From Eubacteriales bacterium (GTDB lineage Bacteria > Bacillota > Clostridia > Oscillospirales > CAG-272): a stretch of DNA of 64,000 nucleotides. Position numbers and translations under genes: made by a program. The stretch is taken from the NCBI GenBank assembly GCA_045651985.1, contig JAZRTK010000026.1, positions 36,634 to 100,633 on the forward strand, read 5' to 3'. The notes below the pieces were generated by a model. It saw nothing but the letters and a program-made list of their open reading frames with translations. It had not been told where the DNA came from and did no database searches. This document shows, one piece after another, positions 1 to 64,000 of the stretch (position 1 is its first letter; the number at the start of each line of letters is the position of its first letter).

Positions 1-516
1 GACGAACATACAAAAGACATCCTTGACGTTGCAATTATTGAATTCAACGATACGTACAAGGTTATCCAGGAATTCTCCCCCATTGAATATATGAAGCCGG
101 TAGAGCTTTATGCAAGCGGTATGACATATATGTCCGGCGCAATTGACAAGGCAATCGAAATGGTAACCGATAGGTCTCGTTTTTACAGAAGATCGGGAGC
201 TGAACCATATAAACCTTGGATAGTTTTGATCTCTGACGGCGGTCCTATGGATGATATTGAAGATGTTGCACATAAAGTGAATTTGATGGTGGAGCAGGAG
301 AAGCTTGCCTTCTGGTCTCTCGCTGTTGAAGGCGCAGACCTTGAGGTTCTTCACGAACTTTCGGGACGCCGAGTTCTTAAACTTGCAGGTTATGATTTTT
401 CCAGCTTCCTTGATTGGGCAAATAAGAGCATGAGAGCAGTCTCTCAAAGCTCTCCCGGAGAAAAGGTCAAGGGACAGGCATTGCCACCGAGTGTTTCTAT
501 CGATGACCTTATGTGA
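1..516 (+). CDS. von Willebrand factor A (vWA) domain protein, TerY-like; 5' end cut by window edge
   Basis: Frame 1 is open from nt 1 (DEHTKDILDVAIIEFNDTYKV...) and runs into listed ORF 91..516. WIVLISDGGPMDD and the alternating hydrophobic/polar pattern fit the C-terminal half of a vWA fold. A PP2C gene follows. Confidence 0.8.
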   Translation, partial: DEHTKDILDVAIIEFNDTYKVIQEFSPIEYMKPVELYASGMTYMSGAIDKAIEMVTDRSRFYRRSGAEPYKPWIVLISDGGPMDDIEDVAHKVNLMVEQEKLAFWSLAVEGADLEVLHELSGRRVLKLAGYDFSSFLDWANKSMRAVSQSSPGEKVKGQALPPSVSIDDLM

Positions 517-530
517 TTTGAGGTGAAGCG

Positions 531-1394
531 ATGATTTACTATTATGGCATCACGCAGCAAGGACACTATCACATTAAAAACGGCACGCCCTGCCAGGACG
601 CCCACAAATTCAGGAAGATAAATGAGAATTTTGCGATTGCCGCAGTTGCGGACGGACTTGGAAGCCAGAAGTATACCGACGTTGCATCAAAGATAGCCGC
701 AGAACAGTCTGTTCAATATTGCTCTGACAAAGTAAGCGAGAAAATGGAATCTGACGAGATACTTCAGACAATAAAAGAAGCGTTTGCGGCTTCTCTTGCA
801 TCGATTGAGGAGAAAGCAAAAAACGATAAAAATCCTCTTGACCAGTACGATACTACGTTGGCCGTTGCTGTTTATTTGAACGGAAATGTCTATTTCGGAA
901 ACTCGGGCGATAGCGGAATTGTTGTGCAGAATATTGATGGCACATACGAAAGCATAACTGAGCAGCAGCGAGATGAAAACGGTTGCGTTTATCCCCTGTG
1001 CTTTGGCGAAAACCATTGGACTTTCGGTGAGAAAAAAGACGTTGCGAGCGTGCTTCTTGCTACCGATGGTATTTATGAAACGCTTTTCCCTTATCTGCTT
1101 CAAGGAGAAGAAGTAAATATCTACGTTGCTTTGGCGCACTTTTTGATGAGCAATGAATGCTTGGGATTTAACAAAAAGAACGAATCTGAAGTGCAGTCAA
1201 AAATGAATGACTTCGTATCCAATATTCCCGGAGAACAGGTTTCTGACGATAAAACTGTATTGGTGATGCTTAATGACAGCATTAAAGTATCAAGTCAACC
1301 GGATAAGTATTATCAATCTCCCGACTGGGCAGCTCTGAAAAAGAAGCGCGACGAAGAATACAAAAGACAAGCATACCCACATTTATTTAATTAA
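531..1394 (+). CDS. PP2C-family Ser/Thr protein phosphatase
   Basis: AVADGLGS, GNSGDSG and LLATDGIYE match the PP2C metal-binding motif pattern. There is a 14-nt gap after the vWA gene. Confidence 0.85.
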   Translation: MIYYYGITQQGHYHIKNGTPCQDAHKFRKINENFAIAAVADGLGSQKYTDVASKIAAEQSVQYCSDKVSEKMESDEILQTIKEAFAASLASIEEKAKNDKNPLDQYDTTLAVAVYLNGNVYFGNSGDSGIVVQNIDGTYESITEQQRDENGCVYPLCFGENHWTFGEKKDVASVLLATDGIYETLFPYLLQGEEVNIYVALAHFLMSNECLGFNKKNESEVQSKMNDFVSNIPGEQVSDDKTVLVMLNDSIKVSSQPDKYYQSPDWAALKKKRDEEYKRQAYPHLFN

Positions 1395-1414
1395 CAAAAC
1401 GAAGGTAACAAACC

Positions 1415-3214
1415 ATGAAAATAGAGGAATTCAAAAACAGCGAGGTACGGGAAGCGGAGACCAACAATAAAGCAGAAAAAGAACTTCAAAATGCACAGAA
1501 TCACAAGGCGCATAGAGAGAAACTTGAAGATTATTCATGTAAAGAACTTTTCGAAATGGTGAAAAAAGATCCCGATAGAGTCATAAAGCTTAACGCGGAC
1601 TTCAGAAAAAAATATGAAGCTGAAATTCGCGATATGACGGTGGAGGAATATCGTGATCATAAGAGCAAGCTTTCAGATGGCGACAATAAAACTGAACACC
1701 TATCAAGAGGAGAAAAATTTGAAGAAAAAAACGAAAAATCCGAACAGCGAGGGCTTTTAGTTTTTTACGAACAGACAAGAGAGAAAAATAAAAGTTTTAT
1801 AACCAATGGTGGCGAGCACAAGACCTATGGCGAGGCAGTTAAACAAATTTCCGATCGCGCGGAGACATACATGAAAGAAATGGGAGTGTCTGAAGATAAG
1901 ATTAAAGCTGTTAAATCAGATATTGAAGCGGAAATTTTCAAGCAACACGAAGAGGCAAAATCAAGAGGCATAGGCGACCATGGAATACGCCATATTTATG
2001 GTAACTTTGAAAGAAGTGAAAGCTATCTAAATACAAGAAACGATGTGAGTAGCGAGCAGAAACTTGGTGTTTTGATTGCGCAAACTTATCATGATGAAGG
2101 CTATACACAAAAAAATGATTTAGTCAATAATTCCGGGGTATTGCATGGTGGTTTTGACAAAAAACACGATCTGGCAAGTTTAGAAGTTTGGAACAGTAAA
2201 AAAGATTTATATGAAACTGTTTTCAGTAAAGAAACAATCTCTTCTGTCGACAAAGCAATTGGTGAACACAATGTTAGTGTAGAAGATGATAATGGTGTTG
2301 AGACGATCAAAGCAAATACATCCAAAGAAGCCGATGTTATTGTTTCTACTGTACATATTACTGATAAATTAGCCTTAAGCGGACGAGAGAAATTTTCCGA
2401 GTTGCTATATACAGATCCCAAGTTGATCGAGTTAACCGAGGGAATGAACTCTATGTTCAAAACTCTTTTTGATGAAAAAAGTATTTTTAAAGAAAGTGAT
2501 GAAAAACAGAATTCTAAATTTTTAGAGAAATATCATTCCGTGATAAATGATTATATAGATTCAAAATATTCGCCTGAAGATGCAGTAAAATTCATAGATG
2601 CGGTTAATAAAGACATTGGATTTAATTCCGGTAAGTTTACTTCTCGAATGAATTATATTTATACTCCTTCGGATTGTTATAGATATAATCCCGAAACTAA
2701 AACTAATGAAATAACTGTTTATAAGATTGATCATGGTGATACCAAGTCACAAGATTTACAAAACGACCAGTTAAAAAAATTATATAAAGATTTGGGGTTG
2801 AATGACGATGAAATAGTAACCGCTATTAAACAAGGAGGATACGAAGATAAAGATAGAGGCTTGAGTGTTCACGTTGAAACAAAAACGGTGGATGAAATAC
2901 GCAATATCGAATCCGAAAAACATCAAGAAAACAATGATTTAAGGGAAGTTAATGAAAGAATTGATGCTGGACGAGAGCAATATCAAGAATTAAACAACAA
3001 GTTTTTGGAGATTGTCGAAAATTTGGAAGCAACGGATATAAACTACGAAGATTACGATAAGATGTGTAAAGCTTGTAATAAATCTGATGGATGTACTAAA
3101 TCCGAATTTGAAGGAAAGACGGAAACGGACCGAAAGAAACTTATAATTGAGACTGTTTCAGAAATGATAATAACTGAAGTTAGTAATACTCTTGGAAAGG
3201 AGAAATTGAAATGA
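1415..3214 (+). CDS. hypothetical protein, possible HD-type phosphohydrolase core
   Basis: 599-aa uninterrupted ORF with a K/E-rich N-terminus. GDHGIRH, then about 30 residues, then YHDEGY, then KKHDLAS and HITDKLA resembles an H..HD..D pattern. This is not verified. Confidence 0.55.
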   Translation: MKIEEFKNSEVREAETNNKAEKELQNAQNHKAHREKLEDYSCKELFEMVKKDPDRVIKLNADFRKKYEAEIRDMTVEEYRDHKSKLSDGDNKTEHLSRGEKFEEKNEKSEQRGLLVFYEQTREKNKSFITNGGEHKTYGEAVKQISDRAETYMKEMGVSEDKIKAVKSDIEAEIFKQHEEAKSRGIGDHGIRHIYGNFERSESYLNTRNDVSSEQKLGVLIAQTYHDEGYTQKNDLVNNSGVLHGGFDKKHDLASLEVWNSKKDLYETVFSKETISSVDKAIGEHNVSVEDDNGVETIKANTSKEADVIVSTVHITDKLALSGREKFSELLYTDPKLIELTEGMNSMFKTLFDEKSIFKESDEKQNSKFLEKYHSVINDYIDSKYSPEDAVKFIDAVNKDIGFNSGKFTSRMNYIYTPSDCYRYNPETKTNEITVYKIDHGDTKSQDLQNDQLKKLYKDLGLNDDEIVTAIKQGGYEDKDRGLSVHVETKTVDEIRNIESEKHQENNDLREVNERIDAGREQYQELNNKFLEIVENLEATDINYEDYDKMCKACNKSDGCTKSEFEGKTETDRKKLIIETVSEMIITEVSNTLGKEKLK

Positions 3215-3906
3215 GTTTAGGCAACGATTTTTTAGAGCTAATCAATTTACTTTGGGAAATTGAAGAATTTGATATGTGGCTTCCCAAAGAACACGGCTCC
3301 CTTGCTTATCTTATGGAACGGCTTTATGGAACTGATGCGTACGCAGAAAAATATGACAAGTTAAAATCATTGGCAACAGAGAAAAAGGCAAACGAATTGG
3401 CTAATTATATTTCTTGTGAAATTTTAGCATCGGCTCAAAATGATAACACTATAAGTGAATCTGATAAGCTGAACTTAGAGGCAATGCTTGTTAGACAACA
3501 AAAGAATTATAAAGATAAAGCGTTAACGGGATTTGGTATAATTCAAGAAAAGTATATGCCGGATTGGTTTTTTGAGATTTTTTCGAGTTACATCATGTTA
3601 GAAGAAACAAAAAGAGAAACACTTATTCTCCTATATTGTAAAAACGAAGGAATGAATCAAGAACAAGCCAACGAAGCATATAAAAGACTCTCTACGCAGT
3701 ACGATTTACTTAACGAGTTTTATTTCTATGTTAAGAATAAAAGATTCAAAAACCATTACCCAAGAACGGTAAAGAAGTTGTCGGCAAAATCTCTTTACGA
3801 AACAATTTGCGACACTCCTCTTGCCGCTTATCTGTATCTTGTGTATTTAAGAGAAGACCCAGAAAAAGCATTTGCTGAATACCATGTAAAATTGAATAAT
3901 AAATAA
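3211..3906 (+). CDS. hypothetical protein (helical, no recognisable motif)
   Basis: The start overlaps the upstream stop (ATGA at 3211-3214), implying translational coupling inside the operon. Confidence 0.6.
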   Translation: MSLGNDFLELINLLWEIEEFDMWLPKEHGSLAYLMERLYGTDAYAEKYDKLKSLATEKKANELANYISCEILASAQNDNTISESDKLNLEAMLVRQQKNYKDKALTGFGIIQEKYMPDWFFEIFSSYIMLEETKRETLILLYCKNEGMNQEQANEAYKRLSTQYDLLNEFYFYVKNKRFKNHYPRTVKKLSAKSLYETICDTPLAAYLYLVYLREDPEKAFAEYHVKLNNK

Positions 3907-3927
3907 CAATACGCCCAGGAGAAAACA

Positions 3928-6036
3928 ATGAGATACAAAGGCAATAACGATACTTATACTCTTGAAGACCAGCCTATGAAGGCGGGCGGAGAGGGTGCGA
4001 TATATTCAATTCAAAGCCATCCGGATATGGTGGCAAAGATATACCATCGAGAAAAACTGTCTAATGAGCTTGAGGAAAAAATCATCTATATGCGGAACAA
4101 TCCGCCCGAAAGTTCCATACTTAACCAGATAGCTTGGCCTTTGGACGTCATCAGAGACGGTATAGGTAACTTCGTTGGATTTGTTATGCCCAAGCTCTCT
4201 ATTGACACTGACCTTAAGGCTATCTACTCTTACCCTCCGAATCCTCAGATCCCGATTACCTATGAGCAAAAAGTTATCGTAGCTATAAATATCGCTGTCG
4301 TTATTTCAACGATTCATAGAGCGGGATACGTTTTCGGAGATTTCAATCCGTTGAATATAGGAGTCAATCTTAAGACCGGTCACGTGGCTTTTCTTGACAC
4401 CGACTCATACCACATTACAAACCAAACCTCGGGTAAGGTATATCGCTGCGAGGTTTGTCTCGATGGTTACGTAGCCCCTGAACTTATTCAGAAGTGCAAG
4501 GGTACTGATTTTGCCAGCGCCCCGCTTCCTACGTTCACGCAAGAGACTGACCGTTTCGCTCTTGCCATACATATCTTTAAGCTTCTGATGAATGGATATA
4601 CCCCCTTTAATGGCATAAAAGAGGGCGAAAGCGCATCTCAGGCATCTCCCGGAGTTGGAAATCTCGCCATCGAGAGGGACAACTATTGCTTCAAGCCCGG
4701 CAACAAGCCCCAAAGTGTTGCAACGCCTGATATCAGTGCATTTTCTCCGGATTTGCAATATCTTTTCAAGAAAACCTTTTTGGGTGGTGCCACTTCTCCC
4801 GCCCAAAGAGCAACGGCGGACGAGTGGTATCATGCTCTCCGAGAATACAAGGATAATCTTACACGTTGCAAGAATAACCCCAATCACTATTATTACGTCA
4901 ACAATAACACCTGCCCCTATTGCGATGCGGATAACAGATACAATAACAGTATGGCATCTTTTGCCAACTCTGCATCTTCAGGTGGAACAGGAGCGCGTCC
5001 AAACCAGATGAATTTTGGTGCGCCCGTTAACGTTCCCCCTCGTCAACAAAACCAAAGCTATAATAGACAACAAAACAAAAGCACTCTTGTGCGAGTGCTT
5101 CTGTGGATATTCTTGTTCCCCGTTATGTTATGTATAACAATCGGAAAAAGCAAGATGGGATTGATTTGGAAAATTTTGCTCATATATACTGTGGCGCAGA
5201 TAACTCTGTCTACACTTGGTTCATGCGCAGCTATGATTTCTGCATTTGTTGAATATGATGGAAATGGTATAGGAACCAGTACGGCGACTGCGATAACTGT
5301 GGACGTAGAAAAGCTGACGGACCAACTAATAACTGGATACAACAATTATGGATATTTTGATGGCGAAAGAGACGCTCAAGATACTGTTACAGTCAAAGGC
5401 AAACAATACACACTGACGCTCAAAAACGAAAAATTCGAAGATGGATACAGATATCTCACTTTGCTTATTGACACTAAAACAAAAGCAATTGGTAATGCTG
5501 TGATCCGAGCAAAAAGTGACGAGTATCTATCTAATGATGCGGTGCTGGAATTTGAAATTTATCAAGAAGTTGGAAATGGGCACGATCTCTACTTGAAAAA
5601 CAACATTATACGAATAACAACCTTAAATACCAATGAAGTTATCCGTGATGATCCAAGAGATCACTTTGAAATAGTTTTTAGTCATGAGGAAACCAATGGT
5701 TGGTGGGATTACCAATGGAGCAAATTCAAATTACTCGACACATCATACTCCGTCGGAGATAAGGTTGTCAAACTCTCAGTCATAGAAGATAAACGACCTG
5801 GAGCTAAAGAAGTACAGCCAGGATTGTTATTCGAGATATATGACAAAGATGACAATTTGCTTGCATCGGGAAGCTATAAGTTCACTGGCATGAAATACAG
5901 TTCGAATTATGATGACTACGGAAACAATTCTGGTGCAGCTTTTTATTTTGTTCCATATTTTGACCAGTCAGAACTGGTAGGAAAGACAGGAATTCTTTTT
6001 ATAAACACTGAATATAAATATGATTTTTGCTATTGA
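3928..6036 (+). CDS. membrane-spanning Ser/Thr-kinase-like protein (kinase + Zn-ribbon-like + 2 TM + C-terminal domain)
   Basis: Kinase landmarks are KAGGEGAIYS (G-loop), VAKIYH (Lys), GDFNPLNIGV (catalytic loop-like), FLDTDSY (DFG-equivalent) and YVAPEL. These are followed by CPYCD, a Q/N-rich linker, and hydrophobic helices LVRVLLWIFLFPVMLCITIG and ILLIYTVAQITLSTLGSCAAMISAFV. Confidence 0.8.
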   Translation: MRYKGNNDTYTLEDQPMKAGGEGAIYSIQSHPDMVAKIYHREKLSNELEEKIIYMRNNPPESSILNQIAWPLDVIRDGIGNFVGFVMPKLSIDTDLKAIYSYPPNPQIPITYEQKVIVAINIAVVISTIHRAGYVFGDFNPLNIGVNLKTGHVAFLDTDSYHITNQTSGKVYRCEVCLDGYVAPELIQKCKGTDFASAPLPTFTQETDRFALAIHIFKLLMNGYTPFNGIKEGESASQASPGVGNLAIERDNYCFKPGNKPQSVATPDISAFSPDLQYLFKKTFLGGATSPAQRATADEWYHALREYKDNLTRCKNNPNHYYYVNNNTCPYCDADNRYNNSMASFANSASSGGTGARPNQMNFGAPVNVPPRQQNQSYNRQQNKSTLVRVLLWIFLFPVMLCITIGKSKMGLIWKILLIYTVAQITLSTLGSCAAMISAFVEYDGNGIGTSTATAITVDVEKLTDQLITGYNNYGYFDGERDAQDTVTVKGKQYTLTLKNEKFEDGYRYLTLLIDTKTKAIGNAVIRAKSDEYLSNDAVLEFEIYQEVGNGHDLYLKNNIIRITTLNTNEVIRDDPRDHFEIVFSHEETNGWWDYQWSKFKLLDTSYSVGDKVVKLSVIEDKRPGAKEVQPGLLFEIYDKDDNLLASGSYKFTGMKYSSNYDDYGNNSGAAFYFVPYFDQSELVGKTGILFINTEYKYDFCY

Positions 6037-6070
6037 GATTTGTAAAAACAAATAGTGATGAGGCTTGTTA

Positions 6071-9000
6071 ATGAATACTATTTCATCTTTTGATATGAAT
6101 AATAAGGCACAGCTTGTCCACAACGGTATTGTCACCGCGGACAAATTTATCAACAAGAGTTATTTGATAAATCTCGCTGATAATGAAGTGCTTCCCTTGA
6201 GTGATGAGTTTAATACGACCAAGACGATCAGGCTGTATCAGATTGAAAAGCTCGTTTATGACAAGGAAGAAAATATATGTGATAAGCTTATAAGCGTTTA
6301 CAGCTCTCTTTTGAATATTGACAGTTCCGTTCTTCTTGTTATCTCCGGTGAGGAGAGTGCCATCACCTTACACATCGGAATCCGCTCCGTGAATAACACT
6401 TCCGTTGCGGGTTTGATATTAGAAAAAAGTTTTTTGGGTAATTTCCCCGGCAGCTCACTGAAGAGACTTCGGAATGATGAAATAGAAGCCGTGATGAAAA
6501 GCGGTGTTGTTTCTGATTCTGTGGGGGTATTGAAGAACATATCATGTGTGACAGTCGTTCCCTCTATGCGAGACGAAAACAAAGATAAGTTTGTGCAGGG
6601 TATTGAGAAATTCATAGATACTATGCGCGGTGCAAAATATACTGCGGTTTTGATAGCTCAGCCTGTAAGCAAACAGGGTTTGGAGCAGAGAAAACGCGGA
6701 CTTGAGGAAATGTATTCCGCTTTGTCTCCTATGGCGAAAACAACACTTTCTTACGCAGAAAATTACAGCGAAGCAGTTACTAACGGAATGAGCGAAAATT
6801 TTTCCCACTCTATTAATAACAGCGTAAATATCACCAACGGCTCTAACAGCAGCGATAGTTATTCGAGAAGCAAAGGCGCAAATCTTGGTTTGTGGGGATC
6901 CGGAGTGAATACCGGGACATCACGTAGCTATACGTCGGGGCAATCATGGTCGAAATCGGTTACGCAAGGAAGCGCTGATACAACATCTACAGGAACTAAT
7001 AGTTCGACCTCGCAAACTACAGGGAATACAAGAACTCTTTCAGCAGAGCATCAAAATAAATCTGTAGCTGAGTTGATGACGAAACTGGAGGAACAATTAA
7101 AGAGAATTAAAGAGTGCGAGGGCTTTGGCCTTTGGGATTGCGCTTGTTATTTTACTTCCGATGATATCCAAACAGCTGTGGTTGCGGCAAATACATATAA
7201 AGCGCTAATGCTCGGAGACAATACTTCGGTTGAAAATTCTCATGTAAACATATGGGATATTCGTTCAAAAGATGAAAACAGAAAAAACGTATTGGATTAT
7301 GTAAAATGCGGTATACACCCGGTAATGAAAATCGAACCTGAGCAAGGATACGCTCCCCAAATCGTAACGCCCGGAAGCTATATCAGCGGAAAGGAACTTC
7401 CTTTTTTGGTCGGTATACCTCGCAAGTCAATTCCCGGGGTTCCTGTAAATAGCATTGCCGAGTTTGGAAGAAATGTATTTGTTCAAAATAGGGCAAGTGA
7501 CAGAGAGACTGTTCAACTTGGAAGCATATACCATATGGGCAAGATAGAAAAAAACAAAGTGGAACTTGACCTTAACAGTTTTACATCTCATTGTTTTGTC
7601 ACGGGCTCAACCGGTTCGGGAAAGTCAAATACGGTATATTGCCTTTTAGAAAAGTTTCACCAAAACCATATCCCCTTTCTTGTCATAGAACCGGCAAAAG
7701 GTGAATATAAATCGGCTTTTGGGGCATTGGAGAATATAAACATTATTTCGACAAATCCGTATGTAGGACAAATGCTCAAATTAAATCCCTTCAGCTTCAA
7801 TTCGCATATACATATTCTGGAGCATTTGGATAGGCTGATAGAGATCTTTAACGCTTGCTGGGAAATGTATGCCGCTATGCCGGCAATCTTAAAAGATGCC
7901 ATAGAGAAAATTTACGTTGACAAGGGCTGGGACCTACTGAATTCGGTTTATCTTGGTGAAGGCGAGCCGGTCTTTCCAAATTTCGGGGATCTTATGAAAG
8001 CACTTCCCGATATTATCAACGATTCGGGTTATTCCTCCGATACCAAAGGGGACTACATAGGCGCATTGGTTACTCGAGTGACATCATTGACTAACGGTAT
8101 ATCCGGTCAGATTTTTTGCGACAATTACGAGATTCACGATTCCGTTCTGTTTGATGAAAACACAGTTGTCGATTTGAGCCGAGTGGGGGCTATGGAGACA
8201 AAATCTCTTATTATGGGACTGATTGTGCTCAAATTGACAGAACACCGTATGGCAAATTCAAGCAGAGCAAATTCGGAACTTAAGCACATTACCGTTTTGG
8301 AGGAGGCCCACAATCTTTTGAAACGCTCATCGGGAGAATCGGCAGGCAGAAATCTTGTAGGGAAATCTGTCGAGATGATATGTAATAGTATAGCCGAGAT
8401 GCGTACATACGGAGAAGGATTTATCATTGTGGATCAATCTCCTACGGCGATCGATGTTGCAGCTATTAAAAATACGAATACTAAAATCATAATGCGTTTA
8501 CCTGAACGAAACGACTGTGAAGCCGTCGGAAATGCTGCTGGATTGAATGAGGATCAAAAAAAGGAAATAAGCAAGCTTGAAACGGGCGTTGCTGTCGTCA
8601 TGCAGAATAATTGGCTTGAGGCGGTTTTGGCGCGCGTGGATCTGTTCTCCAATCTTTATGAGGCCTGTATTCCGACCGTTTCCTATGAAGCTATGAAGGC
8701 GTTCAAAAGTATTGTGGTTCGGGAACTTATGAATCAATATATCATAGAAAAACAAATGAACCTTGAACGCATGCTTGGGGCGATTGACTCTGTTGATATT
8801 CCCTTTCACAAAAAGGCGGAAATGCGCCGTTGTATGGAGGGAACGTTGAAGCGTCTTTCCACAAAACGCGATGTAGATTTTTTCTCCGAAACACTTTATA
8901 ATCTTGTCGGGGCAAACTCCGTGTTTGAGATAGCAGAGTCGACCATTTTACCATCCAAAGAGACTGAGTATAGGTATGCTCCCGAAAGTGTTCGTGAGTG

Positions 9001-9157
9001 GAAATCACGGATCAGTGACGGTGTGAGAAGATGTATATCTCTACCGGAAGAATATATTCAAGCATTGCTTGATTTTTTGCTTTATGTCCAAGAAGAAAGA
9101 AACAAGAAAATCGATTATTACGAGATACAAAAAATCTTAGAGCAGGAAGTGCGATAA
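6071..9157 (+). CDS. HerA/FtsK-like (DUF87-type) P-loop ATPase with large N-terminal region
   Basis: Walker A is GSTGSGKSNT (nt 7604-7627) and Walker B-like is ITVLEEAHNL (about nt 8294-8311), with IIVDQSP and KIIMRLP downstream. ATG 6071 is preferred over TTG 6065 because GAGG lies about 9 nt upstream. Confidence 0.8.
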   Translation: MNTISSFDMNNKAQLVHNGIVTADKFINKSYLINLADNEVLPLSDEFNTTKTIRLYQIEKLVYDKEENICDKLISVYSSLLNIDSSVLLVISGEESAITLHIGIRSVNNTSVAGLILEKSFLGNFPGSSLKRLRNDEIEAVMKSGVVSDSVGVLKNISCVTVVPSMRDENKDKFVQGIEKFIDTMRGAKYTAVLIAQPVSKQGLEQRKRGLEEMYSALSPMAKTTLSYAENYSEAVTNGMSENFSHSINNSVNITNGSNSSDSYSRSKGANLGLWGSGVNTGTSRSYTSGQSWSKSVTQGSADTTSTGTNSSTSQTTGNTRTLSAEHQNKSVAELMTKLEEQLKRIKECEGFGLWDCACYFTSDDIQTAVVAANTYKALMLGDNTSVENSHVNIWDIRSKDENRKNVLDYVKCGIHPVMKIEPEQGYAPQIVTPGSYISGKELPFLVGIPRKSIPGVPVNSIAEFGRNVFVQNRASDRETVQLGSIYHMGKIEKNKVELDLNSFTSHCFVTGSTGSGKSNTVYCLLEKFHQNHIPFLVIEPAKGEYKSAFGALENINIISTNPYVGQMLKLNPFSFNSHIHILEHLDRLIEIFNACWEMYAAMPAILKDAIEKIYVDKGWDLLNSVYLGEGEPVFPNFGDLMKALPDIINDSGYSSDTKGDYIGALVTRVTSLTNGISGQIFCDNYEIHDSVLFDENTVVDLSRVGAMETKSLIMGLIVLKLTEHRMANSSRANSELKHITVLEEAHNLLKRSSGESAGRNLVGKSVEMICNSIAEMRTYGEGFIIVDQSPTAIDVAAIKNTNTKIIMRLPERNDCEAVGNAAGLNEDQKKEISKLETGVAVVMQNNWLEAVLARVDLFSNLYEACIPTVSYEAMKAFKSIVVRELMNQYIIEKQMNLERMLGAIDSVDIPFHKKAEMRRCMEGTLKRLSTKRDVDFFSETLYNLVGANSVFEIAESTILPSKETEYRYAPESVREWKSRISDGVRRCISLPEEYIQALLDFLLYVQEERNKKIDYYEIQKILEQEVR

Positions 9158-10737
9158 TGAACGAGCTAAAAATTGTCTTGAATCCTTATAACAGCGTCAA
9201 TACTGTCTCTCTGGACGGACGTTCACTTTCTGTTTACAGCGAGCTATGCAACTATATGAAAAGACCTTTTCTCGCTTGGGCAAACGATTTTTTCAAGGCG
9301 GCGGAAACTGAAATCAATGATTTTTTTGACTGTACCGTTGTAAGTGAGCGATTTGAGGCACTGTTTTTGACTGACCTATGTTTGAGGTCAGATGCCTGTA
9401 ATAAAATCAAAGCTGAAAATTTTGAGATAAACTTTCTTGTGGGCAAAAGATTTGATGTTGTAAAAAAATTGGCTGATAAGTATGGCGTTGCGTATTCGGT
9501 TGACGAATTTAAGCTTCCTGTTTCTTTGAATGGATTTGAAAATTTGCGCTCTGAAATGTTTAAACGGTCCTATGGCGAAGGAGATTTTTTAGAAATCGTC
9601 GATAAAACTCCGGCAACGCCAAATGCAAACATTACACTCGTTGTCTCAACTGACCGTCAAATACGTTGTTGTGAAAACGGAAAATACATATGGGAAGTGC
9701 CACGAGATGCGATAGTTGAAAGTGTTGAGGCTATAACCGATCGTTTTGTAAAGATTCCCTTTATCGTAAAAACGTCACAGAAGATACGTGCTTGTAAATT
9801 GCTTTCGTCAGATGACAGCGAGCTCCTTACGCTTGCAACGACAATAACACCGATACTTTCTGTGGATAATTTGAAAAAACTCGAAGTTGGCGAATCGACG
9901 GAGTTAAAGGTTAAGGTGTCTCCGACTAAAAACGCTTTGCCGTCTCTCAGAATAGAGGTTGACGACAATAGTATAGCGGTTGCAGATGGACTTACTATAA
10001 CAGCATTAAGTCCCGGCGAAACTGAAATATGCATCTTTCGAGCCGACGAGGCAATTCCTTTTGCGAAAAAACAGATTACAGTATTTCGGCAAAATCGAGT
10101 ACAAAAAATTGTGTTAGATAGACCTGAGCCTACAGTGGGAATTGGCAAAACACAGAAAATCGACATAAAGGTTTTTCCGGTCGATGCGGATGACAGTAAA
10201 TATGTTGTATGGTCTGTAAACAATCCGAATATCGCCACCGTAAATGAGTCTGGAGAAGTAACCGCGATAGCAAGCGGGAGGGTTGTTGTCACAGCATCGA
10301 CAATGAATCAAAAGGAAAGCGTTATTATCGATGTGATGCCCAATATATCAAAAATCACTTTTTCTGATACGAACGTCCAACTTCTCAAAGGTGAAAGCTA
10401 TTCTGTTGGTGTTGTATGCGAGCCTGCAAAGTGTTTTAATAACGAATATAATTGCAGGAGCAGTAATGATAACGTTGCTCTTGCAGAAAAACAAATTGAT
10501 GGCTCAATACTGATAACAGCCAAAGAACCGGGCATATGTACTGCAGTATGCTCGGCGGTTGAGGGCAACTGTATGGAGAGTTGCTCAATAGAGGTTTTGG
10601 ACCCTGTTGAAGTGGAACAAAAAATCAAGAAAAAACAAATGTCTGTTGATATTGCGTGTATTGTTGGAATTCCTCTTGCAGTCGTTGTAATTCTTACAAT
10701 TGTAACCATCATTCTTAATGCGCTTACTCACGGATAG
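9157..10737 (+). CDS. Big_2 (bacterial Ig-like) repeat protein with C-terminal membrane anchor
   Basis: Big_2-like signatures are ITALSPGETEICIF, VNESGEVTAIASGRVVVTAS and ILITAKEPGICTAVCS. The terminal hydrophobic helix is IVGIPLAVVVILTIVTIILNAL. TAATG overlaps the ATPase stop. Confidence 0.75.
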   Translation: MNELKIVLNPYNSVNTVSLDGRSLSVYSELCNYMKRPFLAWANDFFKAAETEINDFFDCTVVSERFEALFLTDLCLRSDACNKIKAENFEINFLVGKRFDVVKKLADKYGVAYSVDEFKLPVSLNGFENLRSEMFKRSYGEGDFLEIVDKTPATPNANITLVVSTDRQIRCCENGKYIWEVPRDAIVESVEAITDRFVKIPFIVKTSQKIRACKLLSSDDSELLTLATTITPILSVDNLKKLEVGESTELKVKVSPTKNALPSLRIEVDDNSIAVADGLTITALSPGETEICIFRADEAIPFAKKQITVFRQNRVQKIVLDRPEPTVGIGKTQKIDIKVFPVDADDSKYVVWSVNNPNIATVNESGEVTAIASGRVVVTASTMNQKESVIIDVMPNISKITFSDTNVQLLKGESYSVGVVCEPAKCFNNEYNCRSSNDNVALAEKQIDGSILITAKEPGICTAVCSAVEGNCMESCSIEVLDPVEVEQKIKKKQMSVDIACIVGIPLAVVVILTIVTIILNALTHG

Positions 10738-10783
10738 TAAGATCGCGGAAAGAAAAACCTTAATCAGATTATGTAAAAGCACA

Positions 10784-10819
10784 GCTCCGACGGAATCAAT
10801 CCGTCGGAGCTTTTGCTTT
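10784..10819 (+). terminator. intrinsic terminator closing the seven-gene operon
   Basis: GCTCCGACGG-aatcaat-CCGTCGGAGC followed by TTTTGCTTT. It overlaps the last codons of the convergent transposase ORF. Confidence 0.7.
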
Positions 10820-12430
10820 GATTTTGAAATGGCCTGCTTTGATGTAGGCGAGGTCCTCATCGGAAATTCGGTTTTTGCCGTCGCTCTCGAGCAATCGGTA
10901 AATAATTGCGTTAATGTCCGGGTGCTTCAGCAGCATCGAGATCACAGACCAGTTGGACAGCTTTCTGTAACCCTTGAGCCCGCACTCCTTACATATCTCA
11001 TGGAACTTTGTTTTCGGAATGCTCAGAAGATACTCGCGCTTGTTAAACGTCTTAAATCCGTCCTCCTCGTTGAACTTGAAAAATTTGTTTTCCGTTGCTA
11101 TTCTCGCCGCCTTTGTCTCTGCTTTGAGGATGGAAACGTACTTGCCTGTGGTCTTTGAAAGATCCACTGTCTGATTTTCAACGTCCAACGTGGTGTAGTT
11201 GACTTTCAGCTTCAGAAGTTCCTCGAAGATCATTTCTGCGTCCTTGAATGAAGTAGGTCTGCCGCTGTGATCAACCGCCCAATTCTTCACGAAAGTGAAA
11301 AATCCCACGTAATCCTGCAGATATTTCGTGCTTACATTGGTCTTATCCTTGTAAATCACGTCCTTGAGGTCTTTGTGGAGCTCGTTGACCCTTGCGAGGC
11401 TGAGCCCGTTAGACTTCTTTAGAGCGCAAAATTCGGCGTATGAGAGCTCGCCTCGATTAACTATTCGCTCTATTGCGCCGTCCTCGTATAACGATTTCAA
11501 TATCCTCTTGTTTTTTGCCGCTGTTTCAGCGGCTTTTTTGGGGTTTGAGGGATCGGGTTTCTCATATCCGTACTTTTTCAATATTTCCTCATAAGTTGAG
11601 GGCCTGATATAATGGGGAATATTGAAAAGACTGCTGTATTCCTCGTATGTACTGTTTCCGTCGCTGCATAAGAATGATGGATTTTCAAAATGCTCCTCGA
11701 ACAATTCAATGAACTGCTCTGTTGTCATTTTTCCAAGCCCGCTGACTTTACATACACAATAACCTCTGTTATCGATAGCTGTTATGATTGTTGCAAACTC
11801 GGGACCCATAACGCCGAGCTTTGACGGCGACAAGCCATATCGAGGAGTTCTTATCTCGCCCTTCAAAGTGCTCGTGAGATTGCGACTTCCTTTCTGAGAC
11901 TCCCGAACAAAGGTCTCGTCTACCTGAATAACACCTGTAAGCTTTGGCATAGGAACGGACGCCATTGCGTGCATCAGCTTCAATCGCCATAGCCATACGG
12001 TCTTGGGGTCAATTTCATCACAACCGTAGTCTTTTTTCAGAATGTTAACGGTGCTTTGAATTGAGATGTTGTTCAATAGAGTTTCCAACACCTTTACCCA
12101 AATGTCCCAATGCCAGCGAGTTTTCTCAAGCATCGTGCCGCTGAACAGGGAATATTCGTGCTCACAGTCCTTACATTTGTATTTCTGTATTCCTGTGGAC
12201 CGCTTTCCGTTCTTAACCACGTTCTCCGAGCCACAAGCTGGACAGACCGAGTTGATGCCGAGCTTTTCAAGATGAAGCTGATGATCAAGTGTTATGAGCT
12301 TCCTCATTTCCTTGTCAAAACTGCTTTTTGTTCGGTCGGAATATTCTTCTACAAGCTCCTTGAATTCGGCGTAAGACAGTCTGTTGAGTATGTCGGATAA
12401 TTTCTCCTTAGTTGGTTTTGTTATTGCCAT
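10796..12430 (-). CDS. IS1595-family (ISXO2-like) DDE transposase with extended C-terminus
   Basis: N-terminal Zn-ribbon (CPACGS...KCKDCEH) and VIQVDETFVRESQKG DDE-type motif. Start moved to ATG 12430 (MAITKPTKEK), which has GGAGG 8 nt upstream. Confidence 0.75.
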   Translation of the reverse strand: MAITKPTKEKLSDILNRLSYAEFKELVEEYSDRTKSSFDKEMRKLITLDHQLHLEKLGINSVCPACGSENVVKNGKRSTGIQKYKCKDCEHEYSLFSGTMLEKTRWHWDIWVKVLETLLNNISIQSTVNILKKDYGCDEIDPKTVWLWRLKLMHAMASVPMPKLTGVIQVDETFVRESQKGSRNLTSTLKGEIRTPRYGLSPSKLGVMGPEFATIITAIDNRGYCVCKVSGLGKMTTEQFIELFEEHFENPSFLCSDGNSTYEEYSSLFNIPHYIRPSTYEEILKKYGYEKPDPSNPKKAAETAAKNKRILKSLYEDGAIERIVNRGELSYAEFCALKKSNGLSLARVNELHKDLKDVIYKDKTNVSTKYLQDYVGFFTFVKNWAVDHSGRPTSFKDAEMIFEELLKLKVNYTTLDVENQTVDLSKTTGKYVSILKAETKAARIATENKFFKFNEEDGFKTFNKREYLLSIPKTKFHEICKECGLKGYRKLSNWSVISMLLKHPDINAIIYRLLESDGKNRISDEDLAYIKAGHFKIKAKAPTD

Positions 12431-12785
12431 TTCTTTACCTCCAAATGATTTCTGTACCCTCGCTATAAGTATGACTGAAACAGCGTCAGACCAACCTGAA
12501 GCTATGGGCAGTGTTGCCTCAATTTTCAACCGCGAGAGGGTACTTTTTCATCTGAAATTTTGTTATCGTTTCTCCGCAAACTATGCGAAAATCACATCTT
12601 CGAAATTACAGTTTTGTTTCGTTTTGGGGCCGTTTTTCCCCAAAATCAATTATTCCGGCCTTATTTTATCATATTTTTGAGATTTTTTCTATTCAAAAGT
12701 GTTTTTTGCCGCGATTTGTGCAACTTGTACAAACATTTATAGCCATCAGTCAATTCTTGGAATATATAAGAAGTGAAAAACAATC

Positions 12786-12814
12786 TTGATTTATTGTTTA
12801 TTTTGTAGTATAAT
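12786..12814 (+). promoter_or_regulatory. sigma-A-type promoter for dGTPase-like gene
   Basis: TTGATT (12786-12791), 17-nt spacer, TATAAT (12809-12814), 20 nt upstream of ATG 12834. Confidence 0.55.
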
Positions 12815-12833
12815 GTAATTAATAAGGAAAATT

Positions 12834-14246
12834 ATGACAACAACGGAGACGAACATGGAAAATTCTTCAACTAATTACTCATATATTGAAGGAATTGTTT
12901 ACTCAAAACAATTCCGTAATTTGCAGGATAAGACACAGCTGTTTTATTCAGCTCCCAAAAGACAAGTTAGGACGAGATTAACACACACAATAGAGGTAAA
13001 GATTATAGCACATGATATAGGTCAGCAAATCAACAAAAAAATGGGTACAGAGTTGATCGACTTAAATTTAGTGGAAGCTATCGCCTTAGCACATGATATA
13101 GGGCACACTCCCTTCGGGCATGTTGGCGAAAGAACTATAAATGATATTGTTTCAAAAAAAGATAATTTGGGCGGATTAACTAATGCTAACGGCACTTCTC
13201 AAATTAGATTTAAGCATAATGTTAACTCTATGAGAATTCTCGAAGAATTGAATATTCAAGACTGGAGAATTATTGATGGCGCATTGTGTCATACGAGAAT
13301 TTTTTATAAGAACGATAAAAATTCATCTTCTAAAAATCCTTATAACCCATTTGAGGTAAGCCCTTCTAAAATAGCAAAATTTATATACAATGAACATGGC
13401 ATTCTGTTTAACGCCCCGACGCAAGGAAAGGTGTATAGCTTAACCTTGGAAGGGCAAATTGTATCTATTGCTGATGAAGTTGCACAAAGAATAGCAGATA
13501 TAAGCGATGGCTTGGAATCTAGATATTTTGAAAAAATCAAAAGTATTCTTTCAACGAAAAAAGAAATACATACGCGTGCTGAATTGGAACAATTTATCCG
13601 CGAAATGCTTATCAAAGATGTTGTTGACAGCACTACTGAAAACATAAAAGCACAGCCTCAAAATTTTAAAAGTAATTCTGGTATTAGTCACGCTGTATAC
13701 TATCAAGAAGTAGTTGGATTTTCAGAAAGCATGAAAGCCAAAAATGATGAATTAGAAGAATACATAAAAATCATAATGGCTCAAAGCGAAAGCGTCAGGG
13801 AGTCTGACAGTCGTTCGAGATATATTATTCGTCAATTGTACAAAGCATATTTAAATGATATAACTTTGCTGCCGGATGACTTTATCGATGATTATTTTGG
13901 TAAAATAATTAACAAACAAATCTTTTTAAATGCTATTAGCACACTCCGTGGCGCATCGCGTAAAAACAAATCAAATCAAGATTTACATAAAACACTTGAA
14001 GTTCTTGATGAGATTCAAAAGCAAAGATGGAGAATCGATAAGGGCGATTTACCACAAAAGACAGTTGCTATTAGAATTGATTTGGTGAGAAGTTATTTTG
14101 AAATTTTGATAAAAAATCATCGTACTAATAACATGCCTTGCTTAAATGATCTATTTGACGAATATATTCTTAAAATTGGTTTTTACATAGCAGGTTTAAC
14201 AAACACGGAAGCTTTTACTACATACAACCGAATTTATGGACATTAA
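12834..14246 (+). CDS. dGTP triphosphohydrolase-like HD-domain protein
   Basis: RTRLTHTIEVKIIAHDIG and ALAHDIGHTPFGHVGE are the hallmark dGTPase/Dgt-family HD motifs. The gene is very AT-rich. Confidence 0.8.
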   Translation: MTTTETNMENSSTNYSYIEGIVYSKQFRNLQDKTQLFYSAPKRQVRTRLTHTIEVKIIAHDIGQQINKKMGTELIDLNLVEAIALAHDIGHTPFGHVGERTINDIVSKKDNLGGLTNANGTSQIRFKHNVNSMRILEELNIQDWRIIDGALCHTRIFYKNDKNSSSKNPYNPFEVSPSKIAKFIYNEHGILFNAPTQGKVYSLTLEGQIVSIADEVAQRIADISDGLESRYFEKIKSILSTKKEIHTRAELEQFIREMLIKDVVDSTTENIKAQPQNFKSNSGISHAVYYQEVVGFSESMKAKNDELEEYIKIIMAQSESVRESDSRSRYIIRQLYKAYLNDITLLPDDFIDDYFGKIINKQIFLNAISTLRGASRKNKSNQDLHKTLEVLDEIQKQRWRIDKGDLPQKTVAIRIDLVRSYFEILIKNHRTNNMPCLNDLFDEYILKIGFYIAGLTNTEAFTTYNRIYGH

Positions 14247-14307
14247 GCTTTTAGAACTATCTGTTATTTGAAAGGTTTAAAAAAACAAAAAAATTCATGA
14301 AAAGATC

Positions 14308-14336
14308 TTGACAAAAAGCGAATTGTTTGTTATAAT
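14308..14336 (+). promoter_or_regulatory. perfect consensus promoter with no ORF downstream
   Basis: TTGACA (14308-14313), 17-nt spacer, TATAAT (14331-14336). Confidence 0.7.
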
Positions 14337-14342
14337 AGAGCA

Positions 14343-14451
14343 TACACTTTATATAGGAATTTGCATTAGTTCCTATCCTTGGTTGATCGTAAACCTGAAA
14401 CGATCTTCCGTATAGCGGAACGAGAGCCCTGCATAGGGCTCTTTCCTTTTA
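14343..14451 (+). ncRNA. candidate small RNA (about 105 nt, four hairpins, unknown class)
   Basis: Hairpins are ATAGGAA/TTCCTAT (14353-14376), GATCGT/ACGATC (14385-14405), TTCCG/CGGAA (14406-14420), and the terminator-like AGAGCCCT-gcat-AGGGCTCT plus a T-rich tail (14423-14451). No plausible ORF. Confidence 0.45.
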
Positions 14452-14523
14452 TAAAAGTATTGCGGAGTTCAAATCCCGTGAGTACTTTTACGAAAATATC
14501 TTTTTTATAGCCAATAGACAAAA

Positions 14524-14558
14524 AAGAACAGACTCCCATTTGAGAGTCTGTTCTTTTT
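14524..14558. terminator. bidirectional intrinsic terminator
   Basis: AGAACAGACTC-ccatttga-GAGTCTGTTCT with an A-run before and a T-run after. Confidence 0.7.
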
Positions 14559-14750
14559 TCGTCGAGGACGGTTTTCATCCATGACCGACGGAGGAGGTCA
14601 TGGGCTTTGAGCCTGAGCGCCGCCGGTGGCGGAAAAAGCGAGGGTGAAAAGGGAGAAAATAAGGAGCGTTGGGCGTGCGACTTGCGCCGCGCTCAACGCG
14701 ACTATATTTTCGACAGGGCAATGAAAAATCCCATCCCCGCAACCAAAAAG

Positions 14751-14780
14751 AAAAGACACCCGAACGGGTGTCTTTTCTTT
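14751..14780. terminator. hairpin terminator, copy 1 of GACACCC..GGGTGTC
   Basis: AAAAGACACCC-gaac-GGGTGTCTTTT flanked by A- and T-runs. Confidence 0.65.
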
Positions 14781-14910
14781 TAGACCGAAGGTGGACTTTA
14801 TCCATGACCAACGGCGAAGGAACGGGGGGGTGAGCCCATTCGCTCGCAGTGCGGGAAGCAGCGACTCCACCGAGAGGGTCAAACCAAATCAAATTATGAA
14901 ATTACACAAA

Positions 14911-14936
14911 AAATGACACCCGAAGGGTGTCTTTTT
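14911..14936. terminator. hairpin terminator, copy 2 of GACACCC..GGGTGTC
   Basis: GACACCC-gaa-GGGTGTC (14915-14931) with an A-run before and TTTTT after. Confidence 0.65.
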
Positions 14937-15022
14937 CCTTTTTATTTGCCCACACTGTTGTTTTCTTTCGTTTATGGGGTAAAATATATATACATATATA
15001 TTACGAAAAGGAGATCGATACT

Positions 15023-15877
15023 ATGCCTAAATCATCTATCACAACAACCGATTTAACAAATTTTAAGAACCATTTATATAATGAAGAAAAAAGTGCTCTG
15101 ACCATCGAAAAATACCTGCGCGACGTGCGTGCTTTTACGGCATACCTGGACCACAGGCCACTGTCAAAGGAGATCACCGTCGAATGGAAACGGTCACTGG
15201 AAGAAAGGCGGTACAGACCCCGTTCAATAAACTCCATGATCGCAAGTCTGAACAGCTTTCTGATCTTTTTGGGGGCACACGACTGTAAGGTAAAAGCCAT
15301 AAGGATCCAAAAGGCAATATACATGCCCGAAGAAAAGGAGCTGACGAAAACAGAATACAAGCGTTTGCTTTCCTCGGCAAAAAAACAGGAGCGCCTGAGC
15401 CTTATCATGCGCGCCATTTGCGCTACGGGAATAAGGGTTTCCGAGCTGAAATATTTTACGGTGGAGGCGGTCAGAGAGCGGGAGGTCTCGGTCAAATGCA
15501 AAAGCAAGAACCGAACGATAATAATACCGCAAGAGCTGAGTCGCCTTTTGCTGAATTACGCCAAAAAGCAAGGTATCGACAGCGGCGCTATCTTTTTGAC
15601 GCGAGGCGGAAAGCCCCTTGACAGAAGCTATATCTGGGCGCAGATGAAAAAGTGCTGCATAACGGCGCACGTAAGCGCGTCAAAGGTATTCCCACACAAT
15701 TTGCGAAAGCTTTTCGCACGAACTTTTTACGCAATAGAGAAGGACATTGCCAAATTAGCCGACATTCTCGGACACAGCAGCATCGAAACGACGCGAATTT
15801 ATATAATGGCAACGGGTATTGAGCACAGACGTCAAATCGAGAAACTCGGTCTGGTTTTTGCTGATTTTTTTGCTTAG
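15023..15877 (+). CDS. tyrosine recombinase (XerC/D-phage integrase family)
   Basis: Has a core-binding N-domain, ATGIRVSEL (Arg), HNLRKLFA, LGHSSIETTRIY (His..Arg..Tyr). Start moved to ATG 15023 (AAAGGAG 9 nt upstream) rather than the ORF-track start at 14927. Confidence 0.85.
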   Translation: MPKSSITTTDLTNFKNHLYNEEKSALTIEKYLRDVRAFTAYLDHRPLSKEITVEWKRSLEERRYRPRSINSMIASLNSFLIFLGAHDCKVKAIRIQKAIYMPEEKELTKTEYKRLLSSAKKQERLSLIMRAICATGIRVSELKYFTVEAVREREVSVKCKSKNRTIIIPQELSRLLLNYAKKQGIDSGAIFLTRGGKPLDRSYIWAQMKKCCITAHVSASKVFPHNLRKLFARTFYAIEKDIAKLADILGHSSIETTRIYIMATGIEHRRQIEKLGLVFADFFA

Positions 15878-15889
15878 AAAACAAAAAAC

Positions 15890-15911
15890 CCACATAATTC
15901 GCATTATGTGG
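15890..15911. repeat. recombinase-type dyad site, copy 1 (core TCGC)
   Basis: CCACATAAT-TCGC-ATTATGTGG, starting 12 nt after the recombinase stop codon. Confidence 0.75.
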
Positions 15912-15932
15912 AAAATAAAAATAATCGCCTTG

Positions 15933-15952
15933 ACATAATTCGCATTATGTGG
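15933..15952. repeat. recombinase-type dyad site, copy 2 (core TCGC)
   Basis: ACATAAT-TCGC-ATTATGTGG, in direct orientation relative to copy 1. Confidence 0.75.
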
Positions 15953-16008
15953 ATTCAAGGCTTAAATAAAAGCGTACATAAATACCGCTTGGATTTGTAT
16001 TATACACG

Positions 16009-16037
16009 AAAAAGCTCTGTCCGTCAAGGGTTTTTGC
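16009..16037 (-). promoter_or_regulatory. near-consensus promoter inside the putative invertible segment, currently pointing leftward
   Basis: On the minus strand: TTGACG (16037-16032), 17-nt spacer, TATAAT (16014-16009). Confidence 0.65.
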
Positions 16038-16098
16038 AAAAAAACGCAAAAATTTTTACCTTTTTTTCAACTTCATATAAAAGTGCACACAAAAACAA

Positions 16099-16146
16099 AC
16101 CCTCCCTAACATTTTTTTGTTAAAAATAGGTTGGAGGGTATTTTTG
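16099..16146. terminator. long hairpin with T-runs on both strands inside the invertible segment
   Basis: CCCTCC (16100-16105) pairs with GGAGGG (16133-16138). It is followed by TATTTTT on the plus strand and TTTGTTTTT on the minus strand. Confidence 0.5.
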
Positions 16147-16211
16147 TGCGCATTTTTTCTTAGCGTTTTTTCATTTTTTGCTCCGCCGAAAGAAAATAAA
16201 AATCCCAAAAT

Positions 16212-16232
16212 CACATAATGCGAATTATGTGG
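16212..16232. repeat. recombinase-type dyad site, copy 3 (core GCGA, inverted)
   Basis: CACATAAT-GCGA-ATTATGTGG. Its reverse complement matches copy 1 at 21 of 22 positions. Confidence 0.75.
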
Positions 16233-16385
16233 ATATCCGGACGGATGGCACCACTATCGTGCTCTCCGTCAAAAATAATTATTAAATTGTAGCAAACGCT
16301 AAACGGATGGGCGCAGATTTTCTTCGTCGTCCGTAAAAATTTGGGCATTTTGTAGCAAATGCTAATTGGAGGCACACCGTAATTT

Positions 16386-16979
16386 ATGAAAAACGAAGAG
16401 CTTTTTAGAGAAATCTTTACAAAAAACACCATTCGCCTCGTCAGCGAGGGCGGATTTGAAGCGGCGACCACGAGAGCTATTGCGGGGGAACGCAGAGAAA
16501 TAAATAACGTCAGGGTGAACGAAGCGCATATTTACCGCATTTACGGCAAAAAGGAGCATTTATTCGCCGACGTCTTCTCTATGCTTGACTGTGAGCTTCT
16601 CGCCGCCGTGGGAGAGGCTTTGGACGAATTCTCCAATGAGACCGACAAGAAAAGGCAGTGGGAAATCCTCTTTTACAAGCTTTGGGACTTCCTTTTGACC
16701 GACGAGACAAAATGCAGATATTATGTCAGATATTACTATTCGGTATATTTTAAGGGCGAGCCCTTGAGAGTGCACAACGCAAAATTCAGAGATTTTGTTT
16801 GCGATCTGATGCCATATTTCGCCGAAAATGCCGACGTTTGCACCATTTTGCAGCACGTGGTTACAGTCGTTCTAAGCTTTGCCATCTGCGCTTATAACGG
16901 AACGCTCCCCAACGACGATCAAAACATTTTCCACGTTTTCAACGTCGTCTATTCATCTATCTCACCATATTTAAGATAA
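16386..16979 (+). CDS. TetR/AcrR-family transcriptional regulator
   Basis: N-terminal HTH pattern (FEAATTRAIAGE...EAHIYRIYGKKEHLF) with a helical C-terminal domain. GGAGG lies upstream. Confidence 0.8.
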   Translation: MKNEELFREIFTKNTIRLVSEGGFEAATTRAIAGERREINNVRVNEAHIYRIYGKKEHLFADVFSMLDCELLAAVGEALDEFSNETDKKRQWEILFYKLWDFLLTDETKCRYYVRYYYSVYFKGEPLRVHNAKFRDFVCDLMPYFAENADVCTILQHVVTVVLSFAICAYNGTLPNDDQNIFHVFNVVYSSISPYLR

Positions 16980-16993
16980 GCTCGGAGGTCAGC

Positions 16994-17161
16994 ATGAGAG
17001 AAAAAATTCGAAAACTCAAAATAGTTATTACAGTTTTTACCGTTCTGATCGCCATTTGCCTTTTGGCTCTTGTCTGCGTTCTCATTTTCGGCAACAACGG
17101 ACCCGTCATCGGTTCCGCTGTTGTATACGACAACGTGATCAATATTCCGGGCGGCAAATAA
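16994..17161 (+). CDS. 55-aa small membrane protein (below ORF-track cutoff)
   Basis: GGAGG lies 6 nt upstream of ATG 16994. MREKIRKLKIVITVFTVLIAICLLALVCVLIFG resembles the N-terminus of the 17793 gene product. Confidence 0.4.
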   Translation: MREKIRKLKIVITVFTVLIAICLLALVCVLIFGNNGPVIGSAVVYDNVINIPGGK

Positions 17162-17213
17162 ATTTGCTGTCGCATTTTCGTTTGGGTTATTGAAAAAGGA
17201 GGTCTAAAAACAA

Positions 17214-17732
17214 ATGAATCAAAAGAACAGGATCGAGCAGGGCTTTACACTCTGCTTGGTCTTAGCTATCATTCTCGCTATTTTGCTATATGTTTTGGCA
17301 TTTATGCTGTTTTACACCATAGAGCCTGTCAGCATAAACCTCAACGGCGGAAAACCCGTGATCGAAGATAACGAATATCTGTTTGAGCCGGGCATGACGG
17401 TCGAAAAGCCCTTTTACATAGGAAACGAGGGCTCCTGGGACGTTTATTATAAAATTTATTTGAACAACGTTTCGGGCGAATTTGCAGACCTGATCGAAAT
17501 TACGATCCTCAACGGAAAGACAGTCCTGTATGAGGGAACGGCTCAAAGCTTGACACGCGATCGAGTTTCGGTAGTCGACGACATTCTTCTCTCGGGCGAC
17601 CGACGACATCTTACCATTCGATTCCACCTGCCCGACACCGCGGAGATTTTGGAGGAAAACGGAAATCTGAAATTCGACTTTTGCGCCGATGCAGTCCAGA
17701 TCCAGAACAATTCCAACAAGAATTTTGAATAA
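17214..17732 (+). CDS. small TasA/camelysin-like secreted protein (SipW-type signal anchor)
   Basis: N-terminal hydrophobic segment, then LNGGKPVIEDNEYLFEPGMTVEKPFYIGNEG. It is a paralog of the 18760 gene and sits in the cluster with SipW. Confidence 0.65.
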   Translation: MNQKNRIEQGFTLCLVLAIILAILLYVLAFMLFYTIEPVSINLNGGKPVIEDNEYLFEPGMTVEKPFYIGNEGSWDVYYKIYLNNVSGEFADLIEITILNGKTVLYEGTAQSLTRDRVSVVDDILLSGDRRHLTIRFHLPDTAEILEENGNLKFDFCADAVQIQNNSNKNFE

Positions 17733-17792
17733 CCGGATCTTCGCTCTCCATTTACACGTATTTAAGACAAATCAAGCTTCGGAGGTCGATAC

Positions 17793-18770
17793 ATGAGTAA
17801 AAGACTTCAAAAAATAAAGATCGTTATATTTGTTTTTTCCATTCTCCTTGCGCTCAGCCTTGCATCTCTTGCGGGAATTCTCCTTTTCGGGCGCGCTGAG
17901 CTGTCCGTTGACTCCGATTCGGTTACCGACAATTACATAAAGCCCACAGTCAACGCAAACGGTACTATCACAACAAAAAGCCAATGCCTCGCGTCACCCG
18001 TTATGCTCAGTACACCTCTTTTAACCGCTGATCTTTCTCGTGGCGTCCCTTTAACGGCTTCTCAAAAGACCGTCATCGAGTCGGATAGTACGAAGGATAC
18101 CGTTATACGCATATACAAAAGACACGCTCAGGACAGCACCCCGTTCCGCTTGTTCAATATGTTTCCCGGCGACAGCCACACAAGATCTTATTTTGTTGAG
18201 GTGTCCCACAAAGGAACCGTTACGGTCCGTTTCCGCGCAAATATTCTTCAGGGCAGTGAAAAGCTGGCTGAGGTGCTGAAATGCAAGATCGTGATACGAG
18301 GCGAAAACAAGCCTCTGTTTGACGGTCTTATGCGTGATATGCCGAGTAGTCTCAAACATCGCGTTTCCGCTTTGTTTAACAAAACCACCGAGTTGGTCTA
18401 CGATGTCACGGTCTATCTTGATACGAGCGTAGGCAATGAGTATATGGACAAAGCATTGGCTGCAGATTTCTGCTGGTGGGTCTGTGACAGCGGCAGCGAC
18501 CCTTATCCCCCTTCAACAGACCCCCTTGACACCAATACCGCCGATCCCGATGATTCTACGTCTTCCGACGTGACCGCCGATCCGACAGACACTACCGACT
18601 CCGATCCCGATGACGGCGAGCTCGTCTCTCCCGAAACGGGCGTAAACGTGCATTTTTGTATCTGGTTTTGGATCGCAATGATATCAATTTTTATTAACTT
18701 CATCCTTCTCAGACCGGGACGGTGTGCAAAAAACGGCGAACAGGAGGATAAGACGACAAATGACAAATAA
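17793..18770 (+). CDS. TasA/camelysin-like protein with acidic S/T/D/P stalk and (S/P)PXTG-type cell-wall sorting signal
   Basis: FNMFPGDSHTRSYFVEVSHKG core. SPETG (nt 18627-18641) is followed by a hydrophobic helix and the basic tail RPGRCAK. Confidence 0.7.
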   Translation: MSKRLQKIKIVIFVFSILLALSLASLAGILLFGRAELSVDSDSVTDNYIKPTVNANGTITTKSQCLASPVMLSTPLLTADLSRGVPLTASQKTVIESDSTKDTVIRIYKRHAQDSTPFRLFNMFPGDSHTRSYFVEVSHKGTVTVRFRANILQGSEKLAEVLKCKIVIRGENKPLFDGLMRDMPSSLKHRVSALFNKTTELVYDVTVYLDTSVGNEYMDKALAADFCWWVCDSGSDPYPPSTDPLDTNTADPDDSTSSDVTADPTDTTDSDPDDGELVSPETGVNVHFCIWFWIAMISIFINFILLRPGRCAKNGEQEDKTTNDK

Positions 18771-19308
18771 GACAGTTACCGAACGCCAAGTGAGGATAAG
18801 TATCCTTATGGTTGTGCTTCTTGCCATCGCTCTGTGCGTGACCACCTACGCGTTGTTCTATGCCACCGTGTCCGTAACGGGAAACTTTTTCGGGACCGGC
18901 TACGTGAGCATCGACCTCAACGGAGGTAAGCCTATTATTGAAGCACACGAGTATTTGTTTGAGCCCGGCATGACCGTTGAAAAACCCTTTTACGTGCAAA
19001 GCGACAGTTCGTGGGCGGTGTACTTCAAGATCTATTTTGATAAGGTTGAAGGAGGTCTCGCCGACGTTCTGGAGATCACCGTTCTTGACGGAGACAAGGT
19101 CTTATACCGGGGAACGGCAGCCCGCTTGACACGGCAAACCGTGTCGGCTGCCGACGATGTTCTCCATCCGGGAGAACGAAAGGATCTCACCATTCGTTTC
19201 CATATGCCCAAAACCACGGGTAATTCGGCAAAAAACATGAGTCTTGCTTTTGATTTCTGTGCCGATGCCGTCCAGATGAAAAACAATCCAAACAGAGAAT
19301 TTGAATAA
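18760..19308 (+). CDS. small TasA/camelysin-like secreted protein, paralog of 17214
   Basis: Start moved to ATG 18760 (AGGAGGA upstream). TTYALFYATVS is signal-like, and LNGGKPIIEAHEYLFEPGMTVEKPFYVQSD matches the paralog. Confidence 0.7.
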   Translation: MTNKTVTERQVRISILMVVLLAIALCVTTYALFYATVSVTGNFFGTGYVSIDLNGGKPIIEAHEYLFEPGMTVEKPFYVQSDSSWAVYFKIYFDKVEGGLADVLEITVLDGDKVLYRGTAARLTRQTVSAADDVLHPGERKDLTIRFHMPKTTGNSAKNMSLAFDFCADAVQMKNNPNREFE

Positions 19309-19325
19309 CAGGAAGGAAATATGAA

Positions 19326-20015
19326 ATGAGGAAGGCATTGAAAATAACTTCTGCCGTTCTGGTATGGGTCCTCGTTGCCGTGACAGTGGGCATAATGATC
19401 TTCACCGTAATATCGGTAAACACCCTTGACCGCTCAAACAGAAGCATTTTCGGATACAAATTCTTTATCGTCCGCTCCGACTCCATGAGCGCCACCGATT
19501 TCAAGGCGGGAGACATCATATTCGTAAAGAATTGTGACCCCGCGACACTCAAGGTAGGCGATATTATCGCATTTACCTCGCAGAATTCCCACAATTTCGG
19601 CGAAACCGTCACCCATAAAATCAGAGAAAAAACCACCGATGCGGACGGAAATCCCGCATTCGTTACATACGGAACGACCACCGATGAAAATGACGAATCG
19701 GCGGTCACTTATCCGTACGTACTCGGAAAATATACGGGCAAGATACCGAACGTGGGCTCGTTTTTTCAGTTTATCAAGACGACGCCCGGTTACATTCTCT
19801 GTATTCTCGTTCCCTTTCTTCTGCTTATCCTTTATCAGGGCATCAACTGTATCAGGCTGTTCAGAAGATACAAAAAAGAACAGATGCAGGAGATCATATC
19901 CGAGCGTGAAAAAATCGAAGAGGAACGCAGACAGTCCGCAGAAATGATGAAAGAGCTGCAAGAGCTCAAAGCCCAGCTTGCCGAAAAGGAAGGCGCGGGC
20001 ACTCCTAAAGAATAA
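19326..20015 (+). CDS. sipW: signal peptidase I, SipW (ER/archaeal) type
   Basis: N-terminal TM, catalytic-Ser motif IVRSDSMSAT, His motif ETVTHKI, a second TM and a charged coiled C-terminal tail. Confidence 0.85.
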   Translation: MRKALKITSAVLVWVLVAVTVGIMIFTVISVNTLDRSNRSIFGYKFFIVRSDSMSATDFKAGDIIFVKNCDPATLKVGDIIAFTSQNSHNFGETVTHKIREKTTDADGNPAFVTYGTTTDENDESAVTYPYVLGKYTGKIPNVGSFFQFIKTTPGYILCILVPFLLLILYQGINCIRLFRRYKKEQMQEIISEREKIEEERRQSAEMMKELQELKAQLAEKEGAGTPKE

Positions 20016-20023
20016 AAATCTAA

Positions 20024-20043
20024 ATAAACGGTAAGTGCCGTTT
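20024..20043 (+). terminator. weak hairpin after sipW
   Basis: TAAACGG-taagtg-CCGTTTA followed by an AT-rich tail. The stem is short. Confidence 0.3.
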
Positions 20044-20086
20044 ATCATAATTTTAATAACATTCATAAATAGGAGGTATTAAGAAA

Positions 20087-21439
20087 ATGACGAATGTTAT
20101 AACAACAAAGAAAGCTCTGCTGAGCAGCGCAGTGGCGCTTCTTCTCTGCTTTGCAATGCTCATGGGAACCACGTTTGCGTGGTTTACCGACTCCGCTGCT
20201 TCCGGCAGCAACGTAATTACCGCAGGTAACCTTGACATCGTTGTTGAGTACACACTTGACGGCGAGACATGGAAGACACTTGACGGCGCAAACGATTTGT
20301 TCCAGAAGGGTCTCTGGGAGCCCGGCCATACCGAGGTTGTTGCTCTCCGTATCAAGAACAATGGTACTTTGGCTCTGAAATATGCGGCTAACATGAACAT
20401 TGTTAATGAAAACGTTGGTAAGACCAAGGACGGCGCGGATATCGTTCTCTCCGACATTCTTACTGTTAATTCGATCATTATGGATACAGGAGCAATGGGC
20501 GATGTTCTGCTTGGAGTGGCTTTCAGCGACGAAAGCACATTGCAGTACGAGAACACAGCTTCTTTTAAGAAGGCTAATGTTCTTGGTTCTGATGAAATGC
20601 TTCTCGCAGGCGCGTCAAAGTATCTCATCGTCAAGGTCGACATGGCTGAGACCGTAGGCAACGAAGCTAACCACAACGGTACAAACATTCCTTCCATCAA
20701 CTTTGGTATCAACGTTCTTGCAACTCAGTTTACATACGAGAATGACAGCTTTGGTAAGGATTACGATGAGGATGCGGAGTACCCTGTAGTCGATGCAGCC
20801 GGACTCAAGGAGGCGCTCGCTTCCGGCGTTGAAAATATCGCGCTTTCCGCCGATATCACCGTTAATAAGAATGAGACTGTTACCGTTGCATCCGGTGTGA
20901 ATGCTACTATCAACCTTAACGGTCATACTCTGTCTACTTCTGCTGACAAGAGCGGAAATCAGGAAATGTTCCTGGTCAAGGGCAACCTGACCGTTGAAAA
21001 CGGTAAACTTCAGATGACCGCTCAAAATAACCAGGAATGGAACGCCATGGCAGCAATTTTTGACGTTACCGCCGGCGGCGTCCTGACCATGAAAAATGTT
21101 GAAGCGAGTGTAAGCGGCACGGATATGAACTTTATCGTTCATTTGAACAACTGGGGCTCTGCAACTCTGACGGTCGAGAACTGTGACTTCACTGCTTCTT
21201 ACTGTGGTGTACGTGCCTTTAACAGCGGCTATGACATGAACACTGTTACCATCAAAAACACCGACTTCCACGGCGGAAGAATGTTCTGGGTACATAACTA
21301 CACATCTGAGGGGAAGGACGATTCCACTTTGACTCTGGACATCTACAACAACGGCAACACATCTGATAATGCAAAGCCCGTTCGTTTCGGCTTCAGCAAT
21401 TCTGTTTACTACGATCTTGACGGTAATGTGATCAGCTGA
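20087..21439 (+). CDS. SipW-dependent-signal TasA-like N-domain fused to beta-helix/adhesin-like C-domain
   Basis: MLMGTTFAWFTDS is the SipW-cognate signal hallmark. WEPGHTEVVALRIKNNGTLALKY is camelysin/TasA-like. The C-terminal part has repetitive beta-strand motifs (VTVASGVNATINLNGHTL...). Confidence 0.75.
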   Translation: MTNVITTKKALLSSAVALLLCFAMLMGTTFAWFTDSAASGSNVITAGNLDIVVEYTLDGETWKTLDGANDLFQKGLWEPGHTEVVALRIKNNGTLALKYAANMNIVNENVGKTKDGADIVLSDILTVNSIIMDTGAMGDVLLGVAFSDESTLQYENTASFKKANVLGSDEMLLAGASKYLIVKVDMAETVGNEANHNGTNIPSINFGINVLATQFTYENDSFGKDYDEDAEYPVVDAAGLKEALASGVENIALSADITVNKNETVTVASGVNATINLNGHTLSTSADKSGNQEMFLVKGNLTVENGKLQMTAQNNQEWNAMAAIFDVTAGGVLTMKNVEASVSGTDMNFIVHLNNWGSATLTVENCDFTASYCGVRAFNSGYDMNTVTIKNTDFHGGRMFWVHNYTSEGKDDSTLTLDIYNNGNTSDNAKPVRFGFSNSVYYDLDGNVIS

Positions 21440-21537
21440 TTGTTTCTCTTTTAAGATCAATACTCAGCAAGAAACACACATATCCCGTCAAGGATCATCC
21501 AAACGTATATGGGACACGGGCTACTGCGTAGCTGCGA

Positions 21538-21627
21538 GTGTTTTTCATATATTCTTCCCATCCAACTCTCCTTCGGGGGAGTTGGGCGGCAGTCAATGGG
21601 CATAAGTTCTAAATTTATGCCTTTTGA
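21538..21627. repeat. about 90-nt double-hairpin intergenic element, copy 1
   Basis: GTGTTTTTCATATATTCTTCCC...CAACTC.CC-ttcg-GGGGAGTTGGGCGGC.GTCAATGGGCATAA...TTATGCCTTTTGA. It is near-identical to the copy at 23648. Confidence 0.7.
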
Positions 21628-21745
21628 TTGCTGAAAAAGACAGCAAAAGATCAAACAGGCTCTTATGCGCGTTGGGTCAACGGTCAGCGCATAAGCGGCT
21701 TCAATACTTCCCAACGTTGGCAAATAAAAAAGGAGGTCATGATAA

Positions 21746-23602
21746 ATGACAAACGCAAAAACAACCAAAAAAGCGTTGCTCACATCTGCAGTTGCACTTC
21801 TGCTCTGCTTTGCAATGCTCATGGGAACCACGTTTGCGTGGTTTACCGACAGCTCAGCTTCCGGCAGCAACGTGATCACCGCAGGTAATCTTGACATCGT
21901 TGTTGAGTACACACTTGACGGCGAGACATGGAAGACCCTCGACGGCGCAAACGATCTGTTCTCAAAGGGTCTCTGGGAGCCCGGCCATACCGAGGTCGTT
22001 GCTCTCCGCATAAAGAACAACGGTACTCTGGCTCTGAAATATGCGGCTAACATGAACATTGTTAATGAGACCAAGGGTAAGACCAAGGACGGCGCGGATA
22101 TCGTTCTCTCCGACATCTTGACTGTCACTACTGTTACCCATCAGGTTAACCAGGTTGGAGACATTCTGCTCGACATGGTGTTTGGTGGTAGCCAAAACAC
22201 AGATACCGGTGCTGCTAAAGCATTTAAATCCGGCAATATCCTCGCATCTGACCAAGAACTTCTCGCAGGAGATGCTCACTATGTAATCATCACGGTCGAC
22301 ATGGCAGAGACTGTTGGCAACGAAGCTAACCACAACGGTACAAACATTCCTTCCATTAACTTCGGCATCAACGTTCTTGCAACTCAGTTTACATACGAGA
22401 ATGACAGCTTTGGCAACAAGTACGATAAGGATTCCGAATACCCTGCAACAAACACAGCCGACGTTTGGGATGGCTCCATTGATATTTCTTGGTACACGGA
22501 TAACCCCGATGCAACAGAATTTTCACTTAATACCGCAAGCGCGGTTGCTGGACTTGCCGCTCTGGTAGACGGCTCGGCAGTTGTTCCTGCAGACGTTTCA
22601 TCGGAAATAACCCTTCCTGTAACCTTTGATGGAAAGACTGTAATATTGAAAAATGACGTAGACCTTGCCGGCATCTTATTCAACCCGATCGGTTCTTACA
22701 GAAAAGAGGTTGCATTCACCGGTACATTCGACGGCAACGGCAAAACCATAAAGAATCTGAGCCAGAACACATGGGAGCTGAACACAGGCTATTATTACGA
22801 TGATCTTGGTTTGGGACTGTTTGGCTTGGTTGAAGATGCCCACATCAAGAATCTTAATATTGACAGCGCATCAATTTCCGGAGAATCCGGTATGGTCGGT
22901 ATCGTTGCCGCAGCGGCTTACGGCGACTGTGTTTTTGAAAACATAAAGGTAACAAATTCCCAGGCTGCAGATTACCAGTATTATGCAGGCGGTATCGTCG
23001 GTTGGGCAAGCGGCGAACAGACGTATAAGGGCATTGTCGTGGATGAGTCTACTGTTATTGGCGGACAGTGGGGCGATTTCGGTAACGCCAACGGAGGTAT
23101 TATCGGCGGCGCAGGCACAAGCGGCACCTATCATTTTGAGGATTGTACCGTTGCCTGCCGTATAGATGCCGTCAACGACATTGTCTCTGCTTATCAGTGG
23201 TATTGCTACCGCAATTGTGGCATGCTTATCGGTAAAGTTGATAGCTATGTTACGGATGAAGTCGTAAACGTTGTTGCAGAAAACGTAACCTGCAAGAATG
23301 TTACCGTTATTTACAACGATTGGGCAAATTACACCTACTGCGAGTTTGCAGGCACCAGCTATCCTTACGTTCGTGTTCAGGCTGGAACCAGTGTAGATGC
23401 TTACAGCAACATTCGTTACGGTCATCCGACCGATGCTAACGGCAATACGGTAGTGGATGATAATCACGTACATAATGACGGTGAAGATCACCATCTTCTT
23501 ATTGCGTTTGACCAGCTCTTCGGCGGTCCCGCAAATCATCGTTATTGCTACTACGGTGTTGCGGAGCATGAAGGCGTAACGGTTGTTTATAACAACAAGT
23601 AA
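21746..23602 (+). CDS. SipW-dependent-signal TasA-like N-domain fused to GLUG-like/beta-helix C-domain
   Basis: The N-terminal ~235 aa are near-identical to the 20087 product except for a variable central stretch. The C-terminal part has GLFGLVEDAHIKNLNI and GGIVGWASG type repeats. Confidence 0.75.
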   Translation: MTNAKTTKKALLTSAVALLLCFAMLMGTTFAWFTDSSASGSNVITAGNLDIVVEYTLDGETWKTLDGANDLFSKGLWEPGHTEVVALRIKNNGTLALKYAANMNIVNETKGKTKDGADIVLSDILTVTTVTHQVNQVGDILLDMVFGGSQNTDTGAAKAFKSGNILASDQELLAGDAHYVIITVDMAETVGNEANHNGTNIPSINFGINVLATQFTYENDSFGNKYDKDSEYPATNTADVWDGSIDISWYTDNPDATEFSLNTASAVAGLAALVDGSAVVPADVSSEITLPVTFDGKTVILKNDVDLAGILFNPIGSYRKEVAFTGTFDGNGKTIKNLSQNTWELNTGYYYDDLGLGLFGLVEDAHIKNLNIDSASISGESGMVGIVAAAAYGDCVFENIKVTNSQAADYQYYAGGIVGWASGEQTYKGIVVDESTVIGGQWGDFGNANGGIIGGAGTSGTYHFEDCTVACRIDAVNDIVSAYQWYCYRNCGMLIGKVDSYVTDEVVNVVAENVTCKNVTVIYNDWANYTYCEFAGTSYPYVRVQAGTSVDAYSNIRYGHPTDANGNTVVDDNHVHNDGEDHHLLIAFDQLFGGPANHRYCYYGVAEHEGVTVVYNNK

Positions 23603-23647
23603 ACCAGAAAAAATCGATATGAAACACCGGTCTCTCTGTGACCGCTC

Positions 23648-23738
23648 GTGTTTTTCATATATTCTTCCCCTCAACTCCCCCTCGGGGGAGTTGGGCGGCG
23701 GTCAATGGGCATAAAAACAAGACTTTTATGCCTTTTGA
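23648..23738. repeat. about 90-nt double-hairpin intergenic element, copy 2
   Basis: Same element as 21538-21627, sitting the same distance class downstream of the paralogous gene. Confidence 0.7.
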
Positions 23739-23776
23739 CCGACGCCGTAAACGTTTTTTAGAAAGGAAGACGGAGA

Positions 23777-25231
23777 TTGAAAAAAATCACCCTCACAAAG
23801 CAACAAAATAATAAGAAAATTTCGGCTTGCTCCTCGCTGTCAGATGGCATTTTCTATACGAAAATGACCCTCTCGCTTTTGACTATATTCGCTTGTCTGG
23901 TAATGATAGTCTCCTCCGCATTCGCGTTCTTCTTCACGTCGGTAGAAACGGACGGTGCAACCCTTTATGGTGCATATTATTCGCTTGAAATATCCGGAGC
24001 GACCGACAACAGCTACACAGCTCCTCTTGCCTTTGAGGACAAACATGTCTTCAAAATAAAGGCAACGGGCAATGCGACGACAGGCTACTGCAAGATCCGG
24101 ATCGGAGAAGACACCTATTACACCGAGCAGATAAACCGCGACGAGACCCTTTCCCTCACCGTTGTGGCGGCAAAAGGAACCGTCATTAAGTTTGAGCCTC
24201 ATTGGGGCTCAAACACAGCCAATAGAACCATCTCCGACACCATCAAACATTCCGTTACCCCGTCCGCACCCTACACCGTTGAGGTAACGGCAAAGCTCGA
24301 GGATATAGCTCTTTACTACGGCGTATCCGAGAACGATATTCTCACGTACAATGCCCTGACACAGATAAAAGTAGGCGACGCTCTGAAAATTCCCGGCGTT
24401 GACCCTGACACAAAGCCTTACGCGGTGCCCTACGCGGAATATAAGGTAGAGCCTACGGCAGATATTATGGACATCGCATTTTACTACGGAATAAAAGAAG
24501 AATACATTCTGACCTATAACAATATCAGTAATATCACCGTCGGCTCTGTTTTAAAGATCCCCGGAGTTGACAGGGAAACCACCCCCTATGCCGTCTCGTG
24601 CGTTTCCTTGAAGATCACCGATGGGGCAACTCTTAAAGGAATTGCCGAGCATTACGGTATTTTGGAATCGGATATTCTTACGTACAACAACATCTCGGCT
24701 CTGACCATCGAGACGACTATAAGAATTCCAGGCGCAACCGCAGCAACGACTCCTTACGTCGCTCCCGATCCCGATCCGATAAATAACGCTTACTATCAGA
24801 TCACAACCAAAAACAAGCTGACAGACAAGGATACCAAAGAGCTTCTTATATACCGAGGCAGATATTTCGACCCAAAGAAGGACATGAAGGTATTTGAGCT
24901 TGTGGACGACAAGGAAGGACAGAATTACGTAACCCTAAGAAACAAGGTGAAAGACCTCTCCTTCTGCTTTGCCTTGAAGGATAGCGTTGAGTCGGGCTAT
25001 TTGAAGATAATTATCGGCGAGAGCAACTATTACTCCGTTCCAATTAAAAAGGATTCCTACGTGAGACTTGATATATCCGCCGTGATAGGCACCGATATCC
25101 GCATCGAATTCTGTCGCGGCGAAATTGACCCGAAGCTTGACATCACGACCTTCTACGGTGATGATCTCAAGAACGAGATCAACGAGAAGAACAGAAAACT
25201 CGATCATACGATTCTGTCAAAAACGGAATAA
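23777..25231 (+). CDS. secreted protein with three LysM domains flanked by two related domains
   Basis: TTG start. SSAFAFFFTS is a signal-like segment. There are three LysM repeats (..DIALYYGVSENDILTYN..KIPG and two more, about nt 24272-24730). Confidence 0.75.
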   Translation: MKKITLTKQQNNKKISACSSLSDGIFYTKMTLSLLTIFACLVMIVSSAFAFFFTSVETDGATLYGAYYSLEISGATDNSYTAPLAFEDKHVFKIKATGNATTGYCKIRIGEDTYYTEQINRDETLSLTVVAAKGTVIKFEPHWGSNTANRTISDTIKHSVTPSAPYTVEVTAKLEDIALYYGVSENDILTYNALTQIKVGDALKIPGVDPDTKPYAVPYAEYKVEPTADIMDIAFYYGIKEEYILTYNNISNITVGSVLKIPGVDRETTPYAVSCVSLKITDGATLKGIAEHYGILESDILTYNNISALTIETTIRIPGATAATTPYVAPDPDPINNAYYQITTKNKLTDKDTKELLIYRGRYFDPKKDMKVFELVDDKEGQNYVTLRNKVKDLSFCFALKDSVESGYLKIIIGESNYYSVPIKKDSYVRLDISAVIGTDIRIEFCRGEIDPKLDITTFYGDDLKNEINEKNRKLDHTILSKTE

Positions 25232-25243
25232 TAATATTAAATC

Positions 25244-25275
25244 AAAAGAGACGCTTATAAAGCGTCTCTTTTTTA
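25244..25275 (+). terminator. intrinsic terminator ending the SipW/TasA-like cluster
   Basis: AAAAGAGACGCTT-ata-AAGCGTCTC followed by TTTTTT. Confidence 0.85.
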
Positions 25276-25287
25276 CGTCGATAACTG

Positions 25288-25315
25288 TTGATTTTTGCGA
25301 GTTTTGTGATATAAT
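25288..25315 (+). promoter_or_regulatory. promoter with extended -10
   Basis: TTGATT (25288-25293), 16-nt spacer, TGaTATAAT (-10 at 25310-25315). Confidence 0.55.
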
Positions 25316-25348
25316 TGTAATATAAACCTTACGGGAGGCGCACGGGAC

Positions 25349-26947
25349 GTGAAAAAAACATTCAATTACATCTTGCTCATAAACTGGGCTTGGCTGATCT
25401 CATCGCTTATAAATGCCGTGTCTCCTTTCTTGCCCGCATCTATACAAACCTCTTTTTTGACCCCGTATGATATGGGGCCGCTTTGGATGCTTTTGTTTCT
25501 TTCTGTCATGCTCGTTTTTATTGCGGAGCACAAAATGTATAAAAAAACGTGGCTGCAGGGAGTTTTCAGAACGATCGCCCTCGTTTCGCTTTTACCGGGT
25601 GTATTTTTTGCATGCACGTTCCTTTACCGCGGCTTTTCTTCATTTAAGTATATATCGGGCTGCGTTATGCTCTGTCTTTTCGCCGCCTTGCTTGTCTTGT
25701 TCCACAAAGCCTATAACAAATTACTTCTCAAAAAGGTCACAGCGGTATGGGAGGCAACGTCACTTATCACCGCTATGATCGGCGTATCCCTTTGGGTCCC
25801 GAATATGTGGGGCATCCGCCTGCCTCAGATAACTCTGAACGGCGATCTTCTTGACTATTACATAGGTCTGCTTTCCTTGACGTTTATCACTATTTCGGTC
25901 ATGAGCATGCTTTCTGACAAAAGCGTTATCATATACTGGGAAAACGTCGCCGAGGCGAAGCTTATAAAGCCGCTGTTTGGCAGCTTTGTGGCGTACACTG
26001 CCTATTCGATCTCCGCCACCGTTGGCGCGGGAATCAGCGTTTTGCTCGGCAATTCTCTTGCTTTTGCGGTATTTCTCGTGATCAACGTACTGATTTTGAT
26101 ATTCCTTACGCTTACCATGGTAGACGTTTACTACGGCAGAGAGCAAAAACGGCGGGGACTCGCCCAAAAATTGCGTATTGCCACGGGAATGCGAAAAATG
26201 CCCGAGTTCTTCTTTTCCGACGATCTGGCATTTTACAAAAGCATGGACTATCGTGACATGATGCAAAATCTTCACCATTATCTTTACCACGAGATCGAAG
26301 AGCGCAATATCCCGTATATCCGCGAGGTGGCGGAGCTTTACGGAGGGTATATGAATTGTTTTGACACAAAAGAGGGTGAGGAGGTCAAAAAACTTTTGTT
26401 CTCGGCACCTATTGAGTTAAATCAAATGGTAGTGGACGGAATCGGCGCGCGGGTGTCTGAAATGGCGCAAAAGCACGATTCACTCAACGCTTATGCAAAC
26501 CAAACGTGGAGGGAGGACGATCCGCTGTGGGCAAAGCTGGCCGAGAATGAAACTCTGGAATATCTTACGGCTGACCCTTCGCTTACCGACAAATTCGCGG
26601 AAACCGTCCTTGACAGAGTGACGCTTTTGTTCAACGATCTCCTTCTCTCAAAGGGGCAGTCCTACGAATGGAGGTTTCACATAACAAAAACCTTCCGCCG
26701 CTACCACTGTCGGGTAAATCACAGGCTTTTTGAAAGGCTTATTCCCGTATACGACCCCGACAACGATTTGATACCGAGCCTTGCTCATATAATTCTCTAT
26801 TTAATGAAAAACGGAAGCGACGGTACTCGCCGTTTAATTGAAAAGCACCCCGCGGTCAGAGCCTTTGGCATACACTTAAAGCGCCTTGGTTTTACCGACC
26901 CCGAGATCTCATTGTGGTACAAATATTTCGGCATCGACCATCAATAA
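25349..26947 (+). CDS. polytopic membrane protein with soluble C-terminal domain, unknown function
   Basis: GTG start with GGGAGG 9 nt upstream. It has at least six hydrophobic helices in the first ~260 aa and no recognisable motif. Confidence 0.6.
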   Translation: MKKTFNYILLINWAWLISSLINAVSPFLPASIQTSFLTPYDMGPLWMLLFLSVMLVFIAEHKMYKKTWLQGVFRTIALVSLLPGVFFACTFLYRGFSSFKYISGCVMLCLFAALLVLFHKAYNKLLLKKVTAVWEATSLITAMIGVSLWVPNMWGIRLPQITLNGDLLDYYIGLLSLTFITISVMSMLSDKSVIIYWENVAEAKLIKPLFGSFVAYTAYSISATVGAGISVLLGNSLAFAVFLVINVLILIFLTLTMVDVYYGREQKRRGLAQKLRIATGMRKMPEFFFSDDLAFYKSMDYRDMMQNLHHYLYHEIEERNIPYIREVAELYGGYMNCFDTKEGEEVKKLLFSAPIELNQMVVDGIGARVSEMAQKHDSLNAYANQTWREDDPLWAKLAENETLEYLTADPSLTDKFAETVLDRVTLLFNDLLLSKGQSYEWRFHITKTFRRYHCRVNHRLFERLIPVYDPDNDLIPSLAHIILYLMKNGSDGTRRLIEKHPAVRAFGIHLKRLGFTDPEISLWYKYFGIDHQ

Positions 26948-26978
26948 AATTACCCGAAATTTACAGCCTACAAAAAAA

Positions 26979-27005
26979 CAGGCGACACCAGCAGGTGTCG
27001 GCTGT
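26979..27005 (-). terminator. intrinsic terminator for the minus-strand small peptide gene
   Basis: CGACACC-agca-GGTGTCG with extended pairing. On the minus strand it is followed by TTTTTTT (26972-26978). Confidence 0.75.
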
Positions 27006-27009
27006 CTCT

Positions 27010-27126
27010 TTATGGTCTGAAAATCGGGCCCCATCCGTCGTTGTTCTCGGGAGTAGATACAGCCAAGATATTCTGACTTGGCTCTCCCAATATCTCAAGA
27101 GCGGGCGCAGTATATTTTTCTTTCAT
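27010..27126 (-). CDS. 38-aa peptide MKEKYTAPALEILGEPSQNILAVSTPENNDGWGPIFRP (below ORF-track cutoff)
   Basis: AAAGGAAAGGAG SD upstream of the ATG (27126-27124). It has its own consensus promoter and its own terminator. Confidence 0.5.
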   Translation of the reverse strand: MKEKYTAPALEILGEPSQNILAVSTPENNDGWGPIFRP

Positions 27127-27155
27127 TTCCACACTCCTTTCCTTTTTATACAAAA

Positions 27156-27184
27156 ATTATACACCTTTTCGGCAGATATGTCAA
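27156..27184 (-). promoter_or_regulatory. perfect consensus promoter for the 38-aa peptide gene
   Basis: On the minus strand: TTGACA (27184-27179), 17-nt spacer, TATAAT (27161-27156). Confidence 0.65.
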
Positions 27185-27310
27185 TAGGAAAATTTCATCA
27201 AAAAATATTCCTATCCAAAAATCCAAATAAATCGCAATGGGACGCACCGTTTCTCGGTCGTGCCACATGCATAAATAATGCAAAATCGTGCTTAAATTAA
27301 GACTGTAAAA

Positions 27311-29881
27311 TTACTCCCCGTCGGTGTTTTCCTCGGTTGGTGCAACGGGCTCTTTCATTATGGGAGCGTCCTGGTCGGGAATCTCCTGAACGGTCGCCGC
27401 CTGAGCCTCCTCGGCAGCCTTTTCAAGCTCTGCCTCGTTTTCAATGCGCGCCATTCCGATGATCTTCGCTTCTTCCTCAACGTTCATCACCTTGACACCG
27501 CCTGCGGTTCTGGAATACACGTTGATGCTGTCAACAGCCGTTCGAATGATTACGCCCTCATCGGTGATGACCATTACGTCATCGTCGTCGCTGACCGCCA
27601 AGATGCCCGCCAGCTTGCCCGAATCCTCGGTGATATTATGAACTGCGTAGCCCGTACCGCCCCTGTTCTTCATTGAACGGAAGTCCGCAAACTCGCTTCG
27701 CTTACCCTTGCCCTTTTCGGTGACGGTCAGCAGCTTCTTGCCGTCCTCTACCACAACGGTTCCCTTTATAAAGTCGCCCTCGCGCAAAGTCATTCCGCGC
27801 ACACCTCTTGCGGGACGTCCCATTGCACGGACGTTCTGCTCACTGAAGCGTACTGCCTGACCCTCGTGGGAAGCGATAATAATGTCACTCTCGCCATGGG
27901 TATGAACCACGTACAGAAGCTCGTCGTCCTCGTCAAGACCGATAGCGATCTTGCCGCCCTTTCTCTGGTACTCAAACTCGGAGAGCAGGGTCTTCTTAAT
28001 GACACCGTTCTTTGTTACCATGGTAAGATATTCGCTGTCAGCAAAGCCCGTGATACCGACCAGCGAGGTAATTCTCTCTCCCTCACGCAGGTCGAGAATG
28101 TTCACGATATTTGAGCCCTTTGCGGTTCTTGACGCCTCGGGAACGCGGTAAGCCTTCAAGGTGTAAACTCGTCCCGTGTTGGTAAAGAGCATCAGATAAG
28201 CGTGGCTGTTCATTACCACAACGCGGTCGATAAAATCGTTTTCCTTTGTGGTCATTCCGATCTTGCCCACGCCGCCGCGGTTCTGTGCCGCGTACTCGTC
28301 AACAGGCTGGCGCTTGATATAGCCCGCCTGTGTCATGGTAATAACGCAGGTGTGACGCTCGATCAGGTCCTCAAGATCGATCTCGTCGGTAGCTTCGACG
28401 ATATCTGTACGGCGAGGCTCGCCGAACTTGTCCTTGATCTCACTCATTTCTTCCTTAATTATAGCCTTCACGCGCCACTCGTTTGCAAGAATATCGCGCA
28501 GGTCGGCGATAGTGATGTTGAGCTTGTCAAGCTCGTCCTCTATCTTCTTTGTTTCAAGACCCGTCAGACGGCCAAGGGTCATCTCGACTATAGCCTGAGA
28601 CTGTGCATCGGTAAGACCGAAGCGCTCCATAAGCCTTTCCTTGGAATTGGGAATAGACTCGGAGGTCTTCATGATCTCCACCACCTCGTCGATATTGGCA
28701 ATAGCTATCTTATAACCCTCAAGGATATGCGCTCTTGCGAGAGCCTTATCCAGATCGAACTTGGTCCTTCTCTCAATTACCTGCTCCTGATGAGCGATGT
28801 AAATATCGAGAATTTCGGGCAGAGACAGAATTCTCGGCTCGTTGTTGACCAGCGCCAGCATATTTACGGCGCAGGTGTCCTGAAGCTGTGTATACTTGTA
28901 TAACTGATTAAGAATTACCTGTCCGTTTGCGTCGTTCTTGAACTCAACGACGATCCTCATACCGTCCTTACCCGACTCGTCGCGGATATCGCGGATACCC
29001 TCGACTCTCTTATCCTTAACAAGATTAGCCATTGCGATGCAAAGCTCCTTCTTGTTTACCTGATAAGGGATCTCGGTGATGATTATGCGGTGCTTTTCTT
29101 CCTCGATCTCCGCCTTGGCGCGGACCATAATGTGACCCTTACCCGTGCGGTAAGCCTCCTCTATTCCCTTTGTGCCGTAAATAGTTGCGGCGGTGGGGAA
29201 ATCGGGACCCTTGACGTGCTGCATCAGCTCTTCAAGAGTACACTCGGGGTTGTCGATGCGGCAGATCGTCGCATCAATTACCTCTGCCAGATTGTGTGTC
29301 GGAATATTTGTCGCCATACCTACGGCGATACCGATAGCGCCGTTTACAAGCAGGTTGGGGAACTTTGCGGGCAGGACCGTAGGCTCCTGAAGCTTGTTGT
29401 CAAAGTTGGGCATGAAGTCAACGACTTTCTTCTCGATGTCGCGCATCATGTAATCCGCGATTTTCGACATTCTCGCCTCGGTGTAACGGTAAGCAGCAGC
29501 GCCGTCGCCGTCCACTGAGCCAAAGTTGCCCTGACCGTCTACCAGCACGTGGCGCATTGAGAATTTCTGGGCAAATCTTACCATTGTGCCGTAGACCGCC
29601 GCGTCACCGTGGGGGTGATAGCGACCAAGCACGTTACCTACCGTCGTTGCCGACTTGCGGTAAGGCTTGTCGTAGGTCAGATTATCCTCGTACATAGCGT
29701 AGAGAATCCTTCTCTGACCGGGCTTCATGCCGTCTCGCGCGTCAGGCAGTGCTCGGCTCATGATTACGCTCATGGCGTACTCGATAAAGGACTTCTTTAC
29801 CTCTTTTTCAATGTCAATATCTACTATTTTCTGATTTTCGAACAGTATGTCCTGCTCGGTGTACTCGTTATTTTTAGCCAT
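27311..29881 (-). CDS. gyrA: DNA gyrase subunit A
   Basis: The [31 protein letters not shown] active-site region and C-terminal beta-pinwheel repeats are unmistakable. Confidence 0.97.
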
Positions 29882-29976
29882 TTTCTATTGCCTTTCCTTA
29901 AATATCCAATTTTCATAAACGCTCAGCTTTTTCCTCGGTTAACGCCAAGGAATTGTATGAGCTTCGTTTGCGTTTA

Positions 29977-31920
<1,944 letters not shown>

Positions 31921-31955
31921 TTACGTTGGAAATTTTATGTAAGAATATGTGTTTT

Positions 31956-33419
31956 TCAGACGCTTATACGCTTGGTACAATCGATCAGTATCCCGAGCTC
32001 GGAAAAAGGGATCTTTTCTCCGTTTATAAGCTGGTAATCCTCGTGACCCTTGCCCGCAAGCAGAATAATATCACCCTTTTGCGCTATTGAAACTGCTTTT
32101 TCGATAGCCGCGCGGCGGTCCGAGACCTTTAAATACGGACAATTTTCCATGTGAGATGCGATCTCATCAATTATCTGATCGGGGTCCTCAAAGTCGGGAT
32201 TGTCCGAGGTAATGATACAAAGGTCACAGTATTTTGAAGCCGACACAGCAAGCTCTGCCCTTCTTGTTTTCGTCCGACCTCCAACCGACCCGAACAGACA
32301 TATAAGCCTTTTCGGCTCGTACGCGCTTAAAACTCTCAAAACACTTTCAAGGCTTGCGCCGTTGTGGGCGTAGTCGATAACAAAGGTAGCATCAGAGTCA
32401 CAGTCAACCACCTGAAATCTGCCGTCAAGCTTCACGCTTTCAAAAGACTTTGCGATCCTTTCGATCCTCACACCCGCTTTAATACAGGCGACCGATGCCG
32501 CCAAGGCATTGTGAATATTGAAGATTCCCGGCATGGGCAGCTTTACTCTTTGGCGTTTGTCGCAAACGCAAAGGTCAAATTCAACTCCCAGATTTTTGCC
32601 GTTTCCCGACAGCGCCGTATTTTCGGCTCTTATCCAGCCCTTGCCGCCAACCGTGTACTCAACTCTGTGACCCTCGGTACCTTCGGTCATAAGATCCGAA
32701 TAAGGGTCGTCGCCGTTGGTGACTACAAGCGTGGTCGGAAACTCCGAAAACAGCCGTCTTTTTGAGTCTCTGTAATGCTCAAAGGTAGGGTGCTCGGCGC
32801 CTCCTATGTGGTCGGGGTAAAGATTTGTGTAAATGAGGCTGTCAAATTCGATTCCTCTTACCCGATTCAGATAAAGAGCCTGTGATGAAACCTCCAAGAC
32901 CGCGTATTTTACGCCGTCCTTTACCATATCGCTCATTATCCGAGCCAGCTCGGAGCTTTCGGGTGTGGTGTTGACTGTCTTTTCGGCATGATTGCCAAAC
33001 AAAACACCGTTTGTTCCTATGTAACCCGTTTTTATTTTATTGTCGTTTAACGTGTGATAAATAAACTGAGCCGTTGTTGTCTTGCCCTTTGTACCCGTTA
33101 TTCCGATGACCTTTATTTTTTCGGACGGGTGACCGTAAAACTCGTGTGAAAATTCTGCCAGCGCGATTCTCGTGTCGTCAAAAATAAGAACCTGAGCGTC
33201 GTCGGGAAGGTTTAAATTCTTCTCGGAAGCGAAATTTCTGCACCCTTTGTCATATGCCGACCGAGCAAAATCGTGGCCGTCGAATCTTGCCCCCGATATG
33301 CACACGAAAAGACTGTTTTCGTCTGCTGTGCGTGAATCGGACGTTATTTTTTTTATATCGGCTTCAGCTTTTATTTGATTTTTCGGACGGTAATTTACCG
33401 TCAAATACGATAATAGCAT
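31956..33419 (-). CDS. murE: Mur ligase family, MurE-like UDP-MurNAc-tripeptide synthetase
   Basis: GITGTKGKTTT P-loop, TNLYPDHIG, DYAHNGASL. Reads SDNPD where DAP-adding enzymes have DNPR. Confidence 0.75.
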   Translation of the reverse strand: MLLSYLTVNYRPKNQIKAEADIKKITSDSRTADENSLFVCISGARFDGHDFARSAYDKGCRNFASEKNLNLPDDAQVLIFDDTRIALAEFSHEFYGHPSEKIKVIGITGTKGKTTTAQFIYHTLNDNKIKTGYIGTNGVLFGNHAEKTVNTTPESSELARIMSDMVKDGVKYAVLEVSSQALYLNRVRGIEFDSLIYTNLYPDHIGGAEHPTFEHYRDSKRRLFSEFPTTLVVTNGDDPYSDLMTEGTEGHRVEYTVGGKGWIRAENTALSGNGKNLGVEFDLCVCDKRQRVKLPMPGIFNIHNALAASVACIKAGVRIERIAKSFESVKLDGRFQVVDCDSDATFVIDYAHNGASLESVLRVLSAYEPKRLICLFGSVGGRTKTRRAELAVSASKYCDLCIITSDNPDFEDPDQIIDEIASHMENCPYLKVSDRRAAIEKAVSIAQKGDIILLAGKGHEDYQLINGEKIPFSELGILIDCTKRISV

Positions 33420-33422
33420 GAA

Positions 33423-33740
33423 TTATAAATTTTTCTCCTGATTTTGAGCCGAATCCTCGCCTATTTTGTTTGCGCGGAGGCGTCCCTCAAGCGCGGACGA
33501 TGAAAGCTGTGAAAAACAGACCTTGAATTTACCGGGGTCGGCAAAATCCGACACCGTATCCGAATACAAAACGAAGGATTTCGGTATTTCCTCTTGGTTT
33601 GCGACTTCAACAAGACCCGCCTGCTGAGCCTCTTTCAGATATTTTTTGGTTTCACTCGCGACAGTTGCGTTATCGGCGTCAAAAATTCCGATAATGTTAC
33701 GAACGCGTATATTTTTGTTGTTTCCCACGTGTAAAAACAT
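33423..33740 (-). CDS. remB: DUF370 family protein (RemB/YaaB-like)
   Basis: The N-terminus MFLHVGNNKNIRVRNIIGIFD is typical of DUF370. Its position between recF and gyrB is as in B. subtilis. Confidence 0.65.
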   Translation of the reverse strand: MFLHVGNNKNIRVRNIIGIFDADNATVASETKKYLKEAQQAGLVEVANQEEIPKSFVLYSDTVSDFADPGKFKVCFSQLSSSALEGRLRANKIGEDSAQNQEKNL

Positions 33741-33758
33741 CCTTTTTTCCTTGTAATA

Positions 33759-34868
33759 TTACAGATCCTGTATATATTTTCCGTTTTCTACGGTAATTTT
33801 GTTAACGTCCCCGAAATCTGCGTCCTCGCAGGTTGTCATAATGACCTGTCTGCCTGCAACCGAGGACAAAAGAAATTCTCTGCGAGCACTGTCAAGTTCG
33901 CTTAATACGTCATCAAGCAGAAGAACAGGAAAATCTCCCGTTTCTTTTTTACAGATATCTCCCTCTGCCAGCTTCAGAGCAAGAGCTATTGAGCGTTGCT
34001 GACCCTGAGAAGCAAATCTTCGTGCTTCCTTTGAGTTTATCTTAATGTCAATATCGTCCTTGTGGATTCCCCAAAGGGTAGCACCCGCACCTATCTCGCG
34101 GTCGTGGTTTTCTGTGAGAAGCTTTAAAAATCTCTCCTCATTTGCGTGAAGGTCTTGGTAGCTTTCAAGCTTTCCCGACCCCGCGTAGGAAATTTCGATC
34201 TTCTCGCTTTTGTGCGACATATCCATTATGATTTCGGACACCGCATCATGGACCAATTTCACGTATTTTTCGCGGTAAGATGCAATGATCGCCGCCTCGT
34301 GGGCAAGCTGTGCGGACCAGATATCAACCGTGCTTTCAAAAAGCCGTCTGTCTTCCTCTGCACACTTGATGAGCTTGTTTCTTTGCTCTAAAACAGCGTA
34401 ATAGCGCTGTAAGGACCGCAAGTAAACGGGTCTGAACTGAGAGATCGCAACGTCAAGATAGGATCTTCGCATTGAAGGTCCCTCTTTTACAAGCGAAAGA
34501 TGCTCGGGGCAGAAAAGAACTGCGCGAAAATCTCCTATCATTTCAGAAAGTTTTCCGATTTTTACGCCATTTATTTCAATGGTACGGCGGCCCTTTCTCG
34601 CCATTTTCATAGTAATATTCTGAATATCGGAGCGGGAATTTTCCCGATAGAAAAGGGAAATTCTCGCCTCGTTTTGCGAGAAATTCACAAGATCGCTTTC
34701 CTTTGTTCCCCTAAAGGATTTTCCCAGCGAGAACATATAGATAGCCTCAAGCAGATTAGTCTTACCCTGTGCATTGTTTCCAACAAGGACGTTTACACCG
34801 TCGGTGAAGTTTACGTCAGCCTCAAGAGAATTTCTGAAATTCAGGGTCTTGATATTGGTGCAAACCAT
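33759..34868 (-). CDS. recF: DNA replication/repair protein RecF
   Basis: GNNAQGKTNLLEA Walker A, the SQGQQRS signature and LLLDDVLSELD Walker B. Confidence 0.93.
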   Translation of the reverse strand: MVCTNIKTLNFRNSLEADVNFTDGVNVLVGNNAQGKTNLLEAIYMFSLGKSFRGTKESDLVNFSQNEARISLFYRENSRSDIQNITMKMARKGRRTIEINGVKIGKLSEMIGDFRAVLFCPEHLSLVKEGPSMRRSYLDVAISQFRPVYLRSLQRYYAVLEQRNKLIKCAEEDRRLFESTVDIWSAQLAHEAAIIASYREKYVKLVHDAVSEIIMDMSHKSEKIEISYAGSGKLESYQDLHANEERFLKLLTENHDREIGAGATLWGIHKDDIDIKINSKEARRFASQGQQRSIALALKLAEGDICKKETGDFPVLLLDDVLSELDSARREFLLSSVAGRQVIMTTCEDADFGDVNKITVENGKYIQDL

Positions 34869-34932
34869 TTTTCAGTTCTCCTTCGGTCTGATTTTTTGTC
34901 GACGGCGTTATTTTACCATAAAATAACCGTCT

Positions 34933-34958
34933 GTGACTGACAGAAATCTGTCAGTGAC
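34933..34958. terminator. hairpin in dnaN-recF spacer
   Basis: GTGACTGACAG-aaat-CTGTCAGTGAC (one mismatch) with T-rich flanks. Function is uncertain. Confidence 0.35.
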
Positions 34959-35028
34959 ATTTTTTATTGAAAGTTTTGGTCAAGCTTTTTCTTTGCGCCT
35001 GTTTCTGCCAAAGAAAAAGCGGACTTGG

Positions 35029-36183
35029 TTACTGCTCTCTCATACGAACGGGCAGGAGCATAAATATTTCTTCTACGTTTTCGTCTTCTTCAACAGGCTC
35101 CACGTTGATGCTTGCAAGAGGAGATGTCATAGATATCTTTATCTTTTCGGTTGAAGCTGCGCGTACCGTATCCATAAGATAGCGGTTGTTGAAAGCGATA
35201 AGCACGCTGTCGCCATTGTGGTCTGTTGCGATCTCATCGTAGGACGAACCGTTTGTTGAAGCCGCGGAGATCTTGAGAACTCCCGACTCAAACTCAAGCT
35301 TAACGTGGCTTCGCATAGATCCCGCGATCTTTTCCTCGGTAATAAGGGAAGCTCTTTCAAGAGCACCCAGCATTTCCTCGCGGTCAAGCACTGCAGTTGT
35401 GGGATGGTTGGTCTGGATAATGCGGTCGTAGTCGATATACTCGCCTTCAATGAGACGCGAGAAGAACACGTACTCGCCTATCTCAAATACAATATGCTTT
35501 CTCATGATATATATACGCGTAATTCTGTCCTCGTCGTCTGACAGCATACGGCAAAGCTCGTTTACCGTCTTTACGGGCAGGATAAATGCGTACCTTATAT
35601 ATTTATCTTCGGGGTTGCCCGCCTTTATGGGCATGGAGCGGGAGCATTTTGCCAGCTTGAATGAGTCGCAGGCGACCATAAGGATCTCTTCGTCCTCAAC
35701 CTGCACGAAACAGCCGTTTAATACCTGCCTCTGGTCAACGGTACCCATAGCATAGCTGATTTTTCTGAACATACGGAGCAAAGCAGACTGTTCAATGAAG
35801 AACCCCATCTGACTCTTTAAAGACGGCACAGCGGGAAAATCCTCGCCTCTCAGTGCGTTCATTCTGAACTTTGACTTGCCGTCGGTGATAGTAACGCCCA
35901 GCTTTTCGTCAATTATCATTTCTATCTCGTCGCCGTCAAGAAGCTGGAGAGTCTGGAAGAATTTTTGAGCGTTTATTACGTTAAATCCTTCTTTTTCGAC
36001 CTGCGCTTCGACGCGGGTCCTGATTCCCTTTTCAAGATCATAGGTAGTAAAGATACAAGTATCGGGTTCTCTTGCCTCGATCAAAATTCCCTCGACGGCG
36101 GGAACGGTAGATCTGTTAACGGCTGTTGCCATAAGCGGAGCAATAGAGGACGCAAGCTCTGTTCTCTTGAATCTGATTTTCAT
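35029..36183 (-). CDS. dnaN: DNA polymerase III beta sliding clamp
   Basis: Size, three-domain repeat character and position immediately downstream of dnaA. The N-terminus is MKIRFKRTELASSI. Confidence 0.93.
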   Translation of the reverse strand: MKIRFKRTELASSIAPLMATAVNRSTVPAVEGILIEAREPDTCIFTTYDLEKGIRTRVEAQVEKEGFNVINAQKFFQTLQLLDGDEIEMIIDEKLGVTITDGKSKFRMNALRGEDFPAVPSLKSQMGFFIEQSALLRMFRKISYAMGTVDQRQVLNGCFVQVEDEEILMVACDSFKLAKCSRSMPIKAGNPEDKYIRYAFILPVKTVNELCRMLSDDEDRITRIYIMRKHIVFEIGEYVFFSRLIEGEYIDYDRIIQTNHPTTAVLDREEMLGALERASLITEEKIAGSMRSHVKLEFESGVLKISAASTNGSSYDEIATDHNGDSVLIAFNNRYLMDTVRAASTEKIKISMTSPLASINVEPVEEDENVEEIFMLLPVRMREQ

Positions 36184-36322
36184 TTGTATCTCCTTTTCGA
36201 GAGTATCTCTCTCATTTATTTAGTAATTTTAAAAATTTATTTTTAAATCATATTTTTTCCTTCGCGCGAAAGAAAGAAAAGATAGAATATATAGAATAAA
36301 TAGAAGTAGTCGTTATAGGGCC

Positions 36323-36700
36323 TGTGGAAATGGTGGAAAAGCTCGGCAGGTCTTTTTGTAAAAGACTTTTTAACACTTTTTCATGATCAAAACCACATGG
36401 AAAGACTGTTGAAAAGATTCCGAAAACCTTGTGACTTTCTTTTTTGGGATAAATTTAAAGAAAAAATTAATCTCCTCAAAATTTTCCACAATTTTTACAC
36501 AAGTCAAGATTTCAATAACTTCATTTTGGAGATGTGGAAAAATAATAAGAAAAAAAATCACTCCACATTTTCCAAATATAGATTTTCCCGATCTTCATTT
36601 ATTTGATCTCAAAGGCTTTCACAATATTACCGTCATTTTTTCCACAGAAAAAATAAAATATTTTATCATAAAAAAATCAAGTGTAAAAGCGTGTGGATAA
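36323..36700. promoter_or_regulatory. oriC DnaA-box cluster between dnaA and dnaN
   Basis: One perfect TGTGGATAA (36692-36700). One-mismatch boxes are TTTTCCACA (36482-36490, 36638-36646) and TGTGGAAAA (36533-36541). A weaker TGTGGAAAT sits at 36323-36331. Confidence 0.7.
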
Positions 36701-36713
36701 GCTGTTTAAAAGA

Positions 36714-38126
36714 TCATCCTATCTCTTTTTCTATTTCCGAAAGAATGAAAGAAAGCTGGTTATCGGTGGTAAGGCGCTTCTGAACTATTTCAATGGAAGA
36801 CATAATTGTAGTATGATCGCGGTTAAATATCTTTCCGATGTTGGGAAGCGACATTTCGGTGATATTTCTGACAAGATAAACAGCTATGTGCCTTGCGTTT
36901 ACTATCTCCTTGTTTCTCCTCTGTCCCACGATCTCCTCGCGCTTTACGCCGAATTTGTTGTAGACCGCGGCGAATATCTTATCAATAGTTACGCTTATAG
37001 GCTCTGAGTTGCCCAAAATATCCGACAGGAGGGATTTTACCGTTTCAAGGTTGATCTTCACCTGTGAAAGGAAAGACATGGCACAGAGCTTGTTTATAGC
37101 GCCTTCTATCTGACGTATGTTGGAACGGAGATTTTCAGCAAGGAAGGTGAGAACGTCGTCCGTCAGCTCGAGCTTGCCTTGCTCGGCTTTCTTTTTTATG
37201 ATTGCTATTCTCAGCTCCAGATCGGGGGGCTGAATGTCGGCAAGAAGACCCATCTCAAATCTGCTCTTCAATCTCTGTTCAAGAGAGTTTATTTCCTTTG
37301 GAGGACGGTCGGACGTAAGAATAATCTGCTTTGAGTTGTTGTAAAGTGCGTCAAAGGTGTGGAAAAATTCCTCTTGAGACGAGACCTTTCCCGCAATAAA
37401 TTGAATATCGTCGATCATTAAAAGATCGCATCGGCGGTATTCGTCGCGGAACTCCTTCATAGCCTGCCTTGCAAGACTGTCTATCATCTGGTTGGTAAAA
37501 TCCTCGCCCTTTATGTAAATTATCTTCGCGTCGGGATTTTCCTCTTTTATTTTGCTTGTGATAGCATACATCAAGTGGGTCTTTCCGATACCGCTGGGAC
37601 CGTAGATGAAAAGCGGGTTGTACTGGGACGCGGTTGCGCCGTTTTCCGCTCTCGCGGCAGTTTCCGCTACCGCCCAGCAGCATGCTCGGGCAAAGGTATT
37701 TGACGTTCCTTCAATGAAATTTTCGAACGTGTATTCAAAATTCACAACAGGCAAGGTTGAGCCGTAGGTTTTTTCACGGGCGTCGGGTCTCACCTGATGA
37801 GACGGAGCTTCGGCGTTTTCCGTTTCTTCCTTTTGAGGAGCTGCAGGCGCGCTTTCGGCTTTAGGCTTGTATATTACGTTTACTTTAAGTGAGAAGCCAA
37901 GGACTCTTTCAAAGGCTTTTTCCATCATTTGAACGTACTTTTTTGCAATTATTTCATACTTTCCTATCTGAGGAGAAGCAAGGGTTATCTCGTCGCCGGT
38001 AAATTTGGTTATTTCCATATCGCCAAACCAAAGGTCGCAGGTAGAGGGCGGCATGGTGTCGTTATCTATCATGGATTGCTTTACGTTTTCCCAAATTTCC
38101 TTTATCTCGTTAAGTGAAAAGTCCAT
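36714..38126 (-). CDS. dnaA: chromosomal replication initiator DnaA
   Basis: GPSGIGKTHL Walker A, LMIDDIQF, and the C-terminal DNA-binding HTH (..IGKIFNRDHTTIMSSI). Confidence 0.97.
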   Translation of the reverse strand: MDFSLNEIKEIWENVKQSMIDNDTMPPSTCDLWFGDMEITKFTGDEITLASPQIGKYEIIAKKYVQMMEKAFERVLGFSLKVNVIYKPKAESAPAAPQKEETENAEAPSHQVRPDAREKTYGSTLPVVNFEYTFENFIEGTSNTFARACCWAVAETAARAENGATASQYNPLFIYGPSGIGKTHLMYAITSKIKEENPDAKIIYIKGEDFTNQMIDSLARQAMKEFRDEYRRCDLLMIDDIQFIAGKVSSQEEFFHTFDALYNNSKQIILTSDRPPKEINSLEQRLKSRFEMGLLADIQPPDLELRIAIIKKKAEQGKLELTDDVLTFLAENLRSNIRQIEGAINKLCAMSFLSQVKINLETVKSLLSDILGNSEPISVTIDKIFAAVYNKFGVKREEIVGQRRNKEIVNARHIAVYLVRNITEMSLPNIGKIFNRDHTTIMSSIEIVQKRLTTDNQLSFILSEIEKEIG

Positions 38127-38170
38127 TTTAACCTCCTACTATATTTAAGCCCAAAGGGCAAAATCTTCCG

Positions 38171-38307
38171 ATATATATAATATTATAACATATATAATTA
38201 TATATTGCAAGGGCTTTTTCGATTTTTTCCACATTATACAGTCTATTTTTGTGGAAAAGTTATATTATATAAAAATCAGCGGTTGACAGTTTAGATTTTG
38301 TGGTTTA
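38171..38307. promoter_or_regulatory. oriC part 2: AT-rich unwinding candidate plus DnaA boxes upstream of dnaA
   Basis: A pure A/T run at 38171-38210. Boxes are TTTTCCACA (38225-38233), TGTGGAAAA (38250-38258) and the weaker TGTGGTTTA (38299-38307). Confidence 0.65.
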
Positions 38308-38311
38308 TAAT
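38283..38311 (+). promoter_or_regulatory. consensus promoter for the rightward copZ-like/rarA unit
   Basis: TTGACA (38283-38288), 17-nt spacer, TATAAT (38306-38311). Confidence 0.6.
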
Positions 38312-38349
38312 GATAACTGTAGAAAAATAATCTTTTAGGAGATTTTTAT

Positions 38350-38574
38350 ATGCTTGGATTGGGAAAAAAGAAAAAGATCGAAATATATATCGAGGGAATG
38401 TCCTGTAAACACTGCTCGGAAAGAGTTGAGAGACTGCTCAATTCCATACCCGGCGTCAAGGCTAAAGTTGACCTTGAAAGTGCAAAGGCTGTAATCGAAG
38501 CGCCTGCAAAGGTAAGCGCGGAAAAACTTAAAAAGGTCATTTTGGAATCGGGATTCAAGGCGGTAGATAAATGA
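38350..38574 (+). CDS. heavy-metal-associated (HMA) domain protein, CopZ-like
   Basis: GMSCKHC metal-binding motif in a 74-aa ferredoxin-like protein. Confidence 0.8.
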   Translation: MLGLGKKKKIEIYIEGMSCKHCSERVERLLNSIPGVKAKVDLESAKAVIEAPAKVSAEKLKKVILESGFKAVDK

Positions 38575-39803
38575 GAAACAGGCAGCTTGCCGACGTTTTG
38601 CGTCCTACGACTATCGACGAGATAGTAGGTCAGGAGCATCTTTTCGGACCGAGAGGAACAGTGCGCCGTCTCCTTGAGCGCGGTAAGATAAACAACATGA
38701 TATTTTTCGGACCTCCCGGTACGGGAAAAACGACCGCGGCGGGTATTATCGCGTCTCAGTCGGGTATGGTCTTTCACCGTCTCAACGCCACGACCGCGTC
38801 CCTTTCCGACGTAAAGGAAATAGCAAATCAGACAAACAACGTCTTTGGCTCGGGCGGGATACTGCTCTACCTTGATGAGATACAGTATTTTAACCGTAAG
38901 CAGCAGCAGTCGCTTCTTGAATACATAGAAGACGGTCGAATCACCCTTATTGCGTCAACTACCGAAAACCCTCATTTTTACGTTTACGACGCCTTGATAT
39001 CGAGATCCTCACTCTTTGAGTTCAGACCCGTATCGCCGCAGGCATGTGTTTTAGTGCTTCGCCGCGCTCTGAACTTTTTAAACAAAGAGGAAGCAAAGAC
39101 CGTGACAGCCGCGGACGAGGTTCTTTTAAGAGTATCGAAAATAGCAAAGGGAGACGTCCGAAGAGCTATCGGATTGCTTGAGAGCGCGTATTTTACGTGC
39201 GAAGGTCAGATAAATGAGGATGTTGTAAAAGAGCTGGACTTCGGATATGGAGAATATAGCGACGACGATCATTTTGATCTGCTGTCATGCCTGCAAAAAT
39301 CCATTCGCGGCTCCGACCCCGATGCCACCGCTTTCTACGTTGCAAAGCTTTGTGAGGCAGGGGAGCTTATTTCCCTTTGCCGCCGTCTTCAGGTCATAGC
39401 CTCCGAGGATATAGGACTTGCCTATCCTCAGGCGGCGGTAGTAACACGAGCATGCTGTGAATCCGCAAAAGAATTGGGTCTTCCCGAGGCGCGGATCCCG
39501 CTTGTAAACGCGGCGATCCTGCTTGCCACAGCACCAAAATCCAACTCCGCATACACGGCTTTGGCGGTAGCCTCCGAGGATATACACGCAGGTAAAGGAC
39601 AGGATATTCCAGTCCACCTTAAAAGCCCGCTTTATAAGGGCTATAAGTACCCTCACGAATATCCTAACCACTACGTAAAACAGCAATATCTGCCTTCCGA
39701 TATAAAGGATAATATCTACTACATCTACGGTGAGAATAAGACCGAGCAGGCAGCTCACGCTTATGCTGAAGCTATCGGAAGCGCAAAATATAAGAAGAAA
39801 TAA
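38571..39803 (+). CDS. rarA: replication-associated recombination protein A (AAA+ ATPase)
   Basis: FFGPPGTGKTT, LYLDEIQYFNRKQQ and the MgsA C-terminal domain pattern. The start overlaps the upstream stop. Confidence 0.9.
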   Translation: MRNRQLADVLRPTTIDEIVGQEHLFGPRGTVRRLLERGKINNMIFFGPPGTGKTTAAGIIASQSGMVFHRLNATTASLSDVKEIANQTNNVFGSGGILLYLDEIQYFNRKQQQSLLEYIEDGRITLIASTTENPHFYVYDALISRSSLFEFRPVSPQACVLVLRRALNFLNKEEAKTVTAADEVLLRVSKIAKGDVRRAIGLLESAYFTCEGQINEDVVKELDFGYGEYSDDDHFDLLSCLQKSIRGSDPDATAFYVAKLCEAGELISLCRRLQVIASEDIGLAYPQAAVVTRACCESAKELGLPEARIPLVNAAILLATAPKSNSAYTALAVASEDIHAGKGQDIPVHLKSPLYKGYKYPHEYPNHYVKQQYLPSDIKDNIYYIYGENKTEQAAHAYAEAIGSAKYKKK

Positions 39804-39858
39804 GGGAGCGATCAGGACTTTTTAAAAAAGGCTTGGTCACCGATCAAAAGGTCACAGA

Positions 39859-41739
39859 ATGAATATAGAACTTTCCACCCGTGTCGCCGTTATCGGCGCG
39901 GGCCACGCGGGGATCGAAGCCGCGCTGGCAAGTGCCAGAATGGGACTTGACACGGTGCTCTTTACCATGAATTTAGACTCGGTTGGCAACATGCCCTGCA
40001 ACCCCTCGATAGGAGGAACGGGAAAAGGCCATCTGGTCTATGAAATAGACGCGCTGGGCGGCGAAATGGGACGTGCGGCGGATAAAGTCACGCTCCAGAG
40101 CCGAACTCTGAATCTCGGTAAGGGTGCGGCTGTCCACTCAAAAAGAATACAGGCAGACAGATACAAATACCGCGCCGTCATGAAAAAGACCCTTGAAGAA
40201 CAAGAAAACCTCCGTCTGGTTCAAGCTGAAATAGTGTCGATACAAACCGAAGAGTTTGAAGGGAAAAAGTGCGTAAGATCAGTTACTACAAGACTTGGCG
40301 AGGTCTGGGAGGCACAAGCGGTCATCATCTGCTCGGGAACGTACCTTGACGGTGCTGTTTTTGTCGGAAACACCTGCCACACGTCGGGTCCCGACTCGAT
40401 GCTGGCGGCGATCGGTCTATCGGATTCGCTCCGCCAAATGGGGATCAAGCTCATGAGATTTAAAACGGGCACTCCCGCAAGAGTAAAAAGATCGACCATA
40501 GACCTCACAAAACTTGAAATACAGACGGGTGAGGAAAAGGCGACCCCCTTTTCGTCTGACACGCCCGAGGACTCGTTTGACGATCTTTCCCAGATACCCT
40601 GCCATATCGTTTATACAAATGAAAATACTCATAATATTATAAAAGAAAATATCTCACAAAGTGCAATGTATTCGGGACTCATTCACGGAACGGGACCCAG
40701 ATATTGCCCGTCGATCGAAGACAAGATCAAACGCTTTGCGGATAAAGAAAGACACCAGCTTTTCGTTGAGCCCGTAGGCGAGGATACCGAGGAAATGTAT
40801 ATCCAAGGATTTTCAACTTCTCTCCCCGCACACGTTCAGCACAAAATGCTTCGCTCCCTTTCGGGATTTGAAAAAGCCCAGATAATGCGCTATGCTTACG
40901 CCATAGAATACGACTGCTGCGACCCGCTTCAGCTTCTTGCGACCCTTGAATTTAAAGGGGTCAGCGGACTTTACGGGGCAGGGCAGTTTAACGGCACGTC
41001 GGGATATGAGGAGGCAGCCGCCCAAGGACTTGTGGCAGGTATCAACGCCGCCCTGAAGCTGAGAGGAGAGCCGCCTATGATACTTGAAAGAAGCGGGTCT
41101 TATATAGGTACGCTCATCGACGATCTGGTGACGAAAGGTACCAACGAGCCATACCGAATGATGACCTCGCGAAGCGAGTACAGACTGCTTTTGCGACAGG
41201 ATAACGCCGATATTCGATTGACCACAAAAGGACATGAAATAGGACTTGTTTCCGATGAAAAATACAACGCTTTTTTAAGGAAAAAAGAGCATATTGAAAC
41301 CGAAGTAAAACGGCTCGAGGAGACCTTTGTTTCTCCAAATAAAGTAAACCCATTTTTAGAGGAGATCGGTGAGCCCGCCATAAATCGCGGAATTTCTCTC
41401 TCTGAGCTTTTAAGAAGACCCTCGGTCACATACGAGTCCCTGTTATCTCTTGACCCGAACCGCCCCGCGCTGACCCGCGCGGAAAAAACGAGTGTTGAGG
41501 TCACGGTGAAATACGAGGGTTATATCAAGCGCCAGATAGCGCAGGTAAACCGCCAATCGGCGCTTGAAAGTAAAGTGCTTCCCGCCGACATCGACTACAA
41601 ATCGGTAAAAGGGCTTCGAATCGAGGCGGCTCAAAAACTTGACGCTATCCGACCCATGACCGTAGGTCAGGCGTCCCGTATCAGCGGTGTCAGCCCGGCG
41701 GATATTTCTGTGCTTCTCATCTATTTGGGAATACGTTGA
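39859..41739 (+). CDS. mnmG: tRNA uridine 5-carboxymethylaminomethyl modification enzyme MnmG (GidA)
   Basis: VIGAGHAGIEAA FAD motif, GPRYCPSIEDK and the C-terminal GidA-associated domain. Confidence 0.95.
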   Translation: MNIELSTRVAVIGAGHAGIEAALASARMGLDTVLFTMNLDSVGNMPCNPSIGGTGKGHLVYEIDALGGEMGRAADKVTLQSRTLNLGKGAAVHSKRIQADRYKYRAVMKKTLEEQENLRLVQAEIVSIQTEEFEGKKCVRSVTTRLGEVWEAQAVIICSGTYLDGAVFVGNTCHTSGPDSMLAAIGLSDSLRQMGIKLMRFKTGTPARVKRSTIDLTKLEIQTGEEKATPFSSDTPEDSFDDLSQIPCHIVYTNENTHNIIKENISQSAMYSGLIHGTGPRYCPSIEDKIKRFADKERHQLFVEPVGEDTEEMYIQGFSTSLPAHVQHKMLRSLSGFEKAQIMRYAYAIEYDCCDPLQLLATLEFKGVSGLYGAGQFNGTSGYEEAAAQGLVAGINAALKLRGEPPMILERSGSYIGTLIDDLVTKGTNEPYRMMTSRSEYRLLLRQDNADIRLTTKGHEIGLVSDEKYNAFLRKKEHIETEVKRLEETFVSPNKVNPFLEEIGEPAINRGISLSELLRRPSVTYESLLSLDPNRPALTRAEKTSVEVTVKYEGYIKRQIAQVNRQSALESKVLPADIDYKSVKGLRIEAAQKLDAIRPMTVGQASRISGVSPADISVLLIYLGIR

Positions 41740-41856
41740 CAGGTTGAGATCATCCCTAAAAAACAGTCAAATAAAATTATTCGAATCAGATCTCTGACCG
41801 AAAATAATCATTTTATTTAAAAGAAAATTGTAACAAAATCGACGGTATATAATAAT

Positions 41857-42606
41857 ATGATAGAAAAATCAAAATTTTTCTCGGTTTCAGAGGAAATCTT
41901 CTCCGAAAACGGGCTTTTTGAGTTTGCGAAAGCCGAAATTTTCGAAAAGTTCTACCTTTTGACCGAGATCATGCTGAAAGTCAATGAGGAGATGAATCTG
42001 ACTGCCATAACCGACCCCGAATCGGTGATTTTGAAGCACTATGCCGACTGTCTTCTCATCGCAAAGGAGACCGATGAGTATCTGTCTAAGGGCGCAAAGG
42101 TAGTGGACGTTGGGTGCGGAGCGGGATTCCCGTGCATTCCTCTGGCAGTTGCCCGACCCGACCTTGAAATTCTCGGAATAGACAGCACTGCAAAGCGCAT
42201 ACGATACGTAAACGAAACGTCGCAGGCGTTAGGTCTTGCAAATCTTCGGGCGGAATCCATGCGCGCCGAGGACGGCGCAAAGAAAGGAAACTCCTTGCGC
42301 GAATCCTTCGACGTTGCAACCGCCCGTGCGGTTGCAGCTCTGCCCGTTCTCTCCGAGCTTTGCTTGCCTTACGTTAAGGTCGGGGGAAAATTTGTTGCTA
42401 TGAAGGCAAAAGCCGCCTCCGAGGAGCTTGAAAGCTCCAAAAACGCCATAAAAACTCTGGGCGGACGGTTATTGTCCGTGGACCTGCTCCCCCTGCGTCG
42501 TGCAGGCTTGGAGGAAAACAGAACTATTATATTGGTAGAAAAAAGGCTCCCCACCCCCGAAACATACCCGCGCCATTACAGTCGGATATCAAAAAAGCCG
42601 TTATAA
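41857..42606 (+). CDS. rsmG: 16S rRNA (guanine527-N7)-methyltransferase RsmG (GidB)
   Basis: The SAM motif VVDVGCGAGFPCIPLA and its position after mnmG. Confidence 0.9.
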   Translation: MIEKSKFFSVSEEIFSENGLFEFAKAEIFEKFYLLTEIMLKVNEEMNLTAITDPESVILKHYADCLLIAKETDEYLSKGAKVVDVGCGAGFPCIPLAVARPDLEILGIDSTAKRIRYVNETSQALGLANLRAESMRAEDGAKKGNSLRESFDVATARAVAALPVLSELCLPYVKVGGKFVAMKAKAASEELESSKNAIKTLGGRLLSVDLLPLRRAGLEENRTIILVEKRLPTPETYPRHYSRISKKPL

Positions 42607-42617
42607 CGAACCCCCAA

Positions 42618-42633
42618 TGTTTCACGTGAAACA
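42618..42633. promoter_or_regulatory. parS site 1 (perfect TGTTTCACGTGAAACA)
   Basis: Exact match to the Firmicute parS consensus. It is embedded in a 30-bp perfect palindrome (42611-42640) that may also terminate rsmG. Confidence 0.85.
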
Positions 42634-42652
42634 TTGGGGGTATTTTGGAAGA

Positions 42653-42668
42653 TGTTTCACGTGAAACA
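42653..42668. promoter_or_regulatory. parS site 2 (perfect TGTTTCACGTGAAACA)
   Basis: A second exact copy 35 nt after the first, upstream of parA-parB. Confidence 0.85.
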
Positions 42669-42802
42669 TAAATAAAAATTAATGAAAAAGCCTTAAAAAA
42701 TAAGAAAAAACGGTTGAAAAAGTCCGCAAGTTGTGATATTATATAGTATAGGGTAAAAATTGCCCTCAAAGGGCACTTTAAAAGACAAAAACGGAGTTAC
42801 AA

Positions 42803-43564
42803 ATGGGAAAAATCATAACGTTTGCAAATCAAAAAGGCGGTGTCGGCAAGACTACCTCGGCGGTAAACGTAGCCGCGTCCCTGGGAATACTGGGAAAAAA
42901 GGTGCTGATCGTTGACATGGACCCTCAGGGAAACGCCACCAGCGGTGTGGGCGTGGCGAAAAAAAGCCTTAAACATACCACGTCCGAGGTGCTTCTTGAC
43001 GGAGTTCCCGCAAAGGACGCAATAATCACCACCAAGTTCAAAAATCTTGACATTATCCCCACAAATATAGGTCTTGCGGGCAGTGAGCTTGATCTTTTTC
43101 AGGTCGAACACGGGGAAGAGCAGATGAAGCGTGCGTTGGAGCCTGTTCGCGATGACTACGATTACCTCATCGTTGACTGCCCTCCGTCATTGGGAATGCT
43201 CACACTCAACGCGTTGGTGGCGTCGGACGGCGTGATAATTCCCATGCAGTGTGAATTTTACGCTCTGGAAGGACTTTCCCAGCTCGTTATTACAATAGGC
43301 AAGATTAAGCAGAAGTACAACCCGTCGCTTACCGTCACGGGAATACTTGTGACCATGTATAACGGACGTCTGCTGCTTTCGATGCAGGTCATCGCCGAGT
43401 TGAAAAAGCACTACTCGGAAAAGCTGTTCAAGACCGCAATTTCAAGAAACGTAAGACTTTCCGAGGCTCCCGGATTTGGAACACCGGTGTATTATCACGA
43501 CAAAAACTCAAAGGGCACTATCGAATATCTTGAAGTTGCCAAGGAGCTTGCAACACGCATATAA
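42803..43564 (+). CDS. parA: chromosome partitioning ATPase ParA/Soj
   Basis: Deviant Walker A, NQKGGVGKTT. Confidence 0.92.
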   Translation: MGKIITFANQKGGVGKTTSAVNVAASLGILGKKVLIVDMDPQGNATSGVGVAKKSLKHTTSEVLLDGVPAKDAIITTKFKNLDIIPTNIGLAGSELDLFQVEHGEEQMKRALEPVRDDYDYLIVDCPPSLGMLTLNALVASDGVIIPMQCEFYALEGLSQLVITIGKIKQKYNPSLTVTGILVTMYNGRLLLSMQVIAELKKHYSEKLFKTAISRNVRLSEAPGFGTPVYYHDKNSKGTIEYLEVAKELATRI

Positions 43565-43630
43565 AAAAGAAGATCGCCCTCAAAAAGCTCTGAAAGGAGC
43601 ATACGGAGCGGCGGAAAGGACATAAATAAA

Positions 43631-44542
43631 ATGGCAAGAAAAAACACAGGTCTGGGAAGAGATTTTTTTTCGACGCTTGACGATAACATTCTTGAAGCCA
43701 AGCGCGGCTCGGTGACGACCCTGCGTCTGTCCGAGATAGAGCCGAGAAAGAGCCAGCCCCGAAAGACCTTTGACGAGGAAAACCTCGCGGGGCTGTCAGC
43801 CTCTATCGCGCAGCATGGGGTGCTGCAGCCGATAATCGTAAGAGAAAACCCCCTGAGTGCGGGAAATTACGAGATAATAGCGGGAGAACGCCGTTGGAGA
43901 GCATCAAAAATGGCGGGACTTGCCGAGATCCCCGTAATAATCCTTGACGGCGACGACCAGAAGGCGGCGCAGATAGCTCTTATCGAAAACGTACAAAGAC
44001 AGGACTTGAATCCTCTTGAGGAGGCGCTGGGCTACCGCGATCTTATTGAGAGATTCGGTCTTACACAGGAGCAGGTTGCCGAGCAGGTCGGAAAATCCCG
44101 ACCCACCATCACCAACATGATGCGTCTGCTTGACCTGCCCGACGACGTGCTTGAAATGCTCCGCGACGGCAGAGTCACAACGGGTCACGCCAGAGCTATC
44201 CACTCGCTGAAAGACCCCGAGGACGTGACTGTCCTTGCCACAAGGACTTATATGAGAGGACTTTCGGTGCGAGAAGTGGAGGCGGCGGTAAAGCGCCTCA
44301 ACGCCGAGTACGAGCGCAAGCTCACGGGTGCCCAAGAGGTTATAGCCGAGACGGCGGCGCAAAAACAGGCAAGAATTTACCTTTCCGAGCTTGAAAAGCG
44401 CGCGATGGAGGAGCTGGGCCGCCGTGTGAAAATTCGGAACGAGGGTCGCAAAAAGACCGTTGAGATCTCTTACAGCGACAACGACGACTTAGAAGAACTT
44501 CTTAAAAAGATATGCGGAAACGCAATATTTGACCAAGAATAA
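43631..44542 (+). CDS. parB: chromosome partitioning protein ParB/Spo0J
   Basis: ParB box [19 protein letters not shown], and the [22 protein letters not shown]. Confidence 0.92.
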
Positions 44543-44582
44543 AAAGCTTTATAGCAATATTTATCAAGGAAGGACAAGAGAA

Positions 44583-45863
44583 ATGCTTGACATCAAATTT
44601 ATTAAAGAGAACGTAGAATACACAAAAGAAAGACTGAAGACCAGAAACGCAAACTACGACGACAAAATAGACGAGCTTATCGCCCTTGACGCCGAGAGAC
44701 GCGCGCTTATCGCGGACACTGAGGCAAAAAAAGCGGAGCAGAACAAAATAAACAAGACCATTCCCGCCCTGAAGAAGGAGGGCAAGGACGTAACTCCTAT
44801 TTTTGCGGAAATGAAGGCACTTTCCGACACGGTAAAGGCTGACAACGAAAGAATATCCGTGATCGACGAGACGATGACAAACACATTGCTCTCTATCCCC
44901 AACCTGCCAAACGCCTCCGTGCAGACAGGCGCAGATGATTCCGATAACGTTGAGATCCGCCGCTGGGGCGAGCCTCGCAGCTTTGACTTTGAGCCCAAGG
45001 CACACTGGGATCTCGGCAAAGATCTTGGGATCCTCGACCCCGAGACGGCAGCAAAGGTAACGGGACCCCGCTTCCACTTCTACCGTGGAATGGGCGCAAG
45101 ACTTGAGAGAGCTATCATCTCCTATTTCCTTGACACTCACACCGAAAACGGATATACGGAGATCCTGCCTCCTTACATGGTAAACAGAGCGTCCATGAAG
45201 GGCACGGGTCAGTTGCCCAAGTTTGAGGAGGACGCGTTCAGAGTTGCAAACAACGACTGCTTCCTTATCCCCACCGCGGAGGTTCCCGTGACTAACATTC
45301 ACCGCGACGAGATACTTGAAGCGAACCAGCTTCCTATCAGCTACTGCGCATATTCCGCTTGCTTCCGCGCGGAAGCGGGCTCTGCAGGACGCGACACGAG
45401 AGGACTTATCCGCCAGCACCAGTTCAACAAGGTCGAGCTTGTAAAGTTCACGACCCCCGAGACTTCCTACGACGAGCTTGAAAAGCTTACAAGGGACGCG
45501 GAAAGAGTTTTGCAGGGTCTGGGACTTCCTTACCGCGTAGTCTGCCTGTCCACAGGCGATCTGGGCTTCTCGTCTGCAAAGACCTACGATATCGAGGTGT
45601 ATATGCCTTCTTACGGCAGATACGTTGAGATCAGCTCCTGCTCCGACTTTGAGGACTATCAGGCGCGCCGCGCGAACATCAAGTACCGTCCCGCGCCGGG
45701 CGAGAAGGCAAAACTCGTTCACACCCTCAACGGCTCGGGCGTAGCGGTCGGACGTACCGTTGCGGCTATCATGGAGAACTACCAGAACGCCGACGGCTCC
45801 GTGACCGTTCCCGAAGCGCTCCGCCGTTACGTTGGCGCCGACGTTATCAGAGGTATTAAGTAA
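44583..45863 (+). CDS. serS: seryl-tRNA synthetase
   Basis: N-terminal coiled coil and class-II motifs ([33 protein letters not shown]). Start moved to ATG 44583 ([10 protein letters not shown]), which has an AAGGAAGGA SD. Confidence 0.95.
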
Positions 45864-45945
45864 CTTTGAACAGGGGTTATGCGGGGGTGCTTTTGGGAAA
45901 GAGCACCTCAGCTCCCGTTAACATATTTAAAGAGGAAACCGAATT

Positions 45946-46566
45946 ATGCTGAACAAAAACCTGCTCACGATCCCCGACCAAGAAGAGAGCAAGATCAAGA
46001 TAATACTTGAAAAGATAAAGGATTTTTTCTTTGAGTCGGAAACCTACGAGCATTTTTCCACCGCTTCCCGTATGACGTCTTTGCGGATCTTCATCACCGC
46101 TCTGCTGCTGGGCGTTTTTGTCTTTGTGGTGTTTTTTGCGGTGAAAAAAAGGGCGGCAAAGCGCTTCGTTGACGCAATAGAACGTGCGGGCGCGTATACG
46201 CGCGAGAGCGCAAAAACCCTCGCCGAGCTTGGAATTTGCGACGATAAAGCAGTTTTGCGCGCGCTTAGAAAAGGTGGGTTGGCTCGTCTTGCGTCGAGTG
46301 CCCAAGGGGACGAGTATAACGAGAAAAATTTTACGGCGGGCGACAAAAAAAGAAAGAAAACAGCGCCCCCGCCCTATAAGGCAGACCCACAAAAAGACAG
46401 TTTTTATTTGACCGAGAGAAAAGCGCTGTCCCTGAAGTCGATCTACGGCGGCAAAATGAGCACCGCAGGCACAATAATTCTGGGCGCTGTCGTGTGCATC
46501 GTCCTCTGGTTTGCCCTTGACAGTCTCGTACCGTTTTTCCTGTCCATGGTGGACGCAAGACTCTGA
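45946..46566 (+). CDS. hypothetical membrane protein
   Basis: Two hydrophobic helices (LRIFITALLLGVFVFVVFFAV; TIILGAVVCIVLWFALD) and a basic linker. Confidence 0.55.
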   Translation: MLNKNLLTIPDQEESKIKIILEKIKDFFFESETYEHFSTASRMTSLRIFITALLLGVFVFVVFFAVKKRAAKRFVDAIERAGAYTRESAKTLAELGICDDKAVLRALRKGGLARLASSAQGDEYNEKNFTAGDKKRKKTAPPPYKADPQKDSFYLTERKALSLKSIYGGKMSTAGTIILGAVVCIVLWFALDSLVPFFLSMVDARL

Positions 46567-46604
46567 TCTCAAACCAACCCACTCCAAAGAAAGGAACTGC
46601 ACAA

Positions 46605-47432
46605 ATGAACAATATGTACAGCGGCTCCCAGAGACGCAAACCAAAGAAAAACCCAAACGCGGGCAAGACCCTGCTTATAATTTTCATACTTGCGCTTCTT
46701 TCTGCCGCCGTTATCGTCGGCGCGCTGATAGCGTCGGGCTTCCGCGTGGTGGTTCAGGAAAACGGAGCAGGAGAGGAAGTCAGATTTTTCGGAATGACAG
46801 ACCGCGGTGTGCCGCAGAAAGGACTATTGTTCTACCCCGACGGGGTAAGAGCCGACCTCGACGCAAAAAAGCAGACCATCAAATTTAAAGACGGCTCGGT
46901 GTACACAGGTCAGATAAAGGACCTTCTCCGCGACGGAAATGGCAAGATGATCTATTCAAACGGCGACACATACGAGGGTGAATTTTCCGCAGACCTGCTC
47001 AGCGGCAGCGGAACTTTTACATATAAGTCGGGCGACACCTACGTGGGGGATTACGAAAACGGCAAAAAGTCGGGTATCGGAACGTACACGTGGGCGGACG
47101 GCTCGTCCTATACGGGCGGCTTTGAAAACGATCTTCGCCATGGCAGAGGCAGACAGATCTATAAGGATAAGATCTCCTACTACGAGGGTGATTTCAAGGA
47201 CGGCTTAAAGGACGGTCACGGACTGTTCGTGTTAGCCTCGGGCGACACCTACGACGGGGAGTTTAAAAACGACATGAAGAACGGTCAGGGGAAGTACGCC
47301 TGGGCAAACGGCGACGTTTACGAGGGCGAATTCAAGGACGACGTTCTGTGCGGAATGGGAACGTTTACCTGGGCGTCGGGCAAGTTTTATACGGGCGAGT
47401 TCAAGGACGGTAAGATCGTTTCACAAGAGTAA
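46605..47432 (+). CDS. MORN-repeat protein with N-terminal membrane anchor
   Basis: About eight tandem YxGxxxxGxxxGxG MORN units (YEGEFSADLLSGSG, YVGDYENGKKSGIG, ...). Confidence 0.75.
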   Translation: MNNMYSGSQRRKPKKNPNAGKTLLIIFILALLSAAVIVGALIASGFRVVVQENGAGEEVRFFGMTDRGVPQKGLLFYPDGVRADLDAKKQTIKFKDGSVYTGQIKDLLRDGNGKMIYSNGDTYEGEFSADLLSGSGTFTYKSGDTYVGDYENGKKSGIGTYTWADGSSYTGGFENDLRHGRGRQIYKDKISYYEGDFKDGLKDGHGLFVLASGDTYDGEFKNDMKNGQGKYAWANGDVYEGEFKDDVLCGMGTFTWASGKFYTGEFKDGKIVSQE

Positions 47433-47503
47433 AAAGACATAAATTGCGGGCGCAGGAAAAGACATATTCGGCACCCGCAATTTTAGAAAATACAGAGGAA
47501 AAA

Positions 47504-48136
47504 ATGAAAAGCAATAAGAAAATTACACGAAATCTCATAATCGTACATCTTTTTGCGGCACTTTTGCTCACCGTCTGCTCCTGCAGCTCCGAGCCGCCCG
47601 CGCTTGATGAGGTCAAGGACGAATATGCGGCGCTTATCGAAGCGTCTTACGAGATAAACGGGATCGTCTTCGGCGACGACGTTGAGACCTACGACCGACA
47701 GGACGAGGAGGTCATCAAAAACGGCGTGTATTACGACGTGCCCGAGGGCTTTTATAACTACGAGTTTCTCACCGAGAACAACAAATACAGGACCGAGGAC
47801 GAAATAAGAGACGCGGCACTGAAGGTGTACAGTGAGGACTATATTTTGTCGGTGCTGGACTCCTGCTTTGAGGGCTTTATGGACGACAACGGCGAGACGG
47901 CGGTCCAGCCCAAGTATTTGAACTACACGGGCAGGCTCATGCTGAACACCGAGTACGAGGTGTACGTTGTGGGGGACCGCAGATACGACTTTGACACCAT
48001 GGAGATAACCAAACCGTCGAGCGCAAAGATAGTTAACGTGACCCTTGACGCGCTTGACGGCGACGAGCGCACGAGCACGCGTCTGACCTTCGTTTTGCAG
48101 GACGGCGAGTGGCGACTTGACAGCCCCACCTATTAA
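47504..48136 (+). CDS. putative lipoprotein
   Basis: Start moved to ATG 47504. The signal peptide has a lipobox-like LLLTVCSC. Confidence 0.6.
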   Translation: MKSNKKITRNLIIVHLFAALLLTVCSCSSEPPALDEVKDEYAALIEASYEINGIVFGDDVETYDRQDEEVIKNGVYYDVPEGFYNYEFLTENNKYRTEDEIRDAALKVYSEDYILSVLDSCFEGFMDDNGETAVQPKYLNYTGRLMLNTEYEVYVVGDRRYDFDTMEITKPSSAKIVNVTLDALDGDERTSTRLTFVLQDGEWRLDSPTY

Positions 48137-48988
48137 ATGAAAAACGTCTATATTGAGATAACCAACGTCTGTAACCTGAATTGCTCCTTTTGCCCGGGTC
48201 ATAAACGGCGGCAGGGCTTTATGAACGCCGCCGAATTTGAGAAGGTGATAAGGAAGATAGAGGGAAAGGCGGACAATATTTTTCTTCATGTCATGGGAGA
48301 GCCCCTGCTCCACCCCGAGCTTGAGGAGATCCTTGAAATTGCGGACGGAATGAGGGGAGCTACAGCTCTTAAAATAACCACGAACGGCACGCTTCTTTTT
48401 GAAAAACTGCCGATTTTGCTCGGGTCAAAAAGGCTCAAAACGCTCTGCATCTCATTACACTCATTTGAAGCAAATAACGGCGGAGATTTTGAGGAATATA
48501 TTGAAAAAAGCCTTGAATGTGCGTCGGAAATCGGGAGAGCGGGCAAATTTGCTGTCCTGAGACTTTGGAACGAGGGCGGACTTGACAGCCTGAACGAACA
48601 GATCCTTGAGCTTGTAAAAAAGAGATTTCCGCAGGAAGATTGGGAAAAAACCAGACGGGGCGTGAGGATAGCAGACCGCGTTTTCGTTGAATTCGGGGAG
48701 AAATTCGACTGGCCTGACGCAGATAAAATTCCCGAGAGTATGGATGAGCTTGAGACCGACTGCCACGCTCTGCTGACGCAGTACGCGGTCCTGTGCGACG
48801 GCACGGTAGTGCCCTGCTGCCTCGACCGCAACGGCGATATTCCTCTTGGCAATATCTTTGAGCAGACCCCCGAGGAGATTTTGTCCTCGCCCCGCGCAAA
48901 AAAAATGCGGGACGGCATCGCCGCACACCGTGCAGAGGAAAAGCTTTGCGCCACCTGCTCAAAGCGGTGCGGTGCTTTCCAACCATAA
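48137..48988 (+). CDS. radical SAM protein with Cys-rich (SPASM-like) C-terminus
   Basis: CNLNCSFCPG (CxxxCxxC) at the N-terminus and CCLDRNG..CATCSKRC at the C-terminus. The start abuts the upstream stop. Confidence 0.8.
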   Translation: MKNVYIEITNVCNLNCSFCPGHKRRQGFMNAAEFEKVIRKIEGKADNIFLHVMGEPLLHPELEEILEIADGMRGATALKITTNGTLLFEKLPILLGSKRLKTLCISLHSFEANNGGDFEEYIEKSLECASEIGRAGKFAVLRLWNEGGLDSLNEQILELVKKRFPQEDWEKTRRGVRIADRVFVEFGEKFDWPDADKIPESMDELETDCHALLTQYAVLCDGTVVPCCLDRNGDIPLGNIFEQTPEEILSSPRAKKMRDGIAAHRAEEKLCATCSKRCGAFQP

Positions 48989-49010
48989 AAATCATTCAAA
49001 AGGATAAATT

Positions 49011-50159
49011 ATGATAAAGATATTTCACATGGGAGACGTGCATCTCGACAGCGCATACAGTGCCGTAGCCCTGCCTTTGCGCGAGAAGAAAAGGACACGC
49101 GCAAGAGAGCATTTTGCGCAGGTGGTTGAATATATAAAAAACGGCGGATATGATCTGGTGCTGATCTCGGGCGACCTTTTTGAGAGTGAGTCGCTCACCC
49201 GCGGCGGTGCCGAGTTTTTGAGAGCACAGCTTGGCAATATTCCTTGCCCCGCGGTCATCGCGCCGGGAAACCACGACCCATACGTTCAGGGCTCCTTTTA
49301 CACAGGCGACCTGCCCGAAAACGTCCATGTTTTCAGTGGCGAAGGACTTTCATATTTCGATTTTGATGACCTTGGCGTACGCGTGTACGGCTACGCCTTT
49401 ACAGGCAATTCCCACCGCCAAAATCCCTTAACGGGATTTGAGTGTGAGAAAAGCGGAAAGATAAATGTCCTGTGCGCACACGGTGACACGGCGTCGCCTT
49501 TGTCTCCTTACGCACCCTTGTCGGTGCCCGACATGGAGCGCGCGGGATTTACCTATTGTGCCCTTGCGCATATCCACCGCCCGCCGCGTATAGTCGAGGG
49601 CGATACTGTCGTGGCGTATTCGGGCTTTCTTTTCGGTCAAGGCTTTGACGAAACGGGTAACGGCACAGCCGTTTCCGTTACGATCGAGGACATGGGAGAG
49701 AAAGCTTTAGCCGAGGCTGAACGGGTGACATTTGAGGGAGCAAGATATGAGATCGCGACCGTCGGCATCGACGGCGCGCAAAACGACGCCGAGGTAGCTG
49801 AAATTATACGTAAAACCACCGAAAAATACGGCGCGGACGTGTCCTTGCGCGTGACGTTGACGGGGAATATTAAAAAGGAATACCGCCCCGACACCCGCCG
49901 ACTTGCGCTACAGCTGTCCGACGGACTTGAATATCTTGAGGTCAAGGACGGCACCCTGCCCCTGCTCGGAAGCGAGGTATACGAGGCAGATCAGACGGTA
50001 GTGGGAGAGCTTTTCCGCACCTTGAAAGAGAAAATGATGTGCGGCGACGAGCGTCAAAGAGCTGTTGCGGCAATGGCTTTTAGAGTGGGCTTGGCAGCAA
50101 TAGAGGACCGTGAGATAACCCCGATCCTCGGCATCTCCGAGGAAGAAGGCGAGGACTGA
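49011..50159 (+). CDS. SbcD/Mre11-like metallophosphoesterase (YhaO-like)
   Basis: The HMGDVHLD, ISGDLFE, PGNHD and AHGD calcineurin-like motifs. Confidence 0.8.
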   Translation: MIKIFHMGDVHLDSAYSAVALPLREKKRTRAREHFAQVVEYIKNGGYDLVLISGDLFESESLTRGGAEFLRAQLGNIPCPAVIAPGNHDPYVQGSFYTGDLPENVHVFSGEGLSYFDFDDLGVRVYGYAFTGNSHRQNPLTGFECEKSGKINVLCAHGDTASPLSPYAPLSVPDMERAGFTYCALAHIHRPPRIVEGDTVVAYSGFLFGQGFDETGNGTAVSVTIEDMGEKALAEAERVTFEGARYEIATVGIDGAQNDAEVAEIIRKTTEKYGADVSLRVTLTGNIKKEYRPDTRRLALQLSDGLEYLEVKDGTLPLLGSEVYEADQTVVGELFRTLKEKMMCGDERQRAVAAMAFRVGLAAIEDREITPILGISEEEGED

Positions 50160-50161
50160 AA

Positions 50162-52483
50162 TTGATTATTAGAAGTGTTTACATAAAGGAATTCGGTTCG
50201 ATCGTTGACCGCGAAATAAACTTTCACGATGGGCTGAATATCATTGAGGGCGACAACGAATCGGGAAAAAGCACCCTGTTGTCCTTTATCAAATTCATGC
50301 TTTACGGACTGCAAAAAAAGACGGCGGGAGAGGTGGTTTCCGAAAAGGAAAGAGCATTTTCGTGGAACACAGGGATCGCCGCGGGGGCTATGACCGTGCA
50401 GACTGACGAAGGGATCTTCCGTATTGAGCGAAGTGCCAAGGCGTCATCGCGCGCCGAAACGCCGAAGATCTTCAATGCTGAAACGGGCGAGCAGGTACAT
50501 TCGGGAGAAAACCCCGGAGAGCTGTTTTTCGGTCTGCCGTTGAACGTATTTGAAAGCACCGCCTGTGTAAAACAGCTGAAATGCACACAGCTTGACGGTG
50601 GCGGACTCGGCACGTCAATAGAAAACCTTATGGTAGCGGCGGACGAGAACACCAGCGTAAAAAAGGCGGCACAAAAGCTTGACAGCATCCGCAAAAAGCT
50701 GCAGCACAAAAGCGGCAGAGGGGGAGAGATCGCTGAGATCGAGGACGAGGTCTTGGCGCTTCAGACCCGCATAAAAAACGCGGGCGAGCGCGCAAAGCAC
50801 ATGGCGATGAAGGAAGCGTCCCTTGAGAGCGCGGATAAAATAATAGCCGAGGCGAGAGCGACCCTGGAGGAAGAAAAGACGCTGAGCCGCGCTTACGAGA
50901 AGCGTCAGACTCTGATCCGCTTTGAAGCACTGAAAAGCGCGGAAAAGCGCGTTGAAAGCTTAAAAAAACAGGAAAAAGAGGAGCTGGAGAGCGGTCGGTT
51001 TGGAGGCAGACTGCCCGACGCCACAGAAATTTCGACGCTGTCCGAGCTTCGCATAAAATACACCCAGACAAAGGAGAGCCGCGTACGCGCCGAGGCGGGA
51101 TTTGAGGAGCTTAAAAGGCAGAGGGTTTCCGAGGACGAAATTGACCGCCAGGCCCGCCTCATGACCGACGAGGGCGGAGAGCGAGCCGTGCTTGAAAATT
51201 ATTCCGTAGGACTGAAAAAGTCGGGTAAAGCAAGGAAAACGGGTGTTTTGTTTTTGATATTTTCGGTGATCTGTACCCTTTTGGGCGGAGTTTTTGCCCT
51301 GACCGTCAGCTTTTTGCCTACGCTGATAGCACTGGGTAAAACTGTGAAGATCGTCTGCTCCGCGCTTGCGTTCTCGTGCGCCGTTTTGTGTGTGGTAACG
51401 GGAATTTCGCGCTTTGTAAAGTCGAAAAAGCTCGAAAAGGAAAGCGACGGGATCATAGAGACCTACGGCTGCAGCGAATATAGCCGAGAGGCGCTTGTTA
51501 TACGGCTTGCCGCCCTGCGCCACCGTATCTCCGAGCGTGAGAGCTTTGAAGCTATGGTCTGCCGTCTGCGGGACGGCATCGGCGAGGCTGTTGCCGCCGA
51601 AAAGAGCGCCGAGGAGCAGCTTTCAAGACAGCTTCGCGCACTTTGTTCCAAAGAAAATTTCGAAGACGGCGAGTTGGAGAAGATATCCGTTCAGCTGGCA
51701 GAGGAGTACCGCGTGCTTGCCGAAAAGGTGGGCGAGATCAGGCGGGATATTGACAAATACAGCGCCCTTGCCACCGAGCGCCGAGCCGAGCTTTCTTCCT
51801 ACGACGAAAACGAGATACGAAGCGCGGTAACCCCCGAAATAGAGGAAAAGCTGGCAACGTTGAATATCACCATGCTCCGCCGAGACATAGATTTCCAGCA
51901 GGCGAGGCTTGAGTCCGCCATGCAGAAAAAGCAGTCGGCAGAGCGCGAGATGATAACCCTGCAAGCCACCTCCGAGGATGGAGAAAAGCTTTCTTCTCGG
52001 TTAGAGGAGCAGAAAAAATTGCTTGACTCCCGCCGTTTTATGCTGGACAGCCTGACACTTGCCGCCGAGAGCATAGCGCAAGCGTCGGATGCGGTCCGCC
52101 GCAACATAACACCCCGTCTCCGCCGCCACGCGGGAGAGATACTGGGACGGCTCACAGACGGAAAGTACACCGAGCTTTCAATTTCGCCCGATTTCACTGT
52201 CAGCGTTCTGGCTGACGGCGAGACGAGACCTGTTGAGGCACTGAGCAGCGGCACGCGCGACGCGGCGTACCTTGCTATTCGTCTGGCACTTGTGTCCGTG
52301 CTTTACCGAAACGAAAAGCCCGCATTGCTTTTCGATGAGATCCTTTCCCAGATAGACGATACAAGAGCGAAAAATATTCTTGAAATGCTTTCCGAGTACA
52401 CGAAAAACGGCACGCAGTGCTTGCTTTTCACCTGCCACACCCGCGAGTCGTCCATGACGGATGCCTACGCGGTCAGAATGTGA
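50162..52483 (+). CDS. SbcC/Rad50-like AAA ATPase (YhaN-like)
   Basis: TTG start. GDNESGKST Walker A, long coiled-coil segments, and C-terminal LSSGTRD signature with LLFDEILSQIDD Walker B. Confidence 0.75.
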   Translation: MIIRSVYIKEFGSIVDREINFHDGLNIIEGDNESGKSTLLSFIKFMLYGLQKKTAGEVVSEKERAFSWNTGIAAGAMTVQTDEGIFRIERSAKASSRAETPKIFNAETGEQVHSGENPGELFFGLPLNVFESTACVKQLKCTQLDGGGLGTSIENLMVAADENTSVKKAAQKLDSIRKKLQHKSGRGGEIAEIEDEVLALQTRIKNAGERAKHMAMKEASLESADKIIAEARATLEEEKTLSRAYEKRQTLIRFEALKSAEKRVESLKKQEKEELESGRFGGRLPDATEISTLSELRIKYTQTKESRVRAEAGFEELKRQRVSEDEIDRQARLMTDEGGERAVLENYSVGLKKSGKARKTGVLFLIFSVICTLLGGVFALTVSFLPTLIALGKTVKIVCSALAFSCAVLCVVTGISRFVKSKKLEKESDGIIETYGCSEYSREALVIRLAALRHRISERESFEAMVCRLRDGIGEAVAAEKSAEEQLSRQLRALCSKENFEDGELEKISVQLAEEYRVLAEKVGEIRRDIDKYSALATERRAELSSYDENEIRSAVTPEIEEKLATLNITMLRRDIDFQQARLESAMQKKQSAEREMITLQATSEDGEKLSSRLEEQKKLLDSRRFMLDSLTLAAESIAQASDAVRRNITPRLRRHAGEILGRLTDGKYTELSISPDFTVSVLADGETRPVEALSSGTRDAAYLAIRLALVSVLYRNEKPALLFDEILSQIDDTRAKNILEMLSEYTKNGTQCLLFTCHTRESSMTDAYAVRM

Positions 52484-52549
52484 CCGAGACTTTTTTAAAA
52501 AGGGGCAAGTACCCCGTAACCCCCAAAAATCCACCCGAAGGAGAAAAAA

Positions 52550-55096
52550 ATGAAAAAACTGTTTTTCATACTTGCCACACTTGCCGTAACCCTCCTTGCC
52601 CTCACCGCGTGCGGTGACAGAACGGGAGAAGCGGACGGCATAACAAAGGTAAAATATGACTCCGAGACGGGAAAGGTGTCCCTTGTGGCAACGCTCACAT
52701 CTGACACGTTAAAGCAATACAAAAATGAGACTTTGTACTTGATGGAGATACCTGCGGGACAGTCGGTGCGTGACGTTGCAACCTCTGTGCCTGCGGCACA
52801 GATGAAAGCCAAAGGTACAATGGAGCACTCCCTGGAGCTGAAAAGCGGCGCGCGCACTCTGCTCTATTCGGGATTTGTTCTGGCGTACTATAATTACGCC
52901 GAGGGCTATACGCCCATCGGCGAGGTGAGATACGTTGAAAACCCTGACGCACTTGCCGCCTCAAAGCAAAAATACCCGACCTACACCTCACAAAAAGGAC
53001 TTTTCGTGTCCTCAGCGGCACAGGCGGTCAAAACGGGTGTAAAGCACACGGTGATACGAGTTCCCATTGAAGATTTCATTCGCGCCAAGGGCGACGAGGA
53101 GACATTTGCTACCATTTTCTGCGGAAATTCCTATTACATCGACCGCTCAGCGATCGCAAAGCTCGACCACAAGGTGAAAACCATGTCGGAGTCGGGAATT
53201 GAGGTGCTTTTGCAGTTCACCCTTGACACCGACCCGTACGAGCTTGAGGCAGGTGTCGGTAAGCTGGCATCCCTTTACACCCAAGGCGGAAAATCCCCCG
53301 AGGGAGAAAGCGATCACTACGCGACGGCGGTAAATGACCCCGACGGATTTGAAAAGCTGGCGTCCTTTTTTGAATATATAGGCGCACGCTACACCCGAGA
53401 GGACGGTGAATACGGTTTTGCGGGAGCGTTCATTATCGGCGACAGCGTAAACGATCTTGAAAGCGCCAACACCGACATCGAGCGCACTCTGGCGGAGACC
53501 ACCGAGCGCTACGCGACCATTTTCCGCATAGCATATACAGCACTGCGCTCAAAGTACGCAAACGGCAAAATTTTCGTGCCCGTTAACAGTGAGTGGACGG
53601 TGGATATATCCCCCGAAGCGGATAATACGGCACCCGAAACGGGTGACCAAACGCAAGAGGGCAACACAGACGAAAGTACCCTTACTCCCATGCCCGTGGC
53701 GCGGCGCCGCCGATTTGGTGCAAGAGAGTTTCTTTCCAACTTTGCCGCGAAGGTCAAGCTTGGCGGAGATATTTCCTATTCGGTTTGCCTGACGCTTCTC
53801 CACGACGGTGACAGCGACGTAAAGAACGACGCTTCCGAGGGAGGACAGATACCGAGCAAGATAAATTGCGGCAATCTTACCGCCGTGAACACGTTTCTTA
53901 ACAGTGCGGGCTTGACCTTTGGCGGCGAACGCCGAGAGCTTTCGGTGATCGCCTCGATCCCCGCCTCAAACGAGAAAAAAATGGCTCAGTCATATGCAGA
54001 GCTTTATTTTGCCTGCGCGGATAACGGCGTTTCCGCCTTTATTTACAACGGCGAGCGGGACGGCGAAACGGGCAACGGCGAGACGGGACTCATGACCGCT
54101 GTCGCCGAGGGACAAAAGGGAGAAACGCGTAAGATATACGACATTTTCTGCTCAATTGACCGCGCAGACGGTGCCGAGACCCTTTCAAAGCTCTCGGAAT
54201 CACTTGGAAAGAGAGCTGAGAAATACGCAGACGGAAAAACTCTCGCGTATCACGTAAGCGAAAAGGGCTCGAACACGGAAATTAAGGTAAAGCGGGGGCA
54301 AAAAAATGCACTTTTCGCCTTTGACGGCGCAAGCGCAGCGGGATTTTACCCCGCATACAGTGCTCTTTCCGTAGAGCCTTGTGCCGAGAACGGTGCGGGA
54401 AGCGTCTTTGCCGCCCTGTCGCCGCTTGGTCCCGGCGACCTTATGGGGATCCGTTCTCCCGAAATTTCGGGAGCGGACTTTGAGCGAGTGAAGGTTGTAA
54501 AATTGACCCTCAACGTGGAGCTTCCAACCTCCAACACGGGCAAAATCACTCTTTTCCTGCAAGGTATGGGTGAAAAATCCGTCAGCTACGAGGGTCAGGC
54601 GACTGTCCAGTCCGGCAATTTGCAGACGGTTTGGTTCGATATTTCAAAATTTTCCGAGGAGATAGACGAAAAAGACCTTGTACGCTTGTCGCTGTGGTGC
54701 GAGGCGGATAATAACGCACCCATCAGGGCAGACGAGCCGTCCGATGCGGGATATTCTCTGACCCTGCATGGGGTCGAGCTTGTTTCAAAGAAGCCTGTCA
54801 GCCCTCTGTGGTGGATAATTCCTCTGATTTTGGTGCTTGGCGCGGGAATCTTCTTCTTCCTTTACGGAAAGTCAGCCACTGAAAGAGCACCTTCAAGCTA
54901 CCGCAAGGACCCCGCACGTGAGCACAGCGGTCGCCAAGGAGCACGCAGAACGGGCAGACCCGCGCAACGTCGGGGGCGTCATCAAGGCAGACAGGGATAC
55001 GGCGCACCCAATACGCAACCCCGCCGCCCTCAAAATCAAAACTCCCACGCAAGAGACCCAAGACCCCCTCAAAATACTTTAAACGGGAGAATTTGA
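52550..55096 (+). CDS. large lipoprotein with additional C-terminal TM helix and R/Q/P-rich tail
   Basis: LLALTACG lipobox, C-terminal PLWWIIPLILVLGAGIFFFLY, then an Arg/Gln/Pro-rich tail. Confidence 0.6.
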   Translation: MKKLFFILATLAVTLLALTACGDRTGEADGITKVKYDSETGKVSLVATLTSDTLKQYKNETLYLMEIPAGQSVRDVATSVPAAQMKAKGTMEHSLELKSGARTLLYSGFVLAYYNYAEGYTPIGEVRYVENPDALAASKQKYPTYTSQKGLFVSSAAQAVKTGVKHTVIRVPIEDFIRAKGDEETFATIFCGNSYYIDRSAIAKLDHKVKTMSESGIEVLLQFTLDTDPYELEAGVGKLASLYTQGGKSPEGESDHYATAVNDPDGFEKLASFFEYIGARYTREDGEYGFAGAFIIGDSVNDLESANTDIERTLAETTERYATIFRIAYTALRSKYANGKIFVPVNSEWTVDISPEADNTAPETGDQTQEGNTDESTLTPMPVARRRRFGAREFLSNFAAKVKLGGDISYSVCLTLLHDGDSDVKNDASEGGQIPSKINCGNLTAVNTFLNSAGLTFGGERRELSVIASIPASNEKKMAQSYAELYFACADNGVSAFIYNGERDGETGNGETGLMTAVAEGQKGETRKIYDIFCSIDRADGAETLSKLSESLGKRAEKYADGKTLAYHVSEKGSNTEIKVKRGQKNALFAFDGASAAGFYPAYSALSVEPCAENGAGSVFAALSPLGPGDLMGIRSPEISGADFERVKVVKLTLNVELPTSNTGKITLFLQGMGEKSVSYEGQATVQSGNLQTVWFDISKFSEEIDEKDLVRLSLWCEADNNAPIRADEPSDAGYSLTLHGVELVSKKPVSPLWWIIPLILVLGAGIFFFLYGKSATERAPSSYRKDPAREHSGRQGARRTGRPAQRRGRHQGRQGYGAPNTQPRRPQNQNSHARDPRPPQNTLNGRI

Positions 55097-55136
55097 GCTT
55101 TAATACCTTGCCCAAAACGGCAGAAAGGAGACCCGA

Positions 55137-55976
55137 ATGGATATTCGCGACCGCGAGTTTTCAAGTGAGATAACCCGATACGAGACCAAGACCGAGGACT
55201 ATTACTGTATGCGGAGAAACGAGCAGTCACGCGGCAAGCTGCACTGCCGTCCTCACCTGCACTACCATATAGAGTTCGGAATCCTGAGGGAGGGCAACAC
55301 CACGTTTTTTGTGGATTCGGCGGAGTACAAAATAGAGCCGGGCGACATTTTCATCGCTTTTCCCAACCAGATCCACCGATACGATTCAATTGATTTCGAG
55401 CAGTACGATCTTATAATCGCCAATCCCGACACCATGCCCGAGCTTTCCGGCGTTTTCGGCTCCTGCGTACCAAAGAACGCGGTGCTAAAAAAATGTGCGC
55501 AAACGGAGCATTTGGGAGAGCTTATCGGCGAGATCTGCCGAGCAAATTCCAATACCGACGGTCAGTACCGTGAGCTGGTGGTCAAAGGATATATGCTGTC
55601 CTTTTTTGGAGAGCTTCTGTCGGTCATGGAGCTTTCGGACACGAAGCTGGGCGACTCCCACGCGCTCAAAAGCGTGGTAAACTACTGCACCAAGAATTTT
55701 TCAAAGGACTTGTCCCTGTCAATTCTTGAAAACGAGCTTCACATCAGCAAATATTACATTTCCCACTTGTTTTCAAATAAGTTAAAGGTTCGGTTTAACG
55801 ATTATATAAACTCCCTGCGTATCTCGGAGGCTTGCCGCCGCCTGCGCCGAAGCGACGATACGGTGACGGAGATCTCCGAGGCGGTGGGTTTTGGCACTTT
55901 GCGAACCTTCAACCGCGCCTTTACAAAGCAAATGGGAATGTCCCCGTCCGAGTATAAAAGGCAGAACAGCAGATAA
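55137..55976 (+). CDS. AraC-family transcriptional regulator (cupin + HTH)
   Basis: C-terminal double HTH (..ISEAVGFGTLRTFNRAFTKQMGMSPSEYK). Confidence 0.85.
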   Translation: MDIRDREFSSEITRYETKTEDYYCMRRNEQSRGKLHCRPHLHYHIEFGILREGNTTFFVDSAEYKIEPGDIFIAFPNQIHRYDSIDFEQYDLIIANPDTMPELSGVFGSCVPKNAVLKKCAQTEHLGELIGEICRANSNTDGQYRELVVKGYMLSFFGELLSVMELSDTKLGDSHALKSVVNYCTKNFSKDLSLSILENELHISKYYISHLFSNKLKVRFNDYINSLRISEACRRLRRSDDTVTEISEAVGFGTLRTFNRAFTKQMGMSPSEYKRQNSR

Positions 55977-56007
55977 AAAGCGAGACCCGAAAGGGTCTCG
56001 CTTTTTA
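55976..56007 (+). terminator. intrinsic terminator after the AraC-like gene
   Basis: AAAAGCGAGACCC-gaaa-GGGTCTCGCTTTTT. Confidence 0.85.
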
Positions 56008-56173
56008 TCTGCCCGTGATCTTCCGTATGAGTTTTGCGATAAATCCGGGGGGTTTGATAACGAAGATCTTCATATGTAAACGCCTCCTTGGCTTTTTTAA
56101 CAGTATATTCCGCCACAGGGCGGCGGGTGAAAGGAAAAACGGGTAAAATGTGGGTCTGATTTATAAAATACAG

Positions 56174-56202
56174 TAGACAAAACGGTAATTTTATGATAGA
56201 AT
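56174..56202 (+). promoter_or_regulatory. candidate galK promoter
   Basis: TAGACA (56174-56179), 17-nt spacer, TGaTAGAAT (-10 at 56197-56202). Confidence 0.4.
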
Positions 56203-56242
56203 GATATCTGTATAGAAATAACTTCACCGAAAGGAAAAAAAT

Positions 56243-57526
56243 ATGAACACAAAAGAACTTATCCGTGCATTTGAAAGCGGTACGGCAGACAAAATTCTGA
56301 CCGAACTTTACGGCGCAAAGAATATTGAAAGGCAGAAGGAGAGATATATTTCCGCCATCGAAAAATTCGCGGAGCTCTACGGAGAGGACCGTGAGGTCAA
56401 CGCATACTCTGTTGCGGGCAGAACCGAGATCTCGGGCAACCACACCGACCACAACTACGGCCGTGTTATCGCCGCGTCCCTGGACCTTGACATTATCGCT
56501 GTCGCCTCCCCTGCCGCAGGCAGTTCTATCCGCGTGCATAGCGAGGGCTTTGGCGAGCAGAAGGTGGATTTCGAAGCGTACAGCGTACCCGACGAGGCAA
56601 AATTCGGAACCTCCGAATCTATAATTGCGGGAATGTGCGCGGGATTCAAGAAGAACGGCCACAAGGTGGGCGGCTTTGACGCTTACGCCACATCAAACGT
56701 ACTCAAGGGCTCGGGAATGTCTTCCTCTGCCGCGTACGAGGATATGATCGGCAACATTCTCAGCCATATTTATAACGACGGCAAGGTGGATAACGTTGAG
56801 ATCGCAATGCTTGCGCAGTATGCCGAGAACGAGTTCTTCGGCAAGCCCTGCGGACTTATGGATCAGGTTGCCTGCGCAGCAGGCGGTATCGTGGGTATCG
56901 ATTTTGCAGACCCTGCAGCTCCCGTCATTGAAAAGCTTGATTTTGATATTACGGGTGCGGGCTATAACCTTTGCATCGTCGATACGGGCGGAAACCACGC
57001 AGACCTTACGGATGACTACGCGTCCGTCCCTGCCGAGATGAAGTCGGTGGCATCTCATTTCGGAAAGAAAGTACTCCGCGAGCTTGACGAGGAAACGGTT
57101 ATTGCAGATATCCCCGCGCTTCGCGAAAAGGTTGGCGACCGCGCCGTTTTACGCGCGCTTCATTTCTTTGCTGAAAACAAGCGGGTCGGTGAGATGAACG
57201 ATGCCTTGCGCGCAGGCGATCTTGACGCATTCCTTGCAGGAATTTTAGCATCGGGACGCTCCAGCTTCTGCTATCTGCAGAACGTATATACAACAAAGAA
57301 CCTGTCCGAGCAGGGACTTTCGCTCGCCCTCTGCCTTGCCGATAAGTACCTGTCGGGGGCACGTGCCGCGTTCCGCGTTCACGGCGGCGGCTTTGCGGGA
57401 ACGATTCAGGCGTTTGTTCCGAGCCATCTGGCGGAAGGCTTCCGCGCACTTATGGACGGAGCTTTCGGAGAAGGTGCTTGTCTGATACTTAACATTCGCC
57501 CGTACGGCGCGCTCCGCGTTCTGTGA
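56243..57526 (+). CDS. galK: galactokinase (GHMP kinase)
   Basis: GRTEISGNHTDHNYG galactokinase signature and the GSGMSSSAA GHMP ATP motif. Confidence 0.92.
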   Translation: MNTKELIRAFESGTADKILTELYGAKNIERQKERYISAIEKFAELYGEDREVNAYSVAGRTEISGNHTDHNYGRVIAASLDLDIIAVASPAAGSSIRVHSEGFGEQKVDFEAYSVPDEAKFGTSESIIAGMCAGFKKNGHKVGGFDAYATSNVLKGSGMSSSAAYEDMIGNILSHIYNDGKVDNVEIAMLAQYAENEFFGKPCGLMDQVACAAGGIVGIDFADPAAPVIEKLDFDITGAGYNLCIVDTGGNHADLTDDYASVPAEMKSVASHFGKKVLRELDEETVIADIPALREKVGDRAVLRALHFFAENKRVGEMNDALRAGDLDAFLAGILASGRSSFCYLQNVYTTKNLSEQGLSLALCLADKYLSGARAAFRVHGGGFAGTIQAFVPSHLAEGFRALMDGAFGEGACLILNIRPYGALRVL

Positions 57527-57957
57527 TGGGAAAGAAGAGAAAAAACACGGCGGCGGCAGAAAAGACCGCCGAGGGCAAGAGAGGAAGCAGAAAAATTCTG
57601 CTTCCTCTGCTCCTGCTTGCAAATACCGTTATAGCGGCGGTCGTCTATTTTGCGCTTTTGAACTACGTGCGCCCCGAGCCCGTGCTTATGGTATATATGA
57701 CGGTCTTTGCGGCGGCGCTTATTTTCTACGTCTGCTACAATCGCGGTTTTTTTGCCAAGGGTCTTACCCCCGACCGTCTGCCCGACACGATGACATCTCA
57801 GCAGAAGTCGGATTTTATTGCGGACGTGAAAAGACGGGAGCAGAGGTCGAAATGGGTGGTCGTTTTCGGCTTTCCCTTTGGCTTTGCCCTGCTTTTTGAC
57901 AGCCTTTCCTGGCTTGCAGAGGACATAATTTCTCAGTTTTCAATACTTTTTAAATAA
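57523..57957 (+). CDS. hypothetical membrane protein
   Basis: Basic N-terminus then three hydrophobic helices. The start overlaps the galK stop. Confidence 0.5.
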   Translation: MMGKKRKNTAAAEKTAEGKRGSRKILLPLLLLANTVIAAVVYFALLNYVRPEPVLMVYMTVFAAALIFYVCYNRGFFAKGLTPDRLPDTMTSQQKSDFIADVKRREQRSKWVVVFGFPFGFALLFDSLSWLAEDIISQFSILFK

Positions 57958-57959
57958 AA

Positions 57960-58745
57960 ATGGCAAATAATTCAGTTTACACCCTTTATTCAGGGTCGGA
58001 AGGAAACGCTGTATATTTTAACCTTGCGGGACACCAATTTCTTATTGACGCGGGCAAGAGCGCAAGGTCGCTGTGCGCAGCGCTGCGTGAGATCGGCTCG
58101 GATATTTCAAAGATCGAGGCGATATTTATTACCCACGAGCATTCGGACCACACCTCCGCTCTTGAAATACTTGAAAAATACAATTCCATACCCATACATA
58201 TAGCTGCCCGCTCGGCGGAGAAGCTGAAAAGCGGAAAAAATCAGTACCTTTTGCCAAACCTCGTGACCCACCCGCCGATATTTTGCGAGCGTCTGGGCTG
58301 CGTAAAAATAAGCTCCTTTGAGACTCTCCACGACAGCAGATGCAGCGTGGGATACAGGATCGAGTTCGCCGATAGCGAGGGCGACCATAAAATAGGCCTT
58401 GCCACCGATATGGGGCGGGTGACCGATGCTGTACGGCGAGGCTTGACGGGCTGCGGCAGCGTTATAATTGAGTCGAATCACGATGTGGAGATGCTTTTGT
58501 GCGGACCTTATCCCGAGCACCTTAAAATGCGGATACTTTCCGACCACGGGCACCTTTGCAACGCCGACTGCGCGGCATTCGCCGCGGAGCTTGCCCGCGA
58601 TGGAACAAAGCGATTTTTGCTTGCCCACCTGAGCGAGGAGAACAATGATCGCGAATTGGCGCTCTGCGAGGTGCGGGCAGCCATAGGTGACGATTCCGTC
58701 ACCGTCGGCGTTGCCGACCGTCACGAGCCGACAAGATTGATTTAA
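57960..58745 (+). CDS. MBL-fold metallo-hydrolase
   Basis: The ITHEHSDH motif plus downstream His/Asp ligands. Confidence 0.8.
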   Translation: MANNSVYTLYSGSEGNAVYFNLAGHQFLIDAGKSARSLCAALREIGSDISKIEAIFITHEHSDHTSALEILEKYNSIPIHIAARSAEKLKSGKNQYLLPNLVTHPPIFCERLGCVKISSFETLHDSRCSVGYRIEFADSEGDHKIGLATDMGRVTDAVRRGLTGCGSVIIESNHDVEMLLCGPYPEHLKMRILSDHGHLCNADCAAFAAELARDGTKRFLLAHLSEENNDRELALCEVRAAIGDDSVTVGVADRHEPTRLI

Positions 58746-58902
58746 CATACCCATTGAAAAGGGGGCGACTCCCCAATCCAACAAAAAATGATGGCCGGAC
58801 TGAAAGGCCTTATTGTATTCCCAATCCCTAAATTAAAAGTTTTGCGGGGTTTGGGGCGCTTTTTCAAAAGCACCCCATGCTTTCCCCCCTTCGGAGGTCA
58901 CT

Positions 58903-60762
58903 ATGGACGAAAAATACAGCAGCTTGCTAAAAAGCGTGCAGAAGCCGGGCAGATACAGCGGCGGCGAGTACGGACAGACTATAAAAGATCTGTCGGACGG
59001 TCGTGTAAAAGCCAGATTTGCCTTCTGCTTCCCCGACACGTATGAAATAGGAATGTCAAATCTTGGAGTGCGTATCCTTTACGGTGCGCTGAACCGTGAG
59101 GAAGATATCTGGTGCGAACGCGCCTACGCGCCCTGGGCGGACATGGAAGAAAAGATGCTCGAGCACGACATTCCTCTTTGCGCTCTGGAGAGCGGAGACC
59201 CGTTGTCGGTCTTTGACATCGTGGGCTTTACGCTCCAGTACGAAATGTGCTATACGAACGTGCTCCAGATGCTGAAATTGGCAAAGATACCGCTGAAAAG
59301 CGAGGACAGAACAAACGACCAGCCGATCATTATCGGCGGCGGTCCCTGCAGCTACAACCCCGAGCCATTGGCAGACTTTTTCGACTGCTTTTCTATCGGG
59401 GAGGGCGAGGATATGCTGGTGGAGTTTACAAAATTGCTCATTGAGGAAAAGGCGAAGGGCAACTTTGACCGCCGCGAATTTCTGCACTACGCTGCCACGA
59501 AAATAAAAGGGCTTTACGTGCCCTCGCTCTATGAGGTTACGTATAAAGAGGACGGCACCATCGGCTCCTTTGAGCCGATCTTTTCCGACGTGCCAAAGCG
59601 CGTCACCAAGCGCATCATGCGCGATATGGATAAGGCGTACTTCCCCGAAAAGGTTGTAATGCCCTATATTGAAACGGTTCAGGACAGGATCATGCTTGAG
59701 GTCTACCGCGGCTGTATCCGCGGCTGCCGTTTCTGTCAGGCGGGTATGATCTACCGCCCCGTGCGTGAAAAAACGCCCGAGGTGCTCTGCCGTCAGGCGA
59801 AGTGCCTGTACGAAAACACGGGCTACGACGAAATTTCGCTGTCGTCTCTGTCTATCAGCGACTACACGGAGATAGAAAAGCTGACCACAAAGCTCCTTGA
59901 ATGGACTGACGACAAAAAGGTAAACCTGTCCTTGCCGTCATTGCGCGTAGATAGCTTTACCAAGGAATTGATGGAAAAAATTGCGTCTGTGCGCTCAAGC
60001 TCGCTGACCTTTGCCCCCGAGGCGGGAACTCAGAGACTCCGCGACGTTATCAACAAAAACGTATGTGAGGAGGACCTCTTTCACGCGGTTGGCGTAGCAT
60101 TTGACGCGGGCAAGACGACGGTCAAGCTATATTTTATGAACGGACTGCCCACAGAAACAGCCGACGACCTGCTTGGAATCCCCAAGCTTGCCTCCGATGT
60201 GGTGCATCAGTTCTATATCAACCCCAATCGCCCAAAAGGCAAGTCGCCGCAGGTGACTATCAGCGTGGCTTGCTTTGTCCCCAAGCCCTTTACGCCTTTC
60301 CAGTGGGAAAGGCAGGACACGGTTGAGGAGCTGACCGAAAAGAACGAGTTTATCTATCAGAACGTGACCGACCGTAAGGTCAGATACACTCACCACGACC
60401 CAAAGACGTCTCACATTGAGTGTGTTTTGGCGCGCGGCGACCGCCGACTGGGACGCGCGCTTCTTGAAGCGTCCGACCGCGGCTTCCACTTTGACGCATG
60501 GGACGAATATTTCGACTATGATAAGTGGCTTGAGGTGTTCGAAACGACGGGGATCGACCCTGCGTTTTACGCAAACCGTCAGTGGGGATTTGATGAAATT
60601 CTCCCTTGGGATGTAATCGATTGCGGAGTTTCAAAAGAATTTTTCCGCCGAGAGCGCGACCGCGCCTACGGCGAGGTGACGACCCCCTCCTGCCGCGAAA
60701 AGTGCAGCGGCTGCGGGGCAAATAAGCTGGGAGGTGAGCGCACGTGTTGCCCTCAGGCATGA
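58903..60762 (+). CDS. B12-binding-domain radical SAM protein (TIGR03960-like)
   Basis: The N-terminus KPGRYSGGEYG, YRGCIRGCRFCQAG, and pairing with the following DUF2344-like gene. Confidence 0.85.
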   Translation: MDEKYSSLLKSVQKPGRYSGGEYGQTIKDLSDGRVKARFAFCFPDTYEIGMSNLGVRILYGALNREEDIWCERAYAPWADMEEKMLEHDIPLCALESGDPLSVFDIVGFTLQYEMCYTNVLQMLKLAKIPLKSEDRTNDQPIIIGGGPCSYNPEPLADFFDCFSIGEGEDMLVEFTKLLIEEKAKGNFDRREFLHYAATKIKGLYVPSLYEVTYKEDGTIGSFEPIFSDVPKRVTKRIMRDMDKAYFPEKVVMPYIETVQDRIMLEVYRGCIRGCRFCQAGMIYRPVREKTPEVLCRQAKCLYENTGYDEISLSSLSISDYTEIEKLTTKLLEWTDDKKVNLSLPSLRVDSFTKELMEKIASVRSSSLTFAPEAGTQRLRDVINKNVCEEDLFHAVGVAFDAGKTTVKLYFMNGLPTETADDLLGIPKLASDVVHQFYINPNRPKGKSPQVTISVACFVPKPFTPFQWERQDTVEELTEKNEFIYQNVTDRKVRYTHHDPKTSHIECVLARGDRRLGRALLEASDRGFHFDAWDEYFDYDKWLEVFETTGIDPAFYANRQWGFDEILPWDVIDCGVSKEFFRRERDRAYGEVTTPSCREKCSGCGANKLGGERTCCPQA

Positions 60763-61451
60763 TATCAAAGGAAAATCCTCAGCCTATCAGGATAAAATTC
60801 AAAAAGGTGGGCAATCTGCAGTATATCTCTCACCTTGACCTTCAAAGGACGTTTGAAAAGGTCATCGTGCGCTCGGGAATACCCGCTTGGTACACCATGG
60901 GCTTCAACCCCCACGCGAAAATGGTGTTCGGTCTGCCATTGTCGGTGGGCTGTCAGAGCGTTTGCGAGTATCTGGATATAAAAATCACCGAATATATGAC
61001 CTTCAACGAGATAAAGGCACGTCTGAAAACGGCGTTGACGGAGGAGCTGGACGTGATCGAGGTCTACGAGCCTCAGATGAAGCTCACCGACATCGGCGCT
61101 GCCCGCTACATACTTACCATCGAAACTGCGGGTGCGTGCCAGGAGCTTGCAGACAAAGCAAGGGAGCTTTTTTCAAAGCCCGTCATGATGGAAAAGAAGG
61201 GCAAGGCAGGGGTAAAAGAGATAGATATTACGAAAATGATAAAATCTCTCGACGTTCGCTATGACCCCGAGACCGACCGTATCGTAATTGATACCACGGT
61301 GTCGGCGGGTCAGTCGGAAACGCTTAATCCCGAGATGATGGTCACGGCTTTGCGTGAAAATCTCGGTTTTCTGTCGGGCGACATTCTGTCCGAGCATTAC
61401 AGTATTATGAGAGAAGAAATCTTTAATTTGAACGGCGAGGCATTCAGATAA
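60744..61451 (+). CDS. radical-SAM-associated protein (TIGR03936/DUF2344-like)
   Basis: IRIKFKKVGNLQYISHLDLQRTFEKVIVRSGIP is typical of the family. The start is ambiguous (60744 or ATG 60759). Confidence 0.75.
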   Translation: MLPSGMISKENPQPIRIKFKKVGNLQYISHLDLQRTFEKVIVRSGIPAWYTMGFNPHAKMVFGLPLSVGCQSVCEYLDIKITEYMTFNEIKARLKTALTEELDVIEVYEPQMKLTDIGAARYILTIETAGACQELADKARELFSKPVMMEKKGKAGVKEIDITKMIKSLDVRYDPETDRIVIDTTVSAGQSETLNPEMMVTALRENLGFLSGDILSEHYSIMREEIFNLNGEAFR

Positions 61452-62273
61452 ATGTTTGAAAAAATTACCGCCGAAAACGGCGTCGTTTTCTTCCGTTCGA
61501 CGCTTTTGCCCTGTCCACATGGGTTTTCCGCAAGGATAGGGGGCAAAAGCGCGTTGGCACACACATCGTCGCTGAATCTGGCGTTCCGTCGTGGCGACGA
61601 CGAGGAGACCGTGCTTGAAAATCTCAGACTTTTTGGTCAGGCTGTGGGGTTCGACTGTTCAAAGACGGTTTCGCTTCATCAAGTTCACTCGGCTCGTGTG
61701 CGTGAGGTGACCTCAGAGGATGCGGGGCTGGGATATTTTGTACCCACCGACGAGTGTGCCGACGGCTACGTAACGTTGGAAAAGGGACTTCCCGTGGGCG
61801 TAAAAAACGCCGACTGCACCCCCGTGCTTTTCGCGTGGGTGAAGGACGGCACCGCACAAGCGGTTGCCGCCGTTCACGCGGGCTGGCGGGGGACACTTTC
61901 CGAAATCTCGCTTGAAGCTGTCGGAAGGTTGAGCGAAAAGGGCGCAAAAAAAGACGAGATATTTGCCGCAATAGGGCCGTCTATCGGCGTTTGCTGCTAC
62001 GAGGTCGGGAAGGACTTTTACGATGCGTTCAGAGAAAAGTACGGCGAGGATTTTTGCCGTGAATTTATACCCGAAAGCAAACAAAAAGACGGAAAATATT
62101 TTGCCCACGTGGCAAAAATGAACCTGTGGCAGCTGAAAAACGCGGGGATTCCCGAAGAAAACATCGACCTTTTTTCGCTTTGCACCTCCTGCGAGGAGGA
62201 GCTGTTCTATTCCCACCGCAAGTCCCGAGGGCTGCGCGGCACCATGCTGTCGGTGGTTACCAAGCCCCTTTAA
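61452..62273 (+). CDS. pgeF: peptidoglycan editing factor PgeF / YfiH (DUF152, laccase-domain) family
   Basis: QVHSARV, NADCTPVLF, AAVHAGWRGT and CTSCEEELFYSHR are family hallmarks. Confidence 0.85.
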   Translation: MFEKITAENGVVFFRSTLLPCPHGFSARIGGKSALAHTSSLNLAFRRGDDEETVLENLRLFGQAVGFDCSKTVSLHQVHSARVREVTSEDAGLGYFVPTDECADGYVTLEKGLPVGVKNADCTPVLFAWVKDGTAQAVAAVHAGWRGTLSEISLEAVGRLSEKGAKKDEIFAAIGPSIGVCCYEVGKDFYDAFREKYGEDFCREFIPESKQKDGKYFAHVAKMNLWQLKNAGIPEENIDLFSLCTSCEEELFYSHRKSRGLRGTMLSVVTKPL

Positions 62274-62304
62274 AAAGGTGGCTGCCCCCAAAAGCTAAAA
62301 CGTC

Positions 62305-62333
62305 AAAAGCAATGGCCGAACACCATTGCTTTT
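62305..62333 (+). terminator. hairpin terminator after pgeF
   Basis: AAAAGCAATGG-ccgaaca-CCATTGCTTTT. Confidence 0.55.
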
Positions 62334-62366
62334 GAGAACGAAAATCCCATAGAAAGGAGACACCAA

Positions 62367-63734
62367 ATGAAAAAAACCATAAAAATTTTCGCCCTTATTT
62401 TGTGCGCAAGTCTCCTTTTGTGCAGTTTTGCCGCTTGCGGCAGGAAGGAAGAGACCGAGGACAGGGATTTTTCCCTTTCCACACTTTCCCCCGTTGACCC
62501 CGATACCGTACCCGAGGGAGCAAAGGAGCTTTCGGCGGTAAGACCCGGCACGTATACCGTTCTTTGCCATAACGGTGCAAACGGTCTGCTGTCCGCGTCG
62601 GGGGAAAGCACCGACAGGGTGGAAAAGGAGATATATCTCCGCAACTCCGAGCTGCGCGACAAATATTCCATAGAGCTTAAAGAGCTGAGCATCACGGGCA
62701 AGACCGTGGATTTCGTGCGAAATTCCACCCTTTCGGGGCTTGTGAGCTACGATATTGCGTCCTTGACGTATAGTGACGCGATGCTTTTGACCGTGTCAAA
62801 TTCTCTTTGTGCGCTGTCGGACCTTGGCGGCTATTATCAAAACAGAGAAATGTTTTCTCCCACACTATCGGTGGGCGGAAAGCAGTATATCGAGGACTTT
62901 AACATCTTCGCGCCGCGAATTGACAGCACCTACGCTCTGGCACTTAACCGCGCGCGCTTAAAAACCACCGCGCTTGAGGAGTCGATCTCGCTTCTTGTGA
63001 CACACGGGGAGTGGACCTACGACGCAGTCCACAGTTTTATGCGCGGAAAAGGTACTATCGGTCTTACCGACGGCGGAATCGACGCTCTTTGGTGCGGTAG
63101 CGGAGTCCGCTTTTATGAAAACGGAATGGGCGACGTTCCGGGATACAGAAAGCTTGATGCAAAAGCAAAAGACGTATATTCTACCCTCAAGCTTGTCAAC
63201 GACGAGGGATATCTGGAAAGAACTGCGTCAGCGGAGGGTGAGAACACCTTTGTGAAGATCGCGAAAAAGACACTTTTTACTATCGGCACGGTCGGACAGA
63301 TAAGGGCGGCAATAGACGAAGGTCTTGATCTTGCTGTTTTGCCCATGCCAAAGCTTGAAAAAGAGGACAAATATAGCTCTTTTGTGTCGCCCGACGCGCT
63401 CTGTACGGTAATACCGTCGGGGGACGAGACGAAAAATTCGGTGGCGTTTGCCCTGACGGGTATGCTCTACGAATACGACCTCGATAAACTCCGCCGCGAG
63501 GAATTTGCGGCACTGTCAGGGGAGGATAATGCGGCGGTCGGCGAGATCTTTGACATGATCCTGTCATCTCGCACGTTTGACCTGCCCGCGCTTTATAACA
63601 TCGGCGGTGTTTACGATTTCCTTGACGACTCCCTGCGCTATAACCTGCTGCCGGACGCCTTTTTGGAGGGAGTTGACGACCGTATCCAGACGGCAGTGGT
63701 GGCAATTGAGATAATGAGAGAGAACGGACGGTAA
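62367..63734 (+). CDS. putative lipoprotein (function unknown, possibly solute-binding-like)
   Basis: Signal peptide with an LCSFAACG lipobox. No firm motif. Confidence 0.55.
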   Translation: MKKTIKIFALILCASLLLCSFAACGRKEETEDRDFSLSTLSPVDPDTVPEGAKELSAVRPGTYTVLCHNGANGLLSASGESTDRVEKEIYLRNSELRDKYSIELKELSITGKTVDFVRNSTLSGLVSYDIASLTYSDAMLLTVSNSLCALSDLGGYYQNREMFSPTLSVGGKQYIEDFNIFAPRIDSTYALALNRARLKTTALEESISLLVTHGEWTYDAVHSFMRGKGTIGLTDGGIDALWCGSGVRFYENGMGDVPGYRKLDAKAKDVYSTLKLVNDEGYLERTASAEGENTFVKIAKKTLFTIGTVGQIRAAIDEGLDLAVLPMPKLEKEDKYSSFVSPDALCTVIPSGDETKNSVAFALTGMLYEYDLDKLRREEFAALSGEDNAAVGEIFDMILSSRTFDLPALYNIGGVYDFLDDSLRYNLLPDAFLEGVDDRIQTAVVAIEIMRENGR

Positions 63735-63749
63735 ACGCCCGTTCTTTTT
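63721..63749 (+). terminator. intrinsic terminator overlapping the lipoprotein stop codon
   Basis: AGAACGG...CCGTTCT followed by TTTTT. Confidence 0.65.
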
Positions 63750-63754
63750 CGCAC

Positions 63755-63783
63755 TTGACTTTTTAATGATTTTACGATATAAT
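63755..63783 (+). promoter_or_regulatory. promoter of RNase P RNA gene
   Basis: TTGACT (63755-63760), 17-nt spacer, TATAAT (63778-63783). Confidence 0.65.
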
Positions 63784-63788
63784 TTACA

Positions 63789-64000
63789 GGCGACCGAGCT
63801 AAGCGATCGCGCGGTATGGTGCCGAAAGGTGTTACCGTGAGGAAAGTCCGGGCTTCACAGGGCAGGATAACTGATAACGTCAGCCGGAGGCGACTCCCGG
63901 GAAAGTGCAACAGAAATAAACCGCCAAGGCGACTTGGTAAGGATGGAAAGGCGAGGTAAGAGCTCACCCAAGGGGCGGGTAACCGTTCTTTGCTGTAAAC
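63789..64000 (+). ncRNA. rnpB: RNase P RNA, bacterial type A, 3' end cut by window edge
   Basis: GAGGAAAGTCCGGGC (from 63839), AGTGCAACAGAAA, GGTAAGAGCTCACC and GGGTAACC..GCTGTAAAC match the conserved type-A core in the order seen in E. coli M1 RNA. Confidence 0.85.

Follow-up and report, generated by a model that had tools for sequence, protein, structure and literature searches.

The described systems closest to the locus analysed here are the Linear Polyphosphorylated Peptides (LPPs), encoded by the lppAKBSDN clusters of Bacilli (Popov et al., Nat Commun 2026; PMC13381572), and the phosphorylated lasso peptides, represented by paeninodin and by the Bsf peptides of Bradymonadales (PMC10368454). 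LPP precursors are short (35 to 200 aa), with a Tyr-type YxxP leader, a conserved Ser near the leader/core junction and a variable C terminus. In the model precursor LppA, whose core of 45 residues is hard to follow by mass spectrometry, the core begins with AQS and is polyphosphorylated on S3, the S3T and S3Y variants not being accepted, and both biochemistry and a crystal structure exist for LppA-LppB (PMC13381572). No macrolactam cyclase is involved, and precursors may sit away from the cluster: in the table of the LPP paper, those precursors and RREs that occur "elsewhere in the genome" have their own columns; YxxP-type leaders, moreover, are common to several RRE-dependent classes (PMC13381572). 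In the phosphorylated lasso peptides the leader carries YxxPxL at -17 to -12, following the spacing rule Y(-17)/P(-14)/L(-12), and Ile or Val at -2, of which Ile(-2) was experimentally validated in the Bsf family; core Ser3 is (poly)phosphorylated by an HprK-like kinase helped by the B1 RRE (PMC10368454). Paeninodin-type leaders differ in carrying WxxP.

According to our analysis of the window, that is, of the whole 64-kb stretch of DNA under study, a 38-codon gene on its minus strand is probably (at a rough probability of 0.58) an orphan and diverged LPP-type RiPP precursor whose maturation genes lie elsewhere. The product is most likely a secreted, phosphate-decorated, linear peptide and not a lasso peptide, the kind of product toward which the original prediction had leaned.

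The peptide mini-gene and its surroundings

The gene is a genuine and complete unit, as had been proposed, with promoter, Shine-Dalgarno (SD) sequence, open reading frame (ORF) and terminator all in place on the minus strand (Table 1).

Table 1. Positions of the elements of the peptide mini-gene in the window
Feature	Position	Strand	Details
Sigma-70 promoter	27156..27184	-	-35 TTGACA 27184-27179, 17-nt spacer, -10 TATAAT 27161-27156; read directly
Shine-Dalgarno AAGGAG	27134..27139	-	7 nt 5' of the ATG at 27126; read directly
Precursor peptide gene MKEKYTAPALEILGEPSQNILAVSTPENNDGWGPIFRP	27010..27126	-	38 codons 27126-27013, TAA stop 27012-27010; from the ORF list
Predicted leader MKEKYTAPALEILGEPSQNIL, residues 1-21	27064..27126	-	putative RRE-binding Y5-x-x-P8-x-L10; Ile20 = -2
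Predicted core AVSTPENNDGWGPIFRP, residues 22-38	27013..27063	-	Ser24 = core position 3, predicted (poly)phosphorylation site
Intrinsic terminator	26971..27012	-	GC-rich hairpin, core stem 27000-26983, then T7 26978-26972

The claim of strong promotion held up as well, since both consensus hexamers and their spacing are present and the combination is rare: the promoter of the peptide gene is the sole 12/12 match among the 14 kb scanned, and the exact 29-nt pattern occurs three times in the 64 kb against 0.02 occurrences expected from shuffles, a count reached in 0 of 100 of them. The terminator has a folding energy of -23.7 kcal/mol (z = -5.5), which none of 200 shuffles equals, and its stem can be extended to 27012-26971. 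No Rfam family overlaps the peptide locus. An A-tract on the other side of the terminator makes it potentially bidirectional, and it could then also serve the convergent gene ending at 26947.

The neighbours are those described before, gyrA upstream and a convergent gene for a 532-aa protein downstream; the latter protein has no family match, and its membrane character is judged from sequence alone. Cyclase, protease and RRE genes are missing from the window, again as predicted, according to searches with Pfam/NCBIfam and profile HMMs, and the LPP-type cassette genes (K, B, S, D and N) were likewise absent from the 64 kb by these means. The caveat is a short, unclassified radical-SAM/SPASM protein (48137-48988), encoded about 21 kb from the peptide gene and translationally coupled to an unknown ORF; it lacks an RRE domain and falls below the cutoffs of all curated families, and its gene is not a neighbour of the peptide gene and does not run in the same direction. 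A SipW protein of the window was considered as a candidate LppS and rejected: it matches the LppS-type profile at E = 0.009 only, has hydrophobic stretches at both ends and TasA/camelysin-like neighbours, and passes the cutoff for archaeal-type signal peptidases.

A search with phmmer of 1.84 billion representatives returned P0001 as the sole true homologue, the three other matches being unrelated repeat proteins, and window-type sequences number two in all, the window peptide and P0001, which narrows what can be concluded. A metagenome scan with an alignment headed by P0001 confirmed a single locus, a duplicate of L029. The gene for P0001, in the close relative L001, also lies downstream of gyrA (GyrA protein 97% identical, gyrA DNA 89.5% identical). 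It keeps both promoter hexamers and their spacing, with a different spacer sequence, as well as the SD region GAAAGGAG, the ATG and the terminator. Directly behind the conserved AVS, P0001 has four more residues owing to an in-frame 12-nt insertion; over the final 14 codons the two genes differ by one synonymous and no nonsynonymous change. The insertion is harmless if the core is linear. The synteny with gyrA carries little weight, since it rests on two nearly identical genomes.

A Ruminococcus peptide family and its putative maturation cassette

No Pfam family matched the window peptide, NCBIfam gave one sub-threshold match to residues 1-14 (NF033528, lasso_cyano, E = 0.18), and the literal motif string turned up no paper in the literature. 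With residues 1-8 of the query as bait, a choice that biases ascertainment, we gathered an unannotated family of at least 511 clusters of 30 to 49 aa, mostly from rumen Ruminococcus, with the consensus MKEKYTAPEMEIIEFxxEDVITTS followed by a variable tail. The head of the family is under purifying selection (pN/pS = 0.21), the tails being hypervariable; an SD precedes every gene, with AAAGGAG-like sites 6 to 9 nt upstream. An independent family HMM, built without the window peptide and without P0001, matched the ORF in the six-frame window at 24.5 bits (E = 1.6e-6), in register over the start Met, Y5, P8, the hydrophobic positions 10, 12, 13, 20 and 21 and S24, then P-E. The window peptide fits the family definition in its length, its M-K-x-K-Y-T-A-P head, these hydrophobic positions, Ser24 and its own SD. 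The similarity is concentrated in residues 1-13 and in S24-P-E; the middle of the window leader reads GEPSQN, the EF..ED block of the family (residues 14-19) not being conserved in the window type.

All 124 of 124 members, the window peptide and P0001 included, carry Ser24, always the same number of residues after the Tyr. The residue at -2 is Val or Ile and that at -1 Ile or Leu in every one of the 124; in the window peptide it is Ile20 that stands at -2 in place of the usual Thr, as pointed out in the original prediction. Most cores begin with Thr (118/124), and the commonest core length is just 10 residues; the AVS start of the window core is also found in family member P0122.

Inspection of the relatives' neighbours, which had been suggested as a check, revealed an RRE-containing RiPP-type cassette in three arrangements (L003/4/8/12, L036/37 and L042/43) and no lasso genes. 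In these loci a family peptide lies at most 6 kb from ScmC/HprK-like, PqqD, S26-like, ABC and NTP_transf_5 genes, the cassette comprising an HprK-like kinase, a PqqD-type RRE, a signal-peptidase-I (SpI)-like protease, an ABC exporter and a PF14907 nucleotidyltransferase; in L042/L043 the gene order A-K-B-S-D-N is that of lppAKBSDN (PMC13381572). The S26 motifs GDSMxP, HR[IV]xKV and GDN are visible in the protease sequences, which are 25 to 32% identical to LppS-cluster SpIs (E to 8e-9) and 35 to 38% identical to the Ruminococcus SpI of SSN cluster 9 (E to 4e-31). The cassette RRE is 43% identical to the SSN-cluster-9 RRE (E = 7e-21) and 32% identical to an LPP RRE (E = 2e-8), and it showed no similarity to a paeninodin-type lasso RRE. 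By sequence comparison, then, the SpI and the RRE are closest to SSN cluster 9 and to the "other RRE" class, outside LPP cluster 1. The authors of the LPP study classed the Ruminococcus-type RRE as "other" and not as LPP-clade, and both SSN cluster 9 and the "other RRE" class stand in that paper without an assigned precursor (PMC13381572). Radical-SAM enzymes neighbour no family member in the contexts examined.

Ruminococcus flavefaciens ND2009 has at least three family loci, one alone of which adjoins the cassette. Given this multi-locus pattern and the "elsewhere in the genome" columns of the LPP paper, orphan precursors are normal.

Leader, core and rival readings

The leader had been described as a YxxPxLxxxG motif. 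For its YxxPxL part, a leader bound by an RRE is the best reading, since the relatives adjoin a discrete PqqD-type RRE in three independent arrangements; the Gly is not conserved, being Thr in P0001. The boundary proposed earlier (L21/A22, with Ile at -2) is also the cut obtained from the published spacing of Tyr, Pro and Leu (PMC10368454), with an uncertainty of about 2 residues. The cut at L21/A22 places the invariant Ser at core position 3, and it is only for a cut between residues 21 and 22 that Ser24 matches LppA S3. On account of the invariance of Ser24 we draw a parallel to S3 polyphosphorylation in LppA and BsfA; the Ile/Val(-2), by analogy, parallels the phosphorylated lasso precursors. 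The best PDB match of the family profile, a weak one (E = 0.22), was the lasso leader TfuA KKKYTAPQL (6JX3_A), and 6JX3 was also the best, and weak, match of the Ruminococcus RRE (E = 0.97); the LppB-LppA structure 9X8Z was not retrieved by the PDB search, being absent from the copy searched or too divergent. TfuA (fusilassin/fuscanodin) KKKYTAPQL and window KEKYTAPAL are nearly identical locally, and the TfuA-TfuB1 structure offers a model of the leader strand docking on the RRE. Both matches are short, however, and TfuA belongs to an actinobacterial lasso pathway, with Thr(-2) and a core that forms its ring between Trp1 and Glu9.

The window peptide shares with the LPPs its shortness and its Tyr-type leader (38 aa, YTAP at residues 5-8) and the Ser near the junction (AVS... 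where LppA has AQS...), and its relatives adjoin the same five gene types, once in identical order. The differences begin beyond YxxP: the family reads YTAPEMEIIEFxxEDVI/TTS and the window ALEILGEPSQNIL/AVS, whereas LPPs read YxxPxVLxHQxIxFET/xxS (the slash marking the cut). FET is absent from the window peptide, the distance from Tyr to Ser is 19 against 18 in LPPs, and when an HMM was built from 11 published LPP leaders, the window and Ruminococcus peptides aligned to it over KKxYxAP only (2 to 8 bits), as did TfuA. Cores have a mode of 10 aa in the family and are 17 aa long in the window, as against 45 in LppA. The family is hosted by Clostridia (Oscillospiraceae) and the LPPs by Bacilli; the precursor genes of the family tend to be dispersed and to be coupled to genes encoding secreted LRR proteins, not to capsule loci, and no cassette lies near the window peptide.

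That the gene encodes a genuine lasso precursor we consider highly improbable. In such a pathway a B1 RRE would bind leader residues 1-21, a B2 cysteine protease would cut, and a C cyclase encoded elsewhere would join Ala22 to Asp30 in a 9-membered ring, with Trp or Phe of GWGPIFRP as plug. The Y5/P8/L10 spacing leads to the same L21/A22 cut, and Ala1, Asp9 and an 8-residue tail with bulky residues make the ring feasible in the window core; the Bsf lasso family gives precedents for Ile(-2) and for a Ser3 that can be phosphorylated. Accessory genes for an NTP-transferase and an ABC exporter are common to the phosphorylated lasso pathways and the cassette. Non-paeninodin lasso leaders in Bacillota carry YxxP, the weak lasso_cyano and TfuA matches point the same way, and LPP and lasso clusters often occur together in one genome. 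However, neither an Asn-synthetase-like C cyclase nor a transglutaminase-like B2 protease, both of which phosphorylated lasso peptides need, is encoded in the window or in about 16 distinct relatives' contexts, and the lasso identity was not upheld; the protease associated with the family is an S26/SpI-type serine peptidase. The acidic residue at position 9 of an Ala-initial core, which the original prediction had pointed out, is present in the window (A1, D9) but is not conserved in P0001, whose acidic residues stand at core positions 6, 10 and 13, with none at 7-9, because the four extra residues lie inside the would-be ring; the one other register (S/G1 to D7) departs from the Y(-17) spacing, and not in the same way in the two window-type sequences. 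Most family cores are Thr-initial and too short, 122 of the 124 being unable to form a lasso in register and 2 being feasible, and the motif Gly is not kept in P0001 and Thr is absent at -2. The leader motif of LPPs is common to lasso peptides (PMC13381572), which explains the resemblance first noticed, and YxxPxL therefore does not discriminate between the two classes. For genome mining this is a caution: a perfect lasso-type motif with the right spacing and a feasible ring in one sequence is insufficient for a lasso call.

Maturation by another route, RRE-dependent or not, for instance by the radical-SAM/SPASM protein of the window and with a modification other than phosphorylation, is also improbable in our estimate. 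Among the residues of the conserved tail TPENNDGWGPIFRP are Trp, Phe, Arg and Pro, which radical-SAM enzymes often target, and the enzyme lies in the same window, 21 kb away; YxxP leaders, as noted above, are not confined to one class. The enzyme's position and its lack of an RRE domain and of any match above a curated cutoff stand against this, as does the lack of a radical-SAM neighbour across the family, and the invariant Ser together with a kinase-bearing cassette points specifically to phosphorylation. Less improbable, though still unlikely, is a small cytoplasmic protein that is not processed, with a regulatory role, for example, or one as part of some cellular machine, possibly tied to the post-gyrA position; its likeness to the family would then be due to chance or to a short binding motif that both have. 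The gene's isolation, with a promoter and a terminator to itself, a post-gyrA position kept in the sole relative, the absence of maturation genes within 64 kb, and a similarity lying mostly in residues 1-13 and S24-P-E within a family gathered by the query's first 8 residues would all agree with it. A conserved head, a variable and indel-bearing linker and a conserved tail would not be expected by chance, however, nor would the exact register with a family linked to an RRE cassette, and the peptide is Pro/Gly-rich, with no hydrophobic core and no Cys or metal site, unlike a folded mini-protein. ComX-, Phr/RRNPP- and AgrD-like, graspetide, Pup-like and type I toxin readings were discarded, since the features that characterise them, namely a signal peptide, Cys, neighbouring ATP-grasp or ComQ genes and hydrophobicity, are lacking.

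Proposed maturation and wider reading

For the LPP-type precursor that we favour, the consensus sigma-70 promoter and the good SD, both observed, would yield an abundant monocistronic 38-aa peptide, the level being our estimate. About 21 N-terminal residues would act as leader, with Tyr5-x-x-Pro8-x-Leu10 bound as a beta-strand by a PqqD-type, LppB-like RRE; the co-localisation of such an RRE is observed for the relatives, and for the window peptide it would be encoded elsewhere in the genome. An HprK-like (LppK-like) kinase is predicted to add at least one phosphate to Ser24, given the invariance of the Ser and the precedents of LppA and BsfA. A SpI/S26-type (LppS-like) serine peptidase would then cut at about L21/A22, the RRE presenting the substrate, the PF14907 nucleotidyltransferase might add to the phosphate, and secretion of the linear core AVS(P)TPENNDGWGPIFRP would fall to an MsbA-like ABC exporter. 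Gene neighbourhoods alone suggest a role related to the cell surface or matrix.

More tentatively, and with somewhat less than even confidence, the window peptide and more than 500 Ruminococcus relatives may constitute the unassigned precursor family of a Clostridial sister clade to the LPPs. One kinase/RRE/SpI/exporter cassette per genome would mature many scattered phospho-peptides of about 10 to 17 aa, most of them translationally coupled to secreted BspA-type LRR proteins (which bear a new kind of module at the C terminus) and to lipoproteins that end in IELPxxP, the window copy being a stand-alone constitutive variant. The window gene exposes hundreds of hitherto unrecognised relatives in rumen bacteria. 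If the wider reading is right, it would point, in rumen fibre degraders, to a peptide-mediated system devoted to the cell surface, to adhesion or to the matrix. The consistent linkage with lipoproteins and secreted LRR adhesin-like proteins also supplies an initial hypothesis of function, open to testing, for Oscillospiraceae of the rumen and gut. The family would also provide a large natural library of very short precursors (cores of 10 to 17 residues) with an invariant acceptor Ser, so that the chemistry, meaning the polyphosphorylation, the nucleotidyltransferase's addition and the specificity of the SpI peptidase, would be much easier to solve.

As to the link with LRR proteins, the element in common is a C-terminal module of about 150 aa, which also occurs in non-LRR partners; a BspA/DUF285 LRR protein acting as functional partner through its LRRs was dropped as a candidate, the module being what the partners share. 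The linkage to proteins with the C-terminal module is separate from the maturation cassette.

The peptide gene and its nearest homologue

The original prediction described a strongly promoted mini-gene on the minus strand, and direct reading of the sequence recovered its promoter, SD, 38-codon ORF, and terminator where they had been placed. The promoter is the sole 12/12 match across the 14 kb scanned, the terminator folds with an energy of -23.7 kcal/mol (z = -5.5), and no Rfam family overlaps the peptide locus. The exact 29-nt consensus promoter occurs in three copies in 64 kb versus 0.02 expected from shuffles, and perfect-consensus promoters are therefore a real trait of the source organism. 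An alternative in-frame upstream TTG (47-aa form) lies 3 nt 3' of the -10 hexamer, hence probably before the start of transcription, which we place near 27149; since this codon also lacks an SD, the ATG is taken as the start.

Among 5.8 and 1.84 billion proteins, the window peptide has a single true homologue, P0001 (42 aa, MKKNYTAPALEILTGPGEKILAVSSGEGTPENNDGWGPIFRP), encoded 3' of gyrA in a close relative, as in the window. GyrA is 97% identical between the two and gyrA DNA 89.5% identical, with 136 of the 154 differences at third codon positions. When the window is aligned with the relative's locus (L001), the SD and the ATG are kept, as are both promoter hexamers at unchanged spacing, and the spacer and upstream DNA have diverged. 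The peptide genes differ by an in-frame insertion of 12 nt and by eight replacements, at residues 3-4 and 14-19, while the last 14 codons carry no nonsynonymous and one synonymous change. As judged from this alignment, such a pattern marks a gene that is translated and whose head and tail are under constraint, the linker between them being free to change. Between gyrA and the peptide gene, the intergenic region of the window exceeds that of L001 (1471-1496) by ~95 nt; read by eye, this additional stretch includes an imperfect hairpin, which might serve as the gyrA terminator. Both loci retain the peptide promoter.

Coordinates of the features discussed (window positions unless a relative's locus is named)
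Feature	Position	Strand	Remarks
Sigma-70-type peptide promoter, -35 TTGACA	27184-27179	minus	17-nt spacer
Peptide promoter, -10 TATAAT	27161-27156	minus	
SD AAGGAG	27139-27134	minus	7 nt upstream of ATG
Peptide ORF	27126-27010	minus	ATG 27126; stop TAA 27012-27010
Terminator hairpin	27000-26983	minus	GC-rich
Terminator T7	26978-26972	minus	
gyrA-peptide intergenic region	27185-27310		
Operon-like block	531-10737	plus	
Second consensus promoter	14308-14336	plus	TTGACA-N17-TATAAT
Hairpins	~14517-14562; ~14741-14795		
Integrase gene	14927-15877		
Surface/matrix gene cluster	17214-26947		convergent with peptide gene
SipW (S26 peptidase)	19326-20015		
TasA/camelysin-like proteins	20087-21439; 21746-23602		SipW-type signal peptides
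LysM-repeat protein	23777-25231		
532-aa protein	25349-26947		no family match
Third consensus promoter	38283-38311	plus	
CopZ-like protein, 74 aa	38350-38574		GMSCKHC motif
MORN-repeat protein	46605-47432		
Unannotated ORF	47444-48136		likelier ATG start 47505
Radical-SAM/SPASM protein, 283 aa	48137-48988		
RNase P class A RNA (bacterial)	63791-64000		145.9 bits; runs off window end
Triad examples	L008:7686-10621; L036:5796-8651; L042:2390-6426		

A family of short peptides and its maturation cassette

Scanning reference genomes at the DNA level gave 20 loci, most of them from rumen Ruminococcus; their short ORFs, each preceded by an SD, follow the pattern MKEKYTAPEMEIIEFxxEDVITTS and end in a variable tail. 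A profile search gave 511 clusters of family peptides; all of the 120 listed are 30-49 aa long, lack a Pfam domain, and are unnamed or "hypothetical protein". The family head is under purifying selection (pN/pS = 0.21, pS = 0.67). A family HMM from which the window sequence and P0001 had been left out found the window ORF at 24.5 bits (E = 1.6e-6, 2,232 six-frame segments), its start Met, Y5, P8, and S24 as well as the adjoining P-E falling in register, a result to be read in the light of the family having been retrieved via the first eight residues of the window query. The window-type peptide is without the family's EF..ED block. Membership of the window peptide in this Ruminococcus-type family has moderate statistical support.

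In three independent arrangements (L003/L004/L008/L012, L036/L037, and L042/L043, all loci of relatives), a cassette lies within 6 kb of a family peptide. It encodes an HprK-like/ScmC protein (PF27840, Walker A motif SGTGKST), a PqqD-type RRE (PF05402), a protein of ~140 aa that carries the S26 motifs GDSMxP, HR[IV]xKV, and GDN, an exporter (ABC_membrane+ABC_tran), and a nucleotidyltransferase (PF14907). The PqqD, kinase, and ABC exporter genes are constant, and the nucleotidyltransferase and S26 genes are sometimes absent. Presuming one cassette per ~3.5 Mb genome, the rough chance probability of three cassette contacts in ~16 independent 20-kb neighbourhoods is of the order of 1e-4.

Popov et al. 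(Nat Commun 2026; PMC13381572) described Linear Polyphosphorylated Peptides (LPPs). Of the proteins encoded by the LPP clusters, which lack a cyclase, LppS is an SpI-like leader peptidase, LppB a discrete RRE, LppK an HprK-like kinase, LppN an NTP-transferase, and LppD an MsbA-like exporter. The operon tested experimentally is lppA-K-B-S-D-N (PMC13381572), and the Ruminococcus loci L042 and L043 share exactly this order. LPP precursors have 35-200 aa, a conserved N terminus YxxPxVLxHQxIxFETxxS, and variable C termini, and the [Y/W]xxP RRE motif is common to LPP and lasso leaders (PMC13381572). In the model system, core Ser3 (core AQSNWK...) is polyphosphorylated by LppK, S3T and S3Y not being accepted, and LppS, presented with its substrate by LppB, cuts after T(-1) (PMC13381572).

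Compared with the SpI and RRE sequences in Supplementary Data 1 of PMC13381572, the Ruminococcus S26-like peptidase is 25-32% identical to LppS-cluster SpIs (E down to 8e-9) and 35-38% identical to the "uncultured Ruminococcus" SpI of SSN cluster 9 (E down to 4e-31). The Ruminococcus RRE is 43% identical to the SSN-cluster-9 RRE (E = 7e-21) and 32% to an LPP RRE (E = 2e-8), and its similarity to a paeninodin-type lasso RRE is undetectable (E = 9.4). For clusters 4 and 9, the RREs fall under "others" and the precursors are entered as "ND", and the main text makes no mention of Ruminococcus or Clostridia (PMC13381572). Judged from the homology to Lpp proteins and from these entries, the cassette is probably LPP-type and from a sister clade that previously had no assigned precursors.

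Family peptide genes usually lie 0-26 nt 3' of the gene of a signal-peptide-bearing protein, sometimes with an ATGA overlap. This partner is frequently a BspA/DUF285 LRR protein, and partners have a common C-terminal module of ~150 aa without Pfam match (pattern ...NYCKAAENYFN...YYEIPNIAAHQL...LSYVYRVL...AKATYVYA.AA.AY). The gene after the peptide often encodes a lipoprotein ending in ...IELP[FVI][VI]P, giving a triad that recurs in the relatives' loci L002-L043. The ELPFVP motif of the lipoprotein ends is also present in some peptide tails (the related peptides P0013 and P0063). Peptides with Gly-rich tails (...DFGGxGDIxIP) stand beside a partner C terminus of a different type, which suggests that tail and partner C terminus co-vary. 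Such a Clostridial LPP-like clade, with hundreds of short precursors coupled to secreted LRR proteins, appears undescribed in the literature searched.

Predicted core and candidate routes of maturation

The leader/core register was taken from the lasso/Bsf spacing rule, with YxxPxL at -17 to -12 (PMC10368454), and applied to the 124 available members. Position -12 is Met/Val/Leu/Ile in 123 and Ala in one, -2 is Val (105) or Ile (19), -1 is Ile (122) or Leu (2), and core position 1 is Thr (118), Ser (3), or Ala (3); core position 3 is Ser in 124/124, and cores have 9-24 residues (mode 10). Under this rule the window peptide splits into the leader MKEKYTAPALEILGEPSQNIL and the core AVSTPENNDGWGPIFRP, which places Ile at -2, Ser at 3, and Asp at 9; the P0001 core is AVSSGEGTPENNDGWGPIFRP, its acidic residues lying at 6, 10, and 13. 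By analogy, an invariant Ser preceded by two variable Thr would fit a Ser-only kinase as reported for LppK. The predicted cut falls after residue 20 by the LPP Y(-16) spacing and after residue 21 by the S3 analogy, and a resemblance to F(-3)-E(-2)-T(-1) would point to residues 22 or 23; the predicted site is uncertain by ~2 residues.

With a probability of about 0.58, we consider the window gene to encode the precursor of a linear phosphopeptide of LPP type, a precursor that is diverged and orphan, its maturation genes lying elsewhere in the genome. This reading draws on several observations: the gene is there with its expression signals and is conserved in the close relative, the peptide belongs, with the moderate support stated, to a family that is linked with the cassette, and the cassette is homologous to the lpp genes and in one arrangement has their order. 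For the source genome we infer a cassette whose PqqD-type RRE would bind the leader, whose HprK-like kinase would phosphorylate Ser24, whose SpI-like peptidase would remove the leader at the predicted site, and whose ABC transporter would export the core. The window peptide would then be a variant of a very recently described kind. Orphan precursors are normal in the family: of the three or more peptide loci of R. flavefaciens ND2009, a single one adjoins the cassette, SAb67 and RGIG6044 have two peptide loci each, and precursors "elsewhere in the genome" have their own tabulation in PMC13381572. In line with the claim that cyclase, protease, and RRE genes are missing near the peptide, the 64-kb window holds no RRE, HprK-like kinase, PF14907 nucleotidyltransferase, lasso C or B2, or second family peptide. 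Its S26 peptidase was rejected as a candidate LppS, being a housekeeping-type SipW that adjoins two TasA/camelysin-like genes.

The original prediction of a lasso-leader-like precursor is supported as to the RRE-binding leader, given relatives beside a PqqD-type RRE, and unsupported as to the lasso itself. The window core is lasso-feasible in the rule's register, as is that of the related peptide P0122, these being the only two of 124. Lasso maturation genes beside homologues did not materialize: Asn-synthetase-like cyclases, transglutaminase-like (B2-type) proteases, and adjacent radical-SAM enzymes number zero in ~16 distinct contexts of relatives, and the window, too, is free of cyclase and B2. 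Moreover, the four extra residues of P0001 fall inside the would-be 9-membered ring, an insertion that, judged from sequence, is incompatible with a conserved lasso and harmless to a linear peptide. A true lasso precursor is very unlikely. Maturation by another pathway, e.g., via the unclassified rSAM/SPASM protein at 48 kb, is improbable, and an unprocessed small protein is a minority possibility beside the preferred LPP-type precursor.

Other features of the window

The radical-SAM/SPASM protein scores below every curated NCBIfam cutoff, its best matches (W-cofactor maturase, ScmE, MoaA-like) all being far subthreshold. The protein might act as a maturase for a peptide or a cofactor. Its gene shows translational coupling with an unannotated ORF, and a MORN-repeat protein is encoded just upstream. 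The surface/matrix cluster, which also contains three unknown ORFs, parallels in theme the Ruminococcus peptide contexts, which may be coincidence. The second consensus promoter is followed by ~590 nt without convincing ORF, up to an integrase gene; two hairpins are the only features, no Rfam or tRNA/tmRNA match occurs in 14308-14927, and the segment may represent an ncRNA or a mobile element's regulatory end. The third drives the CopZ-like heavy-metal-associated protein in the dnaA-upstream region, directly before an MgsA/RarA-type AAA+ gene. The operon-like block encodes a PP2C phosphatase, two unknown proteins, a Big_2 protein, a 702-aa protein with weak, subthreshold Ser/Thr-kinase-like matches (LanL, MAD6 kinase domains), and a 1030-aa HerA/FtsK-like ATPase (DUF87), and may represent a system for secretion or defence.
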